A DNA stretch of 64,000 nucleotides from Stagnimonas sp. GTDB taxonomy: Bacteria; Pseudomonadota; Gammaproteobacteria; Nevskiales; Nevskiaceae. The stretch covers positions 3,402-67,401 of the forward strand of contig JBKJJE010000186.1 in assembly GCA_046598075.1 (NCBI GenBank), written 5' to 3'. The position numbers were made by a program, and so were the translations under genes. Under the pieces are notes generated by a model. It was not told where the DNA came from. It did no database searches and saw only the letters and a program-made list of their open reading frames with translations. Below, one piece after another: positions 1 to 64,000 of the stretch. How positions within the stretch are numbered: the stretch's first letter is position 1; each line of letters starts with the position of its first letter.

Positions 1-1999
1 CGATCACCGCATCCATCGCCACCCGCATGTTGTCGACCGCGTTGAGCGAGTCGAAGACGCGGAAGATGTCGACGCCTTCCTGCGCCGCCTGCTGGACGAA
101 ATAGCGCACCACGTTGTCGGCATAGTTGGTGTAGCCCACCGCATTGGCCGAGCGCAGCAGCATCTGGAAAGGGATGTTGGGTACCGCCGCACGCAGGGCG
201 CGCAGACGCTGCCAGGGGTCTTCCTTCAGAAACCGCAGGGCGACGTCGAAGGTGGCTCCGCCCCAGCATTCCAGTGACAGCAGGCCCGGCAGCAGGCGCG
301 CGTAATGCGGTGCGATGGGCAGCATGTCGGCAGTGCGCATGCGCGTCGCAAACAGCGACTGGTGCGCGTCGCGCATCGTGGTGTCGGTGAGCAGCACCTG
401 CGGCTGCGCCTTGATCCAGTCCGCAAAACCTTTCGCACCAGTTTTTCTGAGCAGGTCGCGTAGACCGCTCGGCACCGGGGCGGCGAGATCGGTGCAGGGC
501 CGCAGCGGCAAGGGCAGGGCGGCGGCGGGCCTGGCTCTGCCCTTCATGTCCGGATTGCCGTTGACCACCACCTCGCCGATGAAGCTCAACAGCTTGCTGG
601 CACGGTCGAGCCTTGCGGTGAAGCGGAACAGCTCCGGCGTGGTGTCGATGAAGCGGGTGGTTGCCTCGCCGCTGGCGAACAGCGGATGGGCGATGACGTT
701 TTCGAGGAATTGCAAATTGGTCGACACCCCGCGGATGCGGAACTCGCGCAGGGCGCGGTCCATGCGGCGGATGGCGACATCGGCCGTCGGCGCCCAGGCG
801 GTGACCTTCACCAGCAGCGAGTCGTAGTGCGGCGTCACCACCGCGTTGGCGTACACCGTGCCGCCGTCGAGGCGGATGCCGAAACCTGCCGGGCTGCGGT
901 AGGCAGTGACGCGGCCATGATCCGGCGTGAAACCATTCTCCGGGTCCTCGGTGGTCACCCGGCATTGCAGGGCGTGGCCGGAGAGCCTCAGCTCCTGCTG
1001 CTGCGGCAGGCCCGGATCGCCGATGCGCGCACCCTCGCTGACCCGGATCTGTGCGGCGACGAGGTCAACGCCGGTCACCATCTCGGTGACCGTGTGCTCG
1101 ACCTGAATGCGCGGATTGACCTCGATGAAGTAGAAGTTACCGGTATCGGCATCCATCAGGAACTCGACGGTGCCCGCGTGCGAGTAGCCCACGCTATTGC
1201 AGAGCCGCAGGGCCGCCGCACACAGCGACTCGCGCTGGGCCTGATCGAGATACGGCGCCGGTGCGCGTTCCACCACTTTCTGGTTGCGGCGCTGCACCGT
1301 GCAGTCGCGCTCGAACAGATGCACCAGATTGCCGTGACTGTCGCCCAGCACCTGTACCTCGACATGGCGCGCCCGCCGTACCAGCTTTTCGACGTACACC
1401 GCATCGTTGCCGAAGGCGGCAAGGGCTTCGCGACGGGCGGATTCCATCTGCGGCGCCAGCTCGGCCTCGGTCTCGATCACCCGCATGCCGCGGCCGCCGC
1501 CTCCCCAGCTGGCTTTCATCATCACCGGGTAGCCGACCCCGGCCACCAGGGGCTTGCAGGCCTCCAGTTCGCGCGGCAGTTCGCCGGTGGCGGGCAGCGT
1601 CGGCACCTTTGCCGCATCGGCCGCGGCGCGGGCGGCCACCTTGTCGCCGAGCGTACGCAACACTTTTGGGCTGGGCCCCACGAAGCGGATTCCGGCAGCG
1701 GCGCAGGCGTCGGCAAAATCGGGGTTTTCCGACAGGAAGCCGTAGCCGGGGTGGATCGCGTCCACCCCGGCGGCCCTCGCCACCCGGATGATGTCGGGGA
1801 TGTCGAGGTAGGCCGCGATGGGCTTCTTGCCCGCGCCGACCAGATAGCTCTCGTCGGCCTTGAAGCGGTGCAGCGCAAAGCGGTCTTCGTGCGCATAGAT
1901 CGCGACGGTGCGAATGCCCATCTCGGCGCAGGCGCGCATCACGCGGATGCTGATCTCGCCGCGGTTGGCGACCAGGAGTTTGTGGATGGCTAGGGTCAC
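1..1999 (-). CDS. pyc: Pyruvate carboxylase, N-terminal part (runs off the window start)
   Basis: My minus-strand translation from GTG at 1999 gives MTLAIHKLLVANRGEISIRVMRAC...HPGYGFLSENPDFA...GGGGRGMRV...FIEVNPRIQVEHTVTE (biotin carboxylase). It continues into a carboxyltransferase domain (LTDTTMRDAHQSLFATRMRT, SLECWGGATFDVALRFLKEDPW). The ORF track shows only antisense shadows here. Confidence 0.95.
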   Translation of the reverse strand, partial: MTLAIHKLLVANRGEISIRVMRACAEMGIRTVAIYAHEDRFALHRFKADESYLVGAGKKPIAAYLDIPDIIRVARAAGVDAIHPGYGFLSENPDFADACAAAGIRFVGPSPKVLRTLGDKVAARAAADAAKVPTLPATGELPRELEACKPLVAGVGYPVMMKASWGGGGRGMRVIETEAELAPQMESARREALAAFGNDAVYVEKLVRRARHVEVQVLGDSHGNLVHLFERDCTVQRRNQKVVERAPAPYLDQAQRESLCAAALRLCNSVGYSHAGTVEFLMDADTGNFYFIEVNPRIQVEHTVTEMVTGVDLVAAQIRVSEGARIGDPGLPQQQELRLSGHALQCRVTTEDPENGFTPDHGRVTAYRSPAGFGIRLDGGTVYANAVVTPHYDSLLVKVTAWAPTADVAIRRMDRALREFRIRGVSTNLQFLENVIAHPLFASGEATTRFIDTTPELFRFTARLDRASKLLSFIGEVVVNGNPDMKGRARPAAALPLPLRPCTDLAAPVPSGLRDLLRKTGAKGFADWIKAQPQVLLTDTTMRDAHQSLFATRMRTADMLPIAPHYARLLPGLLSLECWGGATFDVALRFLKEDPWQRLRALRAAVPNIPFQMLLRSANAVGYTNYADNVVRYFVQQAAQEGVDIFRVFDSLNAVDNMRVAMDAVI

Positions 2000-2091
2000 G
2001 GCAGCGGACTCGACGTGGGGTATGGGCTGACTGGGCGCAGCATGTCGCGCGCCGCCGCGATGAATATCGCGGGTTTGCGCAGGCTCGGCAA

Positions 2092-2361
2092 TCAACCCGC
2101 AGCGGTCAGTCGTTCCAGCGCCGACAGATAGCGCAGCGCCACCTGCCGCGACTCGCCGCACATCTCGATGCCGGGTTTGAAGCTGGCACACACGGCCGGG
2201 CGCCGGGGATCGCCGAAGATCGCGCAGCTGAAATCCGCCCTCAGCTGCACGCAGCGCACCCCCGCCGGCTTGCCCAGAGGCATGCCGGGGATCGGCGAGG
2301 AAATCGACGGTGCGATGCAGCAGGCACCGCAGGCGGTGCGGCAGGCCATGGGCTTGGTCAT
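2092..2361 (-). CDS. YkgJ-family cysteine-cluster (Zn/Fe-chelating) protein
   Basis: [34 protein letters not shown]...[13 protein letters not shown] pattern. The start is probably ATG 2361 or 2349 rather than 2523. Confidence 0.85.
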
Positions 2362-2571
2362 GGTGCAGCCTGACAGCAAATGCCGGGTGAGGGGATGCCA
2401 CTGGCCCAGCCAGCGGCCGGCTCGGCCATCGCGCGCGGCGGTCCTGCGCAGCAGGCGACCGGCGGTGCGCTGCCGGTTTTCACGCCGCATCCGCCGCAGC
2501 CCGCGCTGCTGCAACTGATTCACGACGCTTAAGCAGTTGACTTCATGGTCGATTCGGGCAATAAATGACTA

Positions 2572-3228
2572 ATGAACCATTATTTAATTTCTGCCCAGAA
2601 CAGCACGCAGGCGCCGGTCGCGGCCGCGCCCGTCCGCCGCCAGCGCCGCAGTGCGGTGACTCGCCGGCGGCTGCTCGACGCGGCTGAAAAAGTGTTCGGC
2701 GACAGCGGCTTTCACGCTGCCGCGATCAGCCAGATCACCCACACGGCGGGCATGGCACAGGGCACGTTCTACGTGCACTTCACCAGCAAGGAAGAACTGT
2801 TCTCGCAGCTGGTCGCCGACATCAGCCGCAGCCTGCGCCACGAGATGACGCGCGCCGCCGCCAATGCGCCGGATCGCCTGGCTGCCGAACGCGCGGGGCT
2901 GGTGGCGTTCTTCGACTACACCCAGCGGCATCCTGGGCTGTACCGCATCGTGCAGGAAGCGCAGTTCGTCGATCCCCCCAGCTACCGCCGCTACTACCAG
3001 CGTCTCGCCGATGGCTATGCACGGGCGCTGGCACGCGCTGCCGATGCCGGCGAAATCGCGCCCGGCAATGCTGCGGCGAGGGCCTGGGCGCTGATGGGCA
3101 TCGGGCATTTTCTGGGCCTGTACCACTGCCAGTGGCAGGGCACCGTGCCAGATGCCGCCGCGCTCGATGCCGCCATGGACCTGATCGCGCACGGCCTGAA
3201 AGGCGCACCGGCAAAGGCCGGCAGATGA
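2572..3228 (+). CDS. TetR/AcrR-family transcriptional regulator
   Basis: N-terminal HTH: TRRRLLDAAEKVFGDSGFHAAAISQITHTAGMAQGTFYVHFTSKEELF. The stop overlaps the next start (ATGA at 3225-3228). Confidence 0.92.
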   Translation: MNHYLISAQNSTQAPVAAAPVRRQRRSAVTRRRLLDAAEKVFGDSGFHAAAISQITHTAGMAQGTFYVHFTSKEELFSQLVADISRSLRHEMTRAAANAPDRLAAERAGLVAFFDYTQRHPGLYRIVQEAQFVDPPSYRRYYQRLADGYARALARAADAGEIAPGNAAARAWALMGIGHFLGLYHCQWQGTVPDAAALDAAMDLIAHGLKGAPAKAGR

Positions 3229-4217
3229 TCGTCAGCGGACTCGGCATCTACCTGCCCGGCGCGCGCCACGATGCTGCCCACATCGCAGCGGCCAGCGGCG
3301 TGCCACTGGCGGTGGTGCAGGACAAGCTTGGCATCCGCAGCAAGTCGGTGCCGGGGCCGGATGACCACAGCAATGTCATGGGCATCCATGCCGCGCGGGC
3401 GGCTCTGGCCGATGCCGGCGTGCAAGCCAGCGCCGTCGATGTGCTGATCGGCATCACCGAGGAGCACAAGGAGTTCCCGGTGTGGACGGCGGCGATCAAG
3501 ACTGCGCACGAGCTGGGGGCGGTGAATGCCTGGGCCTATGACTTGGGCCAGAAATGCGGCACCGCGATCCTGGCCCTGAAGCAGGCCAAGGACCTGATGC
3601 TGGCCGACCCGGCAGTGAACACCGTGCTGATCGCGGGCGGCTACCGCAATGGCGATCTGGTGGATTACCGGGACCCGGCGACCCGCTTTCTCAACAACCT
3701 TGCCGCTGGCGGCGGCGCGGCGGTGGTCACCCGCGGCGGCAGCGGTTTCCAGATTCTCGGCAGCGCGCTGTGCACCGACGGCAGCTTTTCGGAGGACGTG
3801 ATCGTGCCGGTCGGCGGCACCCGCGCGCCGCTGACGGCGGCGAATCTCGACCAGTTCCGCTTCCAGATCCCCGACCAGCCAGGGATGCGCGCGCGGCTGG
3901 AAGCCAAGAGCCTGGACAACTTCGTGGCGGTGATCGAAGCCGCCTGTGCGCGGTCGGGCTTCGCGCCCGGTGAGGCCGCCTATGTTGGCCTGCTGCACAT
4001 GAAGCGCAGCGCGCATCACCAGGTGCTCGAGCGCATCGGTGTGGCCGCATCACGCTCGATCTATCTGGAGGACTACGGCCATGTCGGGCAGATCGATCCG
4101 CTGCTGTCGCTCAAGCTGGCGCGTGATGCCGGACGGATCAAACCCGGCGACGGGGTGATTCTCTGCGCCGCCGGGATCGGCTATGTGTGGAACGCGCTGT
4201 GTCTGCGCTGCACATGA
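3225..4217 (+). CDS. 3-oxoacyl-ACP synthase III-like (thiolase-fold) condensing enzyme, Cys-His-His type
   Basis: MIVSGLGIYLPG start, catalytic Cys in GQKCGT, His in LLHMKRSAH, and YGHVGQIDP where FabH has YGN. ATGA overlaps at both ends. Confidence 0.85.
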   Translation: MIVSGLGIYLPGARHDAAHIAAASGVPLAVVQDKLGIRSKSVPGPDDHSNVMGIHAARAALADAGVQASAVDVLIGITEEHKEFPVWTAAIKTAHELGAVNAWAYDLGQKCGTAILALKQAKDLMLADPAVNTVLIAGGYRNGDLVDYRDPATRFLNNLAAGGGAAVVTRGGSGFQILGSALCTDGSFSEDVIVPVGGTRAPLTAANLDQFRFQIPDQPGMRARLEAKSLDNFVAVIEAACARSGFAPGEAAYVGLLHMKRSAHHQVLERIGVAASRSIYLEDYGHVGQIDPLLSLKLARDAGRIKPGDGVILCAAGIGYVWNALCLRCT

Positions 4218-5695
4218 GGCCGAGCCTCGACCTTGCGGCGCGCGGCGCCCGGCGCTGGCCGCTGCGCCCGGCACTGTGGGCCGCCGGCCGCTGGCTGAGC
4301 TATGGCGAACTCGATGAACGCGCCACCCGGCTCGCCGCGCGTTTGTACGCACTGGGGGTGCGGCATGGCGACCGCATCGGCATCCTCGGCCCCAACCAGC
4401 TCGCGCATTTCGACCTGCTGCTGGCCGCGCCCAGGCTCGGTTTCATCTACACGCCGTTCAATCACCGGCTGTCGGTGGCAGAAACCCGCGCGCTGTTCGA
4501 CTACGTGCGCCCCCGGCTGCTGCTGGTCGATGCCGCCCATGCCGCGCTCGCGCAGGGCTTCACCGGCGAACAGCTGCCACTGCAAGACCATGAAAGCTGG
4601 CTGGCAGCCGCAGACCCCGGCGCCGCACCCCGTGCGGCGACCACGCTCGATGACGCCCATATGCTGCTGTTCACCGGCGGCAGCACCGGCACCCCGAAAG
4701 GCGCACTCATCCCGTACCGGCAGACGCTCGCCAACGCGCGCGCCACCGTGCGGGGCTGGCGGCTGACCGCCAAGGACTGCGCGATTCAGGCCACACCCTG
4801 TTTCCACGCGGCGCTCAATGTGTTTTCCACGCCGCTGCTGGCGATCGGCGGGCGGCTGGTGCTGATGCCGGCGTTCGAGCCAGGTGAGTACCTGCGCCTG
4901 ATGCAGGCCACCGCAGCCACCCGCCTGTTCATGGTGCCGACCATGTTCCGCATGCTGGCCGAGCACCCCGACTTCGCAAGCGCCGATTTCAGCCGCGTGC
5001 GCAGCGCGATCTCCGGCGGCGCGCCTTGCCCGCCGGCCCTGCGGGCGCTGTTCGCCGCTCGCGGCATCGCCTTCCGCCAGGGGTTTGGCATGACCGAAGC
5101 GGGAGTGAACTGCTTCACCATCTCCGACGCCGAAGCCGCTGCCCATCCGCTCGCCGTCGGGCGTGCGCTGCCGGGCTTGCAGGCGGTGGTGCGGCAGCCC
5201 GACGGCAGCCCCTGCGCGGTGGACGAAGTGGGCGAACTCACCCTCAAGGGGCCACAGCTTTGCAGCGGCTATTTCGAGCGCGAGGCCGAATGGGCGCAAT
5301 GCTGCCGCGACGGCTGGCTGTGGACGGGCGACCTGGCGCGGGTGGATGCGAGCGGTCTCACCTTCATCACCGGCCGCCGCAAGGAGATGTTCATCAGCGG
5401 CGGCGAGAACGTCTATCCGGCGGAGATCGAGGCGACGCTCGCCGCACATCCCGCGGTCATCGAATGCGCCGTGCTGGGTGTGCCGCACGCCACCTGGGGT
5501 GAGGTGGGGCTGGCGGCGATTGCACTGCGCGAAGGCGCTGTGCTTGATGCGCCGGCGCTCGATTCCTGGCTCAAGCCGCAGCTCGCCGGCTACAAGCGCC
5601 CGCGCGAGTTCCTGTTCATGCACAGCCTGCCGAAGACGGCCGCCGGCAAGTTCAACAAACCCGAAATACGCCGCCTGCACGCAGTGCGGCAATAA
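4214..5695 (+). CDS. Acyl-CoA synthetase / AMP-binding ligase (FadD/MenE-like)
   Basis: AMP-binding motifs LFTGGSTGTPKG, GFGMTEAG, TGDLA, FISGGENVYPAEIE, and the C-terminal PKTAAGK. Confidence 0.92.
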   Translation: MRPSLDLAARGARRWPLRPALWAAGRWLSYGELDERATRLAARLYALGVRHGDRIGILGPNQLAHFDLLLAAPRLGFIYTPFNHRLSVAETRALFDYVRPRLLLVDAAHAALAQGFTGEQLPLQDHESWLAAADPGAAPRAATTLDDAHMLLFTGGSTGTPKGALIPYRQTLANARATVRGWRLTAKDCAIQATPCFHAALNVFSTPLLAIGGRLVLMPAFEPGEYLRLMQATAATRLFMVPTMFRMLAEHPDFASADFSRVRSAISGGAPCPPALRALFAARGIAFRQGFGMTEAGVNCFTISDAEAAAHPLAVGRALPGLQAVVRQPDGSPCAVDEVGELTLKGPQLCSGYFEREAEWAQCCRDGWLWTGDLARVDASGLTFITGRRKEMFISGGENVYPAEIEATLAAHPAVIECAVLGVPHATWGEVGLAAIALREGAVLDAPALDSWLKPQLAGYKRPREFLFMHSLPKTAAGKFNKPEIRRLHAVRQ

Positions 5696-5726
5696 CAGCA
5701 GCAAATTGACTAGCGGAGGAGACCGC

Positions 5727-6947
5727 ATGAGACGAACCAGTATTTCCCTGAGCCTGCTGGCGCTGCTCGCAAGCCCGGGGTGGGCGGGTGATGTGCTGCC
5801 GCAGCTGGGCCGCTACCTGCCGCTGTATCCCGCCTTCTACACCCAGATCACGGCCAGCAATGACGCCCGCGACAAGGTGTTCGATGCCAGCGGCAACGAG
5901 CAGTCGACGGCACAGCCGAGCCTGAGCGGCGATACCCGTTTTCCGGAGCAGCGCGCGGAGGCAAGCCTGATCTGGACCTTTCCGCTGTTCGAGGCCGCTC
6001 AAGTACCGTTTTTCGCCAGCCGCCTGCACACCGCGCGCATTCACCTGGGTTATGCACAGACCAAAACCAGGGGTGCTCTTGCCGATTTTGCCCTCGACAG
6101 CAGCGACGACAGCCGCACCCAGGCCGACTCCCTGAGCACCAAGAGCAGCGGCGTCACCGACCTGACGCTGGAGTTCGGCAGCTGGCTGCTGGGCAGCGGC
6201 AACTGGCGCGAGCGCAGCGAAACCCCGTACGCACTGCTGCTGCTCAATGGCGTCACGCTGCCCACCGGCGTCTACAACCGCGATGCGCCCGCCAACCCCG
6301 GCAGCAACACGCTCGCCGCCTACTCGCAGCTGGGCTTCTACGCACGGCCCTGGCCGGGTTCGCATCTGGACGCAGGCGCAGGCTACCGCATCTATCTGAA
6401 GAATCAGGACGCCGCGTTTGGCCTGCTCGCACCCACCAATCAGGGCAACGATTTCTACTGGGATGTGAGTCTCGCGCAGCGCGTCGCATCGGGCATCTAC
6501 GTCGGTGCTTTCGCCGATGGCCGGATAGGTGAGAAGAACGCCTACGAGAACCCACGCTTCGCTCCCAACGCAACGCCGCCACCCACCACTACGCCGCCGT
6601 CGGACAACTATCCACGGCCCGGCGTCTACTACGACGGCGGCACCAAGTTGACCCGTGTCGGAGCCTCGGCTTATGGCTTCATCGGCCAACGCTGGCTGCT
6701 GGGCCTGCACTACGCGATGCCCATCAGTGGCGAGAGCGGCGAGTTCGACCTGCCTTACAACAACCGCCAGCCCGCAGGCTGCACGGTGGCTGCGACGGGC
6801 TGCTCGGTGACTGACGGCGGCACGGTGCAGAACGTCGATGGCCAGGGGCCGGCGCGGGTATTTGCCTCCTCGCAGCTCACGCTCTCGCTGCAATTCAATT
6901 TCGGCCAGGGGGACAGCTACACCTGCGTTGGCTGTAAACAGCCATGA
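5727..6947 (+). CDS. Secreted/outer-membrane protein, probable MetA-pathway/SphA-type beta-barrel transporter (copy A)
   Basis: RBS GGAGGAG before ATG 5727, signal peptide MRRTSISLSLLALLASPGWA, motif LPTGVYNRDAPANPGSN typical of this family, and alternating aromatic beta-strand patterns. Confidence 0.6.
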   Translation: MRRTSISLSLLALLASPGWAGDVLPQLGRYLPLYPAFYTQITASNDARDKVFDASGNEQSTAQPSLSGDTRFPEQRAEASLIWTFPLFEAAQVPFFASRLHTARIHLGYAQTKTRGALADFALDSSDDSRTQADSLSTKSSGVTDLTLEFGSWLLGSGNWRERSETPYALLLLNGVTLPTGVYNRDAPANPGSNTLAAYSQLGFYARPWPGSHLDAGAGYRIYLKNQDAAFGLLAPTNQGNDFYWDVSLAQRVASGIYVGAFADGRIGEKNAYENPRFAPNATPPPTTTPPSDNYPRPGVYYDGGTKLTRVGASAYGFIGQRWLLGLHYAMPISGESGEFDLPYNNRQPAGCTVAATGCSVTDGGTVQNVDGQGPARVFASSQLTLSLQFNFGQGDSYTCVGCKQP

Positions 6948-8209
6948 TGATCCTCAAGCTGCAAGCCGCCATGAGAACACTGCTCGCGACGCTGCTGCTC
7001 GCCATCGCGTGCAGCGCAAACGCGGGCATCGTCTTCACGCCGCATGTGAGCGAATACGGCATCCTGCCCGCCGGCATGTATGCCGAGTACACCCTGATCG
7101 GCACCGAGATCGAGGCGATCTACGACCGCGATGGCAAAAAGGTGAAACTCGGCCGGCCGTTCGTGCCCGCAGGCGATTCCACCGATGCGGCGATTGGACT
7201 GTTCAAGGCCTTGTGGATCGGCAACGTCTTTCGTGACAGCGACATCCCCTACCTCAACAACCATTCGCAGTTCTGCCGTGCCATCGGCACGGTCGGCTAC
7301 CAGCAGAACACCGGTGCGATCGCCAACCGCGTGCGGCTGTTCAACCAGCGGCCCGGCAGCAATGGCTTCGGCGACCTGTTCGGCCTCTGCGGCATCTATG
7401 GCAGCGAGCACCGCCTGGGGCCGATCAAGGTCAATGGCCTGTTCGCCACCACGGTCAAGTTTCCCATCGGCCGCTACGACACCCGCGCCGCACTCAACAC
7501 CGGCACCAACTACTGGAGCGTGATCCCGCAACTGGCATTCCATGCCGAGGTATTTGGCCGCGTCTACATCGACGGCACCTTCGCCTGGCAGTTCAACGGC
7601 GACAACGACAAGCCCTCGTTTGGCGGACTCACCCCCACCCGCATCGCCGACGTCCGCAATGCCGAGGTCAACCTCGCCTGGAAGTTCACCGAGCACTGGT
7701 TCGCCGATATCGGCTATTCGCATCGGCAGTCGGTCGGGCCCAATAAATACGACAAGGTGACGATCAACTTCGAGGATCAGCCGCTGTCGCCTCAGAGTGC
7801 CTGCGACAACACCAACAACGGCATCAGCAATACCGGCAACCTGCTGGGCGTGGCGCTGGGCCCGACGGTGTCGCAGCAGCTCTGCGACAACGCGCTGACC
7901 GACCAGTTCTATCTCAATCCGCGCGCCGGCCCCTACCAGGACAGGGGCGTCAGCGGCACCTTGCTGACCACTGGCATCAGCTACGTCTACCGCGCCTCGA
8001 CGGTAGTGCAGGCGCGCGTCGCCCAGCCCATCGCCGGTCGCGGCAGCCAGATCGATGTGGTGTTCGATGTCTGCGCCACCCAGCCTTGCAGCCAGGCCAA
8101 TGCAACCTCGCAGGTCACTTCGCGGCTGTTCGGCGTGCAGGAGGCGGCGGCGGTTTCCGCCTCGCCGTATTTCGAGCTGCGGCTGGTTCACCTGTTCTGG
8201 GCGCCATGA
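6944..8209 (+). CDS. Secreted/outer-membrane protein, probable MetA-pathway/SphA-type beta-barrel transporter (copy B)
   Basis: Signal peptide MRTLLATLLLAIACSANA (ATG 6971 is an alternative start), motif FPIGRYDTRAALNTGTNYWS, and aromatic C-terminus LVHLFWAP. Confidence 0.65.
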   Translation: MMILKLQAAMRTLLATLLLAIACSANAGIVFTPHVSEYGILPAGMYAEYTLIGTEIEAIYDRDGKKVKLGRPFVPAGDSTDAAIGLFKALWIGNVFRDSDIPYLNNHSQFCRAIGTVGYQQNTGAIANRVRLFNQRPGSNGFGDLFGLCGIYGSEHRLGPIKVNGLFATTVKFPIGRYDTRAALNTGTNYWSVIPQLAFHAEVFGRVYIDGTFAWQFNGDNDKPSFGGLTPTRIADVRNAEVNLAWKFTEHWFADIGYSHRQSVGPNKYDKVTINFEDQPLSPQSACDNTNNGISNTGNLLGVALGPTVSQQLCDNALTDQFYLNPRAGPYQDRGVSGTLLTTGISYVYRASTVVQARVAQPIAGRGSQIDVVFDVCATQPCSQANATSQVTSRLFGVQEAAAVSASPYFELRLVHLFWAP

Positions 8210-8210
8210 C

Positions 8211-9644
8211 ATGAGCAACGCACTCCGCCTCTGCACCGCACTCGGCATGGTCCTGCTGGCCGCCTGCGCGCCGCGCGAAATCCTGCTGCCTGCCATCGGT
8301 CTCAAGCCCTATGCCCTGCAAGACTTCCCGCCCGGGTTCACGGCGCCGATCTCCAGCGAAACCGGCCAGCCCATGCCCGGCTTCGGCGGCACCGGCGCGC
8401 TAACCCACACGCCGGTGATCTTCATCCACGGCAACACCGTCTCGGCCCGCTACTGGCTGCCGGCGCGTCGCTATTTCAAGCAGAAAGGCTTTGCCGATGC
8501 GGGACTCTGGTCGCTCGGCTACGGCTGGGACAACGTCCGCTACTTCGACTCCGCCGATCTCTCGGTCGCCAGCGTCGAACGCATGGTGACCAGTGTGATG
8601 AAGTTCGTCGCCAAGCAAACCGGCAAGCCGGTCGACCAGGTGGACATCATCAGCCACTCGCTGGGGGTGACGCTGGCGCGGCAGTGGATGAAGCAGACCA
8701 ACAGCTGGCACAAGGTGCGCAACTTCATCGGCGTCTGCGGCGCCAACGACGGGGTGTGGACGGCCGACCTCTATTCGCGCGGCCAGAATCGCGGTGTTGC
8801 TTTCGAACTGGCCCCCGGCAGCCCCTGGCTGAAGCAGTTGAGTGAGGGCGGCGAGACTCCCGGCCCCACCCGCTACATGACGCTCTACGACGGCACCGGC
8901 CGCGGTGACGTGCTTTTCCCGAAGCCGTACGAGAACTCCTCGGCGCTGGAGGGTGCGACCAACCTCGCCTTCAACGTCACGCACGGCACTTATATGGATC
9001 ACCTCGAACTGCCGCGCACGCCGGAGACCATGGACGCCATGATCGACTGGCTGCGCCAAGCGCCGGAGCCCTCGCGCAGCGCCAGCCCGCCGGCGCTGCT
9101 GCGCAAGGGCGATCTGGTGCAGGCCGACCAGCCGGCAGCGCAGGTGCATTGCGCGACAGGCGGGCGTTACCCGGATGCGCGCACGGCGGGCGTGGCGGCC
9201 TGGCCACTCGCCGCCGATGTACTCACCACCTGTTATGCGCGCCATCCGCAGAGTGGCCTCGCCAGCCCGATGGCGCGTTACCGGCGCGGCAGCGGGCCGC
9301 TGGCAGCGGGACGTCTGACGGTCGGCGCCGACAAGATGGCGAAGTCCTATCAGAACCCGATCGCGGTGACGCTGACCGCCAGCGAGCCAGAGGCTTTCAT
9401 CGTCTACACCACCAGCGGCACGAAGCCCAACAGCGGCTCGCCGCTCTACACCGCGCCGGTGGTGGTCACAGGTCCGCTGCGACTCACCGCCATCGCCATC
9501 GCACCCGATGGCCGCCAGAGCGCGCCGCTGATTCTCGACTACGACTTAAGCCTCGAACTGATCGAGGCGGAGCACACCCTGCAGCGCCAGTTCGACACCA
9601 GCGAACCAGCAGATTACCAAGGCAAACGGACGAAAGGCAGATGA
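8211..9644 (+). CDS. Lipoprotein alpha/beta-hydrolase (lipase class 2 / PhaZ7-like esterase) with a C-terminal chitobiase/Fn3-associated-like domain
   Basis: Lipobox VLLAAC, oxyanion motif TPVIFIHGN, nucleophile elbow VDIISHSLG, and C-terminal VTLTASEPEAFIVYTTSGTKPNSGSPLYTAPVVV...LTAIAI. Confidence 0.8.
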   Translation: MSNALRLCTALGMVLLAACAPREILLPAIGLKPYALQDFPPGFTAPISSETGQPMPGFGGTGALTHTPVIFIHGNTVSARYWLPARRYFKQKGFADAGLWSLGYGWDNVRYFDSADLSVASVERMVTSVMKFVAKQTGKPVDQVDIISHSLGVTLARQWMKQTNSWHKVRNFIGVCGANDGVWTADLYSRGQNRGVAFELAPGSPWLKQLSEGGETPGPTRYMTLYDGTGRGDVLFPKPYENSSALEGATNLAFNVTHGTYMDHLELPRTPETMDAMIDWLRQAPEPSRSASPPALLRKGDLVQADQPAAQVHCATGGRYPDARTAGVAAWPLAADVLTTCYARHPQSGLASPMARYRRGSGPLAAGRLTVGADKMAKSYQNPIAVTLTASEPEAFIVYTTSGTKPNSGSPLYTAPVVVTGPLRLTAIAIAPDGRQSAPLILDYDLSLELIEAEHTLQRQFDTSEPADYQGKRTKGR

Positions 9645-10375
9645 CGCAGAAGAGAGCAGTGGTGACCGGTGGGCTGGGCGCGATTGGCAGTGCGATTGCG
9701 GATGCGCTGGTGGCGTCAGGGCATCAGGTGGTCGCGCTTGACCACCCCAGCGCGGAGCCACGCGCAAGCGAATGGCTCGCAGCGCGCCCCGGCTGCGCGG
9801 CTTTCGTCGCCGACCTTGCCGATACCGAGGCCAGTAGCAAGGTGATGCAGGCCATCGAAACGCAGATTGGCCCCGTCGATGTGCTGGTGAACGCGGCTGG
9901 CATCACTCGCGACGCGCGCTTCGTGAAGATGACCGCCGAGCAATGGCGGCAGGTGCTCGGCAGCAATCTCGACAGTGTCTTCAACGCCACCCAACCGCTG
10001 TTTGCGGGCATGTGCGCGCGCGGCTTCGGGCGCATCGTCAACATCGCTTCGGTCAACGGCCAGAAAGGCCAGTTCGGGCAGGCCAACTACTCGGCGGCGA
10101 AAGCCGGCATGCACGGCTTCACCATGGCGCTGGCGCAGGAGGGCGCAGCACAGGGGGTGACCGTCAACACCGTTTCGCCCGGCTACATCGCCACGCCGAT
10201 GACGGCAGCGATCAAGCCAGAGGCGCTCGCCAAGGTCAATGCGCAGATTCCGCTTGGCCGCATGGGCAGGCCGGACGAGATCGCAAGGGTGGTGGCCTTT
10301 CTTGCCGCCGAACAATCTGCCTATCTCACCGGGACCAACATCCCGGTGAATGGCGGCCTCTATATGGGCCACTGA
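9641..10375 (+). CDS. phbB: Acetoacetyl-CoA reductase (PhaB/PhbB-like SDR)
   Basis: VVTGGLGAIG, NAAGITRDARFVKM, and SVNGQKGQFGQANYSAAKAG (YxxxK) are characteristic of PhaB. Confidence 0.85.
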   Translation: MTQKRAVVTGGLGAIGSAIADALVASGHQVVALDHPSAEPRASEWLAARPGCAAFVADLADTEASSKVMQAIETQIGPVDVLVNAAGITRDARFVKMTAEQWRQVLGSNLDSVFNATQPLFAGMCARGFGRIVNIASVNGQKGQFGQANYSAAKAGMHGFTMALAQEGAAQGVTVNTVSPGYIATPMTAAIKPEALAKVNAQIPLGRMGRPDEIARVVAFLAAEQSAYLTGTNIPVNGGLYMGH

Positions 10376-10376
10376 G

Positions 10377-11588
10377 ATGTCCTCCCGCAACCCCGCCTAT
10401 CTGCTCGCCGTCGCCGCTGCCGCGCTCGGCTATTTCGTCGATCTCTACGACATCGTCATTTTCGGCGTCGTGCGCGTGGCCTCGCTCACCGACCTCGGAG
10501 TGACCGGCGAGGCCAACACCGCCTGGGGCATCCGGCTGTTCAACCTGCAGATGATCGGCATGTTGTTCGGCGGCTTTTTCTGGGGCTGGGTGGGGGATCG
10601 CCTGGGCCGTCGCCTGGCACTGATCGCCACCATCACCCTCTACTCGCTCGCCAACATCGCCAATGCCTTCGTCGGCACCGTCGAGCAGTACGCACTGATG
10701 CGCTTTCTGGCCGGGGTCGGGCTGGCCGGAGAGCTGGGCGCGGGAGTGACGCTGATCTCCGAACTGCTGCCGAAAAAGCTGCGCGGCTACGGCACCACTG
10801 CCATCTCGTTTCTGGGACTGCTGGGCGCGCTCACCGCTGCCCTCATTGGCGGCAAGCTCGACTGGCGCTGGGCCTACGGCCTGGGCGGCGGCATGGGCCT
10901 GATGGTGCTGGCGCTGCGCATCGTGGTGCTGAAGGAATCGACCTTGTTCGAGCAGCACCGGGGTGCCGCCGATCAGGGCGACTGGCGCCTGTTGTTCGGC
11001 CGCGCTCGCCCGGCGCTGCGCTTCGCACAGGTGGTCGCGGTGGGGGTGCCGCTGTGGTACGTGTCGGCGCTGTTCGTCAACTTCGCGCCCGAATACGGCA
11101 AGGCACTGGGCTTTGCAGCACCGCTGCGGGTCGCCGATGTGCTGCTCTGGCAGGCATCGGGACTCGCCATCGGCTCGGCATTCTCCGGTCTCCTCAGCGA
11201 GTGGCTGCAAAGCCGCAAGAAGGTGATCGGCAGCAGCCTGGTGGTGCTCGCCCTGCTGGTGCTGCTGCTGTTGCGCGCACCCGACCGCCAGACCTACATC
11301 GGCCTGATGCTGGCGATCGGCCTGGCGCAGGGCTACTGGACCGCCTTCATCACCATGAGCGCCGAGCAGTTCGGCACCAACCTGCGCGCCACCGTCGCCA
11401 CTTCAGTGCCCAACGTGGTGCGGGCGATGACCGTGCCGGTGACGCTGACGCTGCAAGCCCTGATGCCGGTCACCGGGCTGCTGCCGGCCACGCTCGGCAT
11501 CGGCATCCTCATCTTCGGCCTGGGCCTCGTCGCGCTCTGGCAGCTGCGCGAAACCTGGGGTCGCGATCTCGACTATCGGGAACGCTGA
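10377..11588 (+). CDS. MFS transporter (sugar/organic-acid type)
   Basis: About 12 hydrophobic segments, motif A GWVGDRLGRR, and AGVGLAGELGAG. Confidence 0.9.
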   Translation: MSSRNPAYLLAVAAAALGYFVDLYDIVIFGVVRVASLTDLGVTGEANTAWGIRLFNLQMIGMLFGGFFWGWVGDRLGRRLALIATITLYSLANIANAFVGTVEQYALMRFLAGVGLAGELGAGVTLISELLPKKLRGYGTTAISFLGLLGALTAALIGGKLDWRWAYGLGGGMGLMVLALRIVVLKESTLFEQHRGAADQGDWRLLFGRARPALRFAQVVAVGVPLWYVSALFVNFAPEYGKALGFAAPLRVADVLLWQASGLAIGSAFSGLLSEWLQSRKKVIGSSLVVLALLVLLLLRAPDRQTYIGLMLAIGLAQGYWTAFITMSAEQFGTNLRATVATSVPNVVRAMTVPVTLTLQALMPVTGLLPATLGIGILIFGLGLVALWQLRETWGRDLDYRER

Positions 11589-11661
11589 GCCGCGTGTGGT
11601 ACCGAACCGCGCCGAGCCGCGGGATAATGGCAGCCCCTCGCTTCCCACCCGGCCCGCCGCC

Positions 11662-12582
11662 ATGACTGACCAGAGCCCCGCCCCCGAATCCGTACTCAGC
11701 GCCGAGCAGGTGCTGGCCGATCTCATCACCGTGCTCGATCTCGAGACGCTGGAGTTGAATCTGTTCCGCGGGGTGTCGCGCGATCTCGGCGGCCGCAGCG
11801 TGTTCGGCGGCCAGGTGATCGGCCAGGCGCTGGTGGCGGCGAGCCGCACGGTGGAGGGCCGCACGCCGCATTCGCTGCACGCCTATTTCCTGCTGCCGGG
11901 CGATATGGCCGCACCCATCGTCTATGAGGTGGACCGCATCCGCGACGGCGGCAGTTTCAGCGCGCGACGGGTGCAGGCGATCCAGCACGGGCGGCCGATC
12001 CTGTCGATGATTGCCTCCTTCCACGTGCCGGAGGGCGGGCTGGAACATCAGGTCACCATGCCCGAGGTGCCGCCGCCGGAATCGCTCAAGCCCACGACCG
12101 AACTGATTGCGGCGTGGCTGGAAAAGGCCGGCACCGTGCACCCCCGTATCCGGGCCTCGCTGATCCGCCATCCGGCGGTGGAGTTTCGACCTGTTTATCC
12201 CTGGAACCCGGTCGCCCCCGAGGTGACGCAGCCGCGTCAGGCCATCTGGTTCCGCATCGGCCAGTCGCTGCCGGACGACCCGATGCTGCACCGCTGCCTG
12301 CTCGCCTATGCCAGCGACTTCAACCTCATCGGCACGGCGCTGCGCCCGCACGGCAAGAGCTGGTATTCGCCCGACATGCAGGTGGCAAGCCTGGATCACG
12401 CGCTGTGGTTTCACCGCGACGCACGCGTCGACGACTGGCTGCTGTACTGCATGGACTCGCCCAGCGCACAGGGCTCGCGCGGCATGGCGCGCGGGATGAT
12501 CTACGACCGCGGCGGGCGCCTGATCGCCAGCGTCGCGCAAGAAGGCCTGATGCGCAATGCGGTGCCGAAGTCGAAGGCCTAG
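11662..12582 (+). CDS. tesB: Acyl-CoA thioesterase II
   Basis: VFGGQVIGQAL, HSLHAYFL, IRDGGSFSARRVQAIQHG, LAYASDFNL, ASLDHALWFH. Confidence 0.95.
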   Translation: MTDQSPAPESVLSAEQVLADLITVLDLETLELNLFRGVSRDLGGRSVFGGQVIGQALVAASRTVEGRTPHSLHAYFLLPGDMAAPIVYEVDRIRDGGSFSARRVQAIQHGRPILSMIASFHVPEGGLEHQVTMPEVPPPESLKPTTELIAAWLEKAGTVHPRIRASLIRHPAVEFRPVYPWNPVAPEVTQPRQAIWFRIGQSLPDDPMLHRCLLAYASDFNLIGTALRPHGKSWYSPDMQVASLDHALWFHRDARVDDWLLYCMDSPSAQGSRGMARGMIYDRGGRLIASVAQEGLMRNAVPKSKA

Positions 12583-12594
12583 AGCCTAGGCCTT
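12574..12594. terminator. 9-bp perfect hairpin formed by the convergent stops of tesB and uvrA
   Basis: AAGGCCTAG-AGC-CTAGGCCTT. There is no U-tract, so a terminator function is uncertain. Confidence 0.3.
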
Positions 12595-15525
12595 GAGCAT
12601 CGCTTTCAGGAACTGCCCGGTGTAGGAACCTTTCGCCTTTGCCACCTGTTCCGGGGTGCCGGCAGCAACGATCCTGCCGCCGCCGCTGCCGCCTTCCGGC
12701 CCCATGTCAATGATCCAGTCAGCGCGCTTGATGACGTCGAGATTGTGCTCGATCACCACCACGGTGTTGCCGTGGTCGCGCAGTCGCTCGATCACCTTCA
12801 GCAGCTGGGCGACGTCGTGGAAGTGCAAGCCGGTGGTGGGTTCGTCGAGGATGTAGAGCGTCTGCCCGGTGTCGCGGCGTGACAGCTCCTTGGCCAGCTT
12901 GATGCGCTGCGCCTCGCCGCCGGACAGCGTCGTCGCGTTCTGGCCGAGCGTGATGTAGGAGAGGCCGACGTCGAGCAGGGTCTTGAGCTTGTTGGCGAGC
13001 GCGGGCACCGGCTTGAAGAACTCGTGGGCCACTTCCACGGTCATCCCCAGCACTTCGTTGATGCTCTTGCCCTTGTATTTGATCTCCAGCGTCTCGCGGT
13101 TGTAGCGCCGGCCCTTGCAGGTGTCGCAGGTGACGTAGACATCGGGAAGAAAGTGCATCTCCACCTTGATCAGGCCGTCGCCCTCGCAGGTCTCGCAGCG
13201 CCCACCCTTGACGTTGAAGCTGAAGCGCCCTGCCTCGTAGCCGCGGGCACGCGACTCCGGCACCTCGCAGAACAGCTCGCGGATCGGGGTGAACAGGCCG
13301 GTGTAGGTGGCCGGATTGCTGCGCGGAGTCCGACCGATTGGCGACTGGTCGATGTCCACCAGTTTGTCCAGATGTTCCATGCCCCTGATGGCCTTGGCTG
13401 CCGACCAGCGCGAGGCGGCACCATTGAGATGGCGCGCGGCGTAGTTCATCAGGGTGTCGTTGATCAGCGTCGACTTGCCGCTGCCGCTGACGCCGGTGAC
13501 GCAGGTGAACAGCCCGCAGGGGATTTCCACCGTGACGTCGCGCAGGTTGTTGCCGGTGGCGTTCTCGACCACGATCATCCTCTTGGGATCGACCGGGTGG
13601 CGGGTGGTGGGGATGGCGATTTTCTCGACGCCGCTCAGGTAGCGCCCGGTCAGCGAATCGGGATTGGCCTGCACCTGCTGCGGCGTGCCTTCGGCAACGA
13701 TGCGGCCGCCGTGCACGCCGGCGCCGGGGCCGATGTCCACCACGTAGTCCGCGCTCATGATCGCGTCCTCGTCGTGCTCGACCACGATCACGGTGTTGCC
13801 GAGATCGCGCAGATGCACCAGGGTTTTCAACAGCCGCTCGTTGTCGCGCTGGTGCAGGCCGATGGAGGGCTCGTCGAGCACGTACATCACGCCGACCAGG
13901 CCGGCACCGATCTGACTGGCCAGGCGAATGCGCTGCGACTCGCCGCCGCTCAGGGTTTCGGCGCTGCGCGCCAGGGTCAGGTAATCGAGACCGACGTTGT
14001 TGAGAAAACCCAGCCGCGCGACGATCTCCTTCAGTATCTTCTCGGCGATCTCGCCCTTGTGGCCGGGCAGCCGCATCTGCGTGAACCAGGCTTCGGCATC
14101 GCGGATCGACAGCGCGGTGAGCTCGTGCAGCGGCTTATCGGCGACGAACACATTGCGCGCGGTGCGGTTGAGGCGGGCGCCGCCGCAGTCCGGGCAGGCC
14201 TTGTTGCTCAGGTAGCGTGCCAGCTCTTCTTTCACCGCCAGCGATTCGGTCTCTTTGTAGCGACGCTGCAGGTTGGGGATGATGCCCTCGAAGCGGTGCA
14301 GGCGGGTCACCGTCTTGCCGTGTACGTCGGGATAGCTGAATTGCAGTTTTTCTTCGCCGCTGCCGTGCAGTACCAGCGCCTGCACCTTGGCAGTCAGCTT
14401 GTTGAAAGGCTTGTCGGTATCGAAACCATAGTGCCTGGCGAGGCTCTTGATCAGCGCCCAGTAATAGGCGTTCTTCCGGTCCCAGCCCTTGACTGCGCCA
14501 TCGGACAGCGACAGGTCGGCGGCGACCACCACCCGGTCCGGGTCGAACACCTGCAGCGTGCCCAGGCCATCGCAGGTCTGGCAGGCGCCGTGCGGTGCGT
14601 TGAAGCTGAAGATGCGCGGTTCGAGTTCCGGCACCGAGTAGCCGCAGTGCGGGCAGGCCATGCGGTTGCTGAAGGTGATCTCTGCTCTTTGAACCCCATC
14701 GCCTTCGCCATCCGTGGCGCGACCGCCGCTCTGTTGATCTAGCTCTGCCCGGCCATCCTTGGCCGGGCGTTCGGGGCCACCGCGAGCAGTGCTCGCAAGC
14801 CGTGGCCCCTCACCATGCGGTGCGACCAGCACCAGACCGTCGCTTAAGCGCAGCGCCGTCTCGAACGACTCGGTAATGCGCTGCTTCACATCCACGCGCA
14901 CCTTGAAGCGATCCACCACCACTTCGATGTCGTGCTTGAGCTTGCGGTTGAGTGCGGGCACCGCGTCGATCTCGTGCACATGGCCGTTGACCCGCACCCG
15001 CACAAAGCCCTGCGCGCGCAGCTGTTCGAACCATTCCGCATGCTCACCCTTGCGGCCGCGTACCACCGGGGCCAGGATCATCCAGGCCGATTCGGCAGGC
15101 AACGCCAGCACGTGATCAACCATCTGCGAGACGCTTTGCGCTTCCAGCGTCACTGCGTGATCAGGGCAGCGCGGCGTGCCAACGCGGGCGAACAGCAGGC
15201 GCAGGTAGTCCTGGATTTCGGTCACCGTGCCCACCGTCGAGCGCGGATTGTGGCTGGTCGATTTCTGCTCGATGGAGATCGCTGGCGACAGGCCCTCGAT
15301 GGAGTCCACATCGGGCTTGTCCATCATGCTCAGGAACTGCCGCGCGTAGGCGCTTAAGCTTTCCACGTAGCGCCGCTGGCCTTCCGCGTACAGGGTGTCG
15401 AACGCCAGCGAGGACTTGCCCGAGCCGGACAGCCCGGTGATGACGATCAGCTTGTCGCGCGGCAGCGTCAGCGAGACATTCTTGAGATTGTGGGTGCGCG
15501 CACCGCGGATGCGTATTGCGTCCAT
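12586..15525 (-). CDS. uvrA: Excinuclease ABC subunit A
   Basis: [41 protein letters not shown], second Walker [11 protein letters not shown], two LSGGE signatures and zinc-finger Cys motifs. Alternative start at 15531. Confidence 0.98.
14683..14820. repeat. Palindromic REP/MITE-like segment inserted in frame within uvrA
   Basis: Hairpins CCCGGCCA-TCCT-TGGCCGGG (14748-14767), GGGGCCAC...GCGAGCA-G-TGCTCGC...GTGGCCCC (14773-14809) and CGCCA-TCCG-TGGCG (14706-14719). It encodes a 46-aa loop where UvrA normally has about 8 aa. Confidence 0.65.
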
Positions 15526-15658
15526 GGACATGGGCGTCAGTACCTGGGCAAAGCCTGAAAAAGGGATCGGCTACTATACGTTGCCTTCGTCGCCTGATTG
15601 CGCCCCGCGCTCCAGCTTCTCCCAATTCATGCGCGCCGATCCCGACGAACCGACCCCG

Positions 15659-16807
15659 ATGAAGATCGTTTTTCCCTACATCGCGCAACCGCACCAGATT
15701 CCCCACAGTTTCCCGCTGGCCGCAGCACTGGCCGCACGGGCGGACATGGAGGTGCACATCGCCTGCACCACCGATGCGCAGGAATCACTGGTACGGCAGC
15801 TGGCGGCGCTCTACCCCGGGGCCCGGCTGCTGATCGACCGGCTCAGGATCAATCTGCTGGCAAGAGTTCTGAAAGTCCTCCTGCGGGCGGGTGTGCCGCC
15901 AAAGAAGCTGGTGCTGGCGAGCAATCGCGGTTACTTCAGGCAGTTTGCAGCGGCGGTGGTGCCAGAGCGCACCTCCCTGCTGCTGCGCAAGCTGGGCCTC
16001 GGCTCGCTGAAGCTGATCTACACCCAGCATGGCCCGCCGGGGCGCGCGATCACCTATGCGCCCGATATCGCCGCATTCGATTTCGTGCTGGTACCCGGCG
16101 AGACCCAGCGGCAGCGGTTTCTCGCCGAGGGGCTGATCCGCCCCGGCCGCTATCACAGCGGCTGCTATGCCAAGTTCGATCTGGTCGCCCGGCTCGACAG
16201 CCGGCCGCCGAAGCTGTTCACCGAGCAGCGGCCGACCGTGCTCTACAACCCGCACTTTCTGGCTGCGCTGTCGTCCTGGCCCCGCCTCGGCTTGCAGGTG
16301 CTGGATTTCTTTGCCGCAAGTCGCGACTACAACCTCGTCTTCGCGCCGCACATCCGGCTGTTCGACCACCGCAAGACCGCACTGCACCGGCAGCTCGACC
16401 GCTACCGGCATCTGCCCAACATCCGGATCGATACCGGCAGCGCCCGCAGCATCGACATGAGCTACACCCAGGCTGCCGATATTTACCTGGGCGATGTCAG
16501 CAGCCAGGTCTCGGAGTTTCTGCTGCGGCCAAGGCCCTGCATCTTCCTCAACGCCCATCAGGTCGCTTGGCGCGACTCGCCGGACTATCTGTTCTGGCAC
16601 ATGGGGCCGGTGCTGGAAGACATCAGCCAGCTGCCCGGCGCCCTGGCCCGGGCGCAGGCCGAGCATGGCCATTGGCTGGCGGCACAGCGCGCCTATTTCA
16701 GCGACTGCTTCAGCACCCGCTTCGACGCCGAAGGGCGCGCAGCGATCGGCGACAGCACGCCCGCCGGTGCGGCGGCCATCGCCGACTTCCTGCAGCGCGC
16801 CGCATGA
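15659..16807 (+). CDS. CDP-glycerol glycerophosphotransferase-like / GT-B fold protein (putative)
   Basis: [58 protein letters not shown] resemble this family. Confidence 0.55.
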
Positions 16808-17982
16808 ACGCACTCGAAATTCGCGCCACCGTCGGTTTGGCGCTGATCTACGCGCTGCGGATGATCGGTATGTTCATGATCCTGCCGGTGTTCGCGCTCT
16901 ACGCCCACGGCCTGCCAGTGCCCGCTACCGACTTCCAGATCGGCCTTGCCATCGGCATCTACGGCCTGGTACAGGCCACCCTGCAAGTGCCGCTGGGCAT
17001 GGCGTCGGATCGTTTCGGCCGCAAGCCGATCATCGTCATCGGCATGCTCCTGTTCGCGCTCGGCAGCTTCGTCGCCGGCGCCAGCGACGACCTGTTCTGG
17101 ATCACTTTCGGCCGCGCCGTGCAGGGCCTGGGTGCGGTGTCCTCGGCAGTCTCGGCCCTGCTCGCCGACCTGACCCGGGACAGCGTGCGCACCACTGCGA
17201 TGGCGATTCTCGGCGCCGGCATGGGGCTGGCCTTCATCGCCGCACTGGTGGCCGGCCCGGTGGTGGCCGGCGTGATCGGCGTGCATGGCATCTTCAATGT
17301 CACCGGCCTGCTGGCGCTCGCCGCCATCCCCGCCGTGCTCTGGGTGGTGCCGCCCGCGCCCCGGCCGCAGGCCAGCAACGCCGGCGTGCTGACGGTGCTG
17401 CGCGATGCGCAGTTGCTGCGCCTGGATGGCGGCATCCTGCTGCTGCATGCGCTGCTGACTGGCCTGTTCGTCGCGGCCCCGTTCGCCATCGCCGATACCC
17501 TGCAACTGCCGAGTGCACAGCACTGGAAGCTGTATCTGCCGGTGCTGATGGTGTCGATCCTGCCGGTATTCCCGCTGGTCAGGCGGGCCGAGCAGCGCGA
17601 CGGTATCCGCGGCCTGTTCCTGACCATGATCGTGACGCTGGCGCTCAGCATGCTGCTGCTGGCGGAGCTGCACGGCCAGCCGTTCGGCCTGGTGGTAGCC
17701 ATCGGCCTGTTCTTCATCGCCTTCAACTGCCTCGAAGGCCTGCTGCCGTCGATGATCTCGCGCCGCGCGCCGCCCGACCGCCGTGGCGCCGCGCTGGGGG
17801 TGTATTCCAGTGCGCAATTTCTCGGCCCCATGCTCGGCGGCAGCCTGATCGGCGCGACCAAGGGGCACTACGGCCTGAGCGCGGCGTTCGCGGTTGCCGC
17901 CCTGCTGCCGCTCATTTGGCTAACATTCGCCATCCGCTTCGTCCCGCCTGCACCCGCGCGGACTTCACTCAACCATCCATAA
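16804..17982 (+). CDS. MFS transporter, YajR-like
   Basis: [27 protein letters not shown]. It occupies the usual position between uvrA and ssb. Confidence 0.88.
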
Positions 17983-17992
17983 GGGGATTCTC

Positions 17993-18502
17993 ATGGCTCG
18001 TGGCGTCAACAAGGTCATTCTCATCGGCAACCTCGGCAAAGACCCCGAGGTCAAGTTCTTTCCCAATGGCGACGCCTTCTGCAACTGCACGCTCGCCACC
18101 AGCGAAAGCTGGACCGACAAGCAGTCCAACGAAAAGAAAGAGCGCACCGAGTGGCACAACGTGGTGTTCACCAAGAAGCTCGCCGAGATCGTCGGCCAGT
18201 ATCTGAAGAAGGGCAGCAAGGTCTACGTCGAAGGCAGCCTGCGCACCCGCAAGTGGGAGAAAGACGGCCAGGACCGCTACACCACCGAGATCGTCGTGCA
18301 GGACATGCAGATGCTCGACGGCCGCGGCGGCGATGGCGGCAGCGCCGCTGGTGACGGCGGTGGCTACAGCCGCAGTTCCAGCTACAGCGAGCGCAGCAGT
18401 GGCGGCACAAGCCGTGCGCAAGCAGCGCCCGCCCGCAGCCAGCAGCCGGCGCCTGCACCGATGGACGACAGCGGCTTCAGCGACGACGACATTCCGTTTT
18501 AG
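17993..18502 (+). CDS. ssb: Single-stranded DNA-binding protein
   Basis: [25 protein letters not shown], Gly/Ser-rich linker, and C-terminal DDDIPF. Confidence 0.98.
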
Positions 18503-18535
18503 AATTCACCACCGCTCAACTTTGTTGCAACTTTA

Positions 18536-18566
18536 GCGAAAGCCCCCGTTTACCGGGGGCTTTCGC
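18536..18566 (+). terminator. Intrinsic-terminator-like hairpin after ssb
   Basis: 13-bp perfect stem GCGAAAGCCCCCG-TTTAC-CGGGGGCTTTCGC. Confidence 0.75.
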
Positions 18567-18633
18567 CGTTCTGGGGTGCGTCTTTCTTCCCTAAGCTTTT
18601 CCTCGTTCTATTCACCTCACGAACGTGTGAAAT

Positions 18634-19908
18634 ATGAAAGCTTCAGACGCACAAGAAATCCCGCAACTTAAGGTCGGCGTCTTAGTGACGACGCAAGGAG
18701 AGCGACGCCCACTCCTGGTTACTTCGTCGGGAATACCGGACTGGTGGACAACCCTTTACGTCACGGTGCGTGTTCGGAACGTCAGCCGCGCGCCTAACAC
18801 CCAGCGAAACGCGTTGGACGCACTCCAGCTACTAATGCAATGGGGCTCAATAAACCTGAAAGAACAATCACTTGTAGAAAAAATGGCAGTCGGTGGACTT
18901 GCTGAGCATGAGGTCGAATCTCTTCGGGTATTTCTATTAGAAAGACGATCAAAAAAGAAAAATAAAAGATTAGAGAGGATAAAGCATTCAAAAAACTCAT
19001 CACTGCCTGAGAAATCGGAGGTTGCAATAGTGTCACAAGAGACTCTTTACAACCGCCTCACCACAGTCGCGAATTTTCTGCATTTTCTTTACTTTAATAC
19101 CACGAAAGCAAGCAAAAGTGAAAGTGACTTGGAAATAAGCGACTCCATTAAAAGGATGCTGAATCAGATTTTGAATCTCAGGCCTCAGCTCGGAGCGACT
19201 TCTCTAGTATCTGGTCGAATGGGAATGGATAACGAAGAGGTTGTAGCCATCCTCGATATTGTGAGCGACGCAAACCCCAGCAACCCATTTGAAGTGAGTG
19301 TAAGGCGACGCAACAAAATAATCGTCGAGCTTCTTTTAAAAACAGGAATTCGCGCCGGAGAGCTACTCAACTTAAAAGTTTCTGATTTTAGTTTTAGAGA
19401 AAATACGATAACCATTGCCCGCCGACATAACGAACTTGAAGACCCTAGAAAAAAGCAACCAGTAGTAAAAACACTTGATCGGGTTTTACCGATCCACGAC
19501 GAGTTGATGACTGAGATATTCGACTACCTCAATATCGATCGCGCGAGCACCGGAAACGCGCATAAGCACTCTTATCTATTCGTCGTTCATAAAACTGGCC
19601 CTCATCATGGGATGCCGCTCAACTACACCGGCCTATACAAAATATTTCAGAAAATTCTAAGAAATACTGAGCTATCAAACTCTTTGTCGCCGCATGTATT
19701 TCGACATACCAAAAATGATCTCCTCTCTCAGGAGTTTGATCAGAAAGGCACATCTACAGCCCAAGAAGAGAAGTTGAGGTCCTATCTAATGGGTTGGTCT
19801 GAAGGTTCCGGGACAGCAGTTAGGTATACGAAAAGGCACACCCAAAAAGAAGCGAACAAAGCTTCGTTAAGCATGCAATCAAATCTTCGGGCACGTCTTA
19901 AATCCTGA
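18634..19908 (+). CDS. Tyrosine recombinase/integrase 1
   Basis: Catalytic set TGIRAGELLNL (R), HVFRH (HxxR), LMGW, VRYT (Y). Confidence 0.9.
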   Translation: MKASDAQEIPQLKVGVLVTTQGERRPLLVTSSGIPDWWTTLYVTVRVRNVSRAPNTQRNALDALQLLMQWGSINLKEQSLVEKMAVGGLAEHEVESLRVFLLERRSKKKNKRLERIKHSKNSSLPEKSEVAIVSQETLYNRLTTVANFLHFLYFNTTKASKSESDLEISDSIKRMLNQILNLRPQLGATSLVSGRMGMDNEEVVAILDIVSDANPSNPFEVSVRRRNKIIVELLLKTGIRAGELLNLKVSDFSFRENTITIARRHNELEDPRKKQPVVKTLDRVLPIHDELMTEIFDYLNIDRASTGNAHKHSYLFVVHKTGPHHGMPLNYTGLYKIFQKILRNTELSNSLSPHVFRHTKNDLLSQEFDQKGTSTAQEEKLRSYLMGWSEGSGTAVRYTKRHTQKEANKASLSMQSNLRARLKS

Positions 19909-19948
19909 ATAATTATCACTTATACGAAACACTTCATTAGGCCTACCT

Positions 19949-21520
19949 ATGCGCGAACTGCCTGAATCTGCCTCATCTACAGAAAAGTATCTTTTTGACC
20001 CGCGTCAAGACAAATGGGTTCTGAGTAGAAATAAAACAGTAATATTTTCACCTCTAAAGGAAATTATTGGCCCGGAACTGTTTCAATCGTTCAAGCACTT
20101 GCTTTATTTAGCTGCACTCTCCTATTCGCCATCGCATGTGTTAAACCTATACCGACACTTCACCCATTTCGCCAAACATTGTTATTCCACCGGATCAAAA
20201 TTAGATGAAATATCTGCCCCGAGCGTTATTAACTATTTCTCCTTTCTTAGTCCGAAGGATAGGTGGAGGACCACATATGTGAAATTGGCAGTGATTGGTT
20301 TTGATGACCACCGTTTAACTGGAGCGAGCGCGGAAGCACTTAGCTGCGTCAAGAAGCTGAAAATCCCAAAGAATGTCCAAGGCGAAGCTGTAAGAAACCA
20401 CGATAAATACTTGGGGGCCTTATCCGAGCTAGAGATTTTGTCTCTTGATGAACATGCGCTTGCAGCGTATGAGCGCAGACTTATAAATCTTGAGGAATAT
20501 TCCTTATTGTTGGTTTTTCGATCAATCGGTAGCCGTCCTTCTCAGGTAACTGATTTGAAGCGCATAGATTTTTATAGGGCAATTGATAAAACAAAAAGCG
20601 CGGTTAGATATTTAATTAACGTACCGAGGAGAAAGCAGCGACTTGGACAAAATCGCTTTAGAGGGCAGTTTCACGAATACGCACTTACCCCCGAAATTGG
20701 GGAAGTTCTCGAGGCATATCTGATTGAAACAGAGAATCGGGTCCTATCACTTATTCCCCAGATAACACCGGATCAGATGGCGAAACTTCCAATCTTTTTG
20801 AACTGGTCTTTGCTGACCAAAGCAATAAATGGGGGTTCGGTCTTGGACTTGATAGGCGACACGGATATTTTTCATAGGACATCTAGTGACGCAGGCGCAG
20901 CGATTCGCCAAATAGGAGCCGTTATGGCTGCTCCCTCGGAGAGAATCGGAGTTCTCAGCTTTAGCCCCATCCGTTTTCGTCGCACGATAGGAACGCGGGC
21001 AGCTCGTGAGGGCTATGGAGTCAACGTCATAGCGACGTTGCTAGACCACAGCGACCATCAGTCTGCAGAGATCTATACCGAGGATGTACCCGAAGCCGCT
21101 GTCGCCATCGATAAGGCAATGAGCATGCAGATGGCACCTCTTGCTCAGGCGTTTTCAGGGGTCTTGGTCTCTAGTGAAGCTTTGGCGAAGCGCGGGGACG
21201 ATATTCGCAGTCGCATACGCACCGACACGGGCACGAGCGTGGGAACTTGCGGCGAGTACGGCTTTTGTTCGTTAGCTGCCCCTCTGGGTTGTTACACATG
21301 CCGTCAGTTCCAACCATGGCTCGACGCCCCTCATGAAGAATTGCTCGATGGACTGCTGGATGAGCGGGAAAGGGTGCAGAAGCGGACTGGAGATCTAACA
21401 ATCGCTGCCGTCAACGACAGGACAATTTTTGCTGTTGCGCAGGTCATCAAACTTTGTGACTTAACTCGCAGCCAGTCGGCCCCACGACTTGCAGATGCAG
21501 GAGTGGCGAAATGCTCCTAA
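19949..21520 (+). CDS. Tyrosine recombinase/integrase 2 with a C-terminal Cys-rich domain
   Basis: GSRPSQVTDL (R), PIRFRRT, LLDH, EIYT (Y). C-terminal GTCGEYGFCSLAAPLGCYTCRQF. Confidence 0.85.
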   Translation: MRELPESASSTEKYLFDPRQDKWVLSRNKTVIFSPLKEIIGPELFQSFKHLLYLAALSYSPSHVLNLYRHFTHFAKHCYSTGSKLDEISAPSVINYFSFLSPKDRWRTTYVKLAVIGFDDHRLTGASAEALSCVKKLKIPKNVQGEAVRNHDKYLGALSELEILSLDEHALAAYERRLINLEEYSLLLVFRSIGSRPSQVTDLKRIDFYRAIDKTKSAVRYLINVPRRKQRLGQNRFRGQFHEYALTPEIGEVLEAYLIETENRVLSLIPQITPDQMAKLPIFLNWSLLTKAINGGSVLDLIGDTDIFHRTSSDAGAAIRQIGAVMAAPSERIGVLSFSPIRFRRTIGTRAAREGYGVNVIATLLDHSDHQSAEIYTEDVPEAAVAIDKAMSMQMAPLAQAFSGVLVSSEALAKRGDDIRSRIRTDTGTSVGTCGEYGFCSLAAPLGCYTCRQFQPWLDAPHEELLDGLLDERERVQKRTGDLTIAAVNDRTIFAVAQVIKLCDLTRSQSAPRLADAGVAKCS

Positions 21521-22488
21521 ACGTCGATATCGCTCGAGCTAACATCGCGCAATACATCCATACAGCAAAAAATGATCTAACGGTTTTCGGAAAGGACCTC
21601 GACTGGGAAAACAATAACTGGAAAAAGGCTCGTATTAACTTCAGCAACTCGGAGTGCACCTCGCGGGTTCTCACTCACGAAACGACCATGGCGGAGCCGT
21701 TCTTGAGCTTCGCGAAGGCCTACCTGAGAACCTCGCAAGGTCTCAAACCGGCTAAAGCGATGCGAGAGATTTCTGCACTCAAGTGCGTCGAATTCGTGCT
21801 GAGAAAGCGCTATGAAAAGCCTCGCCCAGAGGATATTTCCAACACAGTTCTCGATGATGCCGCGCAGCATGGAATTGAAAGATATACGCCGACTGTTGCG
21901 TATGCGGTTGGCCGGGAGTTGGCAAGGCTTGGAGTCGAAATCGAGTCACTGAAGCTCTCTGCTTACCGGATCGATTGGACAAATCCCGTTACACGCGTAA
22001 CTCACTTAAGTGCCCGCACCGGACCAGAGGCGAAAGCACATCGCGATTCGAGGATGCCGTGTACGGAGGCCCTGGATGCACTAGCCGAGATTTTCGCAGC
22101 CAACCCGGTACATCCACGAGATATTTTGACTTCGTCAACAATGGCCCTTCTTTCTGGGGCTCCTTTCCGCATTTCGCAGGCGCTAGCGTTGTACGTCGAT
22201 TGCGAAACCACTGAGCGCCGAAACAACGGCGAGCCGGCGTACGGACTTCTCGCGCCGAGCAGCAAGCTTGCAGACATTCACACGAAGTGGGTGCCAACGG
22301 TCATGTGGCCGATTGTCCAAGAGAGTCTGCGCCGCATACGGGGAATGACAGACGAGGGTATGGTCGTAGACTCGATTTTGTCGAATGTCGGTACGTCCAG
22401 ACCAGCGCTTGATTTCATCCTGCGTCATCCCACCACGCTGCGCATACGTGTTAAGCATGTGCCGGATCTGATGTGTGGTGATCTTTAA
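21511..22488 (+). pseudogene. Third integrase-like gene, N-terminal part; authentic sequence ends near 22357
   Basis: APFRISQALAL (first catalytic R box) and IHTKWVPTVMWPIVQESLRRIRGMTDEG. The remaining codons are the antisense of an inverted fragment. Confidence 0.7.
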
Positions 22489-22674
22489 AGGAACTGCTCG
22501 TCCCTCTTCATAGCCGAATCGACGAAAGATGTTCCTCATCTCGCGTGAGGACACCGATTCGAGATCAACATGAATATTCTGAACCCGTACGCGCTCGACC
22601 AGAACTGGGGAGGGAGTTGACTTGAGATACAGGCTACGGGCTTGCAGGCAAAACAGTGCCTCTGAGAACTTCAT
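22360..22674 (-). pseudogene. Inverted C-terminal catalytic fragment of a tyrosine recombinase (probably from integrase 3)
   Basis: Minus strand reads ...ITTHQIRHMLNTYAQRGGMTQDEIKRWSGRTDIRQNRVYDH (HxxR, W/H box, Y). The frame is closed by TAG just upstream at 22684-22686. Confidence 0.75.
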
Positions 22675-23026
22675 CCGAACAACCTACGACGCTCTGTATC
22701 AAGCCTTGGGCCGCGATCCAAACATCAAGATTGGCCGAGTCCAATACATCGACATGAATACCACCTATGCGGGAGTCAATGACGCCCTCTGGAGAAAGCG
22801 GACGTCCTTCGAGCATGAGCGTGAGGTCAGAGCACTCACTCTCGATTTTCACAGCAAGGAGCCGGGCAAGTTGATGCCTTGCGACATGTCGGTACTAATT
22901 CAGGAAGTCTTCGTGTCGCCCAAGGCGCCCAGCTGGTTTATCGCTCTAGTCAATGACATCAACAGCAAGTACGGCCTGGAGCGACAAGTCAGCACTTCAT
23001 CGCTTGTTGAGGAGCCATTTTTTTGA
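22673..23026 (+). pseudogene. 5'-truncated DUF2971-like gene (C-terminal half)
   Basis: IGRVQYID...WRKRTSFEHEREVRAL...IQEVFVSPKAPSWF resembles DUF2971 C-termini. The first ~17 codons of the track ORF are antisense of the inverted fragment. Confidence 0.55.
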
Positions 23027-23033
23027 AATGTCG

Positions 23034-23065
23034 GCATAACAAGTTGTTCCAGCGGGGCGTTGAAT
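23034..23065 (+). other. Collapsed/degenerate integron attC-like site
   Basis: GCATAAC-AAGTT-GTTCCAGC-GGGGC-GTTGAAT, 7 bp after a stop codon. R''/L'' and R' (GTTRRRY) are present, but L' and the central loop are missing. Confidence 0.35.
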
Positions 23066-23402
23066 GACTGCTTTCTGCGCTGAGTTTTCGTATTTGAACG
23101 TCAGCAGTTGGCACCGAGTCGCCGGTGGCTGCGGACTCACTCCATTACAAGCAGACGCTGAGCAGACAGTCGGCATCTGTCCGGCTTTCACTACGCGACG
23201 CTCCTCTACGACGCTGTCGCAGAATGACGCATCAGACTCGCCGCTTGTGCCAGAGATCAATATGAGGATGATCTCTTCCAGACAATTCAGATGCCGCGCA
23301 CATAGCCCAGAAACCTATATGAAACATGGCGTCCGGGGATTATTCAGAGACGGTAATTCACAGCCGCGCTGCACCCATCGGCACAGCTGAGCCGGGGTTT
23401 CG

Positions 23403-24110
23403 TCAGGCAGCACGGCGCAGCAACTGGCGCTGCAGGGCGGCGATGGCGAAGGTCAGCCGTTGCTGCTGCGGCGGTGCGAGGTCCTCGAACAGGATGCCGA
23501 TCTCGATGCCGGCGCTGCTGCGCCGCCGCCAGCGCACCTCGGCGCGACAGCTGACATGCGAGTCGTGCAGGTCGATGACGCATTCCATGTTCGCACCCAC
23601 CAGCACGTCGGAGCCGGGGCTCAGGCGGGCGCAGAGCCCGAGTGCGGAGATGTCGATCAGCTGCCCGCGAAAACGCTGGCTGTGATCGAAGAAATGGGTG
23701 CCGATGATGCCGGGCAGGCGGGTCACCCGCAGCCGGAAAGTGCTGCGCCGCTGCAGGTAGAGGGCCTCGGCGGGCAGTGCCACGATCCACCTGAAGCGGT
23801 CGGCGTCGACGAAGTCGCTGACGAACTCGAAGCGCGCGCCGTCTAGGCGCGCACCGATGCGCAGCGAGGTGCCGGGTTGCGGTGCGCGGGCGGCCGGTGG
23901 CGCATCCAGTTGCAGGCGCTGGTGGCTGCGGTCTATGCCGACCAGCATGCTGCAGGCCGGTTTCAGCACGCCGGGCATCGACAGGTTCAGCAGCACCCGG
24001 CTGTCGAGGCTGCGCTGCAAAAGGCCGGCGATGCGCTGTGCATCTTTCAGCAGCAGCGCCTCCTCCGCTGCCGGGTAGTCGGGCCGCTGCAGGGTGGCTT
24101 CGTCAAGCAC
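23403..24110 (-). CDS. Flagellar brake-like PilZ-domain protein (YcgR-like)
   Basis: PilZ motifs QRRSTFRL (RxxxR) and DISALG (DxSxxG). It lies downstream of flgMN. Confidence 0.8.
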   Translation of the reverse strand: MLDEATLQRPDYPAAEEALLLKDAQRIAGLLQRSLDSRVLLNLSMPGVLKPACSMLVGIDRSHQRLQLDAPPAARAPQPGTSLRIGARLDGARFEFVSDFVDADRFRWIVALPAEALYLQRRSTFRLRVTRLPGIIGTHFFDHSQRFRGQLIDISALGLCARLSPGSDVLVGANMECVIDLHDSHVSCRAEVRWRRRSSAGIEIGILFEDLAPPQQQRLTFAIAALQRQLLRRAA

Positions 24111-24582
24111 GGCCGCTGATACGGCTGGGAAAGCTGGCGCCTACGCTGCCGCTGCGGCCATAGCTGGATGCCGGTGCCGCTTGTAGCGCCTTCAGGCCGT
24201 TTCGGACCTGGCTGGCGCGGGCGTCGAGCAGGGCGCCGTTGGCACGGTTCTGGTCGCGGCATTCGCGGGCCAGTGCCGAGAGTTGATGCCATTGCTCGGA
24301 GAGGCCGGTTTCGGTCAGCACCAGCTCCGGGCTGGGCGGCGGCTGCGAGGCGGTTTTCGACGGTGGCCGCGCCTGCTCGAACTGGATGCCGAGTTGCTCC
24401 AGCTGCCGGGCCGCATACAGCTTGGCGGAGCAGACTTCGCTGAGCTGGTCGAGGTTGTTGTCGCTGAGTGCGAGGTGTTCTTCAAGCAGCAATCCCCGTA
24501 GCTGCTGGGCGCACTGGATCTGCGCGCCGACGATGTGTGCCAGTGCAGGAGTGGAGGCAGTCTGGGGGGGCGTTGGGGTCAT
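24103..24582 (-). CDS. flgN: Flagellar export chaperone FlgN
   Basis: LLLEEHLAL...CRDQNRANGALL. It follows flgM. Confidence 0.8.
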   Translation of the reverse strand: MTPTPPQTASTPALAHIVGAQIQCAQQLRGLLLEEHLALSDNNLDQLSEVCSAKLYAARQLEQLGIQFEQARPPSKTASQPPPSPELVLTETGLSEQWHQLSALARECRDQNRANGALLDARASQVRNGLKALQAAPASSYGRSGSVGASFPSRISGRA

Positions 24583-24875
24583 GGATGGGCTAGCTCGTAT
24601 TCGAGTCGGATGAAGTGCGTCGCGGTGCTGCGGGCGTCAACCTGATAGCGGCCTTCGGCAACCGCCAGCCGGATCGGCTCGAGGTAGGCCTGGTCGGGTC
24701 CGCTGCTGACAGACTGGTTTGCTGCCTGCTGCAGGCTGATGGCCTCGCCGGTGAGCTTGACGGTGTCGGTTCTGGCGACGGCGACAATCGCGCCGGGACC
24801 GTCCTGGCCAGTACGCGCCGGGCGCACCTCCAGGCGGGGGCTGGTGGCAGGGCGAAGCTCGATGCTTTGGGTCAT
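24579..24875 (-). CDS. flgM: Anti-sigma28 factor FlgM
   Basis: DTVKLT...IRLAVAEGRYQVD, small size, and an upstream sigma28 promoter. Confidence 0.85.
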   Translation of the reverse strand: MTQSIELRPATSPRLEVRPARTGQDGPGAIVAVARTDTVKLTGEAISLQQAANQSVSSGPDQAYLEPIRLAVAEGRYQVDARSTATHFIRLEYELAHP

Positions 24876-24926
24876 GACGACACCTCCGAAGGACAGACGC
24901 TGCGCGCCACAGGGGGCGCTACTGTC

Positions 24927-24953
24927 CTATCGGCAGAAAAACCAGCAACTTGA
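24927..24953 (-). promoter_or_regulatory. sigma28 (FliA) promoter for flgM
   Basis: Minus strand TCAA-N15-GCCGATAG versus consensus TAAA-N15-GCCGATAA. Confidence 0.75.
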
Positions 24954-24966
24954 GCCGGATGCCGCC

Positions 24967-25680
24967 TCACAAGCCCACCTCCACCGTGCCGCCGTCGCGT
25001 ACCAGGCCCTGCACCACGCGGTGCGAGGCGGTGTTTTCAACCGTGATGCGCTCGCCGCTGGAACCATCCTGCAGCGCCTTGCCCTGGCTGCGCACTTGCA
25101 GGCCGCCGCTCTGGCTGAGCAGGGTCACCAGGCCACCGCGACGGACTAGCTTGATGCTGACCAGCGCCTCCGGAGTCAGCACGCTGCCGGCCGCAAAAGG
25201 GCGGCGCAGGGTCTGGCCCTGGGCCTGTTCCAGCTGTTCGAGATAGCCGTAACCCAGGGTCGAGACATCGAGCTTGCGCAGGCTGAGGTCCGCTGCCGCC
25301 AGCACCTGTCCCGGCGGTACCGCGCGGCTGAGCACCACCACTGTTCTGAGCTCGCTGACCTGCACCGGCACATGGACGGTCCACAGCGGATTGCTGCCGA
25401 CGGCAGCCAGGCAGCTCACCGCCACGCTCCAGCCGCCGCGCGCAGGAGTGCTGTTGCTGGCGGCCGACAAGGGTGCTTCGCAGCGCGGCAGCCGCAGGCG
25501 GGAATCCAGCGGGCGGGCCTCGGCGGTCACCCCGGCCGCACTTTGCGCCTGCACCCAGTCGACGGCGGTGGCGCGGATGTGCTCCGCAGTCTCCCAGCCG
25601 GATGCCGCCCACGCCGAGCCCGCCGGCACGCCGAGGGCGGCGAGCAACAGGGTGAGGCAGCGGGCGAGGGTCATGGTCAT
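24967..25680 (-). CDS. flgA: Flagellar basal-body P-ring formation chaperone FlgA
   Basis: Signal peptide, LDSRLRLPRC, SAF-like region, LVRRGGLVTL...GKALQDG. Confidence 0.9.
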   Translation of the reverse strand: MTMTLARCLTLLLAALGVPAGSAWAASGWETAEHIRATAVDWVQAQSAAGVTAEARPLDSRLRLPRCEAPLSAASNSTPARGGWSVAVSCLAAVGSNPLWTVHVPVQVSELRTVVVLSRAVPPGQVLAAADLSLRKLDVSTLGYGYLEQLEQAQGQTLRRPFAAGSVLTPEALVSIKLVRRGGLVTLLSQSGGLQVRSQGKALQDGSSGERITVENTASHRVVQGLVRDGGTVEVGL

Positions 25681-25712
25681 TTCCGGCGCAGGCAGGGTCT
25701 GCACAGGGGGCA

Positions 25713-25728
25713 TACAAATCGCGTTCCA
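25713..25728 (-). promoter_or_regulatory. sigma54-type -24/-12 promoter for flgA (variant)
   Basis: Minus strand TGGAAC-GCGAT-TTGTA. Confidence 0.55.
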
Positions 25729-25748
25729 GCTCCGCGCCGCGTCGGGGG

Positions 25749-25775
25749 TCAAGTTCTGCCGCAGCCGGACGTTAA
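25749..25775 (+). promoter_or_regulatory. sigma28 promoter for cheV
   Basis: TCAA-N15-GACGTTAA, with a 6/8 match to GCCGATAA. Confidence 0.55.
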
Positions 25776-25805
25776 GCAGTGCAGGCCACACCCCAGAGGC
25801 GCGTC

Positions 25806-26756
25806 ATGGCAACCGGACTGCTGGAAAGCATCGATCGCAGCACACAGCTCGCAGGCCACAACCGGCTGGCGCTGCTGCTGTTCCATCTCGACGGGCAGGC
25901 GCTGTTCGGCATCAACGTCTTCAAGGTGCAGGAGGTCATCACCCGGCCGAAGCTGTCCTGGATGCCCGGCACCCATGCCCTGGTGCCTGGGGTGGCTGAC
26001 ATCCGCGGCCGGATGATTCCGGTCATCGATCTGGCCCAGGCGATCGGCCAGGCCGGCGTTGGCGAGGCAGCCCATGTGATCGTCACCGAATACAACCGTT
26101 CGATGCAGGGCTTTCTGGTGCGCGCGGTGGACCGGATCATCCATGTCAACGTCGAGCAGGTGCTGCCGCCGCCCGGCGGCGAGACGGCCGGCAGCTACCT
26201 GACCGCGATCACCCGTCATCAGGACGAGCTGGTGGAGATCATCGATGTCGAGAAAGTGCTGGCCGACGTGGTGGGCGAGCAGGCGGCGCTGTCCGATCAT
26301 CTGGTGCAGCGTGCCGGCGAGCTGCGGATCAGCCAGCAGATTCTGGTCGCCGACGATTCGCGGGTGGCGCGCAGCCAGATCGAGCGGGTGCTGACCCAGC
26401 TCGGAATCAGCTGCATTCTGGTCAACAATGGCCGCGAGGCGCTGGCCAGGCTGCGTCAGCTGGCGGCCCAGGGCGGGGCGCTTGAAGACCGGCTGCTGAT
26501 GGTGATCTCCGACGTTGAAATGCCGGACATGGACGGCTACACGCTGACCACCGAGATCCGCCGCGATCCCCAGCTCAAGAACCTGTTCGTGATGCTGCAC
26601 ACCTCGCTGTCGGGAGTGTTCAACAACGCCATGGTGGACAAGGTGGGCGCTGACCGCTTCATCGCCAAGTTCAGCCACGACGATCTGGCCGAAGGCGTAC
26701 TGGAGCGGCTAGCGGCGGTTTCCAGTTGCGGCTCCAGAGGGCAGACGGAAAGGTGA
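25806..26756 (+). CDS. cheV: Chemotaxis protein CheV (CheW + receiver)
   Basis: FGINVFKVQEVI, IRGRMIPVIDL, receiver ILVADDS...VISDVEMPDMDG. Confidence 0.93.
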   Translation: MATGLLESIDRSTQLAGHNRLALLLFHLDGQALFGINVFKVQEVITRPKLSWMPGTHALVPGVADIRGRMIPVIDLAQAIGQAGVGEAAHVIVTEYNRSMQGFLVRAVDRIIHVNVEQVLPPPGGETAGSYLTAITRHQDELVEIIDVEKVLADVVGEQAALSDHLVQRAGELRISQQILVADDSRVARSQIERVLTQLGISCILVNNGREALARLRQLAAQGGALEDRLLMVISDVEMPDMDGYTLTTEIRRDPQLKNLFVMLHTSLSGVFNNAMVDKVGADRFIAKFSHDDLAEGVLERLAAVSSCGSRGQTER

Positions 26757-26765
26757 CGCCCGGGC

Positions 26766-26781
26766 TGGAACAGGGTTTGTA
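26766..26781 (+). promoter_or_regulatory. sigma54-type promoter for the flgB operon (variant)
   Basis: TGGAAC-AGGGT-TTGTA, 36 bp upstream of the flgB ATG. Confidence 0.6.
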
Positions 26782-26817
26782 TGGATGCCTCGCAACTGTT
26801 CTTCCGAGGCAGACCTC

Positions 26818-27228
26818 ATGGCCGGACCCGATCCCATTTTTGGCATTCACGCGCAGGCGATGGGCCTGCAGCGTCAGCGCATGGAAGTGCTGGCCGCGAA
26901 CATCGCCAACGCCGACACCCCCCACTATCAGGCCCGTGATGTCGACTTTGCCCAGCAGCTGAAAGCGACACTGCGGGCCGCAGGCCCGGCGCTGCCGACA
27001 CCGGCGGCGACCCAGCCTGGGCATATCCCGGTCGGTGGGGCGGATGGCGGCCAGTCTGCTGAAAGGCTGGTCTATCGCATCGCCCTGCAACCGAGTGTCG
27101 ACGGCAACACCGTCGATACCCAGGTCGAACAGGCGCAGTTTGCCGACGCCGCCTTGCACTACCAGGCCAGCCTCGGCTTTGCCGATGCCCGCCTGCGCAG
27201 CCTGATGACGGCGCTGACCGGGCAATAG
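26818..27228 (+). CDS. flgB: Flagellar basal-body rod protein FlgB
   Basis: LAANIANADTPHYQARDVDF, SVDGNTVD. Confidence 0.95.
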   Translation: MAGPDPIFGIHAQAMGLQRQRMEVLAANIANADTPHYQARDVDFAQQLKATLRAAGPALPTPAATQPGHIPVGGADGGQSAERLVYRIALQPSVDGNTVDTQVEQAQFADAALHYQASLGFADARLRSLMTALTGQ

Positions 27229-27230
27229 CC

Positions 27231-27641
27231 ATGTCTTCCTTCCGCATTTTCGACATCGCCGGCTCGGCACTCAGCGCGCAGTCGCTGCGGCTCAACACAG
27301 TCGCCAGCAACCTCGCCAACGCCGACGGCATCAGCGCCACGGCGGAGGGTACCTACCGGGCCAGGATGCCGGTGTTCCGCGCTGCAGCGTCCTCGCCCGA
27401 TAGTCCGGGCGGTGCCGGCGTGCAGGTGCTGGGGGTGGTGGAGAGTCAGGCCGCTCCCGAGAAACGCTATGAACCCGGCCATCCGCTGGCTGATGGCGAG
27501 GGCTATGTCTATGCGCCAAACGTCAACGTGGTGGAAGAAATGACCAACATGATTTCTGCCTCGCGCGCCTATCAAAGCAGCGTCGAGGTGATGAACACCG
27601 CCAAAGAGCTGGCGATCCGCACGCTCAGCCTTGGCAAGTAG
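27231..27641 (+). CDS. flgC: Flagellar basal-body rod protein FlgC
   Basis: [40 protein letters not shown]. Confidence 0.96.
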   Translation: MSSFRIFDIAGSALSAQSLRLNTVASNLANADGISATAEGTYRARMPVFRAAASSPDSPGGAGVQVLGVVESQAAPEKRYEPGHPLADGEGYVYAPNVNVVEEMTNMISASRAYQSSVEVMNTAKELAIRTLSLGK

Positions 27642-27664
27642 CCGCCGCCTCAAAGGAGCCACCC

Positions 27665-28336
27665 ATGTCCATTGCCGCTACCAATCCCGCTACGGCCAGC
27701 CTCTCCGGTCTGGGCCTTGCGCTGCGCGCCGCGGAAAAAAAGCCGGAGTCGCTCGGACAGCAGGATTTTCTCAAGCTGATGACCACCCAGCTCACCAATC
27801 AGGACCCGACCAAGCCGCTGGAGAGCAACGAGTTTCTCGGCCAGCTGGCGCAGTTCTCGACAGTGTCGGGCATCCAGGAGCTGCAGCAGTCGTTCACTGC
27901 CCTGTCCAGCTCGCTTACCGCAGGCCAGTCGCTACAGGCAGCAGGGTTGGTTGGCCATGGAGTGCTGGTGCCTTCCGAAATCGGCACGCTGGATGGTGAG
28001 CTGGGTCTGAGCGGTGCGGCCGAACTCGCTGGCGGTGGCCAGTTGGTGGTGGAGATCAGCGACGCCAACGGCCAGGTGCAGCGGCGGCTCGACTACGGCA
28101 GCCAGCCCGCAGGCCTCAGCTATTTCCACTGGGACGGCAAGGACGGCAGCGGTGCGATGCTGCCTTCCGGCAATTACACCCTTCGCGCCACGGTCAGCAG
28201 CGGTGGCGCCAGCCAGGCTGCCGACACCTTTGCCGCCGCTGCCGTGCAGAGCGTTTCCATCGGTGCCAATGGCCTGGCCCTGCAACTCGGCGGGCTGGGC
28301 GAAGTGCCCTTCAGCAGCGTCCGTCAGATTCTCTAG
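27665..28336 (+). CDS. flgD: Flagellar hook capping protein FlgD
   Basis: DFLKLMTTQLTNQDPTKP, QLAQFS, WDGKD. Confidence 0.95.
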   Translation: MSIAATNPATASLSGLGLALRAAEKKPESLGQQDFLKLMTTQLTNQDPTKPLESNEFLGQLAQFSTVSGIQELQQSFTALSSSLTAGQSLQAAGLVGHGVLVPSEIGTLDGELGLSGAAELAGGGQLVVEISDANGQVQRRLDYGSQPAGLSYFHWDGKDGSGAMLPSGNYTLRATVSSGGASQAADTFAAAAVQSVSIGANGLALQLGGLGEVPFSSVRQIL

Positions 28337-28402
28337 CGCCGGCAGCATCCGCCGGCGATCACCCCACAGGCAGCACTCGTCTTTTTCACCGGAGCACACC
28401 CC

Positions 28403-29623
28403 ATGTCCTTCAACACCGCACTCACCGGCCTCAATGCGGCGTCAGCCAACCTGAGCGTCACCGCCAACAATATCGCCAACGCCAACACCACCGGCTTCAA
28501 GGAATCGCGCAGCGAGTTTGCCGATTTCTTTCCCTCGGATGCCTACGGCCTGTCACGAAATGCCGTCGGTGCCGGCGTGCGCGTGGCGCGCGTGGCGCAG
28601 CAGTTCACCCAGGGCTCGATCAATGTCACCAACAACTCGCTGGACCTGGCGGTGAGCGGTAGCGGCTATTTCACTTTGCTCAAGGATGGCATCACCTCCT
28701 ACTCCCGCGCCGGCGCGTTCGGGGCGGACAGCAATGGCTACATCACCAATGCCACCGGTGCGCGGCTGCAGGCTTACCCGCCGGTGGCCGGCAGCCAGGC
28801 CTTCGATACCGCCACGCTGACGGACATCCGGCTGTCGACCTCCGACAACCCACCGAGAGCCAGTACCCGCATCGACGTCAACATCAATCTGCCTGCGACC
28901 GCCACCACGCCGACCACCACGCCGTTCTCCGCTGCTGATCCCAGCAGCTTCAACAACACCACGTCGGTGACGCTCTACGACTCGCTGGGCAGCGCCCATC
29001 CGGCCAACCTGTTTTTCGTCAAGTCGCCGACCGCCAACAACTGGGAGGTCTACACCCAGGTCGACGGCAATGCCGTCGGCGCGCCGACCGCTGTCAGCTT
29101 TGCCAGCGACGGCACGCTGGGCACGCCTGCGGGCGGCAATATCAGCCTCTCGGCCTACACGCCCGGCAATGGCTCGGCGCCGTTGAACCTGACGGTGGCA
29201 CTCGGCAGCAGCACCCAGTACGGCGACAGCTTTTCGGTCAACAGCCTGCTTGAGGATGGCTATGCCAGCGGCCGGCTCACCGGCATCGAGGTAACCCGCG
29301 AGGGCATCGTGCAGGCGCGCTTCACCAACGGCCAGTCCACCGGCTTGGGGCAGCTGGCGATGGCCAACTTTGCCAATCCGCAGGGCCTGCAGCAGCTGGG
29401 CGACACCAGCTGGGGCGAGACTTTTGCGTCCGGTGCCGTACTCCGCGGCGTCGGTGGCTCTGGCGGTCTCGGCGACATCCAGGCCGGAGCACTGGAAGGC
29501 AGCAATGTCGACATCACCGCGCAGCTGGTGAACATGATCACCGCCCAGCGCGCCTTCCAGGCCAACGCACAGGTGATCTCCACCACCGACCAGGTCACCC
29601 AGACCATCATCAACATCCGCTAG
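28403..29623 (+). CDS. flgE: Flagellar hook protein FlgE
   Basis: MSFNTALTGLNAA, ANNIANANTTGFK, GALEGSNVD...QRAFQANA. Confidence 0.96.
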   Translation: MSFNTALTGLNAASANLSVTANNIANANTTGFKESRSEFADFFPSDAYGLSRNAVGAGVRVARVAQQFTQGSINVTNNSLDLAVSGSGYFTLLKDGITSYSRAGAFGADSNGYITNATGARLQAYPPVAGSQAFDTATLTDIRLSTSDNPPRASTRIDVNINLPATATTPTTTPFSAADPSSFNNTTSVTLYDSLGSAHPANLFFVKSPTANNWEVYTQVDGNAVGAPTAVSFASDGTLGTPAGGNISLSAYTPGNGSAPLNLTVALGSSTQYGDSFSVNSLLEDGYASGRLTGIEVTREGIVQARFTNGQSTGLGQLAMANFANPQGLQQLGDTSWGETFASGAVLRGVGGSGGLGDIQAGALEGSNVDITAQLVNMITAQRAFQANAQVISTTDQVTQTIINIR

Positions 29624-29645
29624 GTACTGACCACCGGAGACCCTC

Positions 29646-30389
29646 ATGGATCGCGCCCTCTACATCGGCATGACCGGGGCCATCCAGACCCTGCGGCAGC
29701 AGGCGGCGAACAGCCACAACCTGGCCAATGCCAGCACCATCGGCTTCCGCGCCGAACTGGCGGCGAGTCAGGCGCTGGCGGTCGCCGGGCCAGGCTACGC
29801 CAGCCGCGTCAATGCGCAGCTGCAGGATGGCGGCTGGGATGCCAGCGCCGGCACCATCCAGCAGACCGGCGGCGCGCTGGATATCGCCTTGCGCCAGGAT
29901 CACTGGCTGGCCGTGCAGGGGCCCGACGGGCAGGAGGCCTATACCCGCGCCGGTGACTTGCAGCTGGACACTAGCGGCCAGCTGCGTACCGCCTCGGGGC
30001 TTGCGGTGCTGGGTGACTCCGGGCCGGTTTCGGTACCGCCGAGCACCTCGGTGAGCATCGGCAGCGATGGCTCGATTTCCGCCGTGCCGCAGGGCCAGGC
30101 CGCCAGCGCGCAGGTGCTGCTGGGACGCCTGAAAGTGGTCACCGCAAGCCACGCACAATTGTCTCGGGGGGCTGATGGCCTCATGCATCCAACCCCCGGT
30201 GCGCCTGCTGCTGAAGCCGCTGCTGGCGACGTGCTGGTGAGTGGCGCGCTGGAGAGCTCCAACGTCAATCTGGCCGGCGCCATGGTCAACATGATCCAGC
30301 TGGCGCGGCAGTTCGAGTTGCAGGTGAAGCTGATGAAGTCGGCCGAAGACAACGCCGCCGCGGCCAGCAGCCTGGTGCGCATGAGCTAG
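29646..30389 (+). CDS. flgF: Flagellar basal-body rod protein FlgF
   Basis: MDRALYIGMTGA, HNLANASTIGFR, GALESSNVN. Confidence 0.95.
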   Translation: MDRALYIGMTGAIQTLRQQAANSHNLANASTIGFRAELAASQALAVAGPGYASRVNAQLQDGGWDASAGTIQQTGGALDIALRQDHWLAVQGPDGQEAYTRAGDLQLDTSGQLRTASGLAVLGDSGPVSVPPSTSVSIGSDGSISAVPQGQAASAQVLLGRLKVVTASHAQLSRGADGLMHPTPGAPAAEAAAGDVLVSGALESSNVNLAGAMVNMIQLARQFELQVKLMKSAEDNAAAASSLVRMS

Positions 30390-30441
30390 CCGCTGGTTTT
30401 TCTCGGCGACGGAAAAACATCATTCGCGGGGCTGGCTTGCA

Positions 30442-30461
30442 GGCGACGCATTTCCGTCGCC
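30442..30461. promoter_or_regulatory. Palindromic 20-mer, putative enhancer (FleQ-type) site, copy 1
   Basis: GGCGACG-CATTTC-CGTCGCC, identical to 51635-51654. It lies upstream of a sigma54 motif. Confidence 0.55.
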
Positions 30462-30480
30462 CCCGCATCCCCGACAAGGC

Positions 30481-30496
30481 TGGAACGCAAGTTGTA
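30481..30496 (+). promoter_or_regulatory. sigma54-type promoter for the flgG operon (variant)
   Basis: TGGAAC-GCAAG-TTGTA. Confidence 0.6.
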
Positions 30497-30545
30497 GAGA
30501 CCCCTGCACGCAGGCTGCCATCGCGGCCTGCCCACAGGAGGCTTT

Positions 30546-31331
30546 ATGAACTCTGCACTCTGGGTTGCCAAGACCGGACTCGATGCGCAACAGACCCGCA
30601 TGGCGGTGGTCGCCAACAACCTCGCCAACGTCAACACCACGGCATTCAAGAAAGGCCGTGCGGCTTTTCAGGATCTGCTCTACCAGAACCTCCACCAGCC
30701 CGGCGCGCAGACCTCGCAGCAGACGCAGTCGCCGACCGGCCTGATGCTGGGCACTGGCGTGCGGGTGCTGGCGACCGACAAGCAGTTCGCCCAGGGCAAT
30801 CTGCAGCAGACCAACAACTCCCTCGATCTCGCCATCAATGGCCGCGGATTTTTTCAGGTGCTGCAGCCGGACGGCAGCACCGCCTACAGCCGCGACGGCA
30901 GTTTCCAGGTCAATAGCCAGGGCGAACTGGTGACCTCCTCGGGCCAGGCCGTGCAGCCGGGCATCAGCATTCCGCAGAACGCGCTGTCGGTGACCATCGG
31001 CAGCGATGGCACGGTGTCGGTACTGACACCCGGCCAGGCCGCACCGCAGCAGGTCGGTTCGCTCACCCTGGCGGATTTTCTCAACCCCGCGGGCCTGCAG
31101 GCCAAGGGCGACAACCTGTATCTGGAAACCGCCGCCAGCGGCGCGCCACAGACCGGCACGCCGGGCCTGAATGGAACCGGCAGCCTGCAGCAGGGCGCGC
31201 TCGAAGCCAGCAACGTCAACGTGGTGGAAGAGATGGTGAACATGATCGAGACCCAGCGCGCCTACGAGATGAACTCCAAGGCGATCGCGACGTCCGACCA
31301 GATGCTGCAATACCTGTCGCAGACACTCTGA
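30546..31331 (+). CDS. flgG: Flagellar basal-body rod protein FlgG
   Basis: [47 protein letters not shown]. Confidence 0.97.
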
Positions 31332-31987
31332 TGCGCACGCTGCCGCTGCTGCTGATGGCGGTCGTGCTGACCGCCTGCGGCAGCCTGTCGCCGCGCTTAA
31401 GCCTGGACGAGCCTGCACCGCCGCTGCCGCCGATGCCGCTGCCGGCAGGGCAGCCCACCACCGGCGCGATCTACAACGAAGGCACCTCGCTGGCGCTGTT
31501 CGAGGACGCCAAGGCGCGCCACGTCGGCGATCTCATCACCATCCTGCTGGTCGAGAACACCGCCGCGCAGAAGAAGGCCGCCACCAGCAGCAGCAAGACC
31601 AGCAGCGCCGACATATCGGATGTCACCCTGCTCGGGCAATCGCTGGGGCTGGCGACCGGCGCCGCCGGCAAACGCAGCTTCGGCGGTGCCGGCGACTCGA
31701 CCCAGAGCAACAAGCTGGAGGGCAGCGTCACCGCGACGGTGATTGCACGCCTGCCGAATGGTGTTCTGCAGATTCGCGGCGAAAAGCAGATCGAGCTCAA
31801 CCAGGGCTCCGAGGTGGTGCGCATCGAAGGTCTGGTACGGCCCATCGACATCGCCAGCAACAACACCGTGGCGTCCGATCGCATCGGCAATGCCCGGCTC
31901 ACCTACAAGGGACGCGGCGCGCTGGCCGATGCCAATTCGGCAGGCTGGCTGACCCGCTTCTTCAGCTCGCCATGGTTTCCGTTCTGA
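31331..31987 (+). CDS. flgH: Flagellar L-ring lipoprotein FlgH
   Basis: Lipobox [32 protein letters not shown]. Confidence 0.95.
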
Positions 31988-32001
31988 AGGGGCCTGCCGC
32001 C

Positions 32002-33135
32002 ATGAAAACCGTTGCCGGGAAACTGTCGCCGATGCCGCTGGGCGGTTGCCTGATCGCGTTGCTGCTGGTGTTGGTCACCGGCACTGCGCGTGCCGAACGG
32101 GTCAAGGATCTGGCCGACGTCGCCGGCGTTCGCGGCAATGCGCTGGTCGGTTACGGACTGGTGGTCGGTCTCGACGGCAGCGGCGATCAGACCAGCCAGG
32201 CGCCGTTCACCGCGCAGAGTCTGAAAGCCATGCTGACCCAGCTCGGCATCGCGATTCCCGCCAACGTCAATCCGCAGCTGAAGAACGTCGCCGCGGTGGC
32301 CATCCAGGCGCAACTGCCGGCGTTCGCCAAGCCCGGCCAGGCCATCGATGTCACCGTACTCTCGCTCGGCAACGCCGGCAGCTTGCGCGGCGGCAGCCTG
32401 CTGATGGCACCGCTGAAGGGCATCGACGGACAGGTGTATGCCATCGCCCAGGGCAATGTCGTGGTGGGTGGCCTGGGCATTTCCGGCAAGGACGGCTCGC
32501 GCGTCGCGATCAACGTGCCGAGTGCCGGCCGGGTACCGGGCGGCGCCACCGTCGAGCGCGCGGTGCCGAGCAGCATCACCAGCAACGGCAACGTCAGCCT
32601 CAATCTGCGCACACCGGATTTCACCACCGCCAGCCGTCTCGCGGCTGGCATCAATCGGTCTCTGGGGGGCGAGCTGGCCATCGCGGTCGATGCGGTGACG
32701 GTCTCGGTGCAGGCACCGCTGGAGGCTTCCCGACAGGTCGCGTTTCTATCCCTGCTGGAAAATCTCGAAGTCGAGCCAGGCGATGCGCCGGCCCGGGTGA
32801 TCATCAACTCGCGCACCGGCACGGTGGTCATCAGCAGCCAGGTGCGGGTGTTGCCGGCGGCGGTGTCGCATGGCTCGCTGTCGGTCACCATCCGCGAGCG
32901 GCCACAGGTGAGCCAGCCCGCACCGTTTTCGGACGGCCAGACCGCGGTGGTGGCGCGCAGTGATATCGAAGTCAGCCAGCAGGGCGGCACAGCCTTCGTG
33001 TTCGGCCCCGGTACCGATCTCGACGACATCGTCCGCGCTGTGAACGCGGTGGGTGCCGCGCCGGGCGATCTGGTGTCGATACTCGAGGCGCTCAAGCAGG
33101 CCGGTGCGCTGCGCGCCGAGCTGGTGGTGATCTGA
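32002..33135 (+). CDS. flgI: Flagellar P-ring protein FlgI
   Basis: [45 protein letters not shown]. Start uncertain (32002 or 32032). Confidence 0.96.
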
Positions 33136-34007
33136 TGCGCGAGGCCCCTGCCACTGCAGCGGCCACCGACTTCGGCCAGTTCGCCAGGCTGCGCGCCGGT
33201 GCCCGGGCGGATGACCCCAAAGTGCTGCGCGAGGCGGCCCGGCAGTTCGAGAGCCTGTTCGCGCAGCAGCTGCTCAAGGCCTCCCGCAGCAGTGCCGGTG
33301 GCAACGATCTGCTCGGCGGCGCTGAGGGCGATGTCTATCGCGACCTCTACGACCAGCAGATGGCGCTGCATCTGGCCAGCGGCCGCGGCCTGGGTATCGC
33401 CGAGATGATCGTGCGGCAGTTGCAAGCCGCCGATGCGCCGGCTGTCGCACCAGCAGCTCTCAGGCCGGCCGAGGTCGCCTTGGCGCCTGTGCGCAGGCCA
33501 GATGCCGGCACGGCCAGCCCGGTCAGCGGCGCAGATCAGGCCCAGGCGTTTGGCGACAGCCTGCGTCCCCATGCCGAGCAGGCGGCCCGCGCGCTGGGAG
33601 TTCCAGCCGAGGTGCTGATCGCGCAGGCGGCGCTGGAAACCGGCTGGGGCCGGCACCCGATCACCACCGCCGACGGCCGCCAGAGCCACAACTATTTCGG
33701 CATCAAGGCCGACAGCCGCTGGCAGGGCGCGCGGGTGGAAAAGACCACCCATGAAGTGCGCAACGGCGTGTCGCATACCGAGACCGCCCAGTTCCGCTGC
33801 TACGGATCGGCCGCTGAAGGTTTTGCCGACTACCTGCAGTTCGTGCGCGGCAATCCGCGCTATGCCGAGGCGCTGCGCCACGGCGGCAGCGGCAGCCGCT
33901 ACCTGGAGGGCCTGCAGAAAGCCGGCTACGCCACCGACCCGGCCTATGCCGAAAAGATCAACCGCATTGCCGGTAGCCGCCATCTGCGCGCGGCGCTGGC
34001 GGTCTGA
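33135..34007 (+). CDS. flgJ: Flagellar rod assembly protein/muramidase FlgJ
   Basis: AARQFESLF...YDQQMA, AQAALETGWG, NYFGIKA, AGYATDPAYAEK. Confidence 0.94.
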   Translation: MREAPATAAATDFGQFARLRAGARADDPKVLREAARQFESLFAQQLLKASRSSAGGNDLLGGAEGDVYRDLYDQQMALHLASGRGLGIAEMIVRQLQAADAPAVAPAALRPAEVALAPVRRPDAGTASPVSGADQAQAFGDSLRPHAEQAARALGVPAEVLIAQAALETGWGRHPITTADGRQSHNYFGIKADSRWQGARVEKTTHEVRNGVSHTETAQFRCYGSAAEGFADYLQFVRGNPRYAEALRHGGSGSRYLEGLQKAGYATDPAYAEKINRIAGSRHLRAALAV

Positions 34008-34016
34008 GGATTCGCC

Positions 34017-35909
34017 ATGGCAGACATTCTCAACATCGGCAGCTCGGCGCTGCTCGCCAGCCGCACCGCGCTGGATGTCGCCGGCCACAACATCGCCAAC
34101 GCCAATACTCCCGGCTACAGCCGTCAGCGAGTGGAGCTGGCCGCCAGACTGGCCGGCGTCAGTGCCATCGGCTTTGCCGGCAGCGGCGTGCAGATCAACT
34201 CCGTGCAGCGGCTGGATGATCGCTTCCTGTTCGCGCGGGAAATCAGTGGCACCGCCTCGCTGAGCCGGATCGAGACTTTTCACGCCATTGCCGCCAGTAC
34301 CGACACGCTGCTGTCGGACCGCAGCACCGGTCTGAGCGGCACGCTCACCGGCTTTTTCGACAGCCTAGCCAGCCTGGCCGCCAACCCGGCCTCCAGCGCC
34401 ACGCGGCAGGCGGTGCTGTCGGCGGCGGATACGCTGGCGGGCCGCTTCCGGGATCTGCAGCAAGGCCTCAACGCCAGCGAGCAGGCGATCAACGACCAGC
34501 TGAGCCAGACGGTGTCGGAGGTCAACGGCTATGGCGAGGCCATCGCCCAGCTCAACCGCCGTATCGCCGAGACGCTCGGCAGCTCGCGCGGGCAGCCGCC
34601 CAACGATCTGCTCGACCAGCGCGAGCAGTTGCTGCGCCAGCTGGCTGAAAAAGTCAGCGTCACTAGCGTGCCGCAGGACGATGGCTCGCTGAATGTGTTC
34701 GTCGCCAACGGCCAGTCGCTGGTGGTGGGCAGCCAGGCCAGCAGCCTGGCTACCGCCCGCAACGAGTTCAATCCGCAGCGGCTGGAGATCACCTCCGCGG
34801 CGTCCGCCGGCGGTGCCGTGATCAGCCGCCAGCTGGGTGGCGGCAAGCTGGGCGGCCTGCTCGATGCGCGCCGCGAGCTGCTCGACCCGGCGCGCGAAAA
34901 ACTGGGCCGGCTGGCCATCGCCATCAGCGAGGCGGTCAATGCCCAGCAGGCGCAGGGAGTGGATCAGGCCGGCAACTTTGGTGCCCCGCTGTTCGCGTCG
35001 CTGGCTGGGGCCGCCAGCGCCTCGGTCAACAACGCCGGCAGTGCGGCGGTCAGTGTCGGATTCGCCGACAGCCGGCAGCTAAAGGGGCGGCAATATCTGC
35101 TCGGCTTCGATGGCAGCAGCTGGTCGCTGAAGGATTCGCAGAGCGGGGCGGCTATCGCGTTCACCGGCACCGGCACGGCTGCCGACCCTCTCTTGGCGGA
35201 GGGCCTGAGCCTGACCTTGAGCGGCACGGCCGCCGCAGGTGATCGCTTCTCGATACAACCCGGCCTGGGTGCCGCCGGGCAGCTGCGGGTCGCGCTCGAC
35301 GAGGCTAGCGGACTGGCTGCGGCCGCGCCCATCCGGGCCGCCGCCGTATTGGGCAACCAGGGCAGCGGCAGCGTCAGCAGCGGCGAAGTGCTGGACGTCG
35401 CCAACCCCGGTCTGCGCACGCCGGTCCGCATCGAGTTCACCAGTGCCAGCAGCTACCGCATCAACGGCAGCGGCAGCTATGCCTACAGCGCCGGCAGCGC
35501 CATCAGCGTCAACGGCTGGTCGGTGAACATCAGCGGGGTGCCGGCAACCGGCGACGGCTTCGACATCACGCCTACTGCCGCCAACAGCGGCGATGCCCGC
35601 AACGCCCAGCGATTGACCGGCCTGGTCAATCAGGCGCTGCTCGACGGTGGCTTTAACAGCATCACCGGCGCCCACGCGCAGCTGGTCGCGCAGGTCGGCG
35701 CACAGACCCAGCAGGCGGCCGTCCGGCTCGATTCGCAGACGGCAATCAGCCAGCAGACCGGGCAGGCGCGCGAGGCGCTGTCGGGCGTGAGTCTCGATGA
35801 AGAGGCGGCCGATCTGCTGCGCTACCAGCAGGCGTACCAGGCCGCCGCACAGGTCATTGCCACTGCCAGCACGGTATTCGACACCCTGCTGGGCGCGATC
35901 CGGAGATAA
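34017..35909 (+). CDS. flgK: Hook-associated protein FlgK
   Basis: GHNIANANTPGYSRQRV, NDLLDQR, SGVSLDEEAADLLRYQQAYQAAA. Confidence 0.96.
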   Translation: MADILNIGSSALLASRTALDVAGHNIANANTPGYSRQRVELAARLAGVSAIGFAGSGVQINSVQRLDDRFLFAREISGTASLSRIETFHAIAASTDTLLSDRSTGLSGTLTGFFDSLASLAANPASSATRQAVLSAADTLAGRFRDLQQGLNASEQAINDQLSQTVSEVNGYGEAIAQLNRRIAETLGSSRGQPPNDLLDQREQLLRQLAEKVSVTSVPQDDGSLNVFVANGQSLVVGSQASSLATARNEFNPQRLEITSAASAGGAVISRQLGGGKLGGLLDARRELLDPAREKLGRLAIAISEAVNAQQAQGVDQAGNFGAPLFASLAGAASASVNNAGSAAVSVGFADSRQLKGRQYLLGFDGSSWSLKDSQSGAAIAFTGTGTAADPLLAEGLSLTLSGTAAAGDRFSIQPGLGAAGQLRVALDEASGLAAAAPIRAAAVLGNQGSGSVSSGEVLDVANPGLRTPVRIEFTSASSYRINGSGSYAYSAGSAISVNGWSVNISGVPATGDGFDITPTAANSGDARNAQRLTGLVNQALLDGGFNSITGAHAQLVAQVGAQTQQAAVRLDSQTAISQQTGQAREALSGVSLDEEAADLLRYQQAYQAAAQVIATASTVFDTLLGAIRR

Positions 35910-35911
35910 CC

Positions 35912-37108
35912 ATGCGCGTCGCCACCGCCAGCTTCTACCAGCAGAGCATTGCTGCCATGCAGCGCCAGCAATCGCAGTTGCTGGGCACCCAGAACCAGCT
36001 GGCCACCGGCCAGCGAGCGGTGACCGCAGCGGAGGATCCGCTCGGCGTCGCGCATGGCCTGTCGCTGGACCAGACGCTTGCCTCCGCGCAGCGTTACAGC
36101 AGCAATACCCAGCTCGCCAGCGAACGCCTGGGGCTGGAAGAAAACGCGCTCGCCAGCGTCAACGACACCCTCAACCAGGTTCGCGAACGGGTACTGCAGG
36201 CCGGCAACTCGACACTCAGCGATGCCGACCGCAAAACCATCGCCGCCGAGCTGCGGCAGTCGCTGGCCCAACTGGTCAGCACTGCCAATGCGCTCGATGG
36301 CGAGGGCCGCTATCTGTTCGCGGGTGCTGCCGATGCCGCCGCGCCGTTCTCCCTCACCCAGGGCGGCACCGTCTACAACGGTGACGACGTCGCGCACAGC
36401 CTGGAGATCAGCCCGGATCGCCTGCTGGCCACCAGCGATGCCGGCAGCGAGGTGTTCATGCGCATCGCCTCCGGCAATGGCCGCTTCAGTGTTTCGGCAT
36501 CAGCCGGCAATGCCGGTACCGCGGCCATTGCCAACGCCGCACTCGCCGACCCGGCGGCCTACGACGGCGGCAGCTACCGCATCGACTTCGCGGGCGGCAA
36601 TTTCGCGGTCAGCGATGGCAGCGGCAACCGCATCGCCAGCGGTGCCTATAGCGCCGGGCAGAGCATCCGTTTTCGCGGGCTGGACCTGCGGCTGGAAGGC
36701 AGCCCTGTGGATGGCGACAGCCTCGGCGTCGCAGCCAGCCGGCAGCAGGATGTATTCGAGACCGTGCGCCGGATGGCAACGCTGCTGGAAACCCCGCTGC
36801 AGGGTTCCGCCAGTGCGCGTGCCAAGGCCCAGACGGCCCTTTATGAGGGCTTAAGCACCTTGACCACCGCGCAGGATCACATCCTCGATGTACGCGCGCA
36901 GCTGGGCTCGCGCCTGCAGGCGGCGGCGGTGGCCCATGAGCAGCAGGGCGCACGGGCGGTGAGCATCGAAACCGCGCTGTCCGGCCTGCGCGACATCGAC
37001 TACGCCGAGGCTACCGGCCGGCTCAGCCAGCAGCTGCTGGGCCTGCAGGCGGCACAGCAGTCGTTTCTGAAAATTCAGGGTTTGAGCTTGTTCAACTACC
37101 TGCGGTGA
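35912..37108 (+). CDS. flgL: Hook-associated protein FlgL
   Basis: NQLATGQR, GRYLFAG, DIDYAEA...GLSLFNYLR. Confidence 0.94.
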   Translation: MRVATASFYQQSIAAMQRQQSQLLGTQNQLATGQRAVTAAEDPLGVAHGLSLDQTLASAQRYSSNTQLASERLGLEENALASVNDTLNQVRERVLQAGNSTLSDADRKTIAAELRQSLAQLVSTANALDGEGRYLFAGAADAAAPFSLTQGGTVYNGDDVAHSLEISPDRLLATSDAGSEVFMRIASGNGRFSVSASAGNAGTAAIANAALADPAAYDGGSYRIDFAGGNFAVSDGSGNRIASGAYSAGQSIRFRGLDLRLEGSPVDGDSLGVAASRQQDVFETVRRMATLLETPLQGSASARAKAQTALYEGLSTLTTAQDHILDVRAQLGSRLQAAAVAHEQQGARAVSIETALSGLRDIDYAEATGRLSQQLLGLQAAQQSFLKIQGLSLFNYLR

Positions 37109-37292
37109 CCGTTGTTCCGGCGCGCTGCTCCGCTCGTCTGCAGCTGCCGGAAAAAGGTCAGATTTCACCGCTTTCGACCGTTAAGTCCTGCAGCAGAGGT
37201 AGCGGTCTTCACAAGCAGCACAGAGGCGAGCGAACCGAAGCATCCTCGACTGGCATGAGCCTGGCGAGACCCACTTTTCAAGGAGAGTCATC

Positions 37293-38447
37293 ATGTCCTC
37301 AGTCATCAATACCAACGTGGCGTCTCTGAACGCGCAGCGCAATCTGTCCGCGTCGCAGGGTAGCCTCAACACCTCATTGCAGCGCCTGTCATCGGGCCTG
37401 CGCATCAACAGCGCCAAGGACGATGCCGCCGGCCTGGCCATCGCCGACCGCTTCACCTCGCAGATCCGCGGCCTGGATGTCGCCTCGCGCAATGCCAACG
37501 ACGGCATCTCGCTGGCACAGACCGCAGAAGGCGCGCTGGGTGAAGTCAACAGCAACCTGCAGCGTGTCCGCGAACTGGCCGTGCAGGCCGCCAACGCCAC
37601 CAATAGCAGCAGCGACCGTGCTGCCCTGGGTGCCGAAGCGACGGCGCTGCTGTCGGAAGTCAATCGGGTTGCCGATCAGACCAAGTTCAACGGCGTGTCG
37701 CTGCTCGACGGCAGCTTTGCCTCCGCAGTGTTCCAGGTCGGTGCCAACGCCGGCGAGACCATCACGGTGTCATCGCTGGTCGATGCCAACACCGCGGCAC
37801 TCGGCTCGGTCACTTCCGCCAGCGGCCAGTCCAGCGCCATCACCACCATCAGCTCCCTCACTGCACCGGCCGCTGGCACCCTGGTGATCAACGGCACCGA
37901 CGTCAGCAACGACATCGGCGCGGCAGGCACCACCCAGGAGCGGGTCGGCAAGGTGGTCGACGCCATCAACAAGTATTCGACCACCACCGGCGTCAACGCG
38001 GCTTTCGACAGCGCCAGCAACCGCATCGTGCTCAGTTCCGAGGCGACCATCGCGGTGACCGGCTCTGATGACGGCACGGCAACCGGCTTCGATGTCTCTG
38101 CCGGCGACGGCAGCGGCACGGCGTCGACCACCACCGGCCTGACCGGTCTCGATCTCAGCAGCTACGCAGGCGCATCGCTGGCCATCAAGCAGATCGACAG
38201 CGCGCTCGGCCAGGTCAACACCGCCCGCGCAACGCTGGGTGCGATCCAGAACCGCTTCAGCTCGGTGGTTGCCAACATCGCCAGCACCAGCGAGAACCTC
38301 TCGGCCTCGCGCAGCCGCATCCAGGATGCCGACTTTGCCAAGGAAACTGCCAACCTCACGCGCGGCCAGATCCTGCAGCAGGCCGGCACGGCGATCCTGG
38401 CGCAGGCCAACTCGGCACCGCAGAGCGTCCTGAGTCTGCTGCGGTAA
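37293..38447 (+). CDS. fliC: Flagellin
   Basis: VINTNVASLNAQRNL, RLSSGLRINSAKDDAAGLAI, SRIQDADFAKE...AILAQAN. Confidence 0.98.
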   Translation: MSSVINTNVASLNAQRNLSASQGSLNTSLQRLSSGLRINSAKDDAAGLAIADRFTSQIRGLDVASRNANDGISLAQTAEGALGEVNSNLQRVRELAVQAANATNSSSDRAALGAEATALLSEVNRVADQTKFNGVSLLDGSFASAVFQVGANAGETITVSSLVDANTAALGSVTSASGQSSAITTISSLTAPAAGTLVINGTDVSNDIGAAGTTQERVGKVVDAINKYSTTTGVNAAFDSASNRIVLSSEATIAVTGSDDGTATGFDVSAGDGSGTASTTTGLTGLDLSSYAGASLAIKQIDSALGQVNTARATLGAIQNRFSSVVANIASTSENLSASRSRIQDADFAKETANLTRGQILQQAGTAILAQANSAPQSVLSLLR

Positions 38448-38461
38448 ATCGCGACAAGGTG

Positions 38462-38501
38462 GCAGGGCGGGTATCCAGGCAAGCCTGAGATCCCGCCCTG
38501 C
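38462..38501 (+). terminator. Hairpin downstream of fliC
   Basis: GCAGGGCGGG...CAGGC-AA-GCCTG...CCCGCCCTGC. There is no U-tract, so it may be a stabilising or attenuating structure. Confidence 0.45.
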
Positions 38502-38527
38502 TGCTGATTCACCGGGAGGTGCTGTCC

Positions 38528-38890
38528 ATGTCCTCTACCACGGTTACACCCGTCATCACGGTCCCGGCATGCCCTGCCGCGGACCGTATTGGCGTTGCTG
38601 CGGCGGCAGAGTCGCCGGCGCGGCTCAAACCACAAGCCGCGGTTGCAAAGCCCGAAGTCGCTCAGCGCGAAGAGCCACAGACGGCCCTGCAGCAACTGGC
38701 CGCCGAATACACCAGCAGCAGCACCGATCTGCGGTTTTCGGTGGATGCAGTCACTGGCCAGACCATCGTTGCAGTGGTCAGCCGGGAAGACGGCACGCTG
38801 CTGCGACAGATGCCCAGCGAAGTGGCGCTGCGGGTCGCCCAGGCGCTGGCCGCGCCGCTGCGCGGCAAGCTGATCGATGGCGCCGCCTGA
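38528..38890 (+). CDS. flaG: FlaG-family flagellar protein
   Basis: LRFSVDAVTGQTIVAVVSREDGTLLRQMPSEVAL. It lies between fliC and fliD. Confidence 0.85.
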   Translation: MSSTTVTPVITVPACPAADRIGVAAAAESPARLKPQAAVAKPEVAQREEPQTALQQLAAEYTSSSTDLRFSVDAVTGQTIVAVVSREDGTLLRQMPSEVALRVAQALAAPLRGKLIDGAA

Positions 38891-38926
38891 GCACTTGCCG
38901 CCAACCAATCCAACAGAGAAACCGCC

Positions 38927-40246
38927 ATGGCCAGTGTCACTTCCGCAGGACTCGGTTCGGGGCTCGACGTCGCTTCCATCGTCAGTCAGCTGGTTGCCGC
39001 CGAGCGAGCGCCAGCCGACCAGCGGCTTGCCTCGGCAAAGAGCCAGGCCAAGATGCAGATCTCGGCACTGGCCGCATTCCGTTCCAGCATCGCCAACCTG
39101 AAGACCGCCGCTGAAGGTCTGAAGACCGGCGCCAACGCCGGCATCGGTGCCCTCACTGCAACGGCTGCCAGCACCGAGCTGTTCACCGCCAGTGCCGGCA
39201 ACGAGGCGGTGGCTGGCACCTACAGCGTCGAGGTGATCAGCCTCGCCGCGGCCAGCAAGCGGGCGAGCCAGGTGTTTGCCGGCGAGAACGCGGTGGTCGG
39301 CAGCGGCGATGTCGAAATCCGCGTTGGCAACGCGGCCTTCACCGTCAGCCTGGCGGATGGCGCCAATACCCTCGCGGACTTGCGCAGCCGCATCAACGCC
39401 GCGAGCGGCAACACCGGTGTCGGTGCCGCCATCGTCAGCGATGCCAGCGGCGCCCGGCTGTTGCTGACCAGCCGCGATACCGGCCTTGCGCATGCCTTGA
39501 CCGTGACCAGCAGCCTGATCACCACCACCGAAGTGCAGGCCGCCGCCGATGCCAGCATCAAGCTCGACGGCTTCAGCTACAGCAATGCCAGCAACCAGTT
39601 CAGCGGTGCGGTCGATGGCATCAGTTTCAGCCTGGCCAAGGCGGCACCGGGTACCACCACGACACTGACGGTGTCGCTCAACCAGTCGAGCGCGGTTGCC
39701 GCCGTGCAGAAGTTCGTTGCCGCCTACAACAGCGCCAACAGTTTCATCGTCTCGCAGAGCCGTTACGACAGCACCAGCAAGCAGGGCGGCACCTTGCTGG
39801 GTGATTCCACGATACTGGGCGCCAGCCAGCGCCTGCGCGGCATCGCCGGCGGCACGGTCGCTGACGCCGGGGCGTTCGCGACACTCTCGCAGCTGGGGAT
39901 CAAGGCCGGCACCGATGGCACCCTGACGCTCGATTCCGCCAAGCTCACCAGCGCGCTCGGCAGCGATTTCGCTGCGGTACAGAAGCTGCTCGGCGGCGAC
40001 AACGGCATTGCCACCCAGCTGGTGCGCTACACCGGGGGACTGCTGGACAGTGGCGGCCAGCTGCAGGGAAAGACCGAAGGCCTGAACGCGCGGCTCGCCA
40101 GCATCGGCAAGGATCAGGCGGTGGTTGATCGCCGCATCGATGCCTACCGGGTGCGCATCTCCGCGCAGTTCACCTCGCTGGATTCACTGGTCAGCCGCCT
40201 GAAGACGACCAGCGACTACCTGACCCAGCAGCTGTCGAGGCTGTGA
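38927..40246 (+). CDS. fliD: Flagellar filament cap FliD
   Basis: SAGLGSGLDVASIVSQLVAAER, QFTSLDSLVSRL. Confidence 0.95.
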   Translation: MASVTSAGLGSGLDVASIVSQLVAAERAPADQRLASAKSQAKMQISALAAFRSSIANLKTAAEGLKTGANAGIGALTATAASTELFTASAGNEAVAGTYSVEVISLAAASKRASQVFAGENAVVGSGDVEIRVGNAAFTVSLADGANTLADLRSRINAASGNTGVGAAIVSDASGARLLLTSRDTGLAHALTVTSSLITTTEVQAAADASIKLDGFSYSNASNQFSGAVDGISFSLAKAAPGTTTTLTVSLNQSSAVAAVQKFVAAYNSANSFIVSQSRYDSTSKQGGTLLGDSTILGASQRLRGIAGGTVADAGAFATLSQLGIKAGTDGTLTLDSAKLTSALGSDFAAVQKLLGGDNGIATQLVRYTGGLLDSGGQLQGKTEGLNARLASIGKDQAVVDRRIDAYRVRISAQFTSLDSLVSRLKTTSDYLTQQLSRL

Positions 40247-40263
40247 TTTTTTTCATCGAGGGG

Positions 40264-40290
40264 TGCAGCTTGCGGATTTTCTGCCGTTAT
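40264..40290 (+). promoter_or_regulatory. Possible sigma28 promoter for fliS
   Basis: TGCA-N15-GCCGTTAT, with a weak -35. Confidence 0.35.
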
Positions 40291-40325
40291 CTGTCGGGAA
40301 CCCGCCAATCCCCAAGGAGAACCCA

Positions 40326-40727
40326 ATGGCCGCCCAATACCTGAACGCCGCCATGACCAGCTACCGTCAGGTGGTCAACGCCGGGGCGCTTGAAACCGAT
40401 CCGCAGAAGCTGATCGAGATGCTGCTCGCCGGCGTGATCGACCGGCTCGCCAATGCGCGCAACAGCATGTTGCGCAGCGAGCGGGCACAGAAGCTGCATT
40501 ACCTGAGTTCAGCCATCTCGATCATCGAACACCTGCGGCTGGTGGTGGATGTGCAGGCGGGCGGCGAGATCGCCAGCAATCTGGTGCGGCTCTACGAGTA
40601 CATGCTGCGCCGTCTGGCCGCCGCCAATGCCAGTGACGATGTCGCCGTAGTCGATGAAGTCACCGGCCTGCTGCGTGCCATCAAGAGTGCCTGGGACTGC
40701 CTGCCGGCGACGGCAACCCGGCACTGA
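40326..40727 (+). CDS. fliS: Flagellin chaperone FliS
   Basis: DPQKLIEMLL, GGEIASNLVRLYEYM, IKSAW. Confidence 0.93.
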   Translation: MAAQYLNAAMTSYRQVVNAGALETDPQKLIEMLLAGVIDRLANARNSMLRSERAQKLHYLSSAISIIEHLRLVVDVQAGGEIASNLVRLYEYMLRRLAAANASDDVAVVDEVTGLLRAIKSAWDCLPATATRH

Positions 40728-40744
40728 CAACCGGAGTACAGGTG

Positions 40745-41341
40745 ATGAATACAGAGCGAGCCGGGCAGATGCCCTCGGATCAGCAAGCGGCCGCAGCCAG
40801 CGGCCCGCTGGAGGAGGCGCTCAGCTTCAAGGCGCTGCTGGTGGTGCAGTGGACGCCGCTGGCCGAGCTGCCGGACAGCAGCACGCTCGATCTCTACCAC
40901 GACGAAAATCTGCGCCTGCTCGGCATCGTGTCGCTGCTCAACGAACAGCGCAGCAGCTTCGTCGGCAGCGAGGATGCCAACACCCTCGAAGGCGAAGTGG
41001 CACGCCTGCACCAGAAGATGAACCTGGTGGCCGACCTGATGGCGACATTGATCAGCCAGCTGCTGCCCGGCGCGGCACCGGTCGCCGCCCAGCTGTCGTC
41101 GCTGGGCCTCTGCTGGCGCGCTGCCGCCGAGGGGGATCTCGGCCTGTTGAGCCTGCGCCTGCACAACAGCGTGCCGCAGCCTTTTGTCTGGCCTGCGCGC
41201 CGCATCGCATCCCATGACGGCTGGCAGCAGGCGCAGTTCGAGCCGCTCGGCGAAGCCTGCCAGGCGGCGCTGGAGCGGCATGTGTTCCTGCACCATCGCC
41301 GTGCCATCGCGGTCAAGCGCCGGCCGCTTCCGAAGCTCTGA
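40745..41341 (+). CDS. Atypical PilZ-like protein downstream of fliS
   Basis: EVARLHQKMNLVADLM, LSSLGLCW, LERHVFLHHRRAIA resemble the Xanthomonas-type post-fliS PilZ-like protein. There is no canonical RxxxR motif. Confidence 0.55.
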   Translation: MNTERAGQMPSDQQAAAASGPLEEALSFKALLVVQWTPLAELPDSSTLDLYHDENLRLLGIVSLLNEQRSSFVGSEDANTLEGEVARLHQKMNLVADLMATLISQLLPGAAPVAAQLSSLGLCWRAAAEGDLGLLSLRLHNSVPQPFVWPARRIASHDGWQQAQFEPLGEACQAALERHVFLHHRRAIAVKRRPLPKL

Positions 41342-41344
41342 TCA

Positions 41345-41363
41345 CGGCAGCAGAAAGCTGCCG
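41345..41363 (+). terminator. Hairpin after the PilZ-like gene
   Basis: CGGCAGC-AGAAA-GCTGCCG. Confidence 0.35.
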
Positions 41364-41606
41364 GCCCGGATTATTCCGCCGACAAATTGCTAGTGATCGC
41401 TAGCAATCACGACGACTGTTTTCCGTAATGAGCGAAGCCTCAGCAGAGACGCGATGAACGCTGTCGTTTGGCAGTCGAGCGGGTCACCAAACCAATTGTG
41501 AAAACCCTCTTCGCTGTCTCATTCTGTCTGCACAGGAAGCGAGGCAAATAAGTGATCGCTCCCGTCTCGAAGATTGCCACCGCCACGCAGACAACAGGGC
41601 CACACA

Positions 41607-43115
41607 ATGAAACCCGCAGTCAGGATCCATCAATCCGGCACGATCGCATTGACCCCCCAGTTGCTGCAGTCGATCCGCCTGTTGCAGCTCTCCGCGCAGG
41701 AGCTGGAACAGGAGGTCGAACAGGCGCTGGAGGACAACGTGCTGCTCGAGCGCGATGACGATGCCGCCGGCCAGCCGGAGCCGGCCGGTGCCGTCGATTT
41801 CGAAAGCTCCGCCGATGTCGATGCCGCCATCGCCGACTGCTCGCAGGAAGTGCCGGTGACGGGCTGCGATGCCGCTGCCATGGAGCGGGTGGAGGTCGAT
41901 TTCGACTGGAGCAGTGCCGACAGCTGGAGCGGTGGCGAGCCGGGCAGCGAAGGCGAGAGCCTGGAGGCAAGGCAACCGGCAGCAGTGGTCGAAGACGCCC
42001 GCATCGCGGCACTCGCGCAGCTGGACATCATCATCAGCGACCCACAGCAGTATCGACTGGCGGTGACGCTGATCGAGCACGTCGACGACAACGGCTATCT
42101 GGAATGCTCGCTGCAAGCCATCTTCGAGGGCCTGCCGCCGGACTGGCAGGTGCGCTTCGCCGATCTCGAAGCCGCGCTGCTGACCGTGCAGAGCGTCGAG
42201 CCGACCGGCTTCGCTGCCCGTGATCTGCGCGAGTGCCTGCTGCTGCAACTGCAGGCCCTGCCGGCCGGCATTTCCGGTCGCAACCTGGCCGAGCAGCTGG
42301 TTTCCGACCATCTGCCGCGGGTCGGTGCCCGCGAGTTCGCGGCGCTGCGCCGCGAGCTGGGCGCCAGCCAGGAGAAATTCATCCACGCGATGGAGCTGAT
42401 CCGCACTCTCGATCCCAAGCCCGGTGCATCGCGGCTGGAGCCCGCGCAGCCGGTGGTGCCGGACATCCTGGTCACCGGCTGCGACGGCAGCTGGAAAGTC
42501 GAACTCAATCCCGCCCAGCTGCCGAGGCTGCGCCTCAACAGCCATTACAGCCAGCTGCTGTCGGCGGGCGCACCCCATCGCGGCATGAGTGACCAGCTGC
42601 AGCAGGCGCGCTGGCTGGTGCGCGGGCTGCAGATGCGGCACGAGACGCTGCTGAAGACCACCCAGTTCATCTTCGAACGGCAGCGCGGTTTCTTGCGCAG
42701 CGGCGAGGAGGGCATGCTGCCGCTGACCTTGCGCGAGGTGGCCGAGGCCATCGCCATGCACGAGTCGACAATCTGCCGGGTCACCTCCAACAAGTTCGCG
42801 CAAACCCCCTGGGGGGTCTATGCGCTGAAGGATTTCTTTCCCAGCACCATCAGCCGCACCGATGCCAATGTGCCGGAGACTTCCGGCATCGCGGTGCGCG
42901 CGATGATCCGCCGCATCGTCGACAGCGAGCCGGCAGACGCGCCGCTCTGCGACGGCGCCATCACCGCGATCCTGCGGCGCAACGGCGTGGTGGTGGTGCG
43001 GCGTACCGTCGCCAAGTACCGGGAGGCGATGAAAATCGCGCCGGTGAAGACTCATCGCCGCGAACAGCAGGGCAGCAGCCGTTATTCCGCAGCCGCCATG
43101 GCGAGCGCCTCATGA
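41607..43115 (+). CDS. rpoN: RNA polymerase sigma54 factor (flagellar-cluster copy)
   Basis: LTPQLLQSIRLLQLS, EPTGFAARDLRECLLLQL, HESTICRV, RpoN box VRRTVAKYRE. Confidence 0.95.
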   Translation: MKPAVRIHQSGTIALTPQLLQSIRLLQLSAQELEQEVEQALEDNVLLERDDDAAGQPEPAGAVDFESSADVDAAIADCSQEVPVTGCDAAAMERVEVDFDWSSADSWSGGEPGSEGESLEARQPAAVVEDARIAALAQLDIIISDPQQYRLAVTLIEHVDDNGYLECSLQAIFEGLPPDWQVRFADLEAALLTVQSVEPTGFAARDLRECLLLQLQALPAGISGRNLAEQLVSDHLPRVGAREFAALRRELGASQEKFIHAMELIRTLDPKPGASRLEPAQPVVPDILVTGCDGSWKVELNPAQLPRLRLNSHYSQLLSAGAPHRGMSDQLQQARWLVRGLQMRHETLLKTTQFIFERQRGFLRSGEEGMLPLTLREVAEAIAMHESTICRVTSNKFAQTPWGVYALKDFFPSTISRTDANVPETSGIAVRAMIRRIVDSEPADAPLCDGAITAILRRNGVVVVRRTVAKYREAMKIAPVKTHRREQQGSSRYSAAAMASAS

Positions 43116-43175
43116 GATTTTCGAGGCGGTTGCCGGGTAGCACTTACCTTCACCAGATCCGAGGGGGAGTCACTC

Positions 43176-44726
43176 ATGGCTGAGTCTCGCGTGTTGTTGA
43201 TCGAGCAGGATGAGGAAGTCGCGGTCCGCCTGCAGGCGGTGTTGCGCTTCATCGATTACCAGGTGCTGCATGTCCGCTCCGCTGCCGAACTCGATCTCAC
43301 CGAACGCCGCCCGCAGGAATGGCTGGCGGTGATCGTCGGTCGCGCACCCGACACCGCCGCACTCGCCACCTTTGTCGGGTGGCTCAAACGCGACCGTTGC
43401 CATCCGCCGCTGCTGGTACCGCCGGCATTGCGCGAGCTGTTGTGCGAGCAGTTCCGGCTCGACGCCAGCGCCTGCCTGGCGCTGGAGCAGCCACCGCGCT
43501 ACGCCGAGCTCAACGAGCTGCTGCGCCGCGCCGGGCTGGTGCGGATGGGCCAGGAAACCTCGTTCAGCCGCCACTCCGGGCCGACCGGAAACTCGCAGCC
43601 GATCCGCAGCCTGCGGCGGATGATCGAGCGGGTGGCTGCCCATGAGACCACGGTGCTGATCACTGGCGAATCCGGCACCGGCAAGGAGGTTGCCGCCCGC
43701 GCGCTGCACGACCAGTCGCAGCGCCGCGACAAGCCTTTTGTCGCCATCAACTGCGGCGCGATTCCGGCGGAACTGCTGGAGAGCGAGCTGTTCGGGCACG
43801 AGAAGGGGGCCTTCACCGGTGCCATCACCGCCCGCAAGGGCCGCTTCGAGATCGCCGACGGCGGCACCCTGTTTCTCGACGAAATCGGCGACATGAGCCT
43901 GCCGATGCAGGTGAAGATCCTGCGCGTGTTGCAGGAGCGCAGCTACGAGCGCGTCGGCTCCAGCCGCAGCCTGCACTGCGATGTCCGCATCATCGCCGCC
44001 ACCCATCGCAATCTCGAGGAGTCGATCAGCAAGGGCAGTTTCCGCGAGGACCTGTTCTACCGGCTCAACGTGTTCCCGATCGAGATGCCGCCCCTGCGCG
44101 AGCGGCTGGATGATCTGCCGCTGCTGGTCGCCAGCCTGAGCGCCAGCCTGCAGGCCAGCGGCAGAAGCTCGGCACAGCTTGCCCCGGAAACCCTGCACGC
44201 GCTGCGCGGCTATCGCTGGCCGGGCAATGTGCGCGAGCTGTCGAACATCATCGAGCGGCTGGCGGTGCTGCATGCCGGCGAGGTGGTGATGCCGACGGAC
44301 CTGCCACAACGCTATCGCCAGCATCTACTGGCGACGGCCGCCGAGCACGACCCCGCAGAGACCCAGCCGACGGCGAGCGTGCTGGCGCTGTTCGCGGCGA
44401 GTGCCGATGGCGCCGCCGCAGCAGCGACAGCAATGCCATCACCGGCCGTGGCCAGCAAGCAGGAGGCGCCGGTGCTGCTCGATGCCGCGGTGCTGCCCAA
44501 GGAGGGCGTCAACCTGAAGGACCGCATCGAGACCATCGAGCTGGCGCTGATCCGCCAGGCGCTGGAGAAAGCCGACGGCGTGGTCGCCCACGCCGCGCGC
44601 CTGCTGGGCACCCACCGCACTACGCTGGTGGAAAAGCTCCGCAAGTACGGCCTGCAACGCGAGGATGCGCGCGATGATCGCGGCGATGCCCTGGGTGGTG
44701 CGCGGGAGCAGGTGGGTTTTGCCTGA
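43176..44726 (+). CDS. fleQ: sigma54-dependent flagellar master regulator, FleQ-type
   Basis: Degenerate receiver-like N-terminus, [21 protein letters not shown], and a C-terminal Fis-type HTH. It lies next to rpoN in the flagellar cluster. Confidence 0.88.
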
Positions 44727-44747
44727 GCGTCGCTGAGCGCATTGCCG

Positions 44748-44770
44748 GCCCGCCAGAGTGCGGGCTTTTT
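44748..44770 (+). terminator. Intrinsic terminator after fleQ
   Basis: GCCCGC-CAGAGT-GCGGGC-TTTTT. Confidence 0.75.
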
Positions 44771-44906
44771 GCTGGCTGGCGTCTGGTTCTGGAGCGTCAG
44801 AAACCGGGCATCCGCCGCCGCCGGTCCGCGCTGCGACACGCCGACGGAAACCGGACACTGCTGATCGCGTCTGGCCTGCGCCAACGGCGATCAGCGCCGC
44901 CACCGC

Positions 44907-44922
44907 AGGAACAGGTCTTGCC
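44907..44922 (+). promoter_or_regulatory. sigma54-type promoter for the fliE operon
   Basis: AGGAAC-AGGTC-TTGCC. Confidence 0.55.
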
Positions 44923-44969
44923 TAGGCACCGGTATCCACATCCCGATCCCGATGCAGGTGCTGCGACCC

Positions 44970-45287
44970 ATGAACACCATCGACGTCAACAACGTGCTCG
45001 CGCAAATCCGCTCGCTGCGCGCACAGACCGGTGCCGCCATCGACCCGCAGCCGGTGGCTGCCGATCAGGGCTTTGCCGGCATGCTGAAAAACTCCCTCGA
45101 CGGCGTCAATCGCGCGCAGGGGGTGGCGGTGCAGCAGCAGCAGGCTTTTGAACTGGGCGATCCCAAGACCGACCTCGCCAGCGTGATGCTGGCCAGCAGC
45201 AAGGCGCAGGTTTCGTTCCGGGCGCTGGTGGAGGTCCGCAACCGCCTGGTTTCGGCCTACCAGGACGTCATGAACATGCCGTTGTGA
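44970..45287 (+). CDS. fliE: Hook-basal body protein FliE
   Basis: DLASVMLASSKAQVSF...VRNRLVSAYQDVMNMPL. Confidence 0.95.
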   Translation: MNTIDVNNVLAQIRSLRAQTGAAIDPQPVAADQGFAGMLKNSLDGVNRAQGVAVQQQQAFELGDPKTDLASVMLASSKAQVSFRALVEVRNRLVSAYQDVMNMPL

Positions 45288-45303
45288 GCACCGACTAGAC
45301 GCC

Positions 45304-46968
45304 ATGGCCCTGCCCAATCCCGTAGCGCATCACCAGACCCTGCCGCCGGCATGGGGCAATCTGCACACGCTCAGGCAACTGCCGATCGTGCGCCAGCTGT
45401 TGCTGCTGCTGGGACTGGCTGCGGCCATCGCCGCCGGCATCGCGCTGTTCTCCTGGGCGCAGCAGCCCGGCTTCACGCCGCTGTACGGCAATCTCGGTGA
45501 GAAGGACTCGGCGGAAGTCGCCGATGCGCTGCGCACCGCCGGCATCGAGTACCGGCTCGATCCGGGCAACGGCGCGGTGACCGTGCCGCAAAGCAAGCTG
45601 CACGAGGCACGCTTGCGGCTGGCCTCGGCAGGACTGCCCAAGGGAGCGGCGCTGGGGATGGAAATGATCCAGCAGGAGCAGGGTTTCGGCACCAGCCAGT
45701 TCATCGAGGTCGCGCGTTACCAGCTGGCACTGGAAACCGAGCTGGCGCGCACCGTCTCCAGCCTGATGGCGGTCAAGGGCGCGAGAGTGCACCTGGCCTT
45801 GCCCAAGCCCTCGGCGTTTGCGCGCAATCGTGAACAGGCCAGCGCCTCGGTGCTGCTGGAACTGCACCAGGGCCGCACGCTGGAAGCCGGTCAGGTCGCT
45901 TCTATCGTCCACATCGTCGCCTCCAGCGTGCCCAACCTGCCGTCGACGGCGGTGACGGTCAGCGACCAGTACGGCCATCTGCTGACCGCCGACGACAGCA
46001 ATAGCGAGATCGCCCAGTCGGGCGAACAGCTGGCCCAGCGCCAGCGCATCGAGGCCGACTACGTGCGGCGCATCGAGCAGCTGCTGGCGCCGATGATGGG
46101 GCCGGGGCGGATCAGTGCACAGGTCACCGCCGACGTCGATTTCTCGGTAACCGAAGAAGCGCGCGAAGCCTACAAGCCCAATCCGGCCGCCATCCGCAGT
46201 GAGCAGACTGCCGAAGAAAACCTGCCTGCTGCCGCGGCTGCCCAGGGTGTGCCGGGGGCCACCAGCAACCAGCCGCCGGGTGCAGCGCAGGCCGTGCCAT
46301 TGCAGACCGCAGCCAGCCTGCCGGCGGCAGCCGGCGAACCGCAGGCCGCGCTCGCCCAGAGCCGCAACAGCACCCGCAACTACGAACTCGACAAGACCGT
46401 CAGCCATACCCGCAAGGGTACCGGACAGGTGCGACGGCTGTCGGTCGCGGTGCTGGTCGACCATCTGCCGCGGACCGACGACAAGGGGCTGGTGAGCCGC
46501 GTCGCGCTGACGCCCGAACAGCTGGCCTCGGTGCAGGCGCTGGTACGCGAGGCTGTCGGTTTCGATGTCCAGCGCGGTGACAGCATCAGCGTCCAGAACG
46601 CCGCGTTCCTGCAGGCCGAGCCGGTGGCAGTCGCGCCGCTGGCGGTCTGGCAGCAGCCGGCGGCGCGTGATCTTGCCCGTCAGGGGCTGGGTGCGGCGGT
46701 ATTGCTGGTGCTGGTGCTGGCGGTGTTGCGGCCGCTGATGCGCAGCCTGGTCAGCCCGGCTGCCGGCAGCGCCCTGGTCGATTCCGAGCTGCCAGCGCTG
46801 CAGGCACAGACTGCCCAGCAGGCCAGTGCAGCCCTTGCCGAGCAGGATGCCGAGCTGGCGGTGGTGGTGCCCAAGGTCTACGAACAAAAACTGGTACTGG
46901 CGCGCAATGCAGTGGCCCAGGACCCCAAACGTGTTGCCCAGGTCGTCAAGACCTGGATCGGAGCCTGA
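45304..46968 (+). CDS. fliF: MS-ring protein FliF
   Basis: RLRLASAGLPKG, ALETELARTV, ARVHLALPK, RNYELDKT. Confidence 0.96.
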   Translation: MALPNPVAHHQTLPPAWGNLHTLRQLPIVRQLLLLLGLAAAIAAGIALFSWAQQPGFTPLYGNLGEKDSAEVADALRTAGIEYRLDPGNGAVTVPQSKLHEARLRLASAGLPKGAALGMEMIQQEQGFGTSQFIEVARYQLALETELARTVSSLMAVKGARVHLALPKPSAFARNREQASASVLLELHQGRTLEAGQVASIVHIVASSVPNLPSTAVTVSDQYGHLLTADDSNSEIAQSGEQLAQRQRIEADYVRRIEQLLAPMMGPGRISAQVTADVDFSVTEEAREAYKPNPAAIRSEQTAEENLPAAAAAQGVPGATSNQPPGAAQAVPLQTAASLPAAAGEPQAALAQSRNSTRNYELDKTVSHTRKGTGQVRRLSVAVLVDHLPRTDDKGLVSRVALTPEQLASVQALVREAVGFDVQRGDSISVQNAAFLQAEPVAVAPLAVWQQPAARDLARQGLGAAVLLVLVLAVLRPLMRSLVSPAAGSALVDSELPALQAQTAQQASAALAEQDAELAVVVPKVYEQKLVLARNAVAQDPKRVAQVVKTWIGA

Positions 46969-46970
46969 CC

Positions 46971-47987
46971 ATGACCGCTGCCACCGCCGCGGCGGACGCC
47001 AGCAACGGCGCCGAGCGCGCGGCGATCCTGCTGATGTCGCTGGGCGAGGCCGAGGCCTCCGAGGTGCTCAAGCACATGGGTGCCAAGGACGTGCAGAAGC
47101 TGGGGCAGGCGATGGCCGTGCTCAGCAATGTCTCGCGCGAGCGCGCCACCGAGGTGATCGAGCGTTTCGTCGAGGAGCTCGACAGCCAGACCTCGCTCGG
47201 CGTCGGTGCCGACGAGTACGTCCGGCGGGTGCTGGTGGGTGCCCTGGGCCAGGACAAGGCCAGTGGCCTGATCGACCGCATCCTGCTCGGCCGCAACAGC
47301 AAGGGCCTGGAGGCGCTGAAGTGGATGGAAACCCGCGCCGTCGCCGATCTGGTGCGCAACGAGCACCCGCAGATCGTCGCCATCGTGCTGGCGTATCTGG
47401 ATCCCGACCAGGCTGCCGAAGTGCTGGCCCTGCTGCCCGACCGCATGCGCAGCGATGTGCTGATGCGGATCGCCCGGCTGGATGGCATCCAGCCGGCGGC
47501 GCTGCGCGAGCTGGACGAAATCATGGAGCGCCAGTTCTCCGGCAGCAACAACCTGAAATCCTCGAGTGTGGGCGGCGTCAAGGTTGCCGCCAGCATTCTC
47601 AATCTGATGGACTCGACCAGCGAGAGCCAGATCATCGGCCGCATCAACGAGGCCGACGATGCGCTTGGTCAGCGCATCCAGGACCTGATGTTCGTGTTCG
47701 ACAACCTCGGCGATCTCGAGGACCGCGCCGTGCAGACCCTGCTCCGCGAGGTGGCCACCGACCAGCTGGGCCTGGCGCTGAAGGGTGCCGATCCGCGCAT
47801 CCGCGACAAGTTCCTGACCAACATGTCCAAACGCGCTTCCGAAATGATGGTGGAGGACATGGAAGCCAAGGGTCCGGTGCGGCTCGCCGACGTCGAGGTG
47901 GCGCAGAAGGAGATTCTCGCCATCGCCCGCCGGCTGAGCGAATCCGGCGAGATCAGCCTGGGCGGCAAGGGAGAGGAGTTTGTCTAG
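46971..47987 (+). CDS. fliG: Motor switch protein FliG
   Basis: AAILLMSLGE, EHPQIVAIVL, MFVFDNL, MSKRA. Confidence 0.97.
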   Translation: MTAATAAADASNGAERAAILLMSLGEAEASEVLKHMGAKDVQKLGQAMAVLSNVSRERATEVIERFVEELDSQTSLGVGADEYVRRVLVGALGQDKASGLIDRILLGRNSKGLEALKWMETRAVADLVRNEHPQIVAIVLAYLDPDQAAEVLALLPDRMRSDVLMRIARLDGIQPAALRELDEIMERQFSGSNNLKSSSVGGVKVAASILNLMDSTSESQIIGRINEADDALGQRIQDLMFVFDNLGDLEDRAVQTLLREVATDQLGLALKGADPRIRDKFLTNMSKRASEMMVEDMEAKGPVRLADVEVAQKEILAIARRLSESGEISLGGKGEEFV

Positions 47988-48597
47988 CTACATCACCGCC
48001 AACTCCGCCGGCAGCGCGCTGCGCTGGGACCTGCCGGTATTCGAGTCCGAGCGAGTGCCGCCTCCGCCGCCGCACAGTGCGCGACATCTCGATGCGCTCG
48101 AACAGCAGGCCTACGAAGACGGCCATGCGCGCGGCTTTCTCGAAGGCCGCGCCCAGGGCAGGGCCGCCGAGAGTGCCCGCCTCAGTGAGCAGACCGAACG
48201 GCTGAAGGCGATCTGCGATCACCTGGCACGTCCGCTGCACGAGCTGGATGCCGGTGTCGAGCGCCTGCTGCTGGCACTGGCCGTCGAGGTCGGCACCCAG
48301 CTGGCGATCGAGGCACTGACAGTGGAACCCGAAAGAGTCGCCGGCATCGTGCGCCAGGCCGTCGCTGCCCTGACGCCGGCCCGACCGGGTCTGAGCATCC
48401 ACCTGCATCCCGCTGACCTTGCTTTGCTCAAGGACACTCTGGAGCTGCCCACCGAAGCCGGTGACTGGCACCTGGCAGCCGATTCCGCGCTGCGTCGCGG
48501 CGACTGCCTGGTGGTCACCGACCGGGCATGCGTCGATGCCCGGCTCGACACCCGCGCTGCCAGTCTGGCGCAGGCCCTGCTCGGCGAGCGCCACTAG
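47980..48597 (+). CDS. fliH: Flagellar assembly protein FliH
   Basis: [13 protein letters not shown] (GxxxG repeats), [17 protein letters not shown]. Confidence 0.88.
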
Positions 48598-49949
48598 TGC
48601 CCGGCGAACTCGCCACTGCCCGCGACCAGAGGCTGTCCGCGCTGCTGACCAAGGCCCGCGCGCAGCTGCCGGTCACCCGCTCCGTGGTGGTCGAGGGCCT
48701 GCTGAAGCAGGTCGTCGGCCTACGGCTGGAAGCCAGCGGTTGTCAGGCACAGATCGGCAGTCGCTGCCAGGTGGTGAACGCCGATGGCGGCACGGTGGAG
48801 GCCGAGGTGGTGGGGTTTTCCGGCGAGCGAACCTATCTGATGCCGACCGGCGAAATGCACGGTCTGCTGCCCAATGCCCGCGTCATCCCCATGCCCAGGT
48901 TGCCGCAGATACCGGTGGGCGAGGGTCTGCTGGGCCGGGTGCTGGACGGCTCGGGCGAGCCCCTCGACGGGCGTGGACGCCTGCACTGCGAGCGTCGCAG
49001 CCAGAGCATGCACGCCATCAACCCGCTGCTGCGCGCACCGATCACCCAGCCGATGGATGTCGGGGTGCGCGCGATCAATGCCCTGCTGACCGTCGGCCGC
49101 GGCCAGCGGCTAGGCCTGTTCGCGGGTACCGGCGTTGGCAAGTCCACCCTGCTGGGCATGATGACGCGCTATACCCAGGCCGATGTCATCGTCGTCGGAC
49201 TGGTCGGCGAACGCGGCCGCGAGGTGCGCGACTTCATCGACCATGAGTTGGGGCCTGCGGCGCTCGCGCGTGCGGTAGTGGTGGCCACGCCATCCGATCG
49301 CTCGCCGCTGCTGCGGGTGCGCGGCGCCTGGCTGGCGACCGCGATTGCCGAGAGTTTTCGCGATCAGGGCAAGCATGTGCTGCTGCTGATGGATTCGCTG
49401 ACCCGCTTCGTGCAGGCGCAGCGCGAGATCGGGCTGGCAGTGGGCGAGCCGCCGGCGACCCGCGGCTATCCGGCTTCGGCCTTCGCCCAGCTGCCGCGAC
49501 TGATCGAGCGGGCCGGCAACGGCCTCGACGGGCAGGGCTCGATCACCGCCTTCTACACCGTGCTGGCCGAAGGCGATGACCAGAACGATCCGGTTGCCGA
49601 CGCCGCGCGCGGCATTCTCGATGGCCACATCGTGCTCTCCCGCAGCATCGCCGAGTCCGGCATCTATCCGGCCATCGATGTCGAGGCATCGATCTCGCGG
49701 GTTGCCCATGACGTCACCGATGCCGCGCAGCAGCAGCAGGTGCGGCGCTTCAAGCAGCTGTATTCCGCGTATCAGCGCAATCGCGACCTGATCAACATCG
49801 GTGCCTATCAGCGCGGGGCAGACCCGCGGGTGGATGCGGCGCTGGCGCTGTGGCCGCGCATCGAGGCTTTTCTGCGTCAGGACGTCAATGATCGCTCTGC
49901 CCATGCCGCCAGCATGGCGGCGCTGAGCCAACTATTTCCGGAGGGATGA
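48597..49949 (+). CDS. fliI: Flagellar export ATPase FliI
   Basis: GTG start overlapping the fliH stop, [37 protein letters not shown]. Confidence 0.96.
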
Positions 49950-49952
49950 ACC

Positions 49953-50390
49953 ATGCCGATGGCACTCGATCGACTGCAGATGCTGCAAAAGCTTGCCGCC
50001 CGGCACGAGCAGGACGCGCTGAAGGCGCTGGCCGAGGCGCAGCGCCTGCTGGCCAGTCGCGAGATGGTGCATCGGGAACTGCAGGGCTATCTGCACAGCT
50101 ACGAGCAGCAGCCCAGCCAGATCGCCAGCGCGGTGCTGCTGCTGAACCAGCAGGCGTTCACCCAGCGGCTGCGGCAGGCGGTGAATGCGCAGTGCATGCA
50201 GGTCGGCGAGGCTGCTGCCGCGCTGACGCTGGCCCGCGCGCACTGGCTGGAACAGAAGCGGCAGTTGCGCATCGCCGAGCAGCTCTGCGCGCAGGCCCGC
50301 GAGCGTTGCCGCCAGCAGGGCGAGCGCCGCGCCCAGCACGAGACCGATGAACTGGCCACCCAGCGCTGGCTGGCGGTCAGTCAGGGATGA
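49953..50390 (+). CDS. fliJ: Flagellar export chaperone FliJ
   Basis: Coiled-coil protein after fliI, ending QHETDELA. Confidence 0.85.
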   Translation: MPMALDRLQMLQKLAARHEQDALKALAEAQRLLASREMVHRELQGYLHSYEQQPSQIASAVLLLNQQAFTQRLRQAVNAQCMQVGEAAAALTLARAHWLEQKRQLRIAEQLCAQARERCRQQGERRAQHETDELATQRWLAVSQG

Positions 50391-51627
50391 ACCGCGAGCA
50401 CGAAGCGCCGCCACCGGACTGGAGCCGGCCGTGACCGTGCTGACCGCGGCCGCTACGCCGGCGCCGGCTGTGCTGCCGAGAACGGTCGGCGTCGGGGCTG
50501 AAACCCCGCTGCTGTCGGCGACGACAGCATTCCGCATGCCACCGACTGCCGAGCTGCCGGCCCCGGAGGCTGCCGCACAAACCCCAGCGGCGCTGCTGCC
50601 GACCAGGCCCAGAAGCAGCCTGCCCAGTTCGGCCGAGCTGCCGCAGCCGCTGGATCTCGGCGGCCAGCTGCTGGCGCTGTTGCAGCTGCTGATCCCCGCC
50701 AGTGCCCCGCAACCCTCGTCAACCCCACTGGCAGAAGACGCCGACGCCCTGCCTGACGGGTCGGCGACAGCATCGGCCGCGGCGGGCGAGGCTGCCGCCG
50801 CGGCCGGCCAGCCGCCGTGGCTGGCGCTGCCCGTCGCGTTGCTGCCGACGCCGTTGGCGGCGGCTGCGAGCGCGCTGCCGCAGGCGCCGGCCAGCGGCTC
50901 GCCGCAGGGCGGCAGCACGCTTTCGCAGCTGCCGCAGCTGCCGCCGCTACCGCCCGCTGCCGCCGCCACCGACCAGAGTGCGCCGCCGCCGCCAGCGACC
51001 CCGGCAGCAGCGTCACCCACATTTCCGGCTGCCGTGATCGACGCGGCGGAGGAGCCGGCGGCCGTAGACACCACTGCCGCGCCAGCGCCAGCCCCACCCA
51101 CCGTGGTCGCGACCAGCCAGGTCGCCAGTACCGACCCGGTGACCGCGGTCGGCATCCTGCCGCCGCTGCCAGCCACCGCACCGCTGCCTGCCGCCACCGC
51201 TACCGCGCCGCCACCGCCGACATTCCAGCTGGCAGCAGCGGATCTGCCGCTGCGCCTGGGTGATCAGCTGCAATGGCTGCTGGCCGGTGACACCCAGGAA
51301 GTGCGGCTGCAACTGCATCCCCGCGAGTTCGGCCACATCAGCGTGCAGATCCGGGTCGAAGGGCAGGGCGTGCAGGTGGCCTTCGTCGCCGAGCATCCGG
51401 CTGCGCGTGCCGCTCTCGAACAGGCGCTACCGCAGCTGCGCGAGCGGTTTCTCGCCGATGGCCTGCAGCTGCTGGATGCGGAGGTCGGCGGCGGCCAGGG
51501 GCAGGCCCATGCGCCGCCGCAGGTACCTGATGCCGGCCACCGCAGCGAGCCGGCGCAGGACGAGGGCGAGCCGCCACTGCCGCCGGGCGTGCGCCAGCGG
51601 GTGGGACTGATAGACCAGTACGCCTGA
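50347..51627 (+). CDS. fliK: Hook-length control protein FliK (start uncertain)
   Basis: Ala/Pro-rich N-terminus and C-terminal domain EVRLQLHPREFGHISVQIRV...ALEQALPQLRERF. Confidence 0.88.
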   Translation: MNWPPSAGWRSVRDEPRARSAATGLEPAVTVLTAAATPAPAVLPRTVGVGAETPLLSATTAFRMPPTAELPAPEAAAQTPAALLPTRPRSSLPSSAELPQPLDLGGQLLALLQLLIPASAPQPSSTPLAEDADALPDGSATASAAAGEAAAAAGQPPWLALPVALLPTPLAAAASALPQAPASGSPQGGSTLSQLPQLPPLPPAAAATDQSAPPPPATPAAASPTFPAAVIDAAEEPAAVDTTAAPAPAPPTVVATSQVASTDPVTAVGILPPLPATAPLPAATATAPPPPTFQLAAADLPLRLGDQLQWLLAGDTQEVRLQLHPREFGHISVQIRVEGQGVQVAFVAEHPAARAALEQALPQLRERFLADGLQLLDAEVGGGQGQAHAPPQVPDAGHRSEPAQDEGEPPLPPGVRQRVGLIDQYA

Positions 51628-51634
51628 GGCAGCG

Positions 51635-51654
51635 GGCGACGCATTTCCGTCGCC
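51635..51654. promoter_or_regulatory. Palindromic 20-mer, putative enhancer site, copy 2
   Basis: GGCGACGCATTTCCGTCGCC, identical to 30442-30461. Confidence 0.55.
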
Positions 51655-51726
51655 GTGTCAGCCGGTTGCAGATCCAGAGGCGGCGACAGAATCCCGACAG
51701 TGCCCTCAATGCCCGTGAACAGGGGC

Positions 51727-51742
51727 TGGAACAGGCCTTGCT
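51727..51742 (+). promoter_or_regulatory. sigma54-type promoter for the fliL operon
   Basis: TGGAAC-AGGCC-TTGCT. Confidence 0.65.
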
Positions 51743-51784
51743 GCGAGGCAGGACAACCGGCACATCCAAAGCCTGCGAGCACCC

Positions 51785-52372
51785 ATGTCCAGCCCTGCCA
51801 ACAAGACAGCCGAACCCGCCACCGCAGCGCCTGCCAGTCCCGGCAGATCGAAGGTACTGCTGATCTCGGCAGTGGTGCTGGCCGCCGCCGCATCGGCCGG
51901 CGGCACCTACTTCGTCTCGCAGCGGCAGTTCGCCGCGCAGGCTCCGGTCGATGGCGAGGCTGAGGCCGAACAGAGCGCAGACAGCCACGACAGCAAGCCC
52001 GACGCCCATGGCGGCGGTCACGCCGACGCTGCCGTCAGCGGCAAGAGCAAGGGCGCTGCGGCCTATCAGCCGCTGGCCCCCTCGTTCGTGGTCAACCTGG
52101 CCGACACCGATGCCAGCCGCTACCTGATGGTGGATATGGAAGTGATGGCCCGCAAGGGTTCGCCGGAGGCAGCCATCACCGAAAACCTGCCCAGCATCCG
52201 CAACGCCCTGCTGATGCTGCTCAGCCAGCAGAGCTCGAGCAGCCTGCACAGCCGCGAAGGCAAGGAGGCGCTGCGCCAGGCGGCGCTGACGGAGATCCAG
52301 GCAGTACTCACCCGCGAAACCGGCAAGCCGGTGATCGAGGCGGTTTTCTTCACCAGCTTCGTGGTGCAGTGA
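51785..52372 (+). CDS. fliL: Flagellar basal-body protein FliL
   Basis: Single TM, FVVNLAD, PSIRNALL, AVFFTSFVVQ. Confidence 0.92.
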   Translation: MSSPANKTAEPATAAPASPGRSKVLLISAVVLAAAASAGGTYFVSQRQFAAQAPVDGEAEAEQSADSHDSKPDAHGGGHADAAVSGKSKGAAAYQPLAPSFVVNLADTDASRYLMVDMEVMARKGSPEAAITENLPSIRNALLMLLSQQSSSSLHSREGKEALRQAALTEIQAVLTRETGKPVIEAVFFTSFVVQ

Positions 52373-52373
52373 G

Positions 52374-53378
52374 ATGAGCGCAAACGGTGGACATGACCTG
52401 CTCTCGCAGGACGAGATCGACGCCCTGCTGCATGGCGTCAACAGCGGCGATGTCGAGACCGAGGCGCCGCCAGAGGCGCCCGGCGTGGCGAAAGCCTTCG
52501 ACTTCGCAACCCAGGACCGCATCGTCCGCGGCCGCCTGCCGACGCTGGAGATGATCAACGAACGCTTTGCGCGGCTGTTCCGGATCAGCCTTTTCAATCT
52601 GCTGCGGCGCACGCCGGAGCTGTCGGTGGTGGGCATCGAGATGGCGAAGTTCGCCGACTACACGCATTCGCTGTTCGTGCCCACCAGCCTGAACCTGGTG
52701 CGGGTCAAGCCGCTGCGCGGCACGGCGCTGTTCATCCTGGAGCCGAAGCTGGTGTTCGCAGCCGTCGAGAACTTCTTCGGCGGCGACGGCAAGATCCACA
52801 CCAAGATCGAGGGCCGCGAGTTCACGCCCACCGAGATGCGGGTCATCCAGATGATGCTGCGGCAGGCGTTCGTCGACCTGCAGGAGGCCTGGTCGCCGGT
52901 ACTGGGCATGGAGTTCGAGTACATCAACTCCGAGGTCAATCCGCATTTCGCCAACATCGTCTCGCCCAGCGAGCTGGTGGTGATCAGCAAGTTCCGCATC
53001 GAGCTGGAAGGCGGCGGCGGCGATCTGCACATCACCATGCCGTACTCGATGATCGAGCCGATCCGCGACCAGCTCGACACCGGCCTGCAATCCGATCGCA
53101 TGGACAAGGACGAACGCTGGAGCCAGGCGCTGCGCGAGCAGCTGCAGGACGCCGAACTCGAGATCGGCAGCCAGCTCGCCAACATGCGCCTGCCGGTGCG
53201 TGAACTGATGCAGCTCAAGGCCGGCGACGTGCTGCCGATCACGCTGCCCAAGTACGTCGATCTGTGCGTCGAGGACATGCCCATCTTCCGCGGCAGCTTC
53301 GGCACCGCCAACGGCAAGAACGCCGTCCGCATCAGTGAAGTGATCCGCCGGGGACCGAAGTCCCTGCCCAGCGTCTGA
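52374..53378 (+). CDS. fliM: Motor switch protein FliM
   Basis: LLSQDEIDALL, RGRLPTLEMINERFAR, EGREFTPTE. Confidence 0.97.
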   Translation: MSANGGHDLLSQDEIDALLHGVNSGDVETEAPPEAPGVAKAFDFATQDRIVRGRLPTLEMINERFARLFRISLFNLLRRTPELSVVGIEMAKFADYTHSLFVPTSLNLVRVKPLRGTALFILEPKLVFAAVENFFGGDGKIHTKIEGREFTPTEMRVIQMMLRQAFVDLQEAWSPVLGMEFEYINSEVNPHFANIVSPSELVVISKFRIELEGGGGDLHITMPYSMIEPIRDQLDTGLQSDRMDKDERWSQALREQLQDAELEIGSQLANMRLPVRELMQLKAGDVLPITLPKYVDLCVEDMPIFRGSFGTANGKNAVRISEVIRRGPKSLPSV

Positions 53379-53407
53379 ACCTATCCGCCACCCGTTCCGA
53401 GAATCCC

Positions 53408-53779
53408 ATGAGCAACAGCACCATGACTGCCGACACCCCCCAGGGCAAGGACTTTGCCCGCGCCAGTTTCCAGAACCTCGAAGACGGCCAGGCCAGCGGC
53501 TCCCGCGCGCTCGGCAACGAGTTCAATCTCGATGTGATTCTCGACGTCGCCGTCTCGCTGTCGATGGAAGTCGGCCGGGCGCGCATCCCAATCCGCAACC
53601 TGCTGCAGCTCAATCAGGGTTCGGTGGTCGAGCTCGAGCGCGCGGCGGGAGAACCGCTGGATGTCTATGCCAACGGCACCCTGATCGCCCATGGCGAAGT
53701 GGTGGTGGTCAACGAGAAATTCGGCATCCGGCTCACCGATGTGGTGAGCCCTGCCGAACGCATCCGCAAGCTCAAGTAG
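53408..53779 (+). CDS. fliN: Motor switch protein FliN
   Basis: NLDVILDV, GEVVVVNEKFGIRLTDV. Confidence 0.97.
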   Translation: MSNSTMTADTPQGKDFARASFQNLEDGQASGSRALGNEFNLDVILDVAVSLSMEVGRARIPIRNLLQLNQGSVVELERAAGEPLDVYANGTLIAHGEVVVVNEKFGIRLTDVVSPAERIRKLK

Positions 53780-53795
53780 GCCGGAGGTCGATCCG

Positions 53796-54308
53796 GTGTA
53801 TTCCAGGGCGCACAGCAGCGTGATCGACTTCGATGCCGGTCACTCAGGGTCGCTGGCAGGCGGTGGCGGACTGACCGGGGACGCCAGCCTCGCCGCGGCG
53901 CAGACAGCGCCGACCAGCCTTGCTGCCACCACCCAGAAAGCACCGGCACACGGCCCGCAAGCAGCACCACCGGAACTCTCCCAGAGCATGGCGGCCACCA
54001 CCGGTAGCCTGCTGCTGGTGGTGGCACTGATTGTCGGCCTGGGCTGGCTGCTGCGGCGGATGCAGGGCATGCGCCTGCAGGGCGGCGCGCTGATCCGGGT
54101 GCTGGCCAGCCAGGCGCTCGGCCACAAGGAGCGGGTGGTGATGGTGCAGGTCGGCGATACCCAGCTGCTGGTCGGCGTCACCGGCCAGCAGATCAATCTG
54201 CTGCATCGCTTCGAAGCACCCATCTCCGCAGCGGCAGCCACCACCGAACCCGATCTCAGCCCCTTTGCCAGGCGGCTGCGTCAATTCATGCAACGCGAGA
54301 ACAACTAA
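53796..54308 (+). CDS. fliO: Flagellar biosynthesis protein FliO (start uncertain)
   Basis: LLLVVALIVGLGWLLRR, LGHKERVVMVQVG..QLLVGVT. Confidence 0.88.
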   Translation: MYSRAHSSVIDFDAGHSGSLAGGGGLTGDASLAAAQTAPTSLAATTQKAPAHGPQAAPPELSQSMAATTGSLLLVVALIVGLGWLLRRMQGMRLQGGALIRVLASQALGHKERVVMVQVGDTQLLVGVTGQQINLLHRFEAPISAAAATTEPDLSPFARRLRQFMQRENN

Positions 54309-55054
54309 TGCGATTCCTGTCACTGGCAGCACTCTGGCTGCTGGCGGGTAGCGCCGCCGCCGCCGAGCTGGGCGGCCTACCGGCACTCACTACGGCACCC
54401 GCAGCCGGCGGTGGCCAGACCTACAGCCTGAGCCTGCAGGTGCTGCTGCTGATGACGGCACTCACCCTGCTGCCGGCGGCCCTGCTGTCGATGACTGCCT
54501 TCACCCGCATCGTGGTGGTGCTCGGCCTGCTGCGTCAGGCGCTGGGCACCGGCGGCACGCCCTCGAACCAGATCCTGATCGGCCTGGCACTGGCACTGAG
54601 CTTCTTCGTCATGCAGCCGGTCTACGACCGCGTGTATGCCGAGGCGGCCAAGCCCTATCTCGACGGCACCATGGCCTTCGAGCCGGCGCTGGCGGCGGCG
54701 GCAAAACCGATGCGCGGCTTCATGCTGGCGCAGACCCGCGAGGCCGACCTGATGGCGTTCGCGCGCATCGCCGGCCATGGCGAATACGGCGGCCCGGACG
54801 ATATTCCGTTCACCGTGCTGGCCAGCGCCTTCGTTACCAGCGAGCTGACCACGGCGTTCCAGATCGGCTTCCTGCTGTTCATCCCTTTCGTGGTGATCGA
54901 TCTGGTGGTCGCCAGCGTGCTGATGAGCCTGGGCATGATGATGCTGAGCCCGGTGATCATCTCGCTGCCGTTCAAGCTGATGCTGTTCGTGCTGGTCGAT
55001 GGCTGGGCGCTGGTCACCGGCACCCTGGTCGCCAGTTTCCAGCCGGCGCTATGA
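54308..55054 (+). CDS. fliP: Export gate protein FliP
   Basis: MTAFTRIVVVL, PSNQILIGLAL, AFVTSEL, PFKLMLFVLVDGW. Confidence 0.97.
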   Translation: MRFLSLAALWLLAGSAAAAELGGLPALTTAPAAGGGQTYSLSLQVLLLMTALTLLPAALLSMTAFTRIVVVLGLLRQALGTGGTPSNQILIGLALALSFFVMQPVYDRVYAEAAKPYLDGTMAFEPALAAAAKPMRGFMLAQTREADLMAFARIAGHGEYGGPDDIPFTVLASAFVTSELTTAFQIGFLLFIPFVVIDLVVASVLMSLGMMMLSPVIISLPFKLMLFVLVDGWALVTGTLVASFQPAL

Positions 55055-55320
55055 ATCCCGAGACGGTGTTGAGCGTCGGCAGCCAGGCCTTGCAGCTGGC
55101 GCTGCTGCTGGCCGCACCGCTGCTGCTGACGGCACTGGTGGTGGGCGTGCTGGTGGGCGTGTTTCAGGCGGCGACCCAGATCAACGAGATGACGCTGTCG
55201 TTCATCCCCAAGCTGCTCGCCACGGCGGCAGTGATGGTGGTCACCGGCCCCTGGATGCTGCGCCTGCTGACCGAATACACCCGGCGCCTGTTCGAGAGCA
55301 TTCCGACCCTTATTCATTAG
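55051..55320 (+). CDS. fliQ: Export gate protein FliQ
   Basis: FQAATQINEMTLSFIPK. Confidence 0.97.
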   Translation: MNPETVLSVGSQALQLALLLAAPLLLTALVVGVLVGVFQAATQINEMTLSFIPKLLATAAVMVVTGPWMLRLLTEYTRRLFESIPTLIH

Positions 55321-55324
55321 CCCG

Positions 55325-56119
55325 ATGACTTTCACTGACGCGCAACTGCTGGGCTGGATGGAGATGCTGTTCTGGCCGCTCACCCGCGTCGCTGGCCTGC
55401 TGGCGATAGCACCGGTGCTGGGTGCACGCACGGTGCCGCGGCCGATCCGGGTGGTGCTGGCGCTGCTGATCACGCTGGTGTTGCTGCCGGTGTTGCTGCC
55501 GGTGTTGCCGCCGATGCCGGTGATTGCGCTGTTCAGCCCGGCCTGGTGGCTGGAGACCCTGCACGAGCTCGTACTCGGGGTGGTGATGGGCTTCGTGGTG
55601 ATGGTGGTGTTCGAGGCGGTGGTGCTCGGCGGCGAGCTGATCGCCTACGGCATGGGGCTGAGTTTCGCGCAGCTGGTGGACCCGCTGCGGGGTGCCGGTA
55701 CGCCCGTGGTGGGGCAGATGCTGCTGGTGCTGGCGACGCTGATGTTTCTCTCGCTGCAGGGCCATCTGCGGCTGATCGAAGCCCTGGCGATGAGTTTCCA
55801 GCGGCTGCCGGTCGGCGACTCGGCGCTGAACGTGGAGGCGCTGCATAGCCTGGTGCTGTGGGGCGGGCAGATCTTTTCGGCGGGAATGCAGATCGCGCTG
55901 CCGGTGATGATGGCGCTGCTGCTGGCCAATCTGGCGTTCGGGGTGATGAGCCGCAGCGCCCCGGCGCTGAGCGCGATGTCGGTGGGCTTTCCGATTTCGC
56001 TCGCCGCCGGCCTGCTGCTGTTGCGCTACAGCCTGCCGGGTCTGCAAAGCGTCTTTTCGCAGACGCTGGATGCCGCCTATGCCTTCCTGACCACCCTGAT
56101 GCCGCTCGCAAATGAGTGA
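55325..56119 (+). CDS. fliR: Export gate protein FliR
   Basis: GELIAYGMGLSFA, HLRLIEAL, GVMSRSAP. Confidence 0.95.
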   Translation: MTFTDAQLLGWMEMLFWPLTRVAGLLAIAPVLGARTVPRPIRVVLALLITLVLLPVLLPVLPPMPVIALFSPAWWLETLHELVLGVVMGFVVMVVFEAVVLGGELIAYGMGLSFAQLVDPLRGAGTPVVGQMLLVLATLMFLSLQGHLRLIEALAMSFQRLPVGDSALNVEALHSLVLWGGQIFSAGMQIALPVMMALLLANLAFGVMSRSAPALSAMSVGFPISLAAGLLLLRYSLPGLQSVFSQTLDAAYAFLTTLMPLANE

Positions 56120-57248
56120 ATCCGGCAGCCAGGACAAGACCGAGAAGGCCACTGCCAAGCGACTGCGCGAGTCGCGCGAGAAAGGCCAGGTGCCGCGCTC
56201 GCGCGAGCTTTCCACCGCCGTGGTGATGGGCGCCGGTGCCGCGCTGCTGCTGGGCTACGGCTCGACGCTGGCGCGCCGCAGCGCCGAGGGCATGCGGCAG
56301 GCGCTGAGCTTTTCGCCGGCGCTGCTGGATGATCCCTCGCGGCTGCCGGCGCTGCTCGGCCAGGCGCTGCTGCAGGGCCTGCTGAGCTTCATGCCGCTGT
56401 TCGCCGCGACGGTCGTCGCGGCGCTGCTGGCGCCGCTCCTGATCGGCGGCTGGAACTTCAGCCAGCAGGCCCTGCAGCCAGACTTCCAGCGCATCAATCC
56501 GCTCAGTGGACTGGCGCGCATGTTCTCCGCCAATAGTCTGGTGGAGCTGATCAAGAGCATCGCCAAGTTCGGGCTGGTGGGCGCTGTCGCGGCAGTGTTC
56601 GTGCACGGCGTGCGCGGGCAGCTGCTGGCACTCAGCGTGGAGCCTCTGGCCAGCGGCCTGGGCCACGGCCTGAGCCTGCTGCTGCAGGGCTTTGCCTGGA
56701 TGGTGGCGGCCTTGCTGGCAGTGGCCGCTATCGATGCGCCGTATCAGCTGTTCTCCCATTTCAAGCGGCTCAGGATGTCCAAGCAGGAAGTGCGCGACGA
56801 GTACAAGCAGACCGAGGGTCGCCCGGAGATCAAGAGCCGCATCCGCCGCATCCAGCAGGAAATGTCGCAGCGGCGGATGGTCGACAAGGTGCCGACCGCG
56901 GACGTGGTGATCACCAACCCCACCCACTATGCGGTGGCGCTCAGCTACAGCGCCGGCACCATGCGCGCGCCGCGGGTGGTGGCCAAGGGCCAGGGCGAGA
57001 TGGCGCGCCGCATTCGCGAGCTGGCGGAGGAGCACCGGATCACGCTGGTGTCGGCGCCGCCGCTGGCGCGCGCCCTGTATCGCGGCTGCGCGCTGGAGCA
57101 GGAAATTCCCGCGGCGCTGTACGCAGCGACAGCCCAGGTGCTGGGCTATGTCTACCAGCTGCGCAGCTGGAACGCGGGTCCGCCGCCGGTGATGCCGACG
57201 GTCGATGCCGTACCGGGTGGCGAGCCCGACCCGGAACCTCCGCACTGA
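56112..57248 (+). CDS. flhB: Export switch protein FlhB
   Basis: DKTEKAT, GQVPRSREL, EYKQTEGRPEIK, autocleavage motif NPTH. Confidence 0.97.
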   Translation: MSESGSQDKTEKATAKRLRESREKGQVPRSRELSTAVVMGAGAALLLGYGSTLARRSAEGMRQALSFSPALLDDPSRLPALLGQALLQGLLSFMPLFAATVVAALLAPLLIGGWNFSQQALQPDFQRINPLSGLARMFSANSLVELIKSIAKFGLVGAVAAVFVHGVRGQLLALSVEPLASGLGHGLSLLLQGFAWMVAALLAVAAIDAPYQLFSHFKRLRMSKQEVRDEYKQTEGRPEIKSRIRRIQQEMSQRRMVDKVPTADVVITNPTHYAVALSYSAGTMRAPRVVAKGQGEMARRIRELAEEHRITLVSAPPLARALYRGCALEQEIPAALYAATAQVLGYVYQLRSWNAGPPPVMPTVDAVPGGEPDPEPPH

Positions 57249-57284
57249 GGTCGTGTAGGCGGGAACGGGACTTGCAGATGCCCG

Positions 57285-59573
57285 ATGAGCGCATTGCGCA
57301 GGGACAACCCCATCCGCACCGGTATCGCCATGCAAGCCGAATCAGCCGAGCATCCGCATCCAGCCAGCCTGCCCGCCATCCGCAGGGCTGTCCCCCTGCT
57401 GGCGACCCTGGCGCTGCTGGCTGCTGCCGGCCTTGTCGGTCTGGCCTGGATCGAAGCGCCGCTGCTGCCCGAGCTGCCGCTGCTGCCGGCGCTGCTGCTG
57501 GGCGGCAATGCAACGCTGCTGCTGGTCGCACTGCTGCAGCTGGTCGGCGGGCGGTTCAGATCCTCGGCACTGGCATTACTGTTGGTGGGCTGCCTGCCAG
57601 TGCTGGGCCTGCTGCTGGCGCAACTGCCGATGCCGCTGCCGCCCGCCATGGCCTCGCTGCGCTGGCTGTGGCTGACCGCTACGGCAGCGGCATGGATGGC
57701 GCCGGTCGGCGCGCTGGCGCTGCTGTTTGGCCGCGGCGTGCCGCGCCTCTGGGGCAGCCTGGCGCTGCTGCTGCTGGCGACGGCGAGCAGTCTGGCGACC
57801 ATCGATTGCTGGTGGCCACGGCGGGAGCTGATCCCGGACTTGAGCCTGGTGACCGGAGTTTTCCTGGCCGGCTGGGCGCTGCACCTGCTGACTGCCCTGC
57901 TCTGGTTGCCGGCTGCTGCACCGCGTCGGCAGCCGAAGCCGGCCGCCGGATTTTCGGCGCCGCACATCAGCGAGGGCGAGGCCAGCGAGCTGCGCTTCGC
58001 GCATGCCTTCAACCGCGCCGCAGTGGGTATCGCGATGACCGATGCCGGCGGCGGCTGGCTATGGGCCAATGCCCGGCTGTGCGAGATCTCCGGCTATCCG
58101 CTGGAGCAGCTGCGCACACTCGACGTATTGGCGCTCACCCATCCGGAAGACCGCGAGGCCGAGGCCGAGCGCCGCCGCCGCCTGCTGGCCGGCGAGATCG
58201 ATGACTACGCGATGGAGCAACGGCAGGTCGCCAGATCCGGCGCGGTGATCTGGGTCAACCTGTTCGTGCGGCGGCTGGATGCCGGGCCGATGGCGCCGCT
58301 GCGGGTGATCCTGGTGGTGGAAGACATCAGCGAACGCCATCACAACGAAGCCCGCCTGCTGGCGCTGACCAGCAACCTCGAGCGGCAGGTCAGCGAGCGC
58401 ACCTCGCAGCTGCACCTGAGCATGCGCAACTGGAAGCAGCGCAACATCGAGCTGACGCTGCTGGCGCGCATGGGCGCGGCACTGCAGGCGGCGGAAACCC
58501 TGACTGCGGCCAGCCATCTGATCGCGCGCTATCTGCCAGAGATCTTCGGCGAATACGGCGGCGCGCTGTACCTGCGCATGGCCGCCACCGAACCGCTGTC
58601 GCTGCAATGCCAGTGGGGTGGCTACAGCGCCGCCCAGCAGCAGCTCGCCGAGGACGATTGCTGGGCCCTGCAGCTGCGCTGCGAACACCGCATCGAGGAC
58701 CCAGCCGATCCTCTGCCCTGCGCCCATCTCATCGCCCACCGCGACCATCATTCCGGCGACCGTCCCAGCCTGCTCGAACACCACAGCTGCATGCCGATCA
58801 TCGCCGAGGGCGTGCTGCTCGGCATGATCTACCTGCAGTGGCCCGGCGTCGCCGGCGGCGAGATTGCAGCCCCCGACAAGCTGCTGCTGGCGACCACCGC
58901 CGAGCAGGTCGGCCTGGCGATCCGCAACCTCGACCTGCGCGACCTGCTGCAGCGCCAGGCGATTCGCGATCCGCTCACCGGGCTCTACAACCGGCGCTTT
59001 CTCGACGACTACCTGCAGCGCCGCATGGCCGAGTCGCAGCGCAGCGGCCGCGGGCTGTCGGTGCTGGTATTCGACCTTGACCATTTCAAGCATTTCAACG
59101 ACCGCTTGGGCCACGATTGCGGCGATCACGTGCTGTGCGCCTTCGCCGCCATGCTGCAAAAGCGGGTGCGCGCCGACGAGGCAGCATTCCGCGTCGGTGG
59201 CGAGGAGTTCGTGGTGGTGCTCAACAGCGACCGCCTGGACGACGTCCGCGGTTGTGGCGAGCGGGTGCGCTCCGGCACCGAAACCCTGCAACTCGGCTTT
59301 CGTGGCCAGCCGCTGCCGACGCTCACCGTGTCCGGTGGCGCCGCCAGTTATCCGGCGCAGGGCGACAGCATCTCAGCGCTGATCCGCGCCGCCGATCAGG
59401 CGCTGTACCGCGCCAAGCACTCGGGCCGCAACTGCATCGTCATCAGCGAGTCACCAGACGACAGCACCAGCCACCCGCCCACAACCGCTGCCAGCGGGCC
59501 AGAAGCCAACGCCCGGCGCGTCGAGCAACTCACCGACGCACTGGCAGCCCAGTTGGAGCGGGAAGACTCGTGA
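57285..59573 (+). CDS. Membrane-anchored PAS-GAF-GGDEF diguanylate cyclase (start may be 57330)
   Basis: Multiple N-terminal TMs, PAS (THPEDR), GAF, DPLTGLYNRR, DLDHFKHFND..GHDCGD, RVGGEEF. Confidence 0.9.
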   Translation: MSALRRDNPIRTGIAMQAESAEHPHPASLPAIRRAVPLLATLALLAAAGLVGLAWIEAPLLPELPLLPALLLGGNATLLLVALLQLVGGRFRSSALALLLVGCLPVLGLLLAQLPMPLPPAMASLRWLWLTATAAAWMAPVGALALLFGRGVPRLWGSLALLLLATASSLATIDCWWPRRELIPDLSLVTGVFLAGWALHLLTALLWLPAAAPRRQPKPAAGFSAPHISEGEASELRFAHAFNRAAVGIAMTDAGGGWLWANARLCEISGYPLEQLRTLDVLALTHPEDREAEAERRRRLLAGEIDDYAMEQRQVARSGAVIWVNLFVRRLDAGPMAPLRVILVVEDISERHHNEARLLALTSNLERQVSERTSQLHLSMRNWKQRNIELTLLARMGAALQAAETLTAASHLIARYLPEIFGEYGGALYLRMAATEPLSLQCQWGGYSAAQQQLAEDDCWALQLRCEHRIEDPADPLPCAHLIAHRDHHSGDRPSLLEHHSCMPIIAEGVLLGMIYLQWPGVAGGEIAAPDKLLLATTAEQVGLAIRNLDLRDLLQRQAIRDPLTGLYNRRFLDDYLQRRMAESQRSGRGLSVLVFDLDHFKHFNDRLGHDCGDHVLCAFAAMLQKRVRADEAAFRVGGEEFVVVLNSDRLDDVRGCGERVRSGTETLQLGFRGQPLPTLTVSGGAASYPAQGDSISALIRAADQALYRAKHSGRNCIVISESPDDSTSHPPTTAASGPEANARRVEQLTDALAAQLEREDS

Positions 59574-59824
59574 GCCAGGTATTGCCTAAAGGCGAGCCCC
59601 TTCGACACCGGCAAATGGCCGGCCTCTGCCACTGCCGCACCAAGCCTGGGCACGAAACACACCGGGCGCAGGGTCTTGACAAGTTTTTCCAATGTCTGCT
59701 GGAGTGCATGGCAGCTCGCGCAGATTGAAGTCAACTTCACGGCAGCAGTTTCACCGGGGTGGGGGGCAGCAAAGGTGAATCATGGAAGACACACAGTTGG
59801 CGGCAGTCGCGTAGGTCTCATTAA

Positions 59825-60955
59825 CCTTGGGCCGGGCATTGCTGCGCTGATCGCCCTGCTCGGCATCCTGGTCTTGGCCGGAGCCAGGGCGAGAGCGTTA
59901 CCGCCAGCCGCTTCGGCGGTGCTGGCCTGGGGCTGGCCATCTGCAAGGGCCTCACGGCGATGATGGGCGGCTCGATCGAAATGCTGAGTACGCCCGGCAT
60001 GGACACGGCGATGAGCTTCAACCTCAGCCTGCCGATTGCTGATCCGGCACAACTATCTGGCAAGGCGGTGGCGTCGGCAGCGCGGCCGACTGGCGCTGAC
60101 CCTGGCCAGCGCGCCGCAACCAGCCTTGAGCAGGCCGCGCGCGAAGGCAGGCTGGTGCTGGTGGTCGACGATCACCCCACCAACCGACTGGTGCTGATCC
60201 GCCTGATACAAGTGCTCGGCTACGCCGTCGAGACTGCCAACAATGGCAGCGAGGCGCTGCAGCTTTGGTTGCAGGGTCGATTCGGCCTGATTCTCACCGA
60301 CTGCAACATGCCCGAGATGAGCGGCTACCAGCTCACCCGTGCGGTGCGCCAGCATGAAGATGAGCAGTGCCTGCGCCATACCCCGATCATCGGCTGCACC
60401 GCCAATGCCCTGCGCGGTGAGGCGGAAACCTGTCTGGCCGCCGGCATGGACAGCTATCTGGCCAAGCCCGTGCAGCTGGCTGAGCTGCGCGAGAAGCTGG
60501 AGCAGTGGCTGCCGCCAGCAGCGGCGATACGCGCCGAGCCACCGCAGTTGCACTCGCCCGAGCCGGCTGCCAGCGCAGGCTGCCCAATCGATTACGCGGT
60601 GCTGGCCGAAAGTCTGGGCGGCGATGTCACTGCCGGGCCTGCGCTGCTCAGCGAGTTCCAGCGTGTCAATGAACGCGACATGCAAGCGCTCGAACAAGTG
60701 CTGGCGAACCGCGACAGCGGCCAGCTTGGCCAGTGCGCCCACCGCATCAAGGGGGCCTGCAAGATCATTGGCGCCTTGGCGCTGGCCGAAGCCTGCGTCG
60801 GTGTCGAGCAGGCCAGTCGCGCTGACGACTGGGCCGCCATCGACGCCAGCATGCTGCGCCTCTGCCTTGAACTGCATCGACTCAGCCAGCACCTGCAGCA
60901 AACCAGCTGCGCAGCCCACCAGAAGTCGCCGACAGCTCCTCTGGCATCGGAGTAA
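59825..60955 (+). pseudogene. 5'-truncated hybrid histidine kinase retaining the G2 box, receiver and HPt domains (open frame 59960-60955)
   Basis: In frame upstream of ATG 59960: SQGESVTASRFGGAGLGLAICKGLTAMMGG (HATPase G2 box), closed by TAA at 59822-59824. Downstream are REC (VVDDHPTN, LTDCNMPEM, YLAKP) and HPt (AHRIKGA). Confidence 0.7.
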
Positions 60956-60957
60956 CC

Positions 60958-62154
60958 ATGTCACTCAATGCCCTTAACTTTCTGATCGCCGAGGACCACG
61001 ACTTTCAGCGCCAGAGCACCGCCCGGCTGCTCAGCCATCTGGGGGCGAAAACCGTGCACGAGGCCGCCGACGGACATCATGCCTTGGCAGTGATGGCCAA
61101 CCCCGAGTGCTCCGTGGACGTGGTCATCTGTGATCTCGACATGCCCAGCATGGATGGCATGGAGCTGATTCGTCGCCTGAGTCAGCTGGAGGCCAAGGTC
61201 TCGGTGATTCTGTCCAGTGCGCTGGAGCTCAGCCTGGTGGCTTCGGTGGAAAAAATGGCCAAGGCCTATGGCATTGAGCTGCTCGGCGTGATTGAAAAAC
61301 CCATCACCGCCGGCAAGCTCGAACCGCTACTGAAGCGCCGTGAGCAAATAAATGGGCAGCGCAATCGTCCTGTCGCCAAGCGCGAGGCATACACACTGGA
61401 GCAGATACTGGCAGGGCTGGCCAACGACGAGTTCGAGCCATTTTTTCAGCCCAAGCTTGATCTCGCCAGCGGCAAGGTCTGCGGCGCCGAGGCACTGGCG
61501 CGCTGGCGGCACCCTGGCGACGGCATCGTGCCACCGTCGGAGTTCATCGGGGTTTTGGAAGACAGCGGCAATATTGCCGAGCTGATGTGGGTCATGCTGA
61601 AGAAGTCAGCGGCACAGTGCAGCGCCTGGCGCGCCCAGGGGCATAAGAGCAGCGTCTCGGTGAATCTCTCGCCCAATGCCCTGGTCGATGAGCGCCTGGC
61701 GGAGCGGATCACCGCCGTAGTCACCGAACAGGGTCTACAGCCGCGCGACATGGTGCTGGAGCTGACCGAGGCCGCCGCCACCACCGATGTCGGGCAGGCG
61801 CTGGAGAACCTGGCGCGCCTGCGCATGCGCGGCTTCGGCCTGTCGATTGACGACTACGGCACCGGCTATTCCTCGATGCAGCAACTGTCCCGCATCGCCT
61901 TTACCGAGCTGAAGATCGATCAGTCCTTCGTCACCAATGCCAGCCTTCAGGAGTCGGCCCGGGCGATCCTTGAGTCCTGCCTGGTGATGGCGCGAAAGCT
62001 CAATATCTCGGCCGTCGCCGAAGGGGTGGAAACCCAGGAGGACTGGGACCTGCTGCGTGCGCTCGGCTGCGATCAGGCGCAGGGCTTCTTCATCGCCAAG
62101 GGGATGGAGGCTGACGTCTACCATCAATGGCTCAACACTTTTCCTGATCACTGA
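60958..62154 (+). CDS. Response regulator with EAL phosphodiesterase domain (REC-EAL)
   Basis: IAEDHDFQ, ICDLDMPSMDG, FQPK, EALARW, ELTE, IDDYGTGYSS, ELKIDQ, AEGVE, QGF. Confidence 0.92.
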   Translation: MSLNALNFLIAEDHDFQRQSTARLLSHLGAKTVHEAADGHHALAVMANPECSVDVVICDLDMPSMDGMELIRRLSQLEAKVSVILSSALELSLVASVEKMAKAYGIELLGVIEKPITAGKLEPLLKRREQINGQRNRPVAKREAYTLEQILAGLANDEFEPFFQPKLDLASGKVCGAEALARWRHPGDGIVPPSEFIGVLEDSGNIAELMWVMLKKSAAQCSAWRAQGHKSSVSVNLSPNALVDERLAERITAVVTEQGLQPRDMVLELTEAAATTDVGQALENLARLRMRGFGLSIDDYGTGYSSMQQLSRIAFTELKIDQSFVTNASLQESARAILESCLVMARKLNISAVAEGVETQEDWDLLRALGCDQAQGFFIAKGMEADVYHQWLNTFPDH

Positions 62155-62206
62155 CTGCGCGCGACGACAGCAAGCCCAGCCACGGGGTGGCGCGTTCGAA
62201 CCGGCT

Positions 62207-62641
62207 TCAGGGCAGCTTGACCACTGTGCCGCTCCAGGCCACGCCGCCCATCAAGGCACCGGCGCCGCAGTCGTATTCACTTTCGTTTTTCAGCTCCTGA
62301 TTGCGGTAGACACTGCTGATGTTGATCACCGCATTGCCGCCCAGCTGCCTGGCACGCTCTTGCATCTAGATGACAGCGCCGAGAAACACCCACTCGCAGC
62401 CCTCTCTCTCGGTCTTGTTGAAGAAGTTGGTCTTCTTGTTGGCGGTACAGGTGCCCAGCGTCTACTTCGCCGCCGGATGCTTGGCATCGCCAAAGAACAG
62501 CTTGATGTTGGGGTCGAGCTTTTCCTGCGCGGCCGGAATGGCGAGTGCATCGGCAAGCGGCATTTTCAGCCGGTCGTCAGGGGGCTGGGCCTGGCTGGCG
62601 AGCAGGGCGCGCATCCTCAGCAGCATGGTGCGGGTTTTGAT
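62207..62641 (-). pseudogene. Pseudogene of a small conserved secreted protein
   Basis: One minus-strand frame: (I)KTRTMLL...LDPNIKLFFGDAKHPAAK*TLGTCTANKKTNFFNKTEREGCEWVFLGAVI*MQERARQLGGNAVINI...YDCGAGALMGGVAWSGTVVKLP. TAG stops at 62462-62464 and 62366-62368. The likely start reads ATC. Confidence 0.8.
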
Positions 62642-62705
62642 GAGGTGTAGCGGGTAGGTCATTGGTCGAGGGGGAAACAGCGACAGACTGACCGCATCAG
62701 GCGCC

Positions 62706-62721
62706 TAGAACAGATGTTGCA
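62706..62721 (+). promoter_or_regulatory. Degenerate sigma54-like motif upstream of flhA
   Basis: TAGAAC-AGATG-TTGCA, with AG in place of GG at -24. Confidence 0.3.
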
Positions 62722-62771
62722 TCAAGCCCGTCAACGGAGGGGCATCGGGCCTTTCTGCAACGGAGCCCTGA

Positions 62772-64000
62772 ATGCCTGCGCTTGCCGCCCCCCGACGCGC
62801 CCAGCAGTTCGCCGGCCTGATGCGCAGCGGCCTCGGCGCGCCAGTGCTGCTGCTGATGATTCTCGGCATGGTGGTGATTCCGCTGGCGCCGGTGGTGCTG
62901 GACCTGCTGTTCACCTTCAACATCGCGCTCTCGATCATCATCCTGCTGGCGGTGATCTACGTGCTGCGGCCGCTGGAGTTCAGCGCGTTTCCGACCGTGC
63001 TGCTGCTGGTCACCCTGATGCGGCTGGCGCTCAACGTCGCCTCCACCCGGGTGGTGCTGCTGCACGGGCATCAGGGCGCGGCATCGGCAGGCAAGGTGAT
63101 CGAGGCGTTCGGCCACTTCGTGGTGGGCAGCAATTACGCCATCGGCTTCATCATCTTCATCATCCTGACGCTGATCAATTTCATGGTGGTCACCAAGGGT
63201 GCCGAGCGGGTCGCCGAGGTCACCGCCCGCTTCACCCTGGATGCCCTGCCCGGCAAGCAGATGGCGATCGATGCCGACCTCAATGCCGGCCTGCTGACCC
63301 GCGACGAAGCCCGGCTGCGCCGCGAGGAGGTGCGCGAGGAGGCCGATTTCTACGGCTCGATGGATGGCGCCTCCAAGTTCATCCGCGGCGATGCCATCGC
63401 CGGCATCATGATCCTGTTCATCAACATCTTCGGCGGCCTGTTCATCGGCGTGCTGCAGCACGATCTGGCTTTTGGCGAGGCGCTGAAGAACTACACCCTG
63501 CTGACCATCGGCGACGGCCTGGTGGCACAGATCCCGTCGCTGCTGCTGGCGACCTCGGTGGCGATATTGGTCACCCGCATGTCGAAATCGGGCGACATGG
63601 GCCGCCAGCTGGTGCATCAGGTGTTTGCCGAGCCCCGGGTGCTGGCCGTCACCGGCGTGATCATGGCGCTGATCGGGGTGATCCCGGGCATGCCAAATCT
63701 GGTGTTTCTGACGCTCGCCGCCATCTGCGGTGGCATGGCCTATCTCAACAAGGTGCGCAGCGAGCGACTGACGCTGGCCCGCGCCAATCCGCTCCCGGAC
63801 GCCGCCGCGGCACCGCAGGAGCTGAGCTGGGAGGACGTGCAGCAGCGCGACGCCCTGGGCCTGGAAGTGGGTTACCGCCTGATTCCGCTGGTGGACGCCA
63901 GGCAGGGCGGCGAGCTGATGGCGCGCATCAAGGGAGTGCGCAAGAAACTCACCCAGGAGCTGGGTTTTCTGGTGCAGCCGGTGCATCTCTGCGACAACCT
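62772..64000 (+). CDS. flhA: Flagellar export protein FlhA, 5' part (runs off the window end)
   Basis: My translation from ATG 62772 (RBS GGAG): LDLLFTFNIALS, FSAFPTVLL, RLALNVASTR, VTKGAERVAEVTARFTLDALPGKQMAIDADLNAG, FYGSMDGASKF. Confidence 0.97.
   Translation, partial: MPALAAPRRAQQFAGLMRSGLGAPVLLLMILGMVVIPLAPVVLDLLFTFNIALSIIILLAVIYVLRPLEFSAFPTVLLLVTLMRLALNVASTRVVLLHGHQGAASAGKVIEAFGHFVVGSNYAIGFIIFIILTLINFMVVTKGAERVAEVTARFTLDALPGKQMAIDADLNAGLLTRDEARLRREEVREEADFYGSMDGASKFIRGDAIAGIMILFINIFGGLFIGVLQHDLAFGEALKNYTLLTIGDGLVAQIPSLLLATSVAILVTRMSKSGDMGRQLVHQVFAEPRVLAVTGVIMALIGVIPGMPNLVFLTLAAICGGMAYLNKVRSERLTLARANPLPDAAAAPQELSWEDVQQRDALGLEVGYRLIPLVDARQGGELMARIKGVRKKLTQELGFLVQPVHLCDN

Follow-up and report, generated by a model that had tools for sequence, protein, structure and literature searches.

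What does a cell gain from one operon that encodes an exported ester hydrolase, outer membrane channels, an importer, an acyl-CoA ligase, a PhaB-type reductase, and a KAS-III-fold enzyme, and in which direction does material flow through it? The question is raised by the window, the 64,000-nucleotide stretch of a Stagnimonas sp. contig analyzed here. Eight plus-strand genes at 2572-11588 encode, in this order, a TetR family repressor, the KAS-III-fold enzyme (KAS), an AMP-ligase (acyl-CoA ligase), two outer membrane channels (OM1 and OM2), a lipoprotein hydrolase (HYD), the reductase (SDR), and an MFS transporter. Re-called coordinates confirmed the tight coupling from TetR to MFS described in the first-pass annotation: ATGA overlaps join TetR to KAS, KAS to the ligase, OM1 to OM2, and HYD to SDR, and gaps of 31, 1, and 1 bp precede OM1, HYD, and MFS, respectively. 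The next gene, tesB, encodes acyl-CoA thioesterase II (11662-12582, or from 11596 with a GTG start, plus strand; TIGR00189, 296 bits against a cut-off of 293) and had been listed together with the operon. It does not belong to the conserved unit; among the fetched loci, tesB lay 3' of the operon only in the window genome and its closest relative, and it is a neighbor. Read-through is possible because a sequence scan found no terminator-like site between the MFS gene and tesB. Convergent to tesB lies uvrA (12586-15531, minus strand).

A neighborhood search for the gene combination, for which the first-pass annotation had named lack of conservation as the adverse outcome, found it conserved. Of the 83 loci fetched, 24 from several families, mostly Nevskiales, kept the block TetR-KAS-ligase-OM1-OM2-HYD in order; thus, the linkage of these genes is not due to chance. 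In nearly all of the 24, a PhaB-like SDR was encoded downstream or divergently upstream of the block. The TetR-KAS-ligase core was also present in about 50 Deinococcota loci, where it adjoined cytoplasmic alpha/beta hydrolases and a LivK-type ABC importer, and it was found in every locus with enough sequence. Among the compared loci, the OM1-OM2-HYD module was absent from Deinococcota, Salinisphaera, and a Stagnimonas version, and another hydrolase and importer always took its place. Conversely, every HYD gene whose neighborhood was read lay within an operon of this type. Together, these genes form a genuine operon under repressor control that is found across two bacterial phyla; it is TetR-gated and probably horizontally mobile.

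The TetR protein (2572-3228, plus strand, 218 aa; TetR_N, E 2.5e-14) is encoded in nearly all loci compared. Upstream of it, a sigma-70-like promoter is predicted at 2537-2565 on the plus strand, with a -35 element TTGACT (2537-2542), a 17-nt spacer, and a -10-like AATAAA (2560-2565). It was read directly from the sequence and was not flagged by a strict consensus scan because the -10 element lacks the final T. Loci of both phyla had a -35 element TTGAC(A/G/T) followed by a 17-nt spacer at the same place 5' of TetR. The predicted TetR operator (2563-2590, plus strand; core ATGACTAATGAACCATTA, 2565-2582) overlaps the -10 element and the TetR start codon, so that the annotated ATG (2572) lies inside it. 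Its core occurred once in the window, with 0 occurrences expected by chance. The position is homologous to a palindrome, AAAC(A/C)TGA-N8-TCA(T/G)GTTT, which was detected with up to six mismatches 5' of TetR in 65 of the 79 loci covered by the operator scan, against about 7% of background windows. Five scanned genomes contained about one site each, and a reversed-pattern control gave none. The same palindromic operator was common to Nevskiales-type and Deinococcota core loci. The best NCBIfam matches of TetR were ScbR, FasR, and FadR-type regulators, all below cut-off. Presumably, TetR is autoregulated and is released by a CoA thioester.

The direction of flow is apparent from the transport proteins. 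OM1 (5727-6947, 406 aa) and OM2 (6944-8209, 421 aa), both on the plus strand, carry Sec signal peptides and matched PF13557 (E 7e-14 and 2.4e-11, respectively). They are distant paralogues (23% identity, E 4e-8), and OM2 followed directly 3' of OM1 in 24 of 24 loci. The PF13557 family has been described as comprising outer membrane channels that carry hydrophobic or aromatic acids (PMC12314914, PMC7481262). For the MFS protein (10377-11588, plus strand, 403 aa; MFS_1), the best NCBIfam matches were families of H+ symporters (E values from 2e-29 to 1e-19), whereas efflux families scored E 1e-9 or worse. The MFS gene is replaceable, other loci containing an SSS symporter or no MFS gene; among the 24 loci with the full block, the inner membrane importer was of either the MFS or the SSS type. 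Three importer types were found at the core: the H+-symporter-like MFS, the SSS symporter, and a binding-protein-dependent ABC importer. The inward flow proposed earlier is borne out by these observations.

The hydrolase (8211-9644, plus strand, 477 aa; Lipase_2 and CHB_HEX_C_1) is an outer membrane-directed lipoprotein in which a class-2 lipase/PhaZ7-like core is combined with two further domains, one a beta domain containing Cys and the other CHB_HEX_C. The lipobox Cys19, Pro21, and Arg22 were invariant, as were Ser150 (HSLG), Asp227, Asp233, His264, Cys314, and Cys341. It scored 50.8 against a Lipase_2 cut-off of 20.3. The best solved sequence relative was PhaZ7 (E 1e-9), a likeness limited to the N-terminal core (residues 55-185) and common to class-2 lipases; the PhaZ7 model NF050060 gave 59.8 bits, below its cut-off of 450. 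Foldseek did not single out PhaZ7 (TM 0.33-0.40, compared with 0.6-0.8 for small lipases). The family is small, with 214 proteins at E <= 1e-5 and at least 54% identity among the 120 matches listed. The ligase (4214-5695, plus strand, 493 aa) contains AMP-binding and AMP-binding_C domains but stayed below every NCBIfam cut-off; its best family matches were FadD-type, and its best solved relatives were the fatty acyl/feruloyl-CoA synthetases 8weu and 8wev (319 bits), followed by malonyl-CoA synthetase. PF13557 channels and a FadD-like ligase would be compatible with fatty or aromatic acids as well. Three types of ester hydrolase stood beside the same core, namely the lipoprotein Lipase_2 enzyme, a cytoplasmic Abhydrolase_1 protein, and a patatin, and in all operon-associated hydrolases the nucleophile motif was of the Ser type (GHSLG or GLSNG). 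In three Deinococcota loci (L067, L073, and L074), the ligase was fused to an alpha/beta hydrolase. Hydrolase and ligase are therefore coupled, as had been supposed, and there is good support for uptake, ester hydrolysis, and activation to the CoA thioester.

The SDR (9641-10375, plus strand, 244 aa) is a homologue of PhaB-type NADP(H) acetoacetyl-CoA reductases. It reached 333 bits with TIGR01829 (cut-off 302), 257-259 bits with solved PhaBs, and about 196 bits with FabG. The PhaB-type identity assigned in the first pass was corroborated by a full-length HMMER alignment to solved PhaBs that included NGQKGQFGQ. No other SDR in the genome exceeded the TIGR01829 cut-off, and no BDH above cut-off was found there. 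In an Oceanococcus MAG, a type-1 extracellular PHB depolymerase (160 bits, cut-off 150) was encoded downstream of a divergent SDR, and phaE and a class III phaC (389 bits, cut-off 365) followed the hydrolase gene 3' after an 8-bp gap. This single MAG, the one in which PHB genes adjoin the operon, provides an independent link to PHB. In one lineage, a homogentisate pathway, which ends in acetoacetate, was located about 2.5 kb upstream of the operon. The SDR score, the Oceanococcus genes, and the homogentisate neighbor point to the acetoacetyl-CoA/3-hydroxybutyrate node. A PhaB-grade reductase was not found in the Deinococcota carriers; Trueperaceae carriers lacked such an SDR, and four of five had near-threshold BDH-like genes (281-296 bits, cut-off 307). 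For this reason oxidation is no inherent part of what the core does, contrary to the earlier proposal.

KAS (3225-4217, plus strand, 330 aa) contains ACP_syn_III and ACP_syn_III_C domains and belongs to the PRK06840 family (NF005308, 429 bits, cut-off 315), a small family without a solved or characterized member. It failed the fabH models (78.7 against a cut-off of 292), and Foldseek placed it near FabH, PqsD, BioZ, and ZhuH (TM 0.82-0.83) and OleA (TM 0.80). The candidate catalytic residues are Cys111, His258, and His286, the last of which lies in a YGHxGxxD motif and aligns with the Asn of FabH, so that Cys-His-His replaces Cys-His-Asn. Cys111, His258, His286, Glu79, Glu80, and Glu83 were invariant in 18 orthologues; in the wider family, Gly285 and Asp291 were invariant and His286 was kept in at least 90%. 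Phe84, a Tyr in most orthologues, is the counterpart of the Phe in the FPS motif of FabH, a residue that caps a short acyl pocket. Judged from gene content, KAS occupies the thiolase position in the operon. Its suggested thiolase activity is conjectural. The operon contains no thiolase family gene. Five or more canonical thiolases and a CoA-transferase of the SCOT type are encoded in the genome, and therefore there is no pathway hole to fill. All characterized KAS-III-fold enzymes are known to condense or transfer acyl groups, none is known to act as a degradative thiolase, and no precedent for thiolysis in this fold is known.

We infer the following scheme for what the operon takes up, what TetR binds, and what KAS catalyzes. 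The operon would scavenge a short carboxylic acid that is present as an ester. The likeliest such acid is (R)-3-hydroxybutyrate, released from PHB, a short-chain PHA outside the cell, or from PHB oligomers, a reading to which we give about even chances. The surface lipoprotein would cleave the external ester, the two PF13557 barrels would carry the product through the outer membrane, and the MFS symporter would bring the acid into the cell. There, the ligase would form the CoA thioester, which probably also frees TetR from its promoter-overlapping operator. The SDR and KAS would then act at the node of 3-hydroxybutyryl-CoA, acetoacetyl-CoA, and acetyl-CoA, KAS possibly standing in the place of the PhaA beta-ketothiolase of ordinary PHB loci. 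For the window genome, net catabolism (3-hydroxybutyryl-CoA via acetoacetyl-CoA to acetyl-CoA) is somewhat favored over synthesis, in which KAS would make acetoacetyl-CoA and PhaB would reduce it. PhaB enzymes normally reduce, using NADPH. Overall, the conserved unit, inward flow, hydrolase-ligase coupling, and PhaB identity of the earlier reading stood, and tesB proved not to be a conserved member.

An unlikely alternative is salvage of lipid or fatty acid esters. A lipase would free a medium-chain acid, the ligase would activate it, KAS would condense it with malonyl-ACP or malonyl-CoA, and the SDR or housekeeping FabG would reduce the product, so that the acid would feed fatty acid synthesis and would not be burnt. 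The FabH fold of KAS (TM 0.82) is consistent with such a route, as is the presence of a ligase next to a KAS III enzyme, the customary activate-and-prime arrangement (PqsA/PqsD, BioZ, Vibrio cholerae FabH2). The FadD-type ligase matches, the resemblance of TetR to the fatty acyl-CoA sensors FasR and FadR, the patatin lipase adjoining the core in Stagnimonas, and the tie of PF13557 channels to hydrophobic molecules agree with it, and Deinococcota carriers would need no dedicated reductase. However, the SDR resembles PhaB (258 bits compared with 196 for FabG), an enzyme of short-chain CoA substrates; KAS has His where FabH has Asn; and genes for ACP, malonyl-transferase, or dehydratase were found in no locus. 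The importers are of the small-solute type (SSS, MHS/AAHS-like MFS, and LivK-type ABC) and not FadL, and the PHB genes of Oceanococcus would stay unexplained.

Catabolism of another ester-derived acid, such as an aromatic or hydroxycinnamic acid, malonate, or a lactone-derived 3-oxo acid, appears quite improbable and would entail a KAS reaction new for its fold. Feruloyl-CoA and malonyl-CoA synthetases are among the closest solved ligase relatives, PF13557 channels occur in aromatic acid clusters, the top MFS match was an aromatic acid/H+ symporter family, and the Deinococcota hydrolases scored best with 3-oxoadipate enol-lactonase models; yet all these similarities lie below family cut-offs. 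LivK-type ABC systems, as found in Deinococcota, import aromatic acids in other bacteria. Hydratase, lyase, or ring cleavage genes were found in no locus, and the PhaB-level SDR and the PHB neighbors indicate C4 chemistry.

An Ole-like or other biosynthetic cluster, in which KAS would act as OleA and link two acyl chains head to head, with the SDR as OleD, the ligase as OleC, the hydrolase as OleB, and a lipid, beta-lactone, or signal exported via the outer membrane proteins, is very improbable. The superfamilies of the four proteins correspond to those of the Ole quartet, OleA is structurally near KAS, the ligase-hydrolase fusions recall the OleBC fusions that exist, and the window KAS subfamily has a Glu aligned with the catalytic base of HMG-CoA synthase. 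Nevertheless, this Glu is not kept in the wider family, OleB uses an Asp nucleophile where the associated hydrolases have Ser, the SDR is of the classical PhaB type and not of the 3beta-HSD family of OleD, the window hydrolase is an exported lipoprotein, and the transporters are all importers. Equally hard to credit is a mosaic of an uptake/hydrolase module and functionally unrelated KAS-ligase-SDR genes, which would account for the loci missing OM1-OM2-HYD but conflicts with the translational coupling, the single upstream promoter and operator, the confinement of the small hydrolase family to such operons in all neighborhoods read, and the constant substitution of the missing module.

Classical PHB loci (phaC/phaEC, phaA, phaB) are among the closest known systems; the operon shares with them a PhaB-type SDR, chemistry centered on acetoacetyl-CoA, and, in Oceanococcus, contiguity with phaE-phaC and an extracellular PHB depolymerase. 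It differs in having a KAS-III-fold protein instead of phaA or any thiolase family gene, in its dedicated outer membrane channels and lipid-anchored hydrolase, and in that most carriers have no bona fide PHA synthase adjoining. Compared with PHB utilization by depolymerase, BDH, SCOT/AACS, and thiolase, the acyl-CoA ligase replaces BDH and CoA-transferase. The hydrolase is 21-27% identical to PhaZ7, the extracellular native-PHB depolymerase of Paucimonas lemoignei, where Foldseek aligns about 170 residues of the two. It shares with PhaZ7 the block VDIxxHSxGV...NxWxxVRxFI and has conserved Ser-Asp-His candidates, but only its N-terminal core aligns, and it is a lipoprotein that carries two further domains toward its C terminus. 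KAS resembles FabH/KAS III relatives (PqsD, BioZ, NphT7, and ZhuH) in fold, nucleophilic Cys, first His, and pairing with an acid-activating enzyme, and departs from them in the His replacing the triad Asn and in residing in an uptake operon outside any ACP or fatty acid synthesis context. As to the non-decarboxylative condensing enzymes with a Glu base, HMG-CoA synthase and OleA, Glu79 (or Glu80) of KAS aligns with the Glu of GSESHP in archaeal HMG-CoA synthase with the Glu-to-Cys spacing kept, and the N-terminal half matched an HMG-CoA synthase model (E 9e-13); however, KAS lacks HMG_CoA_synt_C, the Glu varies in the wider family, and the operon partners fail OleB and OleD features. The Cou and Pim clusters of Rhodopseudomonas palustris, which serve organic acid catabolism, combine a LivK-type ABC importer with an acyl-CoA ligase. 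The Deinococcota version likewise pairs a Peripla_BP_6 ABC importer with the ligase under the control of a local repressor, but in place of beta-oxidation or hydratase/lyase genes it carries a KAS-III-fold enzyme and alpha/beta hydrolases.

The co-directional genes of the window run from TetR to tesB on the forward strand, nine in all, and their boundaries were set by ORF listing and a start-codon check. TetR (2572-3228) is followed by the KAS-III-like protein (KAS, 3225-4217), the AMP-dependent acyl-CoA ligase (LIG, 4214-5695), two outer-membrane proteins (OM1, 5727-6947, and OM2, 6944-8209), the lipoprotein serine hydrolase (HYD, 8211-9644), the PhaB-type reductase homologue (SDR, 9641-10375), the inner-membrane MFS importer (10377-11588), and tesB (11662-12582); uvrA lies convergent from 12586. 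Up to MFS, the junctions comprise four ATGA overlaps and gaps of 31, 1, and 1 bp. The gene families named in the first-pass annotation were all borne out by Pfam and NCBIfam, and three assignments were refined: KAS belongs to NF005308/PRK06840, SDR to TIGR01829, and the two barrel-like proteins to PF13557 (52.9 bits for OM1 and 44.6 bits for OM2 against a gathering score of 22 bits). TetR carries an HTH domain (TetR_N, 53 bits). Signal-like N-termini were seen in every OM1 and OM2 orthologue. With 23% identity over 245 residues, the two (window 5727-8209) are distant paralogues; they always occur as a pair, suggesting a hetero-oligomeric or two-step channel. PADLOC returned no match to anti-phage defence, and such a role was set aside. 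The literature searches turned up no paper on the operon or on PRK06840.

Eighteen KAS orthologues were aligned, and the alignment was then used to scan one genome per species, yielding 80 loci. The window's nine proteins were mapped by tblastn onto all fetched loci. Because two KAS peptide motifs served to retrieve the loci, the conservation of these motifs there is in part built in. The core TetR-KAS-LIG was found at every fetched locus with a long enough contig. The longer block TetR-KAS-LIG-OM1-OM2-HYD was present at 24 loci, from Nevskiaceae, Fontimonas, Sinimarinibacterium, Oceanococcus, an Ectothiorhodospiraceae MAG, and MAGs labelled Binatia and Verrucomicrobiia, and nearly all of these carried SDR downstream or divergently upstream. 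The combination of KAS, ligase, PhaB, and hydrolase, which had been proposed as the object of a search across genomes, is thus conserved. MFS was found at about half of the 24 loci. The association of tesB with the operon did not hold up: across the fetched loci it was seen only in the closest relative (L006) besides the window. Pfam-labelled gene calls on independent contigs agreed with the tblastn map.

KAS is rare and patchy in its distribution. It exceeded the cut-off in 1 of 401 sampled Pseudomonadota genomes, namely the window's own, in 28 of 151 genomes of its order, and in 5 of the 8 other genomes of its genus. One orthologue from the same order (G435:C4:60902-61675) is truncated, scores 289 bits, and has two in-frame stops (TAG and TAA); this copy is probably decaying. 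Binning may account for the taxon labels of some MAG contigs. Loci L003/L016 come from a MAG labelled Verrucomicrobiia and L018 from one labelled Binatia; the "Verrucomicrobiia" contig matches ENA/JGI contigs (L134-L136) in both its operon and its flanks. Misbinning, and not wide transfer, may explain these phylum labels.

A second architecture was found in Trueperaceae/Deinococcales, where about 50 loci have the same TetR-KAS-LIG core followed by one or two genes for cytoplasmic Abhydrolase_1 proteins that bear Ser nucleophile motifs. At about 40 loci with contigs reaching far enough, a LivK-type ABC importer, made up of a Peripla_BP_6 binding protein, two permeases, and two ATPases, also follows the core. 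Comparison of the Deinococcota binding protein with solved structures, made with its ligand in view, gave remote relatives only. In three loci from Deinococcales MAGs (L067:10936-13074, L073:6292-8529, and L074), the ligase ORF measures 712-745 aa. An alpha/beta hydrolase domain, identified in L067, is fused to the ligase C-terminus in these loci, and the fusion is a Rosetta-stone link from ester hydrolysis to CoA activation. In Stagnimonas aquatica, a patatin-like phospholipase gene (DUF3336 plus Patatin; L089:7761-9278) directly precedes TetR-KAS-LIG, and MprF-like and VirJ-like genes lie further upstream. Salinisphaera has a divergent SDR and a non-orthologous ligase, and an SSS sodium/solute symporter takes the place of MFS at four loci (L019, L020, L080, and L038). 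What varies in the operon is in every case an ester hydrolase and an importer; the CoA ligase and KAS are constant. One core has acquired ester hydrolases of three unrelated types and importers of three types, which is strong evidence for a sequence of ester hydrolysis, import, and CoA activation, and against export.

The region upstream of TetR has a common layout in loci of the two phyla, with a TTGAC(A/G/T) -35 element, a 17-nt spacer, a -10 element, and then the palindrome AAAC(A/C)TGA-N8-TCA(T/G)GTTT. Its 18-nt core was present with at most 6 mismatches at 65 of 79 loci, compared with about 7% of random 400-nt windows. Searched for in five whole genomes, it turned up essentially once in each, at the TetR promoter, and the reversed control gave no occurrence; a wider TetR regulon was thereby ruled out. 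The window holds a diverged version of the operator, ATGACTAATGAACCATTA (2565-2582), which is unique in the window and overlaps the -10 element and the ATG at 2572. In loci with divergent SDR, the operator sits between the SDR gene and TetR. Since this element is shared by both phyla and occurs about once per genome, TetR is predicted to be a local repressor that travelled between phyla with its putative operator and KAS-LIG. The operon is a conserved, translationally coupled unit under predicted TetR/operator control. The annotated ATG of TetR (2572) lies within the operator and has no Shine-Dalgarno sequence (window 2565-2590). In the close relatives L004 and L006, an in-frame stop follows the equivalent ATG, and translation starts at a GTG that AAGGAGA precedes; this segment has apparently been lost from the window.

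KAS scored 429.1 bits with NF005308 (PRK06840, "3-oxoacyl-ACP synthase"; cut-off 315) over residues 3-328. Its AlphaFold model (pLDDT 84.5) was matched by Foldseek to FabH, PqsD, BioZ, and ZhuH with TM scores of 0.82-0.83 and to OleA with 0.80, at 17-24% identity to the FabH structures, so that a KAS III fold is predicted. By sequence, no solved structure matched better than E 2e-15. Cys111 and His258 align with the catalytic Cys and His of FabH, and the FabH Asn ("YGNTSAAS") corresponds to His286 ("YGHVGQID"). C111, H258, H286, E79, E80, and E83 were invariant in the 18 orthologues. Among 30 distant relatives (25-43% identity), G285 and D291 were invariant, H286 was kept in at least 90%, the Glu (E79) varied, and a few proteins had Ser for Cys. 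From this pattern YGHxGxxD can be read as the sequence hallmark of the family, which is small: a scan of 1.84 billion representative proteins gave only 97 representative clusters at E <= 1e-30.

Several known families were considered for KAS. FabH proper was ruled out by the His in place of the triad Asn and by scores far under the cut-offs of the fabH models (78.7 bits against 292 for TIGR00747 and 89.6 bits against 249 for NF006829). Membership of the PhaA/FadA-type thiolases was rejected as well; Pfam detected ACP_syn_III and ACP_syn_III_C only, with neither Thiolase_N nor Thiolase_C. The invariant Cys residues of the 18 orthologues are C111, C241, and C326, and none of them stands as the second catalytic Cys of the thiolase Cys-His-Cys pattern. 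In the alignment with archaeal HMG-CoA synthase (6esq_I), E79 falls on the Glu of the GSESHP motif and the Cys residues also match, at equal Glu-to-Cys spacing. HMG-CoA synthase was nevertheless discarded, because NF003274 gave 47.9 bits against 244, residues 3-168 alone aligned, and the C-terminal half is ACP_syn_III_C in place of HMG_CoA_synt_C. Glu79 varies among the 30 distant relatives and was rejected as a family-wide catalytic base, so the proposed mechanism is not rested on it; the Glu may matter only in the window's KAS subfamily. KAS has F84 where FabH has the Phe of its "FPS" motif, a residue that restricts E. coli FabH to short primers; most of the 18 aligned orthologues have Tyr there.

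All HYD orthologues have a lipobox Cys followed by A-P-R-E/Q, and S150 (HSLG), D227, D233, H264, and two middle-domain Cys residues were invariant in 18 sequences. These features fit a predicted exported, disulfide-bonded lipoprotein directed to the outer membrane. HYD matched Lipase class 2 (PF01674) with 50.8 bits (cut-off 20.3), and a Ser-Asp-His triad is present (S150, D227/D233, H264). The best match to a solved sequence was PhaZ7 (E 1e-9), restricted to residues 55-185, and the model for PhaZ7-type extracellular native scl-PHA depolymerases (NF050060) scored 59.8 bits against 450, over residues 53-184 alone. Foldseek with the HYD model (pLDDT 78.7) grouped A. fulgidus lipase, PhaZ7 (TM 0.33-0.40), a Streptomyces lipase (0.62), and Bacillus LipA (0.7-0.8). 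Because the PhaZ7 match is partial and under the cut-off, and Foldseek does not single PhaZ7 out, "PhaZ7-like" is a lead and not a family membership. The HYD family has 214 members at E <= 1e-5, with at least 54% identity among the 120 matches listed, and all HYD genes in the fetched loci lie within the TetR-KAS-LIG-OM1-OM2-HYD operon.

SDR exceeded the cut-off of the acetoacetyl-CoA reductase model TIGR01829 (333 bits against 302.1) and scored 257-259 bits with the solved PhaBs of Ralstonia and Burkholderia, compared with about 196 for FabG. The alignment with PhaB runs end to end and includes NGQKGQFGQ, which identifies SDR, at the level of sequence, as a PhaB-type acetoacetyl-CoA reductase homologue. 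One locus from an Oceanococcus MAG (L038, G445:C3) encodes an 874-aa type-1 extracellular PHB depolymerase (1230-3854, reverse strand; NF050058, 160 against 150; TIGR01840, 145 against 108) downstream of the divergent SDR and on the same strand. In this locus, phaE-phaC (11859-13693, forward strand), phaE with an overlapping class III phaC, follows HYD after 8 bp; phaC scored 389 against 365, and phaE gave 99 bits with TIGR01834, under the cut-off. A small ORF and the SSS symporter gene come after phaC, so phaE-phaC is inserted between HYD and the symporter. No other fetched locus had a PHB depolymerase or phaEC adjoining the operon. In the lineage of L003 and L134-L136, a homogentisate pathway, the end product of which is acetoacetate, lies about 2.5 kb upstream of the operon (about 1000-6500 of each locus), with genes for phenylalanine hydroxylase (Biopterin_H), HppD, HgmA, fumarylacetoacetase (FAA hydrolase), and a GST. 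An Abhydrolase_1 gene and an SLT-LysM gene are situated between these genes and the operon.

The window's genome is 96.8% complete, and no PhaC_N match, no 3-hydroxybutyrate dehydrogenase (BDH) above cut-off, and no acetoacetyl-CoA synthetase above cut-off were found in it. The operon's SDR is its sole PhaB-grade reductase. The argument that KAS fills a pathway hole as a thiolase fails, because this genome has at least five thiolases and a CoA-transferase pair. It also contains a class-III-like PhaC homologue under the cut-off (about 165 bits). Such homologues occur in 103 of the 151 genomes of the order, with or without the operon, and a correlation between operon and PHA synthase was rejected on that ground. 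A 396-aa alpha/beta protein resembling class III PhaC (167 bits against 365), encoded at G000:C80:29919-30842 on the reverse strand (L090:4908-6098), may be a divergent PHA synthase; a 322-aa ORF without a family match lies beside its gene. Five Trueperaceae carriers lacked a PhaB-grade SDR and PhaC_N. Near-threshold BDH-like genes were found in 4 of the 5 (281-296 bits against 307) and would allow an oxidise-first route.

The chances are about even that PHB or a related ester supplies the substrate, a short (R)-3-hydroxy acid, and that KAS stands in PhaA's place between acetoacetyl-CoA and acetyl-CoA. For the window's genome we lean towards catabolism, given the uptake context and the lack of an adjacent PHA synthase in most carriers. 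Synthesis is favoured by phaEC after the operon in Oceanococcus and by the chemistry: KAS-III-fold enzymes are known only as condensing enzymes, and PhaB normally works as a reductase. In its full form our proposal is tentative and less likely than not to hold. The Cys-His-His KAS (YGHxGxxD) would be the acetoacetyl-CoA-cleaving "thiolase" of a self-contained, phylum-crossing operon that harvests external PHB ligase-first, 3-hydroxybutyrate being converted to its CoA ester, oxidised by PhaB in reverse, and cleaved in a retro-Claisen reaction. Salvage of fatty-acid esters to prime fatty-acid synthesis is an unlikely alternative, and slightly less probable still is another acid on which KAS would perform chemistry so far undescribed in its fold. 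An Ole-like biosynthetic cluster is very improbable: OleB uses an Asp nucleophile and OleD belongs to the 3beta-HSD family, whereas the hydrolases here have Ser motifs (HSLG, GHSLGG, GLSNGG), SDR is adh_short/PhaB-type, and the operon-associated transporters are importers, so the OleABCD olefin/beta-lactone system was set aside feature by feature. We give equally little credence to a mosaic of unrelated modules.

Microbes keep a large store of carbon in PHB and similar polyesters, which are also sold as bioplastic. Assigning the reaction of KAS would widen the known repertoire of the KAS III fold; if KAS does act as an acetoacetyl-CoA "thiolase," the fold would gain a new reaction, and PHB catabolism a new route. 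The conserved operator and repressor could serve as a ready biosensor for the CoA intermediate of the pathway. The known routes of PHB consumption proceed via 3-hydroxybutyrate dehydrogenase, CoA-transferase, and thiolase. The operon would be a compact, phylum-crossing alternative to them, combining a hydrolase at the cell surface, outer-membrane channels of its own, a CoA ligase, PhaB, and, at the position of the thiolase, an enzyme of ketosynthase fold.

Follow-up and report, generated by a model that had tools for sequence, protein, structure and literature searches.

Palindromic repeats that lie in frame within protein-coding genes have their classical example in RPE-1 to RPE-10 of Rickettsia (Ogata et al. 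2000/2002; PMC10969869). Intragenic REPs have been described in many species, with an excess in excision-repair genes, and uvrA of Thioalkalivibrio and of Opitutus terrae is among the genes listed as carrying them (Di Nocera, De Gregorio & Rocco 2013; PMC3733652). In-frame palindromic repeats, uvrA included, are therefore already published; the repeat family that we describe here, family A, is new. One of its copies lies in uvrA of Stagnimonas, within a 64,000-nucleotide stretch of the genome (the window, to which coordinates refer unless a contig is named).

RPEs are described (PMC10969869) as palindromic elements of ~100 to 150 bp, present in many copies, both between genes and in frame in unrelated housekeeping genes, with a consistent frame that encodes a hydrophilic peptide in surface loops; family A matches this description. 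The host differs, being a free-living gammaproteobacterium of the Nevskiaceae with 65% G+C, and ~4 of the 22 family A copies are intragenic, compared with nearly half in some RPE families. GTAG and CGTC REPs are also G+C-rich stem-loops found mostly between genes and sometimes in frame, and CGTC REPs, like family A, have no dedicated transposase (PMC3733652). These REPs are, however, single hairpins of 20 to 40 bp, or dimers, with an unpaired tag, whereas family A is a fixed composite of three hairpins (PMC3733652). The Thioalkalivibrio and Opitutus inserts differ in lying at other positions, in UvrA paralogues of 1889 to 1995 aa. We rejected membership of family A in the CGTC REPs: CGTC occurs in about half of the copies, paired inside stem 2, and the stems do not have the features of that family. 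The GTAG tag is likewise absent from family A, and the GTGA-like tail flanking its copies appears to be host-derived.

With REPIN/RAYT and IS200/IS605-derived elements, family A shares hairpins near both ends, precise-looking empty sites, and Y1 genes in most congeners, and its copies may likewise lie beside a short unduplicated target motif. As for REPs and REPINs, its copies are mainly extragenic, ~18 of 22 loci in the Stagnimonas genome lying between genes predicted by a simple ad hoc caller. Unlike in those systems, this genome yielded no match to a Y1 gene, family A copies were not seen beside one, and one copy has a 26-bp duplication. MITEs such as Correia/NEMIS, ERIC, and Nezha resemble family A in that they are small, noncoding, and dispersed, lie within genes on occasion, and in some cases are fused in frame to host genes, but family A lacks terminal inverted repeats and regular target-site duplication. 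The uvrA copy adds Nevskiales to the groups with insertions of the RPE and intragenic-REP type and offers a clean, datable case of selfish hairpin DNA giving rise to a new loop in a conserved repair enzyme whose sister species keep the empty site.

The insert in uvrA

The gene is single-copy in its own genome (G000; one match in a genome-wide search of 3.26 Mb in 204 contigs, 64.7% G+C, 96.8% complete). An initial annotation of the window, made from the sequence alone, had reported a 46-residue loop between VLVA and EITFS, and this span is exactly 46 residues long (14683-14820). The linker of about 8 residues that it gave for E. coli agrees with the 9 residues (PHGEANTAA) between the same landmarks in congeneric orthologues. 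Its count of A/T-ending codons was also correct: 21 of the 46 end in A or T, compared with 12.8% of the other 935 uvrA codons (binomial p = 5e-8), and within uvrA the codons AGA and CTA are confined to this stretch. The features of the locus are collected in Table 1.

Table 1. Features of the uvrA insert and further in-frame family A copies
Feature	Position	Strand	Basis or remark
uvrA ORF	12586..15531	minus	intact, 981 aa; Pfam UvrA_inter, UvrA_DNA-bind, ABC_tran
CPHC zinc-finger cysteines	14644..14655	minus	just downstream of uvrA insert
24 nt (EGDGVQRA), hairpin 1 to EITFS codons	14683..14706	minus	replaces relatives' 18-nt linker
Family A three-hairpin repeat copy	14704..14815	plus, antisense to uvrA	covariance-model limits
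Hairpin 1, 5-bp stem, GCCATCCGTGGC	14707..14718	plus	5' motif conserved across family
Hairpin 2, 9-bp stem GCCCGGCCA/TGGCCGGGC, loop TCCT	14747..14768	plus	compensatory changes among copies
Hairpin 3, nested	14773..14809	plus	outer stem varies by copy, inner palindrome GCGAGCAGTGCTCGC conserved
Tail TCACCATGC, presumed target motif TC(A/G)CC	14810..14818	plus	uvrA empty sites read TCGCCATGC
UvrB-binding domain (UvrA_inter, residues 132-237)	14821..15138	minus	Pfam; alignment to 2r6f/3fpn
AcrB/CzcA-type RND transporter with family A copy	contig C142		Pfam; empty orthologues in G001, G010, G004
KS-AT-DH-PPTase polyketide-synthase-like protein with family A copy	contig C129		Pfam; empty orthologue in G010
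Alpha/beta hydrolase with family A copy	contig C145		Pfam; seven empty-site congeners

We placed the insert in the protein by homology to solved UvrA structures. Its flanks align to residues 129-261 and 257-420 of Geobacillus UvrA (2r6f/3uwx), and the insertion point corresponds to residues ~258-262 of Bst UvrA, where the isolated interaction-domain construct 3fpn stops. By Pfam, the insert starts at residue 238, exactly at the end of UvrA_inter. Because the UvrB-binding domain is flexibly attached in published UvrA structures, a longer tether at this hinge is plausibly harmless. The residues EGDGVQRA may represent either a diverged linker or an extension of the element.

In the nearest relatives the site reads PHG-EANTAA-EITFS, with a 6-residue linker, and the gene in G000 is longer by 111 bases. 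A 334-aa query that covers 1002 bp in G000 covers 885-891 bp in most relatives; sites are empty, with a region of 891 bp, in G010, G008, G001, G009, G006, and G002. Over the UvrA flanks, G010 and G008 share 94-97% protein identity with G000, and in a UvrA tree computed without the insert columns G000 clusters tightly with G010, G008, and G001, whose sites are empty. The insert is species-specific, and the insertion appears to be recent, postdating the split from the nearest sequenced relatives. The original short linker was apparently replaced, not simply split, and the same possibly holds for the hydrolase and RND transporter genes.

Structure, spread, and junctions of family A

All three hairpins proposed in the initial annotation are present, as a 9-bp stem, a nested pair, and a 5-bp stem, and the motif GCCATCC(G/T)TGGC that it pointed out does occur twice, at 14707 and 14752. 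The arms of hairpin 2 occupy 14747-14755/14760-14768. In hairpin 3, the outer stem is GGGGCCACCGC/GCCGTGGCCCC (14773-14783/14799-14809) and the inner stem GCGAGCA/TGCTCGC (14782-14788/14790-14796). Folded as single-stranded DNA, the 121-nt segment reaches -35 kcal/mol (z = -3.6), a value equaled by 0 of 200 shuffles.

The annotation had read the segment as a REP/MITE-like element inserted in frame by analogy with RPEs, a reading borne out by 22 to 24 copies in the genome and by its absence from uvrA of the closest relatives; the segment is neither single-copy nor conserved at the protein level. This copy number comes from 41 blast matches, 24 hits in an iterated nhmmer search, and 24 hits of a covariance model built from 15 full copies, which scores the uvrA copy (C155:18105-18216) at 96.6 bits (E = 2e-16). 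Its closest relative, at C145:1456-1567, shares 85% identity over 112 nt (blastn). The family A element is noncoding, ~106-120 nt long, and made up of three stem-loops: a 5' hairpin with the consensus GCCGTCCNTGGCG, a second hairpin with the loop ATCC(A/C)T, and a third whose inner palindrome is nearly invariant and whose outer stem is copy-specific. Compensatory changes affect 16 of the 27 predicted pairs. A 17-nt 5' extension, which would give a 120-nt element, fits the arithmetic of the uvrA and hydrolase copies and is absent from the copy on contig C187 and from the RND copy. Terminal inverted repeats are absent, as the 5' end GCCGTCCNTGGCG is not complementary to the outer stem of hairpin 3, and an Rfam search with the uvrA copy and six other loci gave no family-level match. 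Family A is a previously undescribed composite repeat family.

All 11 Stagnimonas genomes carry family A, with 3 to 19 copies each (E <= 1e-6). An exact-pattern scan of species-representative genomes returned at least 113 loci, and the genera among the matches listed were Nevskia, Stagnimonas, Solimonas, Polycyclovorans, Hydrocarboniphaga, Stenotrophobium, Microbulbifer, and a few Lysobacteraceae. Within these listed loci, nhmmer gave 123 hits, 73 of them full-length; the listed Microbulbifer copies mostly consisted of hairpins 2 and 3 only.

Copies vary in presence among related genomes. We joined the 200-nt flanks of 16 other copies and searched for them in four congeners, and for most of these loci at least one congener had the empty site while another had the element. 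Presence and absence were confirmed by alignment to 13 empty sites; these come from species ~80-90% identical, so the junctions are fixed to within a few bases. A 9-nt TCACCCC-like tail after hairpin 3 also appears in the empty sites at ~9 of the 13 loci, and because of this recurrence we take the tail to be host DNA. The most natural reading of its consensus is a preferred target, TC(A/G)CC, which is GGYGA on the opposite strand. Within uvrA, GGYGA is the Gly-Glu part of PHGE, with the His-Gly-Glu codons on the coding strand.

The copy on C187 has a perfect 26-bp target duplication abutting both ends. It is the sole such case among the 22 copies, and the other 21 do not exceed the null distribution for target-site duplication. 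A duplication of this kind is not predicted by single-strand "peel and paste." The outer stem of hairpin 3 resembles host sequence in the uvrA, hydrolase, and RND copies, and we considered whether it is copied from the target; the C187 copy has no such relation, and the idea was dropped.

The cognate RAYT/IS200-like transposase suggested in the initial annotation did not materialize, as G000 contains no match to the Y1/RAYT family PF01797. A Y1 transposase gene is present in 7 of 10 congeners; G010 has a single one, far from every family A copy. When the proteins neighboring the foreign loci (at least 113) were clustered, no recurrent transposase-like neighbor was found, only housekeeping synteny.

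Further in-frame copies and the uvrA hinge

The suggestion that the family creates protein loops genome-wide is upheld by three further in-frame copies deep in long ORFs, each with empty sites in congeners (Table 1). For the hydrolase, the empty sites in G004, G010, G003, G008, G001, G007, and G005 read WG-SED-KPLL, compared with a 43-residue stretch in the filled protein. In G009 and G006 this site holds a shortened copy that bears the same copy-specific stem, so the history of the hydrolase copy is more complicated: it was either lost in several lineages or exchanged between them. Each of the four intragenic copies lies antisense to the orientation of the model, and all are read in the same frame (..LASTAR..(M/K)DGR..), an agreement with a chance of ~(1/6)^3 if orientation and frame were random. 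The shared frame is the most benign of the six: it is the most hydrophilic (Kyte-Doolittle -0.95), is poorest in Cys and Trp, and has the highest number of charged residues. With the GGTGA motif on the coding strand, the reading xGG TGA is impossible, which excludes one phase.

The insertion point in uvrA has been used repeatedly. Among 129 family genomes surveyed, 124 had uvrA, and at least 16 of these 124 Nevskiaceae genomes, in five genera, carry inserts of at least 45 bases, mostly palindromic, at the same codon (G000, G003, G005, G007, G016, G052, G065, G075, G086, G091, G092, G093, G095, G096, G097, and G142); several further genomes have inserts of 20-66 nt there. The four insert families tested at this codon are mutually different. 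G003 and G007 have a different palindromic insert from that of G000; it has 28 matches in the G003 genome, 50 in that of G007, and none in G000, and the copy in G007 is frameshifted. A third insert, in G005, has 52 matches, in G005 only, and a fourth, in G016, has 14. The insert translations bear a PSP..PLP..GEG signature of CCCTCTCCC/GGGAGAGGG hairpins, and the majority of the long inserts form much more stable folds than shuffled sequences do (z -3 to -12). The UvrA tree indicates at least four independent insertion events, each beside empty-site relatives.

The arrival of at least four palindromic families at one uvrA codon lets a permissive site be tested against a targeted one, and such recurrence is relevant to the suspicion, already in print, of more hits in excision-repair genes than expected by chance. 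It is conceivable, though in our view rather unlikely, that the hinge goes beyond being merely permissive and that hairpin repeats are actively targeted to it. The sequence CAYGGYGAG, encoding His-Gly-Glu, would then mimic the short target of a shared single-strand transposition machinery. If so, repeated filling by unrelated families would be general in uvrA evolution in the Nevskiaceae, and filling could possibly tune UvrA-UvrB loading. Three features deserve to be followed: the use of the hinge by several families, the one frame common to the intragenic copies, and the flanking motif. For annotation, such loops should not be taken for lineage-specific functional domains.

Origin and fate of the uvrA insertion

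We consider it probable, at roughly 0.85, that a mobile hairpin repeat of the REP/BIME/RPE kind inserted in uvrA after the split from the nearest relatives and that it is presumably translated and tolerated. The family A copy occupies the hinge that joins the UvrB-binding domain to the first zinc finger, beside the GGYGA (TCRCC) motif of the His-Gly-Glu codons. Because the net gain of 111 nt is a multiple of three and the antisense frame, which is hydrophilic, is open, uvrA is intact. Presumably the element is read into the protein as a flexible surface loop of 37 residues, and UvrA tolerates this loop. As for movement, our best guess is that a Y1/RAYT-type enzyme, either supplied in trans or lost since, transposed the element in a single-strand, hairpin-dependent manner and inserted it next to a short target that was not duplicated.

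The main rival for the mode of movement is template switching, in which a microhomology-mediated repair patch would be drawn from another copy, with no transposase involved: the hairpins would stall the fork, and the nascent strand would copy an ectopic element and return at a nearby microhomology. Variable junctions (the C187 duplication and the replaced linker in uvrA, perhaps also in the hydrolase and RND genes) are what such a process might leave, the host sequence GGCGAGG shares microhomology with the element-end sequence, and the lack of a transposase match in G000 is in keeping with it. However, the constant boundary and flanking motif at many loci in many genera better fit a sequence-specific enzyme, and the conserved loops suggest recognition by a protein, so that we regard template switching as a route that probably was not taken. 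An origin through misassembly is very unlikely. The assembly, at 204 contigs, does resemble a draft or metagenome bin into which a repeat copy could have been misjoined, and a cluster look-up found no second, independently assembled copy of this UvrA protein in the collection. But the uvrA copy is at most 85% identical to any other, so its reads would hardly be mistaken for those of another; the reading frame is exactly kept; the nearest contig end is 14 kb away; and analogous inserts occur in independent assemblies of relatives, complete chromosomes included.

Whether the insert does anything for its host is a separate matter. The initial annotation called it domesticated, which goes too far for a species-specific insert with foreign codon usage and no sign of function; only its word "tolerated" stands. 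Retention for a function, whether through mRNA stability or translation pausing at the RNA level or, in the protein, as a longer tether that alters UvrA-UvrB loading, would make the element truly domesticated, and it is an improbable reading. Filling of the hinge by different families in so many genomes would suit it, as would the still perfect stems of the uvrA copy and the case made by Di Nocera et al. 2013 for more hits in repair genes than chance would give (PMC3733652). On the other hand, the closest relatives of each insert have none, the inserts share no common sequence or length, a scan of the insert region found no promoter-like or terminator-like site, the codon usage is unadapted, and the frame of the G007 copy is broken. 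Neutral persistence of the loop seems the better account. There is next to no chance that the segment is instead an old lineage-specific linker with incidental hairpins: hinge length does vary across bacteria, yet we found no support for this idea, which is refuted by the multicopy matches, among them the 85% identical locus within a 22-copy family, and by empty orthologues with closely similar flanks.

Insertion and possible loss of family-A copies

One intergenic copy of family A, the ~110-nt three-hairpin repeat, lies on contig C187 of G000, the genome holding the window, between two identical direct repeats of 26 bp (CCCTGGCACTGGTGCTGGCGGGCTTC). This sequence is single in the corresponding empty site of the congener G010. 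Among the family-A copies in G000, only this one shows a target duplication, and the unusual length of this duplication hints at a second insertion route.

The history of the in-frame copy in the alpha/beta hydrolase gene on C145 is more complicated. A shortened copy, which has the stem specific to the G000 hydrolase copy, is found in the orthologues of G009 and G006. The site is filled in these distant congeners and empty in nearer ones, which implies either repeated precise loss or allele exchange.

Features and coordinates
Feature	Location	Remarks
Intergenic family-A copy	G000 C187:11263-11376	Outside window
Shortened family-A copy	Hydrolase orthologues L173/L171 (G009, G006)	Same codon as in G000
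UvrA second variable site	Residues ~212-216, window ~14885-14900	Between KVR and KQR
G007 uvrA region with family-B insert	L015 = G007:C151:3077-4062	986 nt
Partial cspA thermoregulator RNA match (RF01766)	L002:1-271 = G000 C145:1-271	
Separate dispersed repeat	G000 C45:1409-1608	Outside window; 200 nt right of C45 family-A copy

Further variation in uvrA

The second variable site of UvrA falls within the UvrB-binding domain. Several genera carry 8 to 12 additional Gly/Ala/Asp-rich residues here, e.g., VRAPAADGGDAGGGLKQ (relatives L030, L188, L189, L190, L191, and L196-L199); G000 UvrA has no insert at this site. In G007, the insert of family B, a different palindromic repeat, disrupts the uvrA reading frame, leaving open frames of 280 and 715 aa; either the gene is truly disrupted or this genome, which is 78% complete, was misassembled at that point. 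In another Nevskiaceae genome, G095, uvrA is divided between two contigs at the same point as this break.

Other elements

The RF01766 match, upstream of a probable cold-shock gene, is interrupted by the contig end and scores 56.5 bits, under the gathering score. The sequence beside the C45 copy matches dozens of sites in the congeners G008, G001, G004, and G010 at 75 to 93% identity, and is another dispersed repeat of ~150 to 190 nt, unrelated to family A.

Follow-up and report, generated by a model that had tools for sequence, protein, structure and literature searches.

What kind of mobile element carries several tyrosine-recombinase-like genes side by side, and can the copy that lies between ssb and the flagellar genes of Stagnimonas sp. 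still move? The locus lies in a window of 64,000 nucleotides (GCA_046598075.1, JBKJJE010000186.1:3402-67401), which is the whole stretch of DNA that was analysed and from whose first letter all positions are counted. Our analysis indicates that the island is very probably the remnant of a GInt, an element type defined by the genes ginABCD (three proteins with a tyrosine-recombinase fold and a small helper), and is a broken copy of a type already described.

An AT-richer island begins at the ssb stop codon

The features of the locus, under the names argued for below, are as follows.

17993 to 18502, plus strand: ssb, the target gene (Pfam SSB, 5.3e-38)
18491 to 18502, plus strand: last codons of ssb and stop, ATTCCGTTTTAG, host half of the putative attL
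18503 to 18633, plus strand: putative GInt left end, with the box AATTCACC directly 3' of the ssb stop
18634 to 19908, plus strand: ginA, intact, 424 aa (Pfam Phage_integrase, 9e-19)
19949 to 21520, plus strand: ginB, intact, 523 aa (NCBIfam NF041502 'integrase_1', 1.6e-146, above the cut-off)
21511 to 22361, plus strand: N-terminal part of ginC, residues 1 to about 285 of about 672, with the APFRISQ Arg box (tblastn, alignment)
22674 to 22360, minus strand: internal catalytic fragment of ginC, residues 370 to 474 (HQIRH, WSGR, NRVYDH), inverted (tblastn, Pfam)
22622 to 23026, plus strand: cargo remnant, C-terminal half of a PDC-S31-like defence-candidate gene (PADLOC PDC-S31, 1.8e-9)
23011 to 23030, plus strand: candidate attR, GAGGAGCCATTTTTTTGAAA, by sequence reading, like the ssb end and the published right repeats of ssb-GInts
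23027 to 23355, no strand: non-coding tail, 53% G+C, by composition
23403 to 24110, minus strand: YcgR-like PilZ gene of the host flank (Pfam PilZ, 3.9e-11, and PilZN)

The G+C fraction over positions 18503 to 23355 is 0.49, against 0.656 in the left flank and 0.668 in the right flank, so that the AT-richer block noticed after ssb by the initial annotation is real (49% G+C versus 66% in the flanks). Its left end had been placed at 18567; the island instead starts at the ssb stop codon, at 18503. The SSB product still ends in ...DDDIPF, and the similarity of congeners to the window ends directly after the ssb stop codon. The left end holds a GTTGCAAC box about 20 nt beyond the AATTCACC box, and a terminator-like hairpin (18536 to 18566) that leads into a T-rich run. 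Judged by eye and uncounted, most of the related loci displayed share this layout of a YACC box, a TGTAAA/TGTTGC box, a hairpin and a T-run after the ssb stop; the congeners G008, G003 and G010 have no such hairpin between the ssb stop and the ECF sigma gene that comes next. The gap between the ssb stop and ginA is 131 nt in the window, and its median in related loci is 143 nt.

On the right-hand side, the G+C content of the tail of about 330 nt drops to 47% and then rises to 0.68 at about 23350. This tail represents either the AT-rich 3' end of the island or what is left of an older, second element. The segment from 23027 to 23400 is not repeated in the rest of the genome, gave no fold signal and was not matched in the related loci. 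The YcgR-like PilZ gene beyond it opens the flagellar cluster (flgN, flgM, flgA onward), and the order flgA-flgM-flgN-pilZ is kept in congeners. ORF reading and Pfam searches revealed no transposase, phage structural or conjugation gene in the block, as had been claimed, and no long terminal inverted repeats were found at the element.

Two recombinase genes are intact and the third is broken

GinA is an ordinary tyrosine recombinase, with R240, H354-x-x-R357, W388 and Y398. Over its full length it is 39% identical to GinA of the related locus L003 (E 1e-103) and 33% identical to GinA of the Escherichia coli plasmid pSJ_82 (E 1e-67). GinB is recombinase-like: it has R196, H367 and Y376, R342-F-R344-R345 replaces HxxR, and C434, C440, C448 and C451 form a C-terminal Cys4 cluster, which confirms both peculiarities that had been described for the second protein. 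In an alignment of 20 sequences, the columns of the GinB motif residues are invariant or nearly so, and those of RFRR and the Cys cluster are invariant; these two features are therefore family traits and not quirks of the window copy. The closest relative of GinB (P0002) shares 47% identity with it, the maximum in the protein databases searched.

The suspicion that the third gene was once longer proved right, since intact homologues have 672 to 673 aa. We mapped its residues by alignment with 72 full-length GinC proteins. When intact GinC from L003 or from Rudaea (L005) was used as the tblastn query, residues 1 to 290 were covered at 45% and 42% identity, respectively. The called ORF of 325 aa continues to 22488 through the antisense of an inverted ginC piece. 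This piece, on the minus strand, is 59% identical to residues 370 to 474 of L003 GinC (tblastn) and matches Pfam Phage_integrase at 8e-5. Because residues 370 to 474 are encoded on the minus strand, the co-orientation reported for the three genes holds for genes 1 and 2 and for the N-terminal part of gene 3, but not for the catalytic motifs of gene 3. Residues 291 to 369 and 475 to 672 are absent from the assembly, which is 96.8% complete, and ginD is absent both from the window and from the rest of that assembly.

The cargo is likewise reduced. Residues 45 to 130 of the cargo ORF align to positions 147 to 235 of the 245 positions of the PDC-S31 profile, the ORF has no Pfam match, and the N-terminal approximately 100 to 145 profile positions are cut off where the ORF meets the inverted piece of ginC. 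Read from the DNA, these alignments demonstrate a decayed state in which the 3' half of a predicted PDC-S31-like gene survives.

The intact relatives are four-gene modules at the end of ssb

Does the same set of genes occur together elsewhere? Our comparison set comprised 80 related loci, spread over many phyla. The full module does recur: ginA-ginB-ginC-ginD is colinear and complete in 73 of the 74 loci with enough room. It is, however, not the three-gene module first proposed, as the defining module has a fourth small gene, ginD. The four intact genes encode proteins of about 424, 520, 672 and 135 aa (134 to 141 aa for ginD) and span approximately 5.3 kb. The proposed targeting of the 3' side of ssb was also borne out: in 65 of 67 related loci, the next gene upstream of ginA is ssb, in the same orientation. 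The first cargo genes of the gathered loci are often defence related, and a class with variable cargo is supported.

The GInt class (ginABCD) was described by Bardaji et al. 2017 (PMC5385486, Sci Rep 7:46254), in whose set the end of ssb was the commonest target and harboured 6 of the 11 analysed GInts. A later survey is that of Idola 2023 (PMC10214605), and E. coli GInts have been reported as carriers of defence genes (Hochhauser 2023, PMC10121019). The link from the island to these published GInts runs via the listing of the pSJ_82 ginC, the architecture and the ssb target. Additional file 10 of Idola 2023 (PMC10214605) counts the third gene of the pSJ_82 module (WP_000807722.1, CDS 26980-29013) among the orthologues of ginC, and that module is homologous to GinA, GinB and the two GinC pieces of the window (E 1e-67, 1e-97, 1e-50 and 1e-22, respectively). 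Over the modules of L003, Rudaea and pSJ_82, alignments with the window gin proteins range from E 1e-22 to 1e-168. GinC relatives keep R, HxxR, W and Y, whereas published descriptions have GinC without catalytic residues.

The island shares much with the ssb-GInts of Ralstonia solanacearum PSI07, Shewanella baltica BA175, Opitutus terrae PB90-1 and P. syringae UMAF0158 (Bardaji 2017, PMC5385486) and with the GInt of pSJ_82, which carries Avs4. Common to them are homologous ginA, ginB and ginC, insertion at the ssb stop (in the window, the 3' end of ssb, where attL and the stop overlap) with SSB unchanged, gin genes proximal to ssb with defence-type cargo downstream, a G+C content below that of the host, and no conjugation or phage genes. 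The tripartite GInt layout of gin operon, cargo and short AT-rich 3' end is present in the window, much shortened. Unlike the ssb-GInts, the island has a ginC that is split, partly inverted and truncated, no ginD, cargo amounting to half a gene, no clear right repeat and divergent proteins. Because the four-gene operon is complete in the relatives and incomplete here (ginC broken, ginD gone), we class the window copy as a remnant by descent and not as a working GInt.

Could the island instead belong to another family with adjacent recombinase genes? Integrative elements of the strand-biased circularizing kind (SEs; intA-tfp-intB-srap), exemplified by SE-6283, SE-6945 and SE-Pda04Ya311 (Nonaka and Idola et al.), have a similar gene order of an ordinary recombinase, a deviant one, a large one and a small protein. 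Like GInts, they have a four-gene module in which two tyrosine recombinases look catalytic, one protein of that fold is deviant and a small coiled-coil helper completes the set, they insert site specifically and they lack transfer genes; the gammaproteobacterial host is also within their host range. Nevertheless, an SE is highly improbable here. The proteins of the experimentally validated SE-Pda04Ya311 of pAQU1 (545, 614, 671 and 161 aa) gave a best BLASTP E of 0.03 against the window, L003 and pSJ_82, and an SE was rejected at the sequence level for want of a significant match. The window has no homologues of the SE markers of Idola 2023 (Tfp and Srap), Tfp does not match NF041502, and GinC and Tfp form separate clusters in that survey (PMC10214605). 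SEs differ from the island in protein sizes and targets too, the ssb target being the one reported for GInts. The odds are slimmer still for a Tn554-like transposon or an element of the RIT (recombinase in trio) type, even though three adjacent tyrosine-recombinase-like genes are present here, Tn554 likewise unites an ordinary recombinase with a large one and a small protein, and RIT (ritABC) and Tn554 (tnpABC) resemble GInts in having several adjacent tyrosine recombinase genes that act together. RIT elements consist of three small genes of the RitA, RitB and RitC families that overlap by 4 to 8 bp, without a fourth, in a whole element of about 3.5 kb, whereas here proteins of 424, 523 and about 672 aa and a fourth gene make up an intact module of approximately 5.3 kb without long terminal inverted repeats. 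The pHG1 RIT trio (412, 314 and 332 aa) matched the Gin proteins locally, in a generic catalytic domain of about 100 aa at a best E of 1e-6, and RIT identity was rejected on that basis. Tn554 has two recombinases only and is set apart from GInt by architecture. The class proposed initially is thus indeed distinct from RIT and Tn554, but it is not new, being the GInt already described (PMC5385486).

Candidate attachment sites are weak at the right end

For ssb, the att repeats on record are CCGTTCTAAT/CCGTTTTGAAT and the like, and they overlap the ssb stop (Bardaji 2017, PMC5385486). GInts are flanked by imperfect direct repeats of 10 to 17 nt, and our control, pSJ_82, has clean CCGTTCTA repeats at both ends of its GInt; in the window we found weak candidates only. 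The candidate attR at 23011 to 23030 was compared with CCGTTTTGAAT and CCTTTTTTAATT (Bardaji Table S3), a likeness without statistical support. Neither the stretch CCATTTTTTTGAAAT within it, at 23014 to 23028, nor AATTCAC at 23356 to 23362, which repeats the 7 nt directly after the ssb stop (18503 to 18509), rises above chance. The pattern ATTCCGTTYTRR, with 2 mismatches allowed, gave 8 matches versus approximately 9 expected, none of them at the right end of the island. A search of 60 relatives with an 18-nt probe returned mostly noise because the loci were shorter than the elements. The reading of a related right end on contig C128, upstream of the sigma gene displaced there, was dropped, as its local alignment score of 19 is no better than that of shuffles (mean 18.1). 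No relative with an empty site was found by exact-protein look-up of SSB or by a metagenome scan for PilZ. The adjacency of ssb and the flagellar cluster is not kept in congeners, and attB is therefore not reconstructable.

The island is most likely immobile

How might this state have arisen? The published behavior of the family and the placement of the 65 relatives suggest that site-specific recombination of its attachment site with the last ssb codons would have brought the element into the chromosome, leaving ssb intact. The sequence shows that it then decayed: through an inversion with deletions, or a single template switch, the forward N-terminal piece of ginC came to adjoin the backward catalytic piece, and the same damage took away the C-terminal Cys-cluster domain of ginC, the whole of ginD and the greater part of the cargo. 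This damage may be recent, as ginA and ginB are full length with all family-invariant residues.

The same intact pair could be taken to mean that the island still moves or functions, with ginA and ginB sufficing, with help in trans, or with the genes kept by the host for other recombination. We consider this quite unlikely: in Pseudomonas, a mutation in any one of the four gin genes was enough to abolish both excision and integration (Bardaji 2017, PMC5385486), no second GInt, ginD or ginC C terminus that could help in trans was found in the assembly, and no clear attR was seen. It is rather less likely again that the inversion in ginC arose as an artefact when the metagenome bin was assembled and that the real element is intact. 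The genome is a draft of 204 contigs, but a simple misjoin would not also delete residues 291 to 369, residues 475 to 672 and ginD from the whole assembly. Contigs from two further runs (SRR31159454 and SRR31159421) are 100% identical at both ginC junctions, on which ground we rejected the artefact, although one study may be the source of all three assemblies, whose independence is then in doubt. With none of the four gin genes dispensable, the window copy is most likely an immobile remnant, incapable of excising or moving on its own, and not a working element.

Does the remnant mark a larger event? In three congeners, ssb leads directly to an ECF sigma factor and kinase pair. In the window genome, this pair lies on another contig, behind approximately 400 nt of non-coding DNA of lower G+C content, and ssb with its truncated GInt adjoins the flagellar cluster. 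We tentatively raise the possibility, itself rather unlikely, that the island marks a chromosomal rearrangement in which a GInt, or a tandem pair of GInts, was split by a large inversion or translocation with its breakpoint inside.

Beyond annotation, the significance of the island is small. It brings a further GInt, divergent and decayed, from a Nevskiales-type gammaproteobacterium, and the 80 loci indicate how strictly ssb is targeted in this GInt subgroup. Blocks with three integrase genes of this kind should be named ginABC(D) and not a new element class. If the rearrangement were true, one event would have both wrecked ginC and ginD and reshuffled the core genome.

A degraded four-gene module lies behind ssb

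Between ssb and the YcgR-like PilZ gene at the start of the flagellar cluster, we found ∼4.85 kb of foreign-looking DNA with a G+C content of 0.49, versus 0.656 and 0.668 in the flanks.

Features of the island and its flanks (window coordinates)
17993-18502: ssb, left flank (Pfam SSB, 5.3e-38)
18634-19908: ginA ORF, 424 aa, tyrosine-recombinase domain (Pfam, 9e-19)
19949-21520: ginB ORF, 523 aa (curated NCBIfam NF041502 'integrase_1', 1.6e-146)
21511-22488: ORF of 325 aa, containing the N-terminal part of ginC, without a family match
22183-22674: ORF of 163 aa, strand opposite to the 325-aa ORF, with HQIRH...WSGR...VYDH (Pfam Phage_integrase, 8e-5)
22622-23026: PADLOC PDC-S31 (1.8e-9) defence candidate, C-terminal half only, aligned to positions 147-235 of the 245-position profile
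23403-24110: YcgR-like PilZ gene, right flank

The initial annotation described this block correctly overall, except that the catalytic motifs of its third gene are on the minus strand. The 163-aa ORF overlaps the 3' end of the 325-aa ORF on the opposite strand.

The GinB of the window has hundreds of relatives, the closest of which is just 47% identical. Around the two that were looked up, four co-oriented genes are shared with ssb immediately upstream, encoding proteins of 424, 533, 672, and 141 aa in a metagenome contig (L003) and of 429, 519, 673, and 134 aa in Rudaea cellulosilytica (L005). Scanning one genome per species yielded 80 loci from several phyla, which according to record titles include Gamma-, Beta-, and Alphaproteobacteria, Acidobacteriota, Myxococcota, Planctomycetota, and Actinomycetota. 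The order ginA-ginB-ginC-ginD was colinear in 73 of the 74 loci of sufficient length, and a co-oriented ssb was directly upstream of ginA in 65 of the 67 loci whose upstream sequence reached 900 nt or more (median distance from ssb stop to ginA start, 143 nt). The module genes thus co-occur elsewhere, as had been proposed. In the only two loci without ssb in this position, L097 and L071, its place is taken by a protein-kinase-like gene and a LexA/CI-like repressor, and the two loci may represent secondary targets or rearrangements.

The sole exception to colinearity (L041:997-2703, protein P0078) is another decayed GInt, in which ginB is fused in frame to the part of ginC encoding the C-terminal Cys cluster and from which ginD is absent. 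This fusion suggests homology between the C-terminal domains of ginB and ginC, a route by which deletions can arise.

The element belongs with the GInts

A comparable four-gene module is known from two published classes, GInts (ginABCD; Bardaji 2017, PMC5385486) and SEs (intA-tfp-intB-srap; Idola 2023, PMC10214605). The end of ssb was the site of 6 of the 11 GInts analysed by Bardaji et al. (PMC5385486), with att repeats such as CCGTTCTAAT/CCGTTTTGAAT (Bardaji 2017, PMC5385486). A tblastn search of plasmids revealed the module on many E. coli plasmids. On one of these, pSJ_82, the order is ssb, int (415 aa), int (512 aa), hypothetical (677 aa), hypothetical (139 aa), avs4, and abiGi, and the module is bounded by CCGTTCTA repeats. 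Additional file 10 of Idola 2023 (PMC10214605) includes the 677-aa gene, identified by its coordinates and accession, as a ginC orthologue. Alignments of the window with pSJ_82 gave E values of 1e-67 for GinA, 1e-97 for GinB, and 1e-50 and 1e-22 for the GinC pieces. The core proteins of the experimentally validated pAQU1 SE had no significant match (best E, 0.03), and identity with an SE was rejected on this basis. The RIT trio of pHG1 differs in size and arrangement (412, 314, and 332 aa, overlapping genes) and shares with the Gin proteins only short, generic catalytic-domain similarity, so the earlier separation from RIT elements was upheld. Taken together, the ginC listing, the pSJ_82 alignments, and the lack of a comparable SE or RIT match argue that the element is a GInt by descent. 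The proposal of an undescribed element class must accordingly be abandoned in favor of this published one.

The pSJ_82 locus itself (L120, NZ_CP011065.1 24033-35930) is an 11.9-kb GInt that occupies the ssb of a conjugative IncF plasmid, carrying Avs4 and an AbiGi-family gene; a plasmid ssb serves as GInt target here, like the chromosomal one.

ginC is rearranged and ginD is lost

The ginC pieces were mapped by tblastn of the window with the intact L003 and L005 proteins and then refined by alignment. GinC residues 1 to ∼285 correspond to 21511-22361 on the plus strand and residues 370-474 to 22674-22360 on the minus strand, and residues 291-369, residues 475-672, and the whole of ginD have no counterpart in the window. 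These missing parts were also not found elsewhere in the 96.8%-complete assembly. The rearrangement is not peculiar to one assembly: over both ginC junctions, the window is matched at 100% identity by contigs of two separate runs, SRR31159454 and SRR31159421. A 7-nt inverted match, GTCGTAG/CTACGAC, occurs at 22364-22370 and 22686-22692. The first copy coincides with the left junction of the inverted piece, the second lies 12 nt outside its right junction, and the pair may have supplied microhomology for the rearrangement or have arisen by chance (rough odds, ∼0.05).

Catalytic residues of GinB and GinC

The RFRR of GinB is a family trait: in the family alignment, R342 and R344 are invariant and the position of the would-be His is variable, R196, H367, and Y376 are conserved, and C434, C440, C448, and C451 are invariant. 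A comparable Cys cluster is found at the C-terminus of GinC. GinC has been described in the literature as being without the catalytic residues (RHRY set). Aligning 72 full-length GinC sequences (from L035-L114, L003, and pSJ_82) revealed conservation of the Arg box (APsRI.E), HQ.RH, WsGR, and NRvYnH. Judged from these motifs, the ssb-type GinC appears to have a full catalytic set; in this subgroup it is GinB that lacks the His of HxxR (RxRR/Y instead).

Boundaries of the island and gene order around ssb

Among the loci inspected by eye, the DNA behind the ssb stop shows a recurring layout, with a YACC box (+5), a TGTAAA/TGTTGC box (about +20), a hairpin, and a T-run. The window fits this layout, with AATTCACC, then GTTGCAAC, then a hairpin at 18536-18566. 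In congeners G008, G003, and G010, the ssb stop leads straight into an ECF sigma gene with no such hairpin; other congeners do carry a hairpin after ssb. The by-eye layout and the three hairpin-less congeners point to 18503 as the left end of the island. The hairpin, previously read as the ssb terminator, most likely belongs to the element.

In three congeners, an ECF sigma factor gene and a Ser/Thr kinase-TPR gene follow within 30 nt of ssb. The source genome has this pair (sigma, 90% identical) on another contig, C128, and not behind ssb, so the island coincides with a gene-order break, exactly at the island (window 18503). On C128, the pair is preceded by ∼400 nt of noncoding DNA of 50-57% G+C with a terminator hairpin (C128:24483-25500, L131/L132). 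A chromosomal rearrangement may have split the island.

For the right end there are two candidates. A candidate attR at 23014-23028, CCATTTTTTTGAAAT, resembles published ssb-type right repeats but is statistically not convincing. The G+C content jumps to host values at ∼23350, where AATTCAC repeats the 7-nt sequence directly behind the ssb stop, again without statistical conviction. A putative tandem arrangement, with a second, almost wholly deleted element at 23027-23355, would explain both candidates. An empty ssb site was not found by exact-protein look-up of SSB or by a metagenome scan with PilZ. The tail of the truncated PDC-S31-like ORF (23011-23026), ...VEEPFF*, resembles the acidic SSB tip ...DDDIPF*, which could reflect read-through into an att core mimicking the end of ssb, or coincidence.

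Cargo and state of the element

The 5' part of the PDC-S31-like ORF is lost at the end of the inverted ginC piece. Among 63 relatives, the first ORF behind ginD frequently matches defence models (RecD-like/PDC-S68 in 12 loci, Type I methyltransferase in 8), and in pSJ_82 Avs4 comes next after ginD. These matches agree with the report of GInts among the defence-carrying elements of E. coli (Hochhauser 2023, PMC10121019). The protein directly after ginD in the 12 loci is ∼760 aa long (PADLOC PDC-S68, PDC-S53, RecD-like; best E, 4e-61) and, instead of free cargo, may represent an accessory gene that is semi-conserved within one GInt clade.

Excision and integration require all four gin genes (Bardaji 2017, PMC5385486). 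Of these, the window retains ginA and ginB in intact form; an inversion and deletions have scarred ginC, and ginD is missing. The feature is real but ordinary, a decayed ssb-targeting GInt that is probably immobile.
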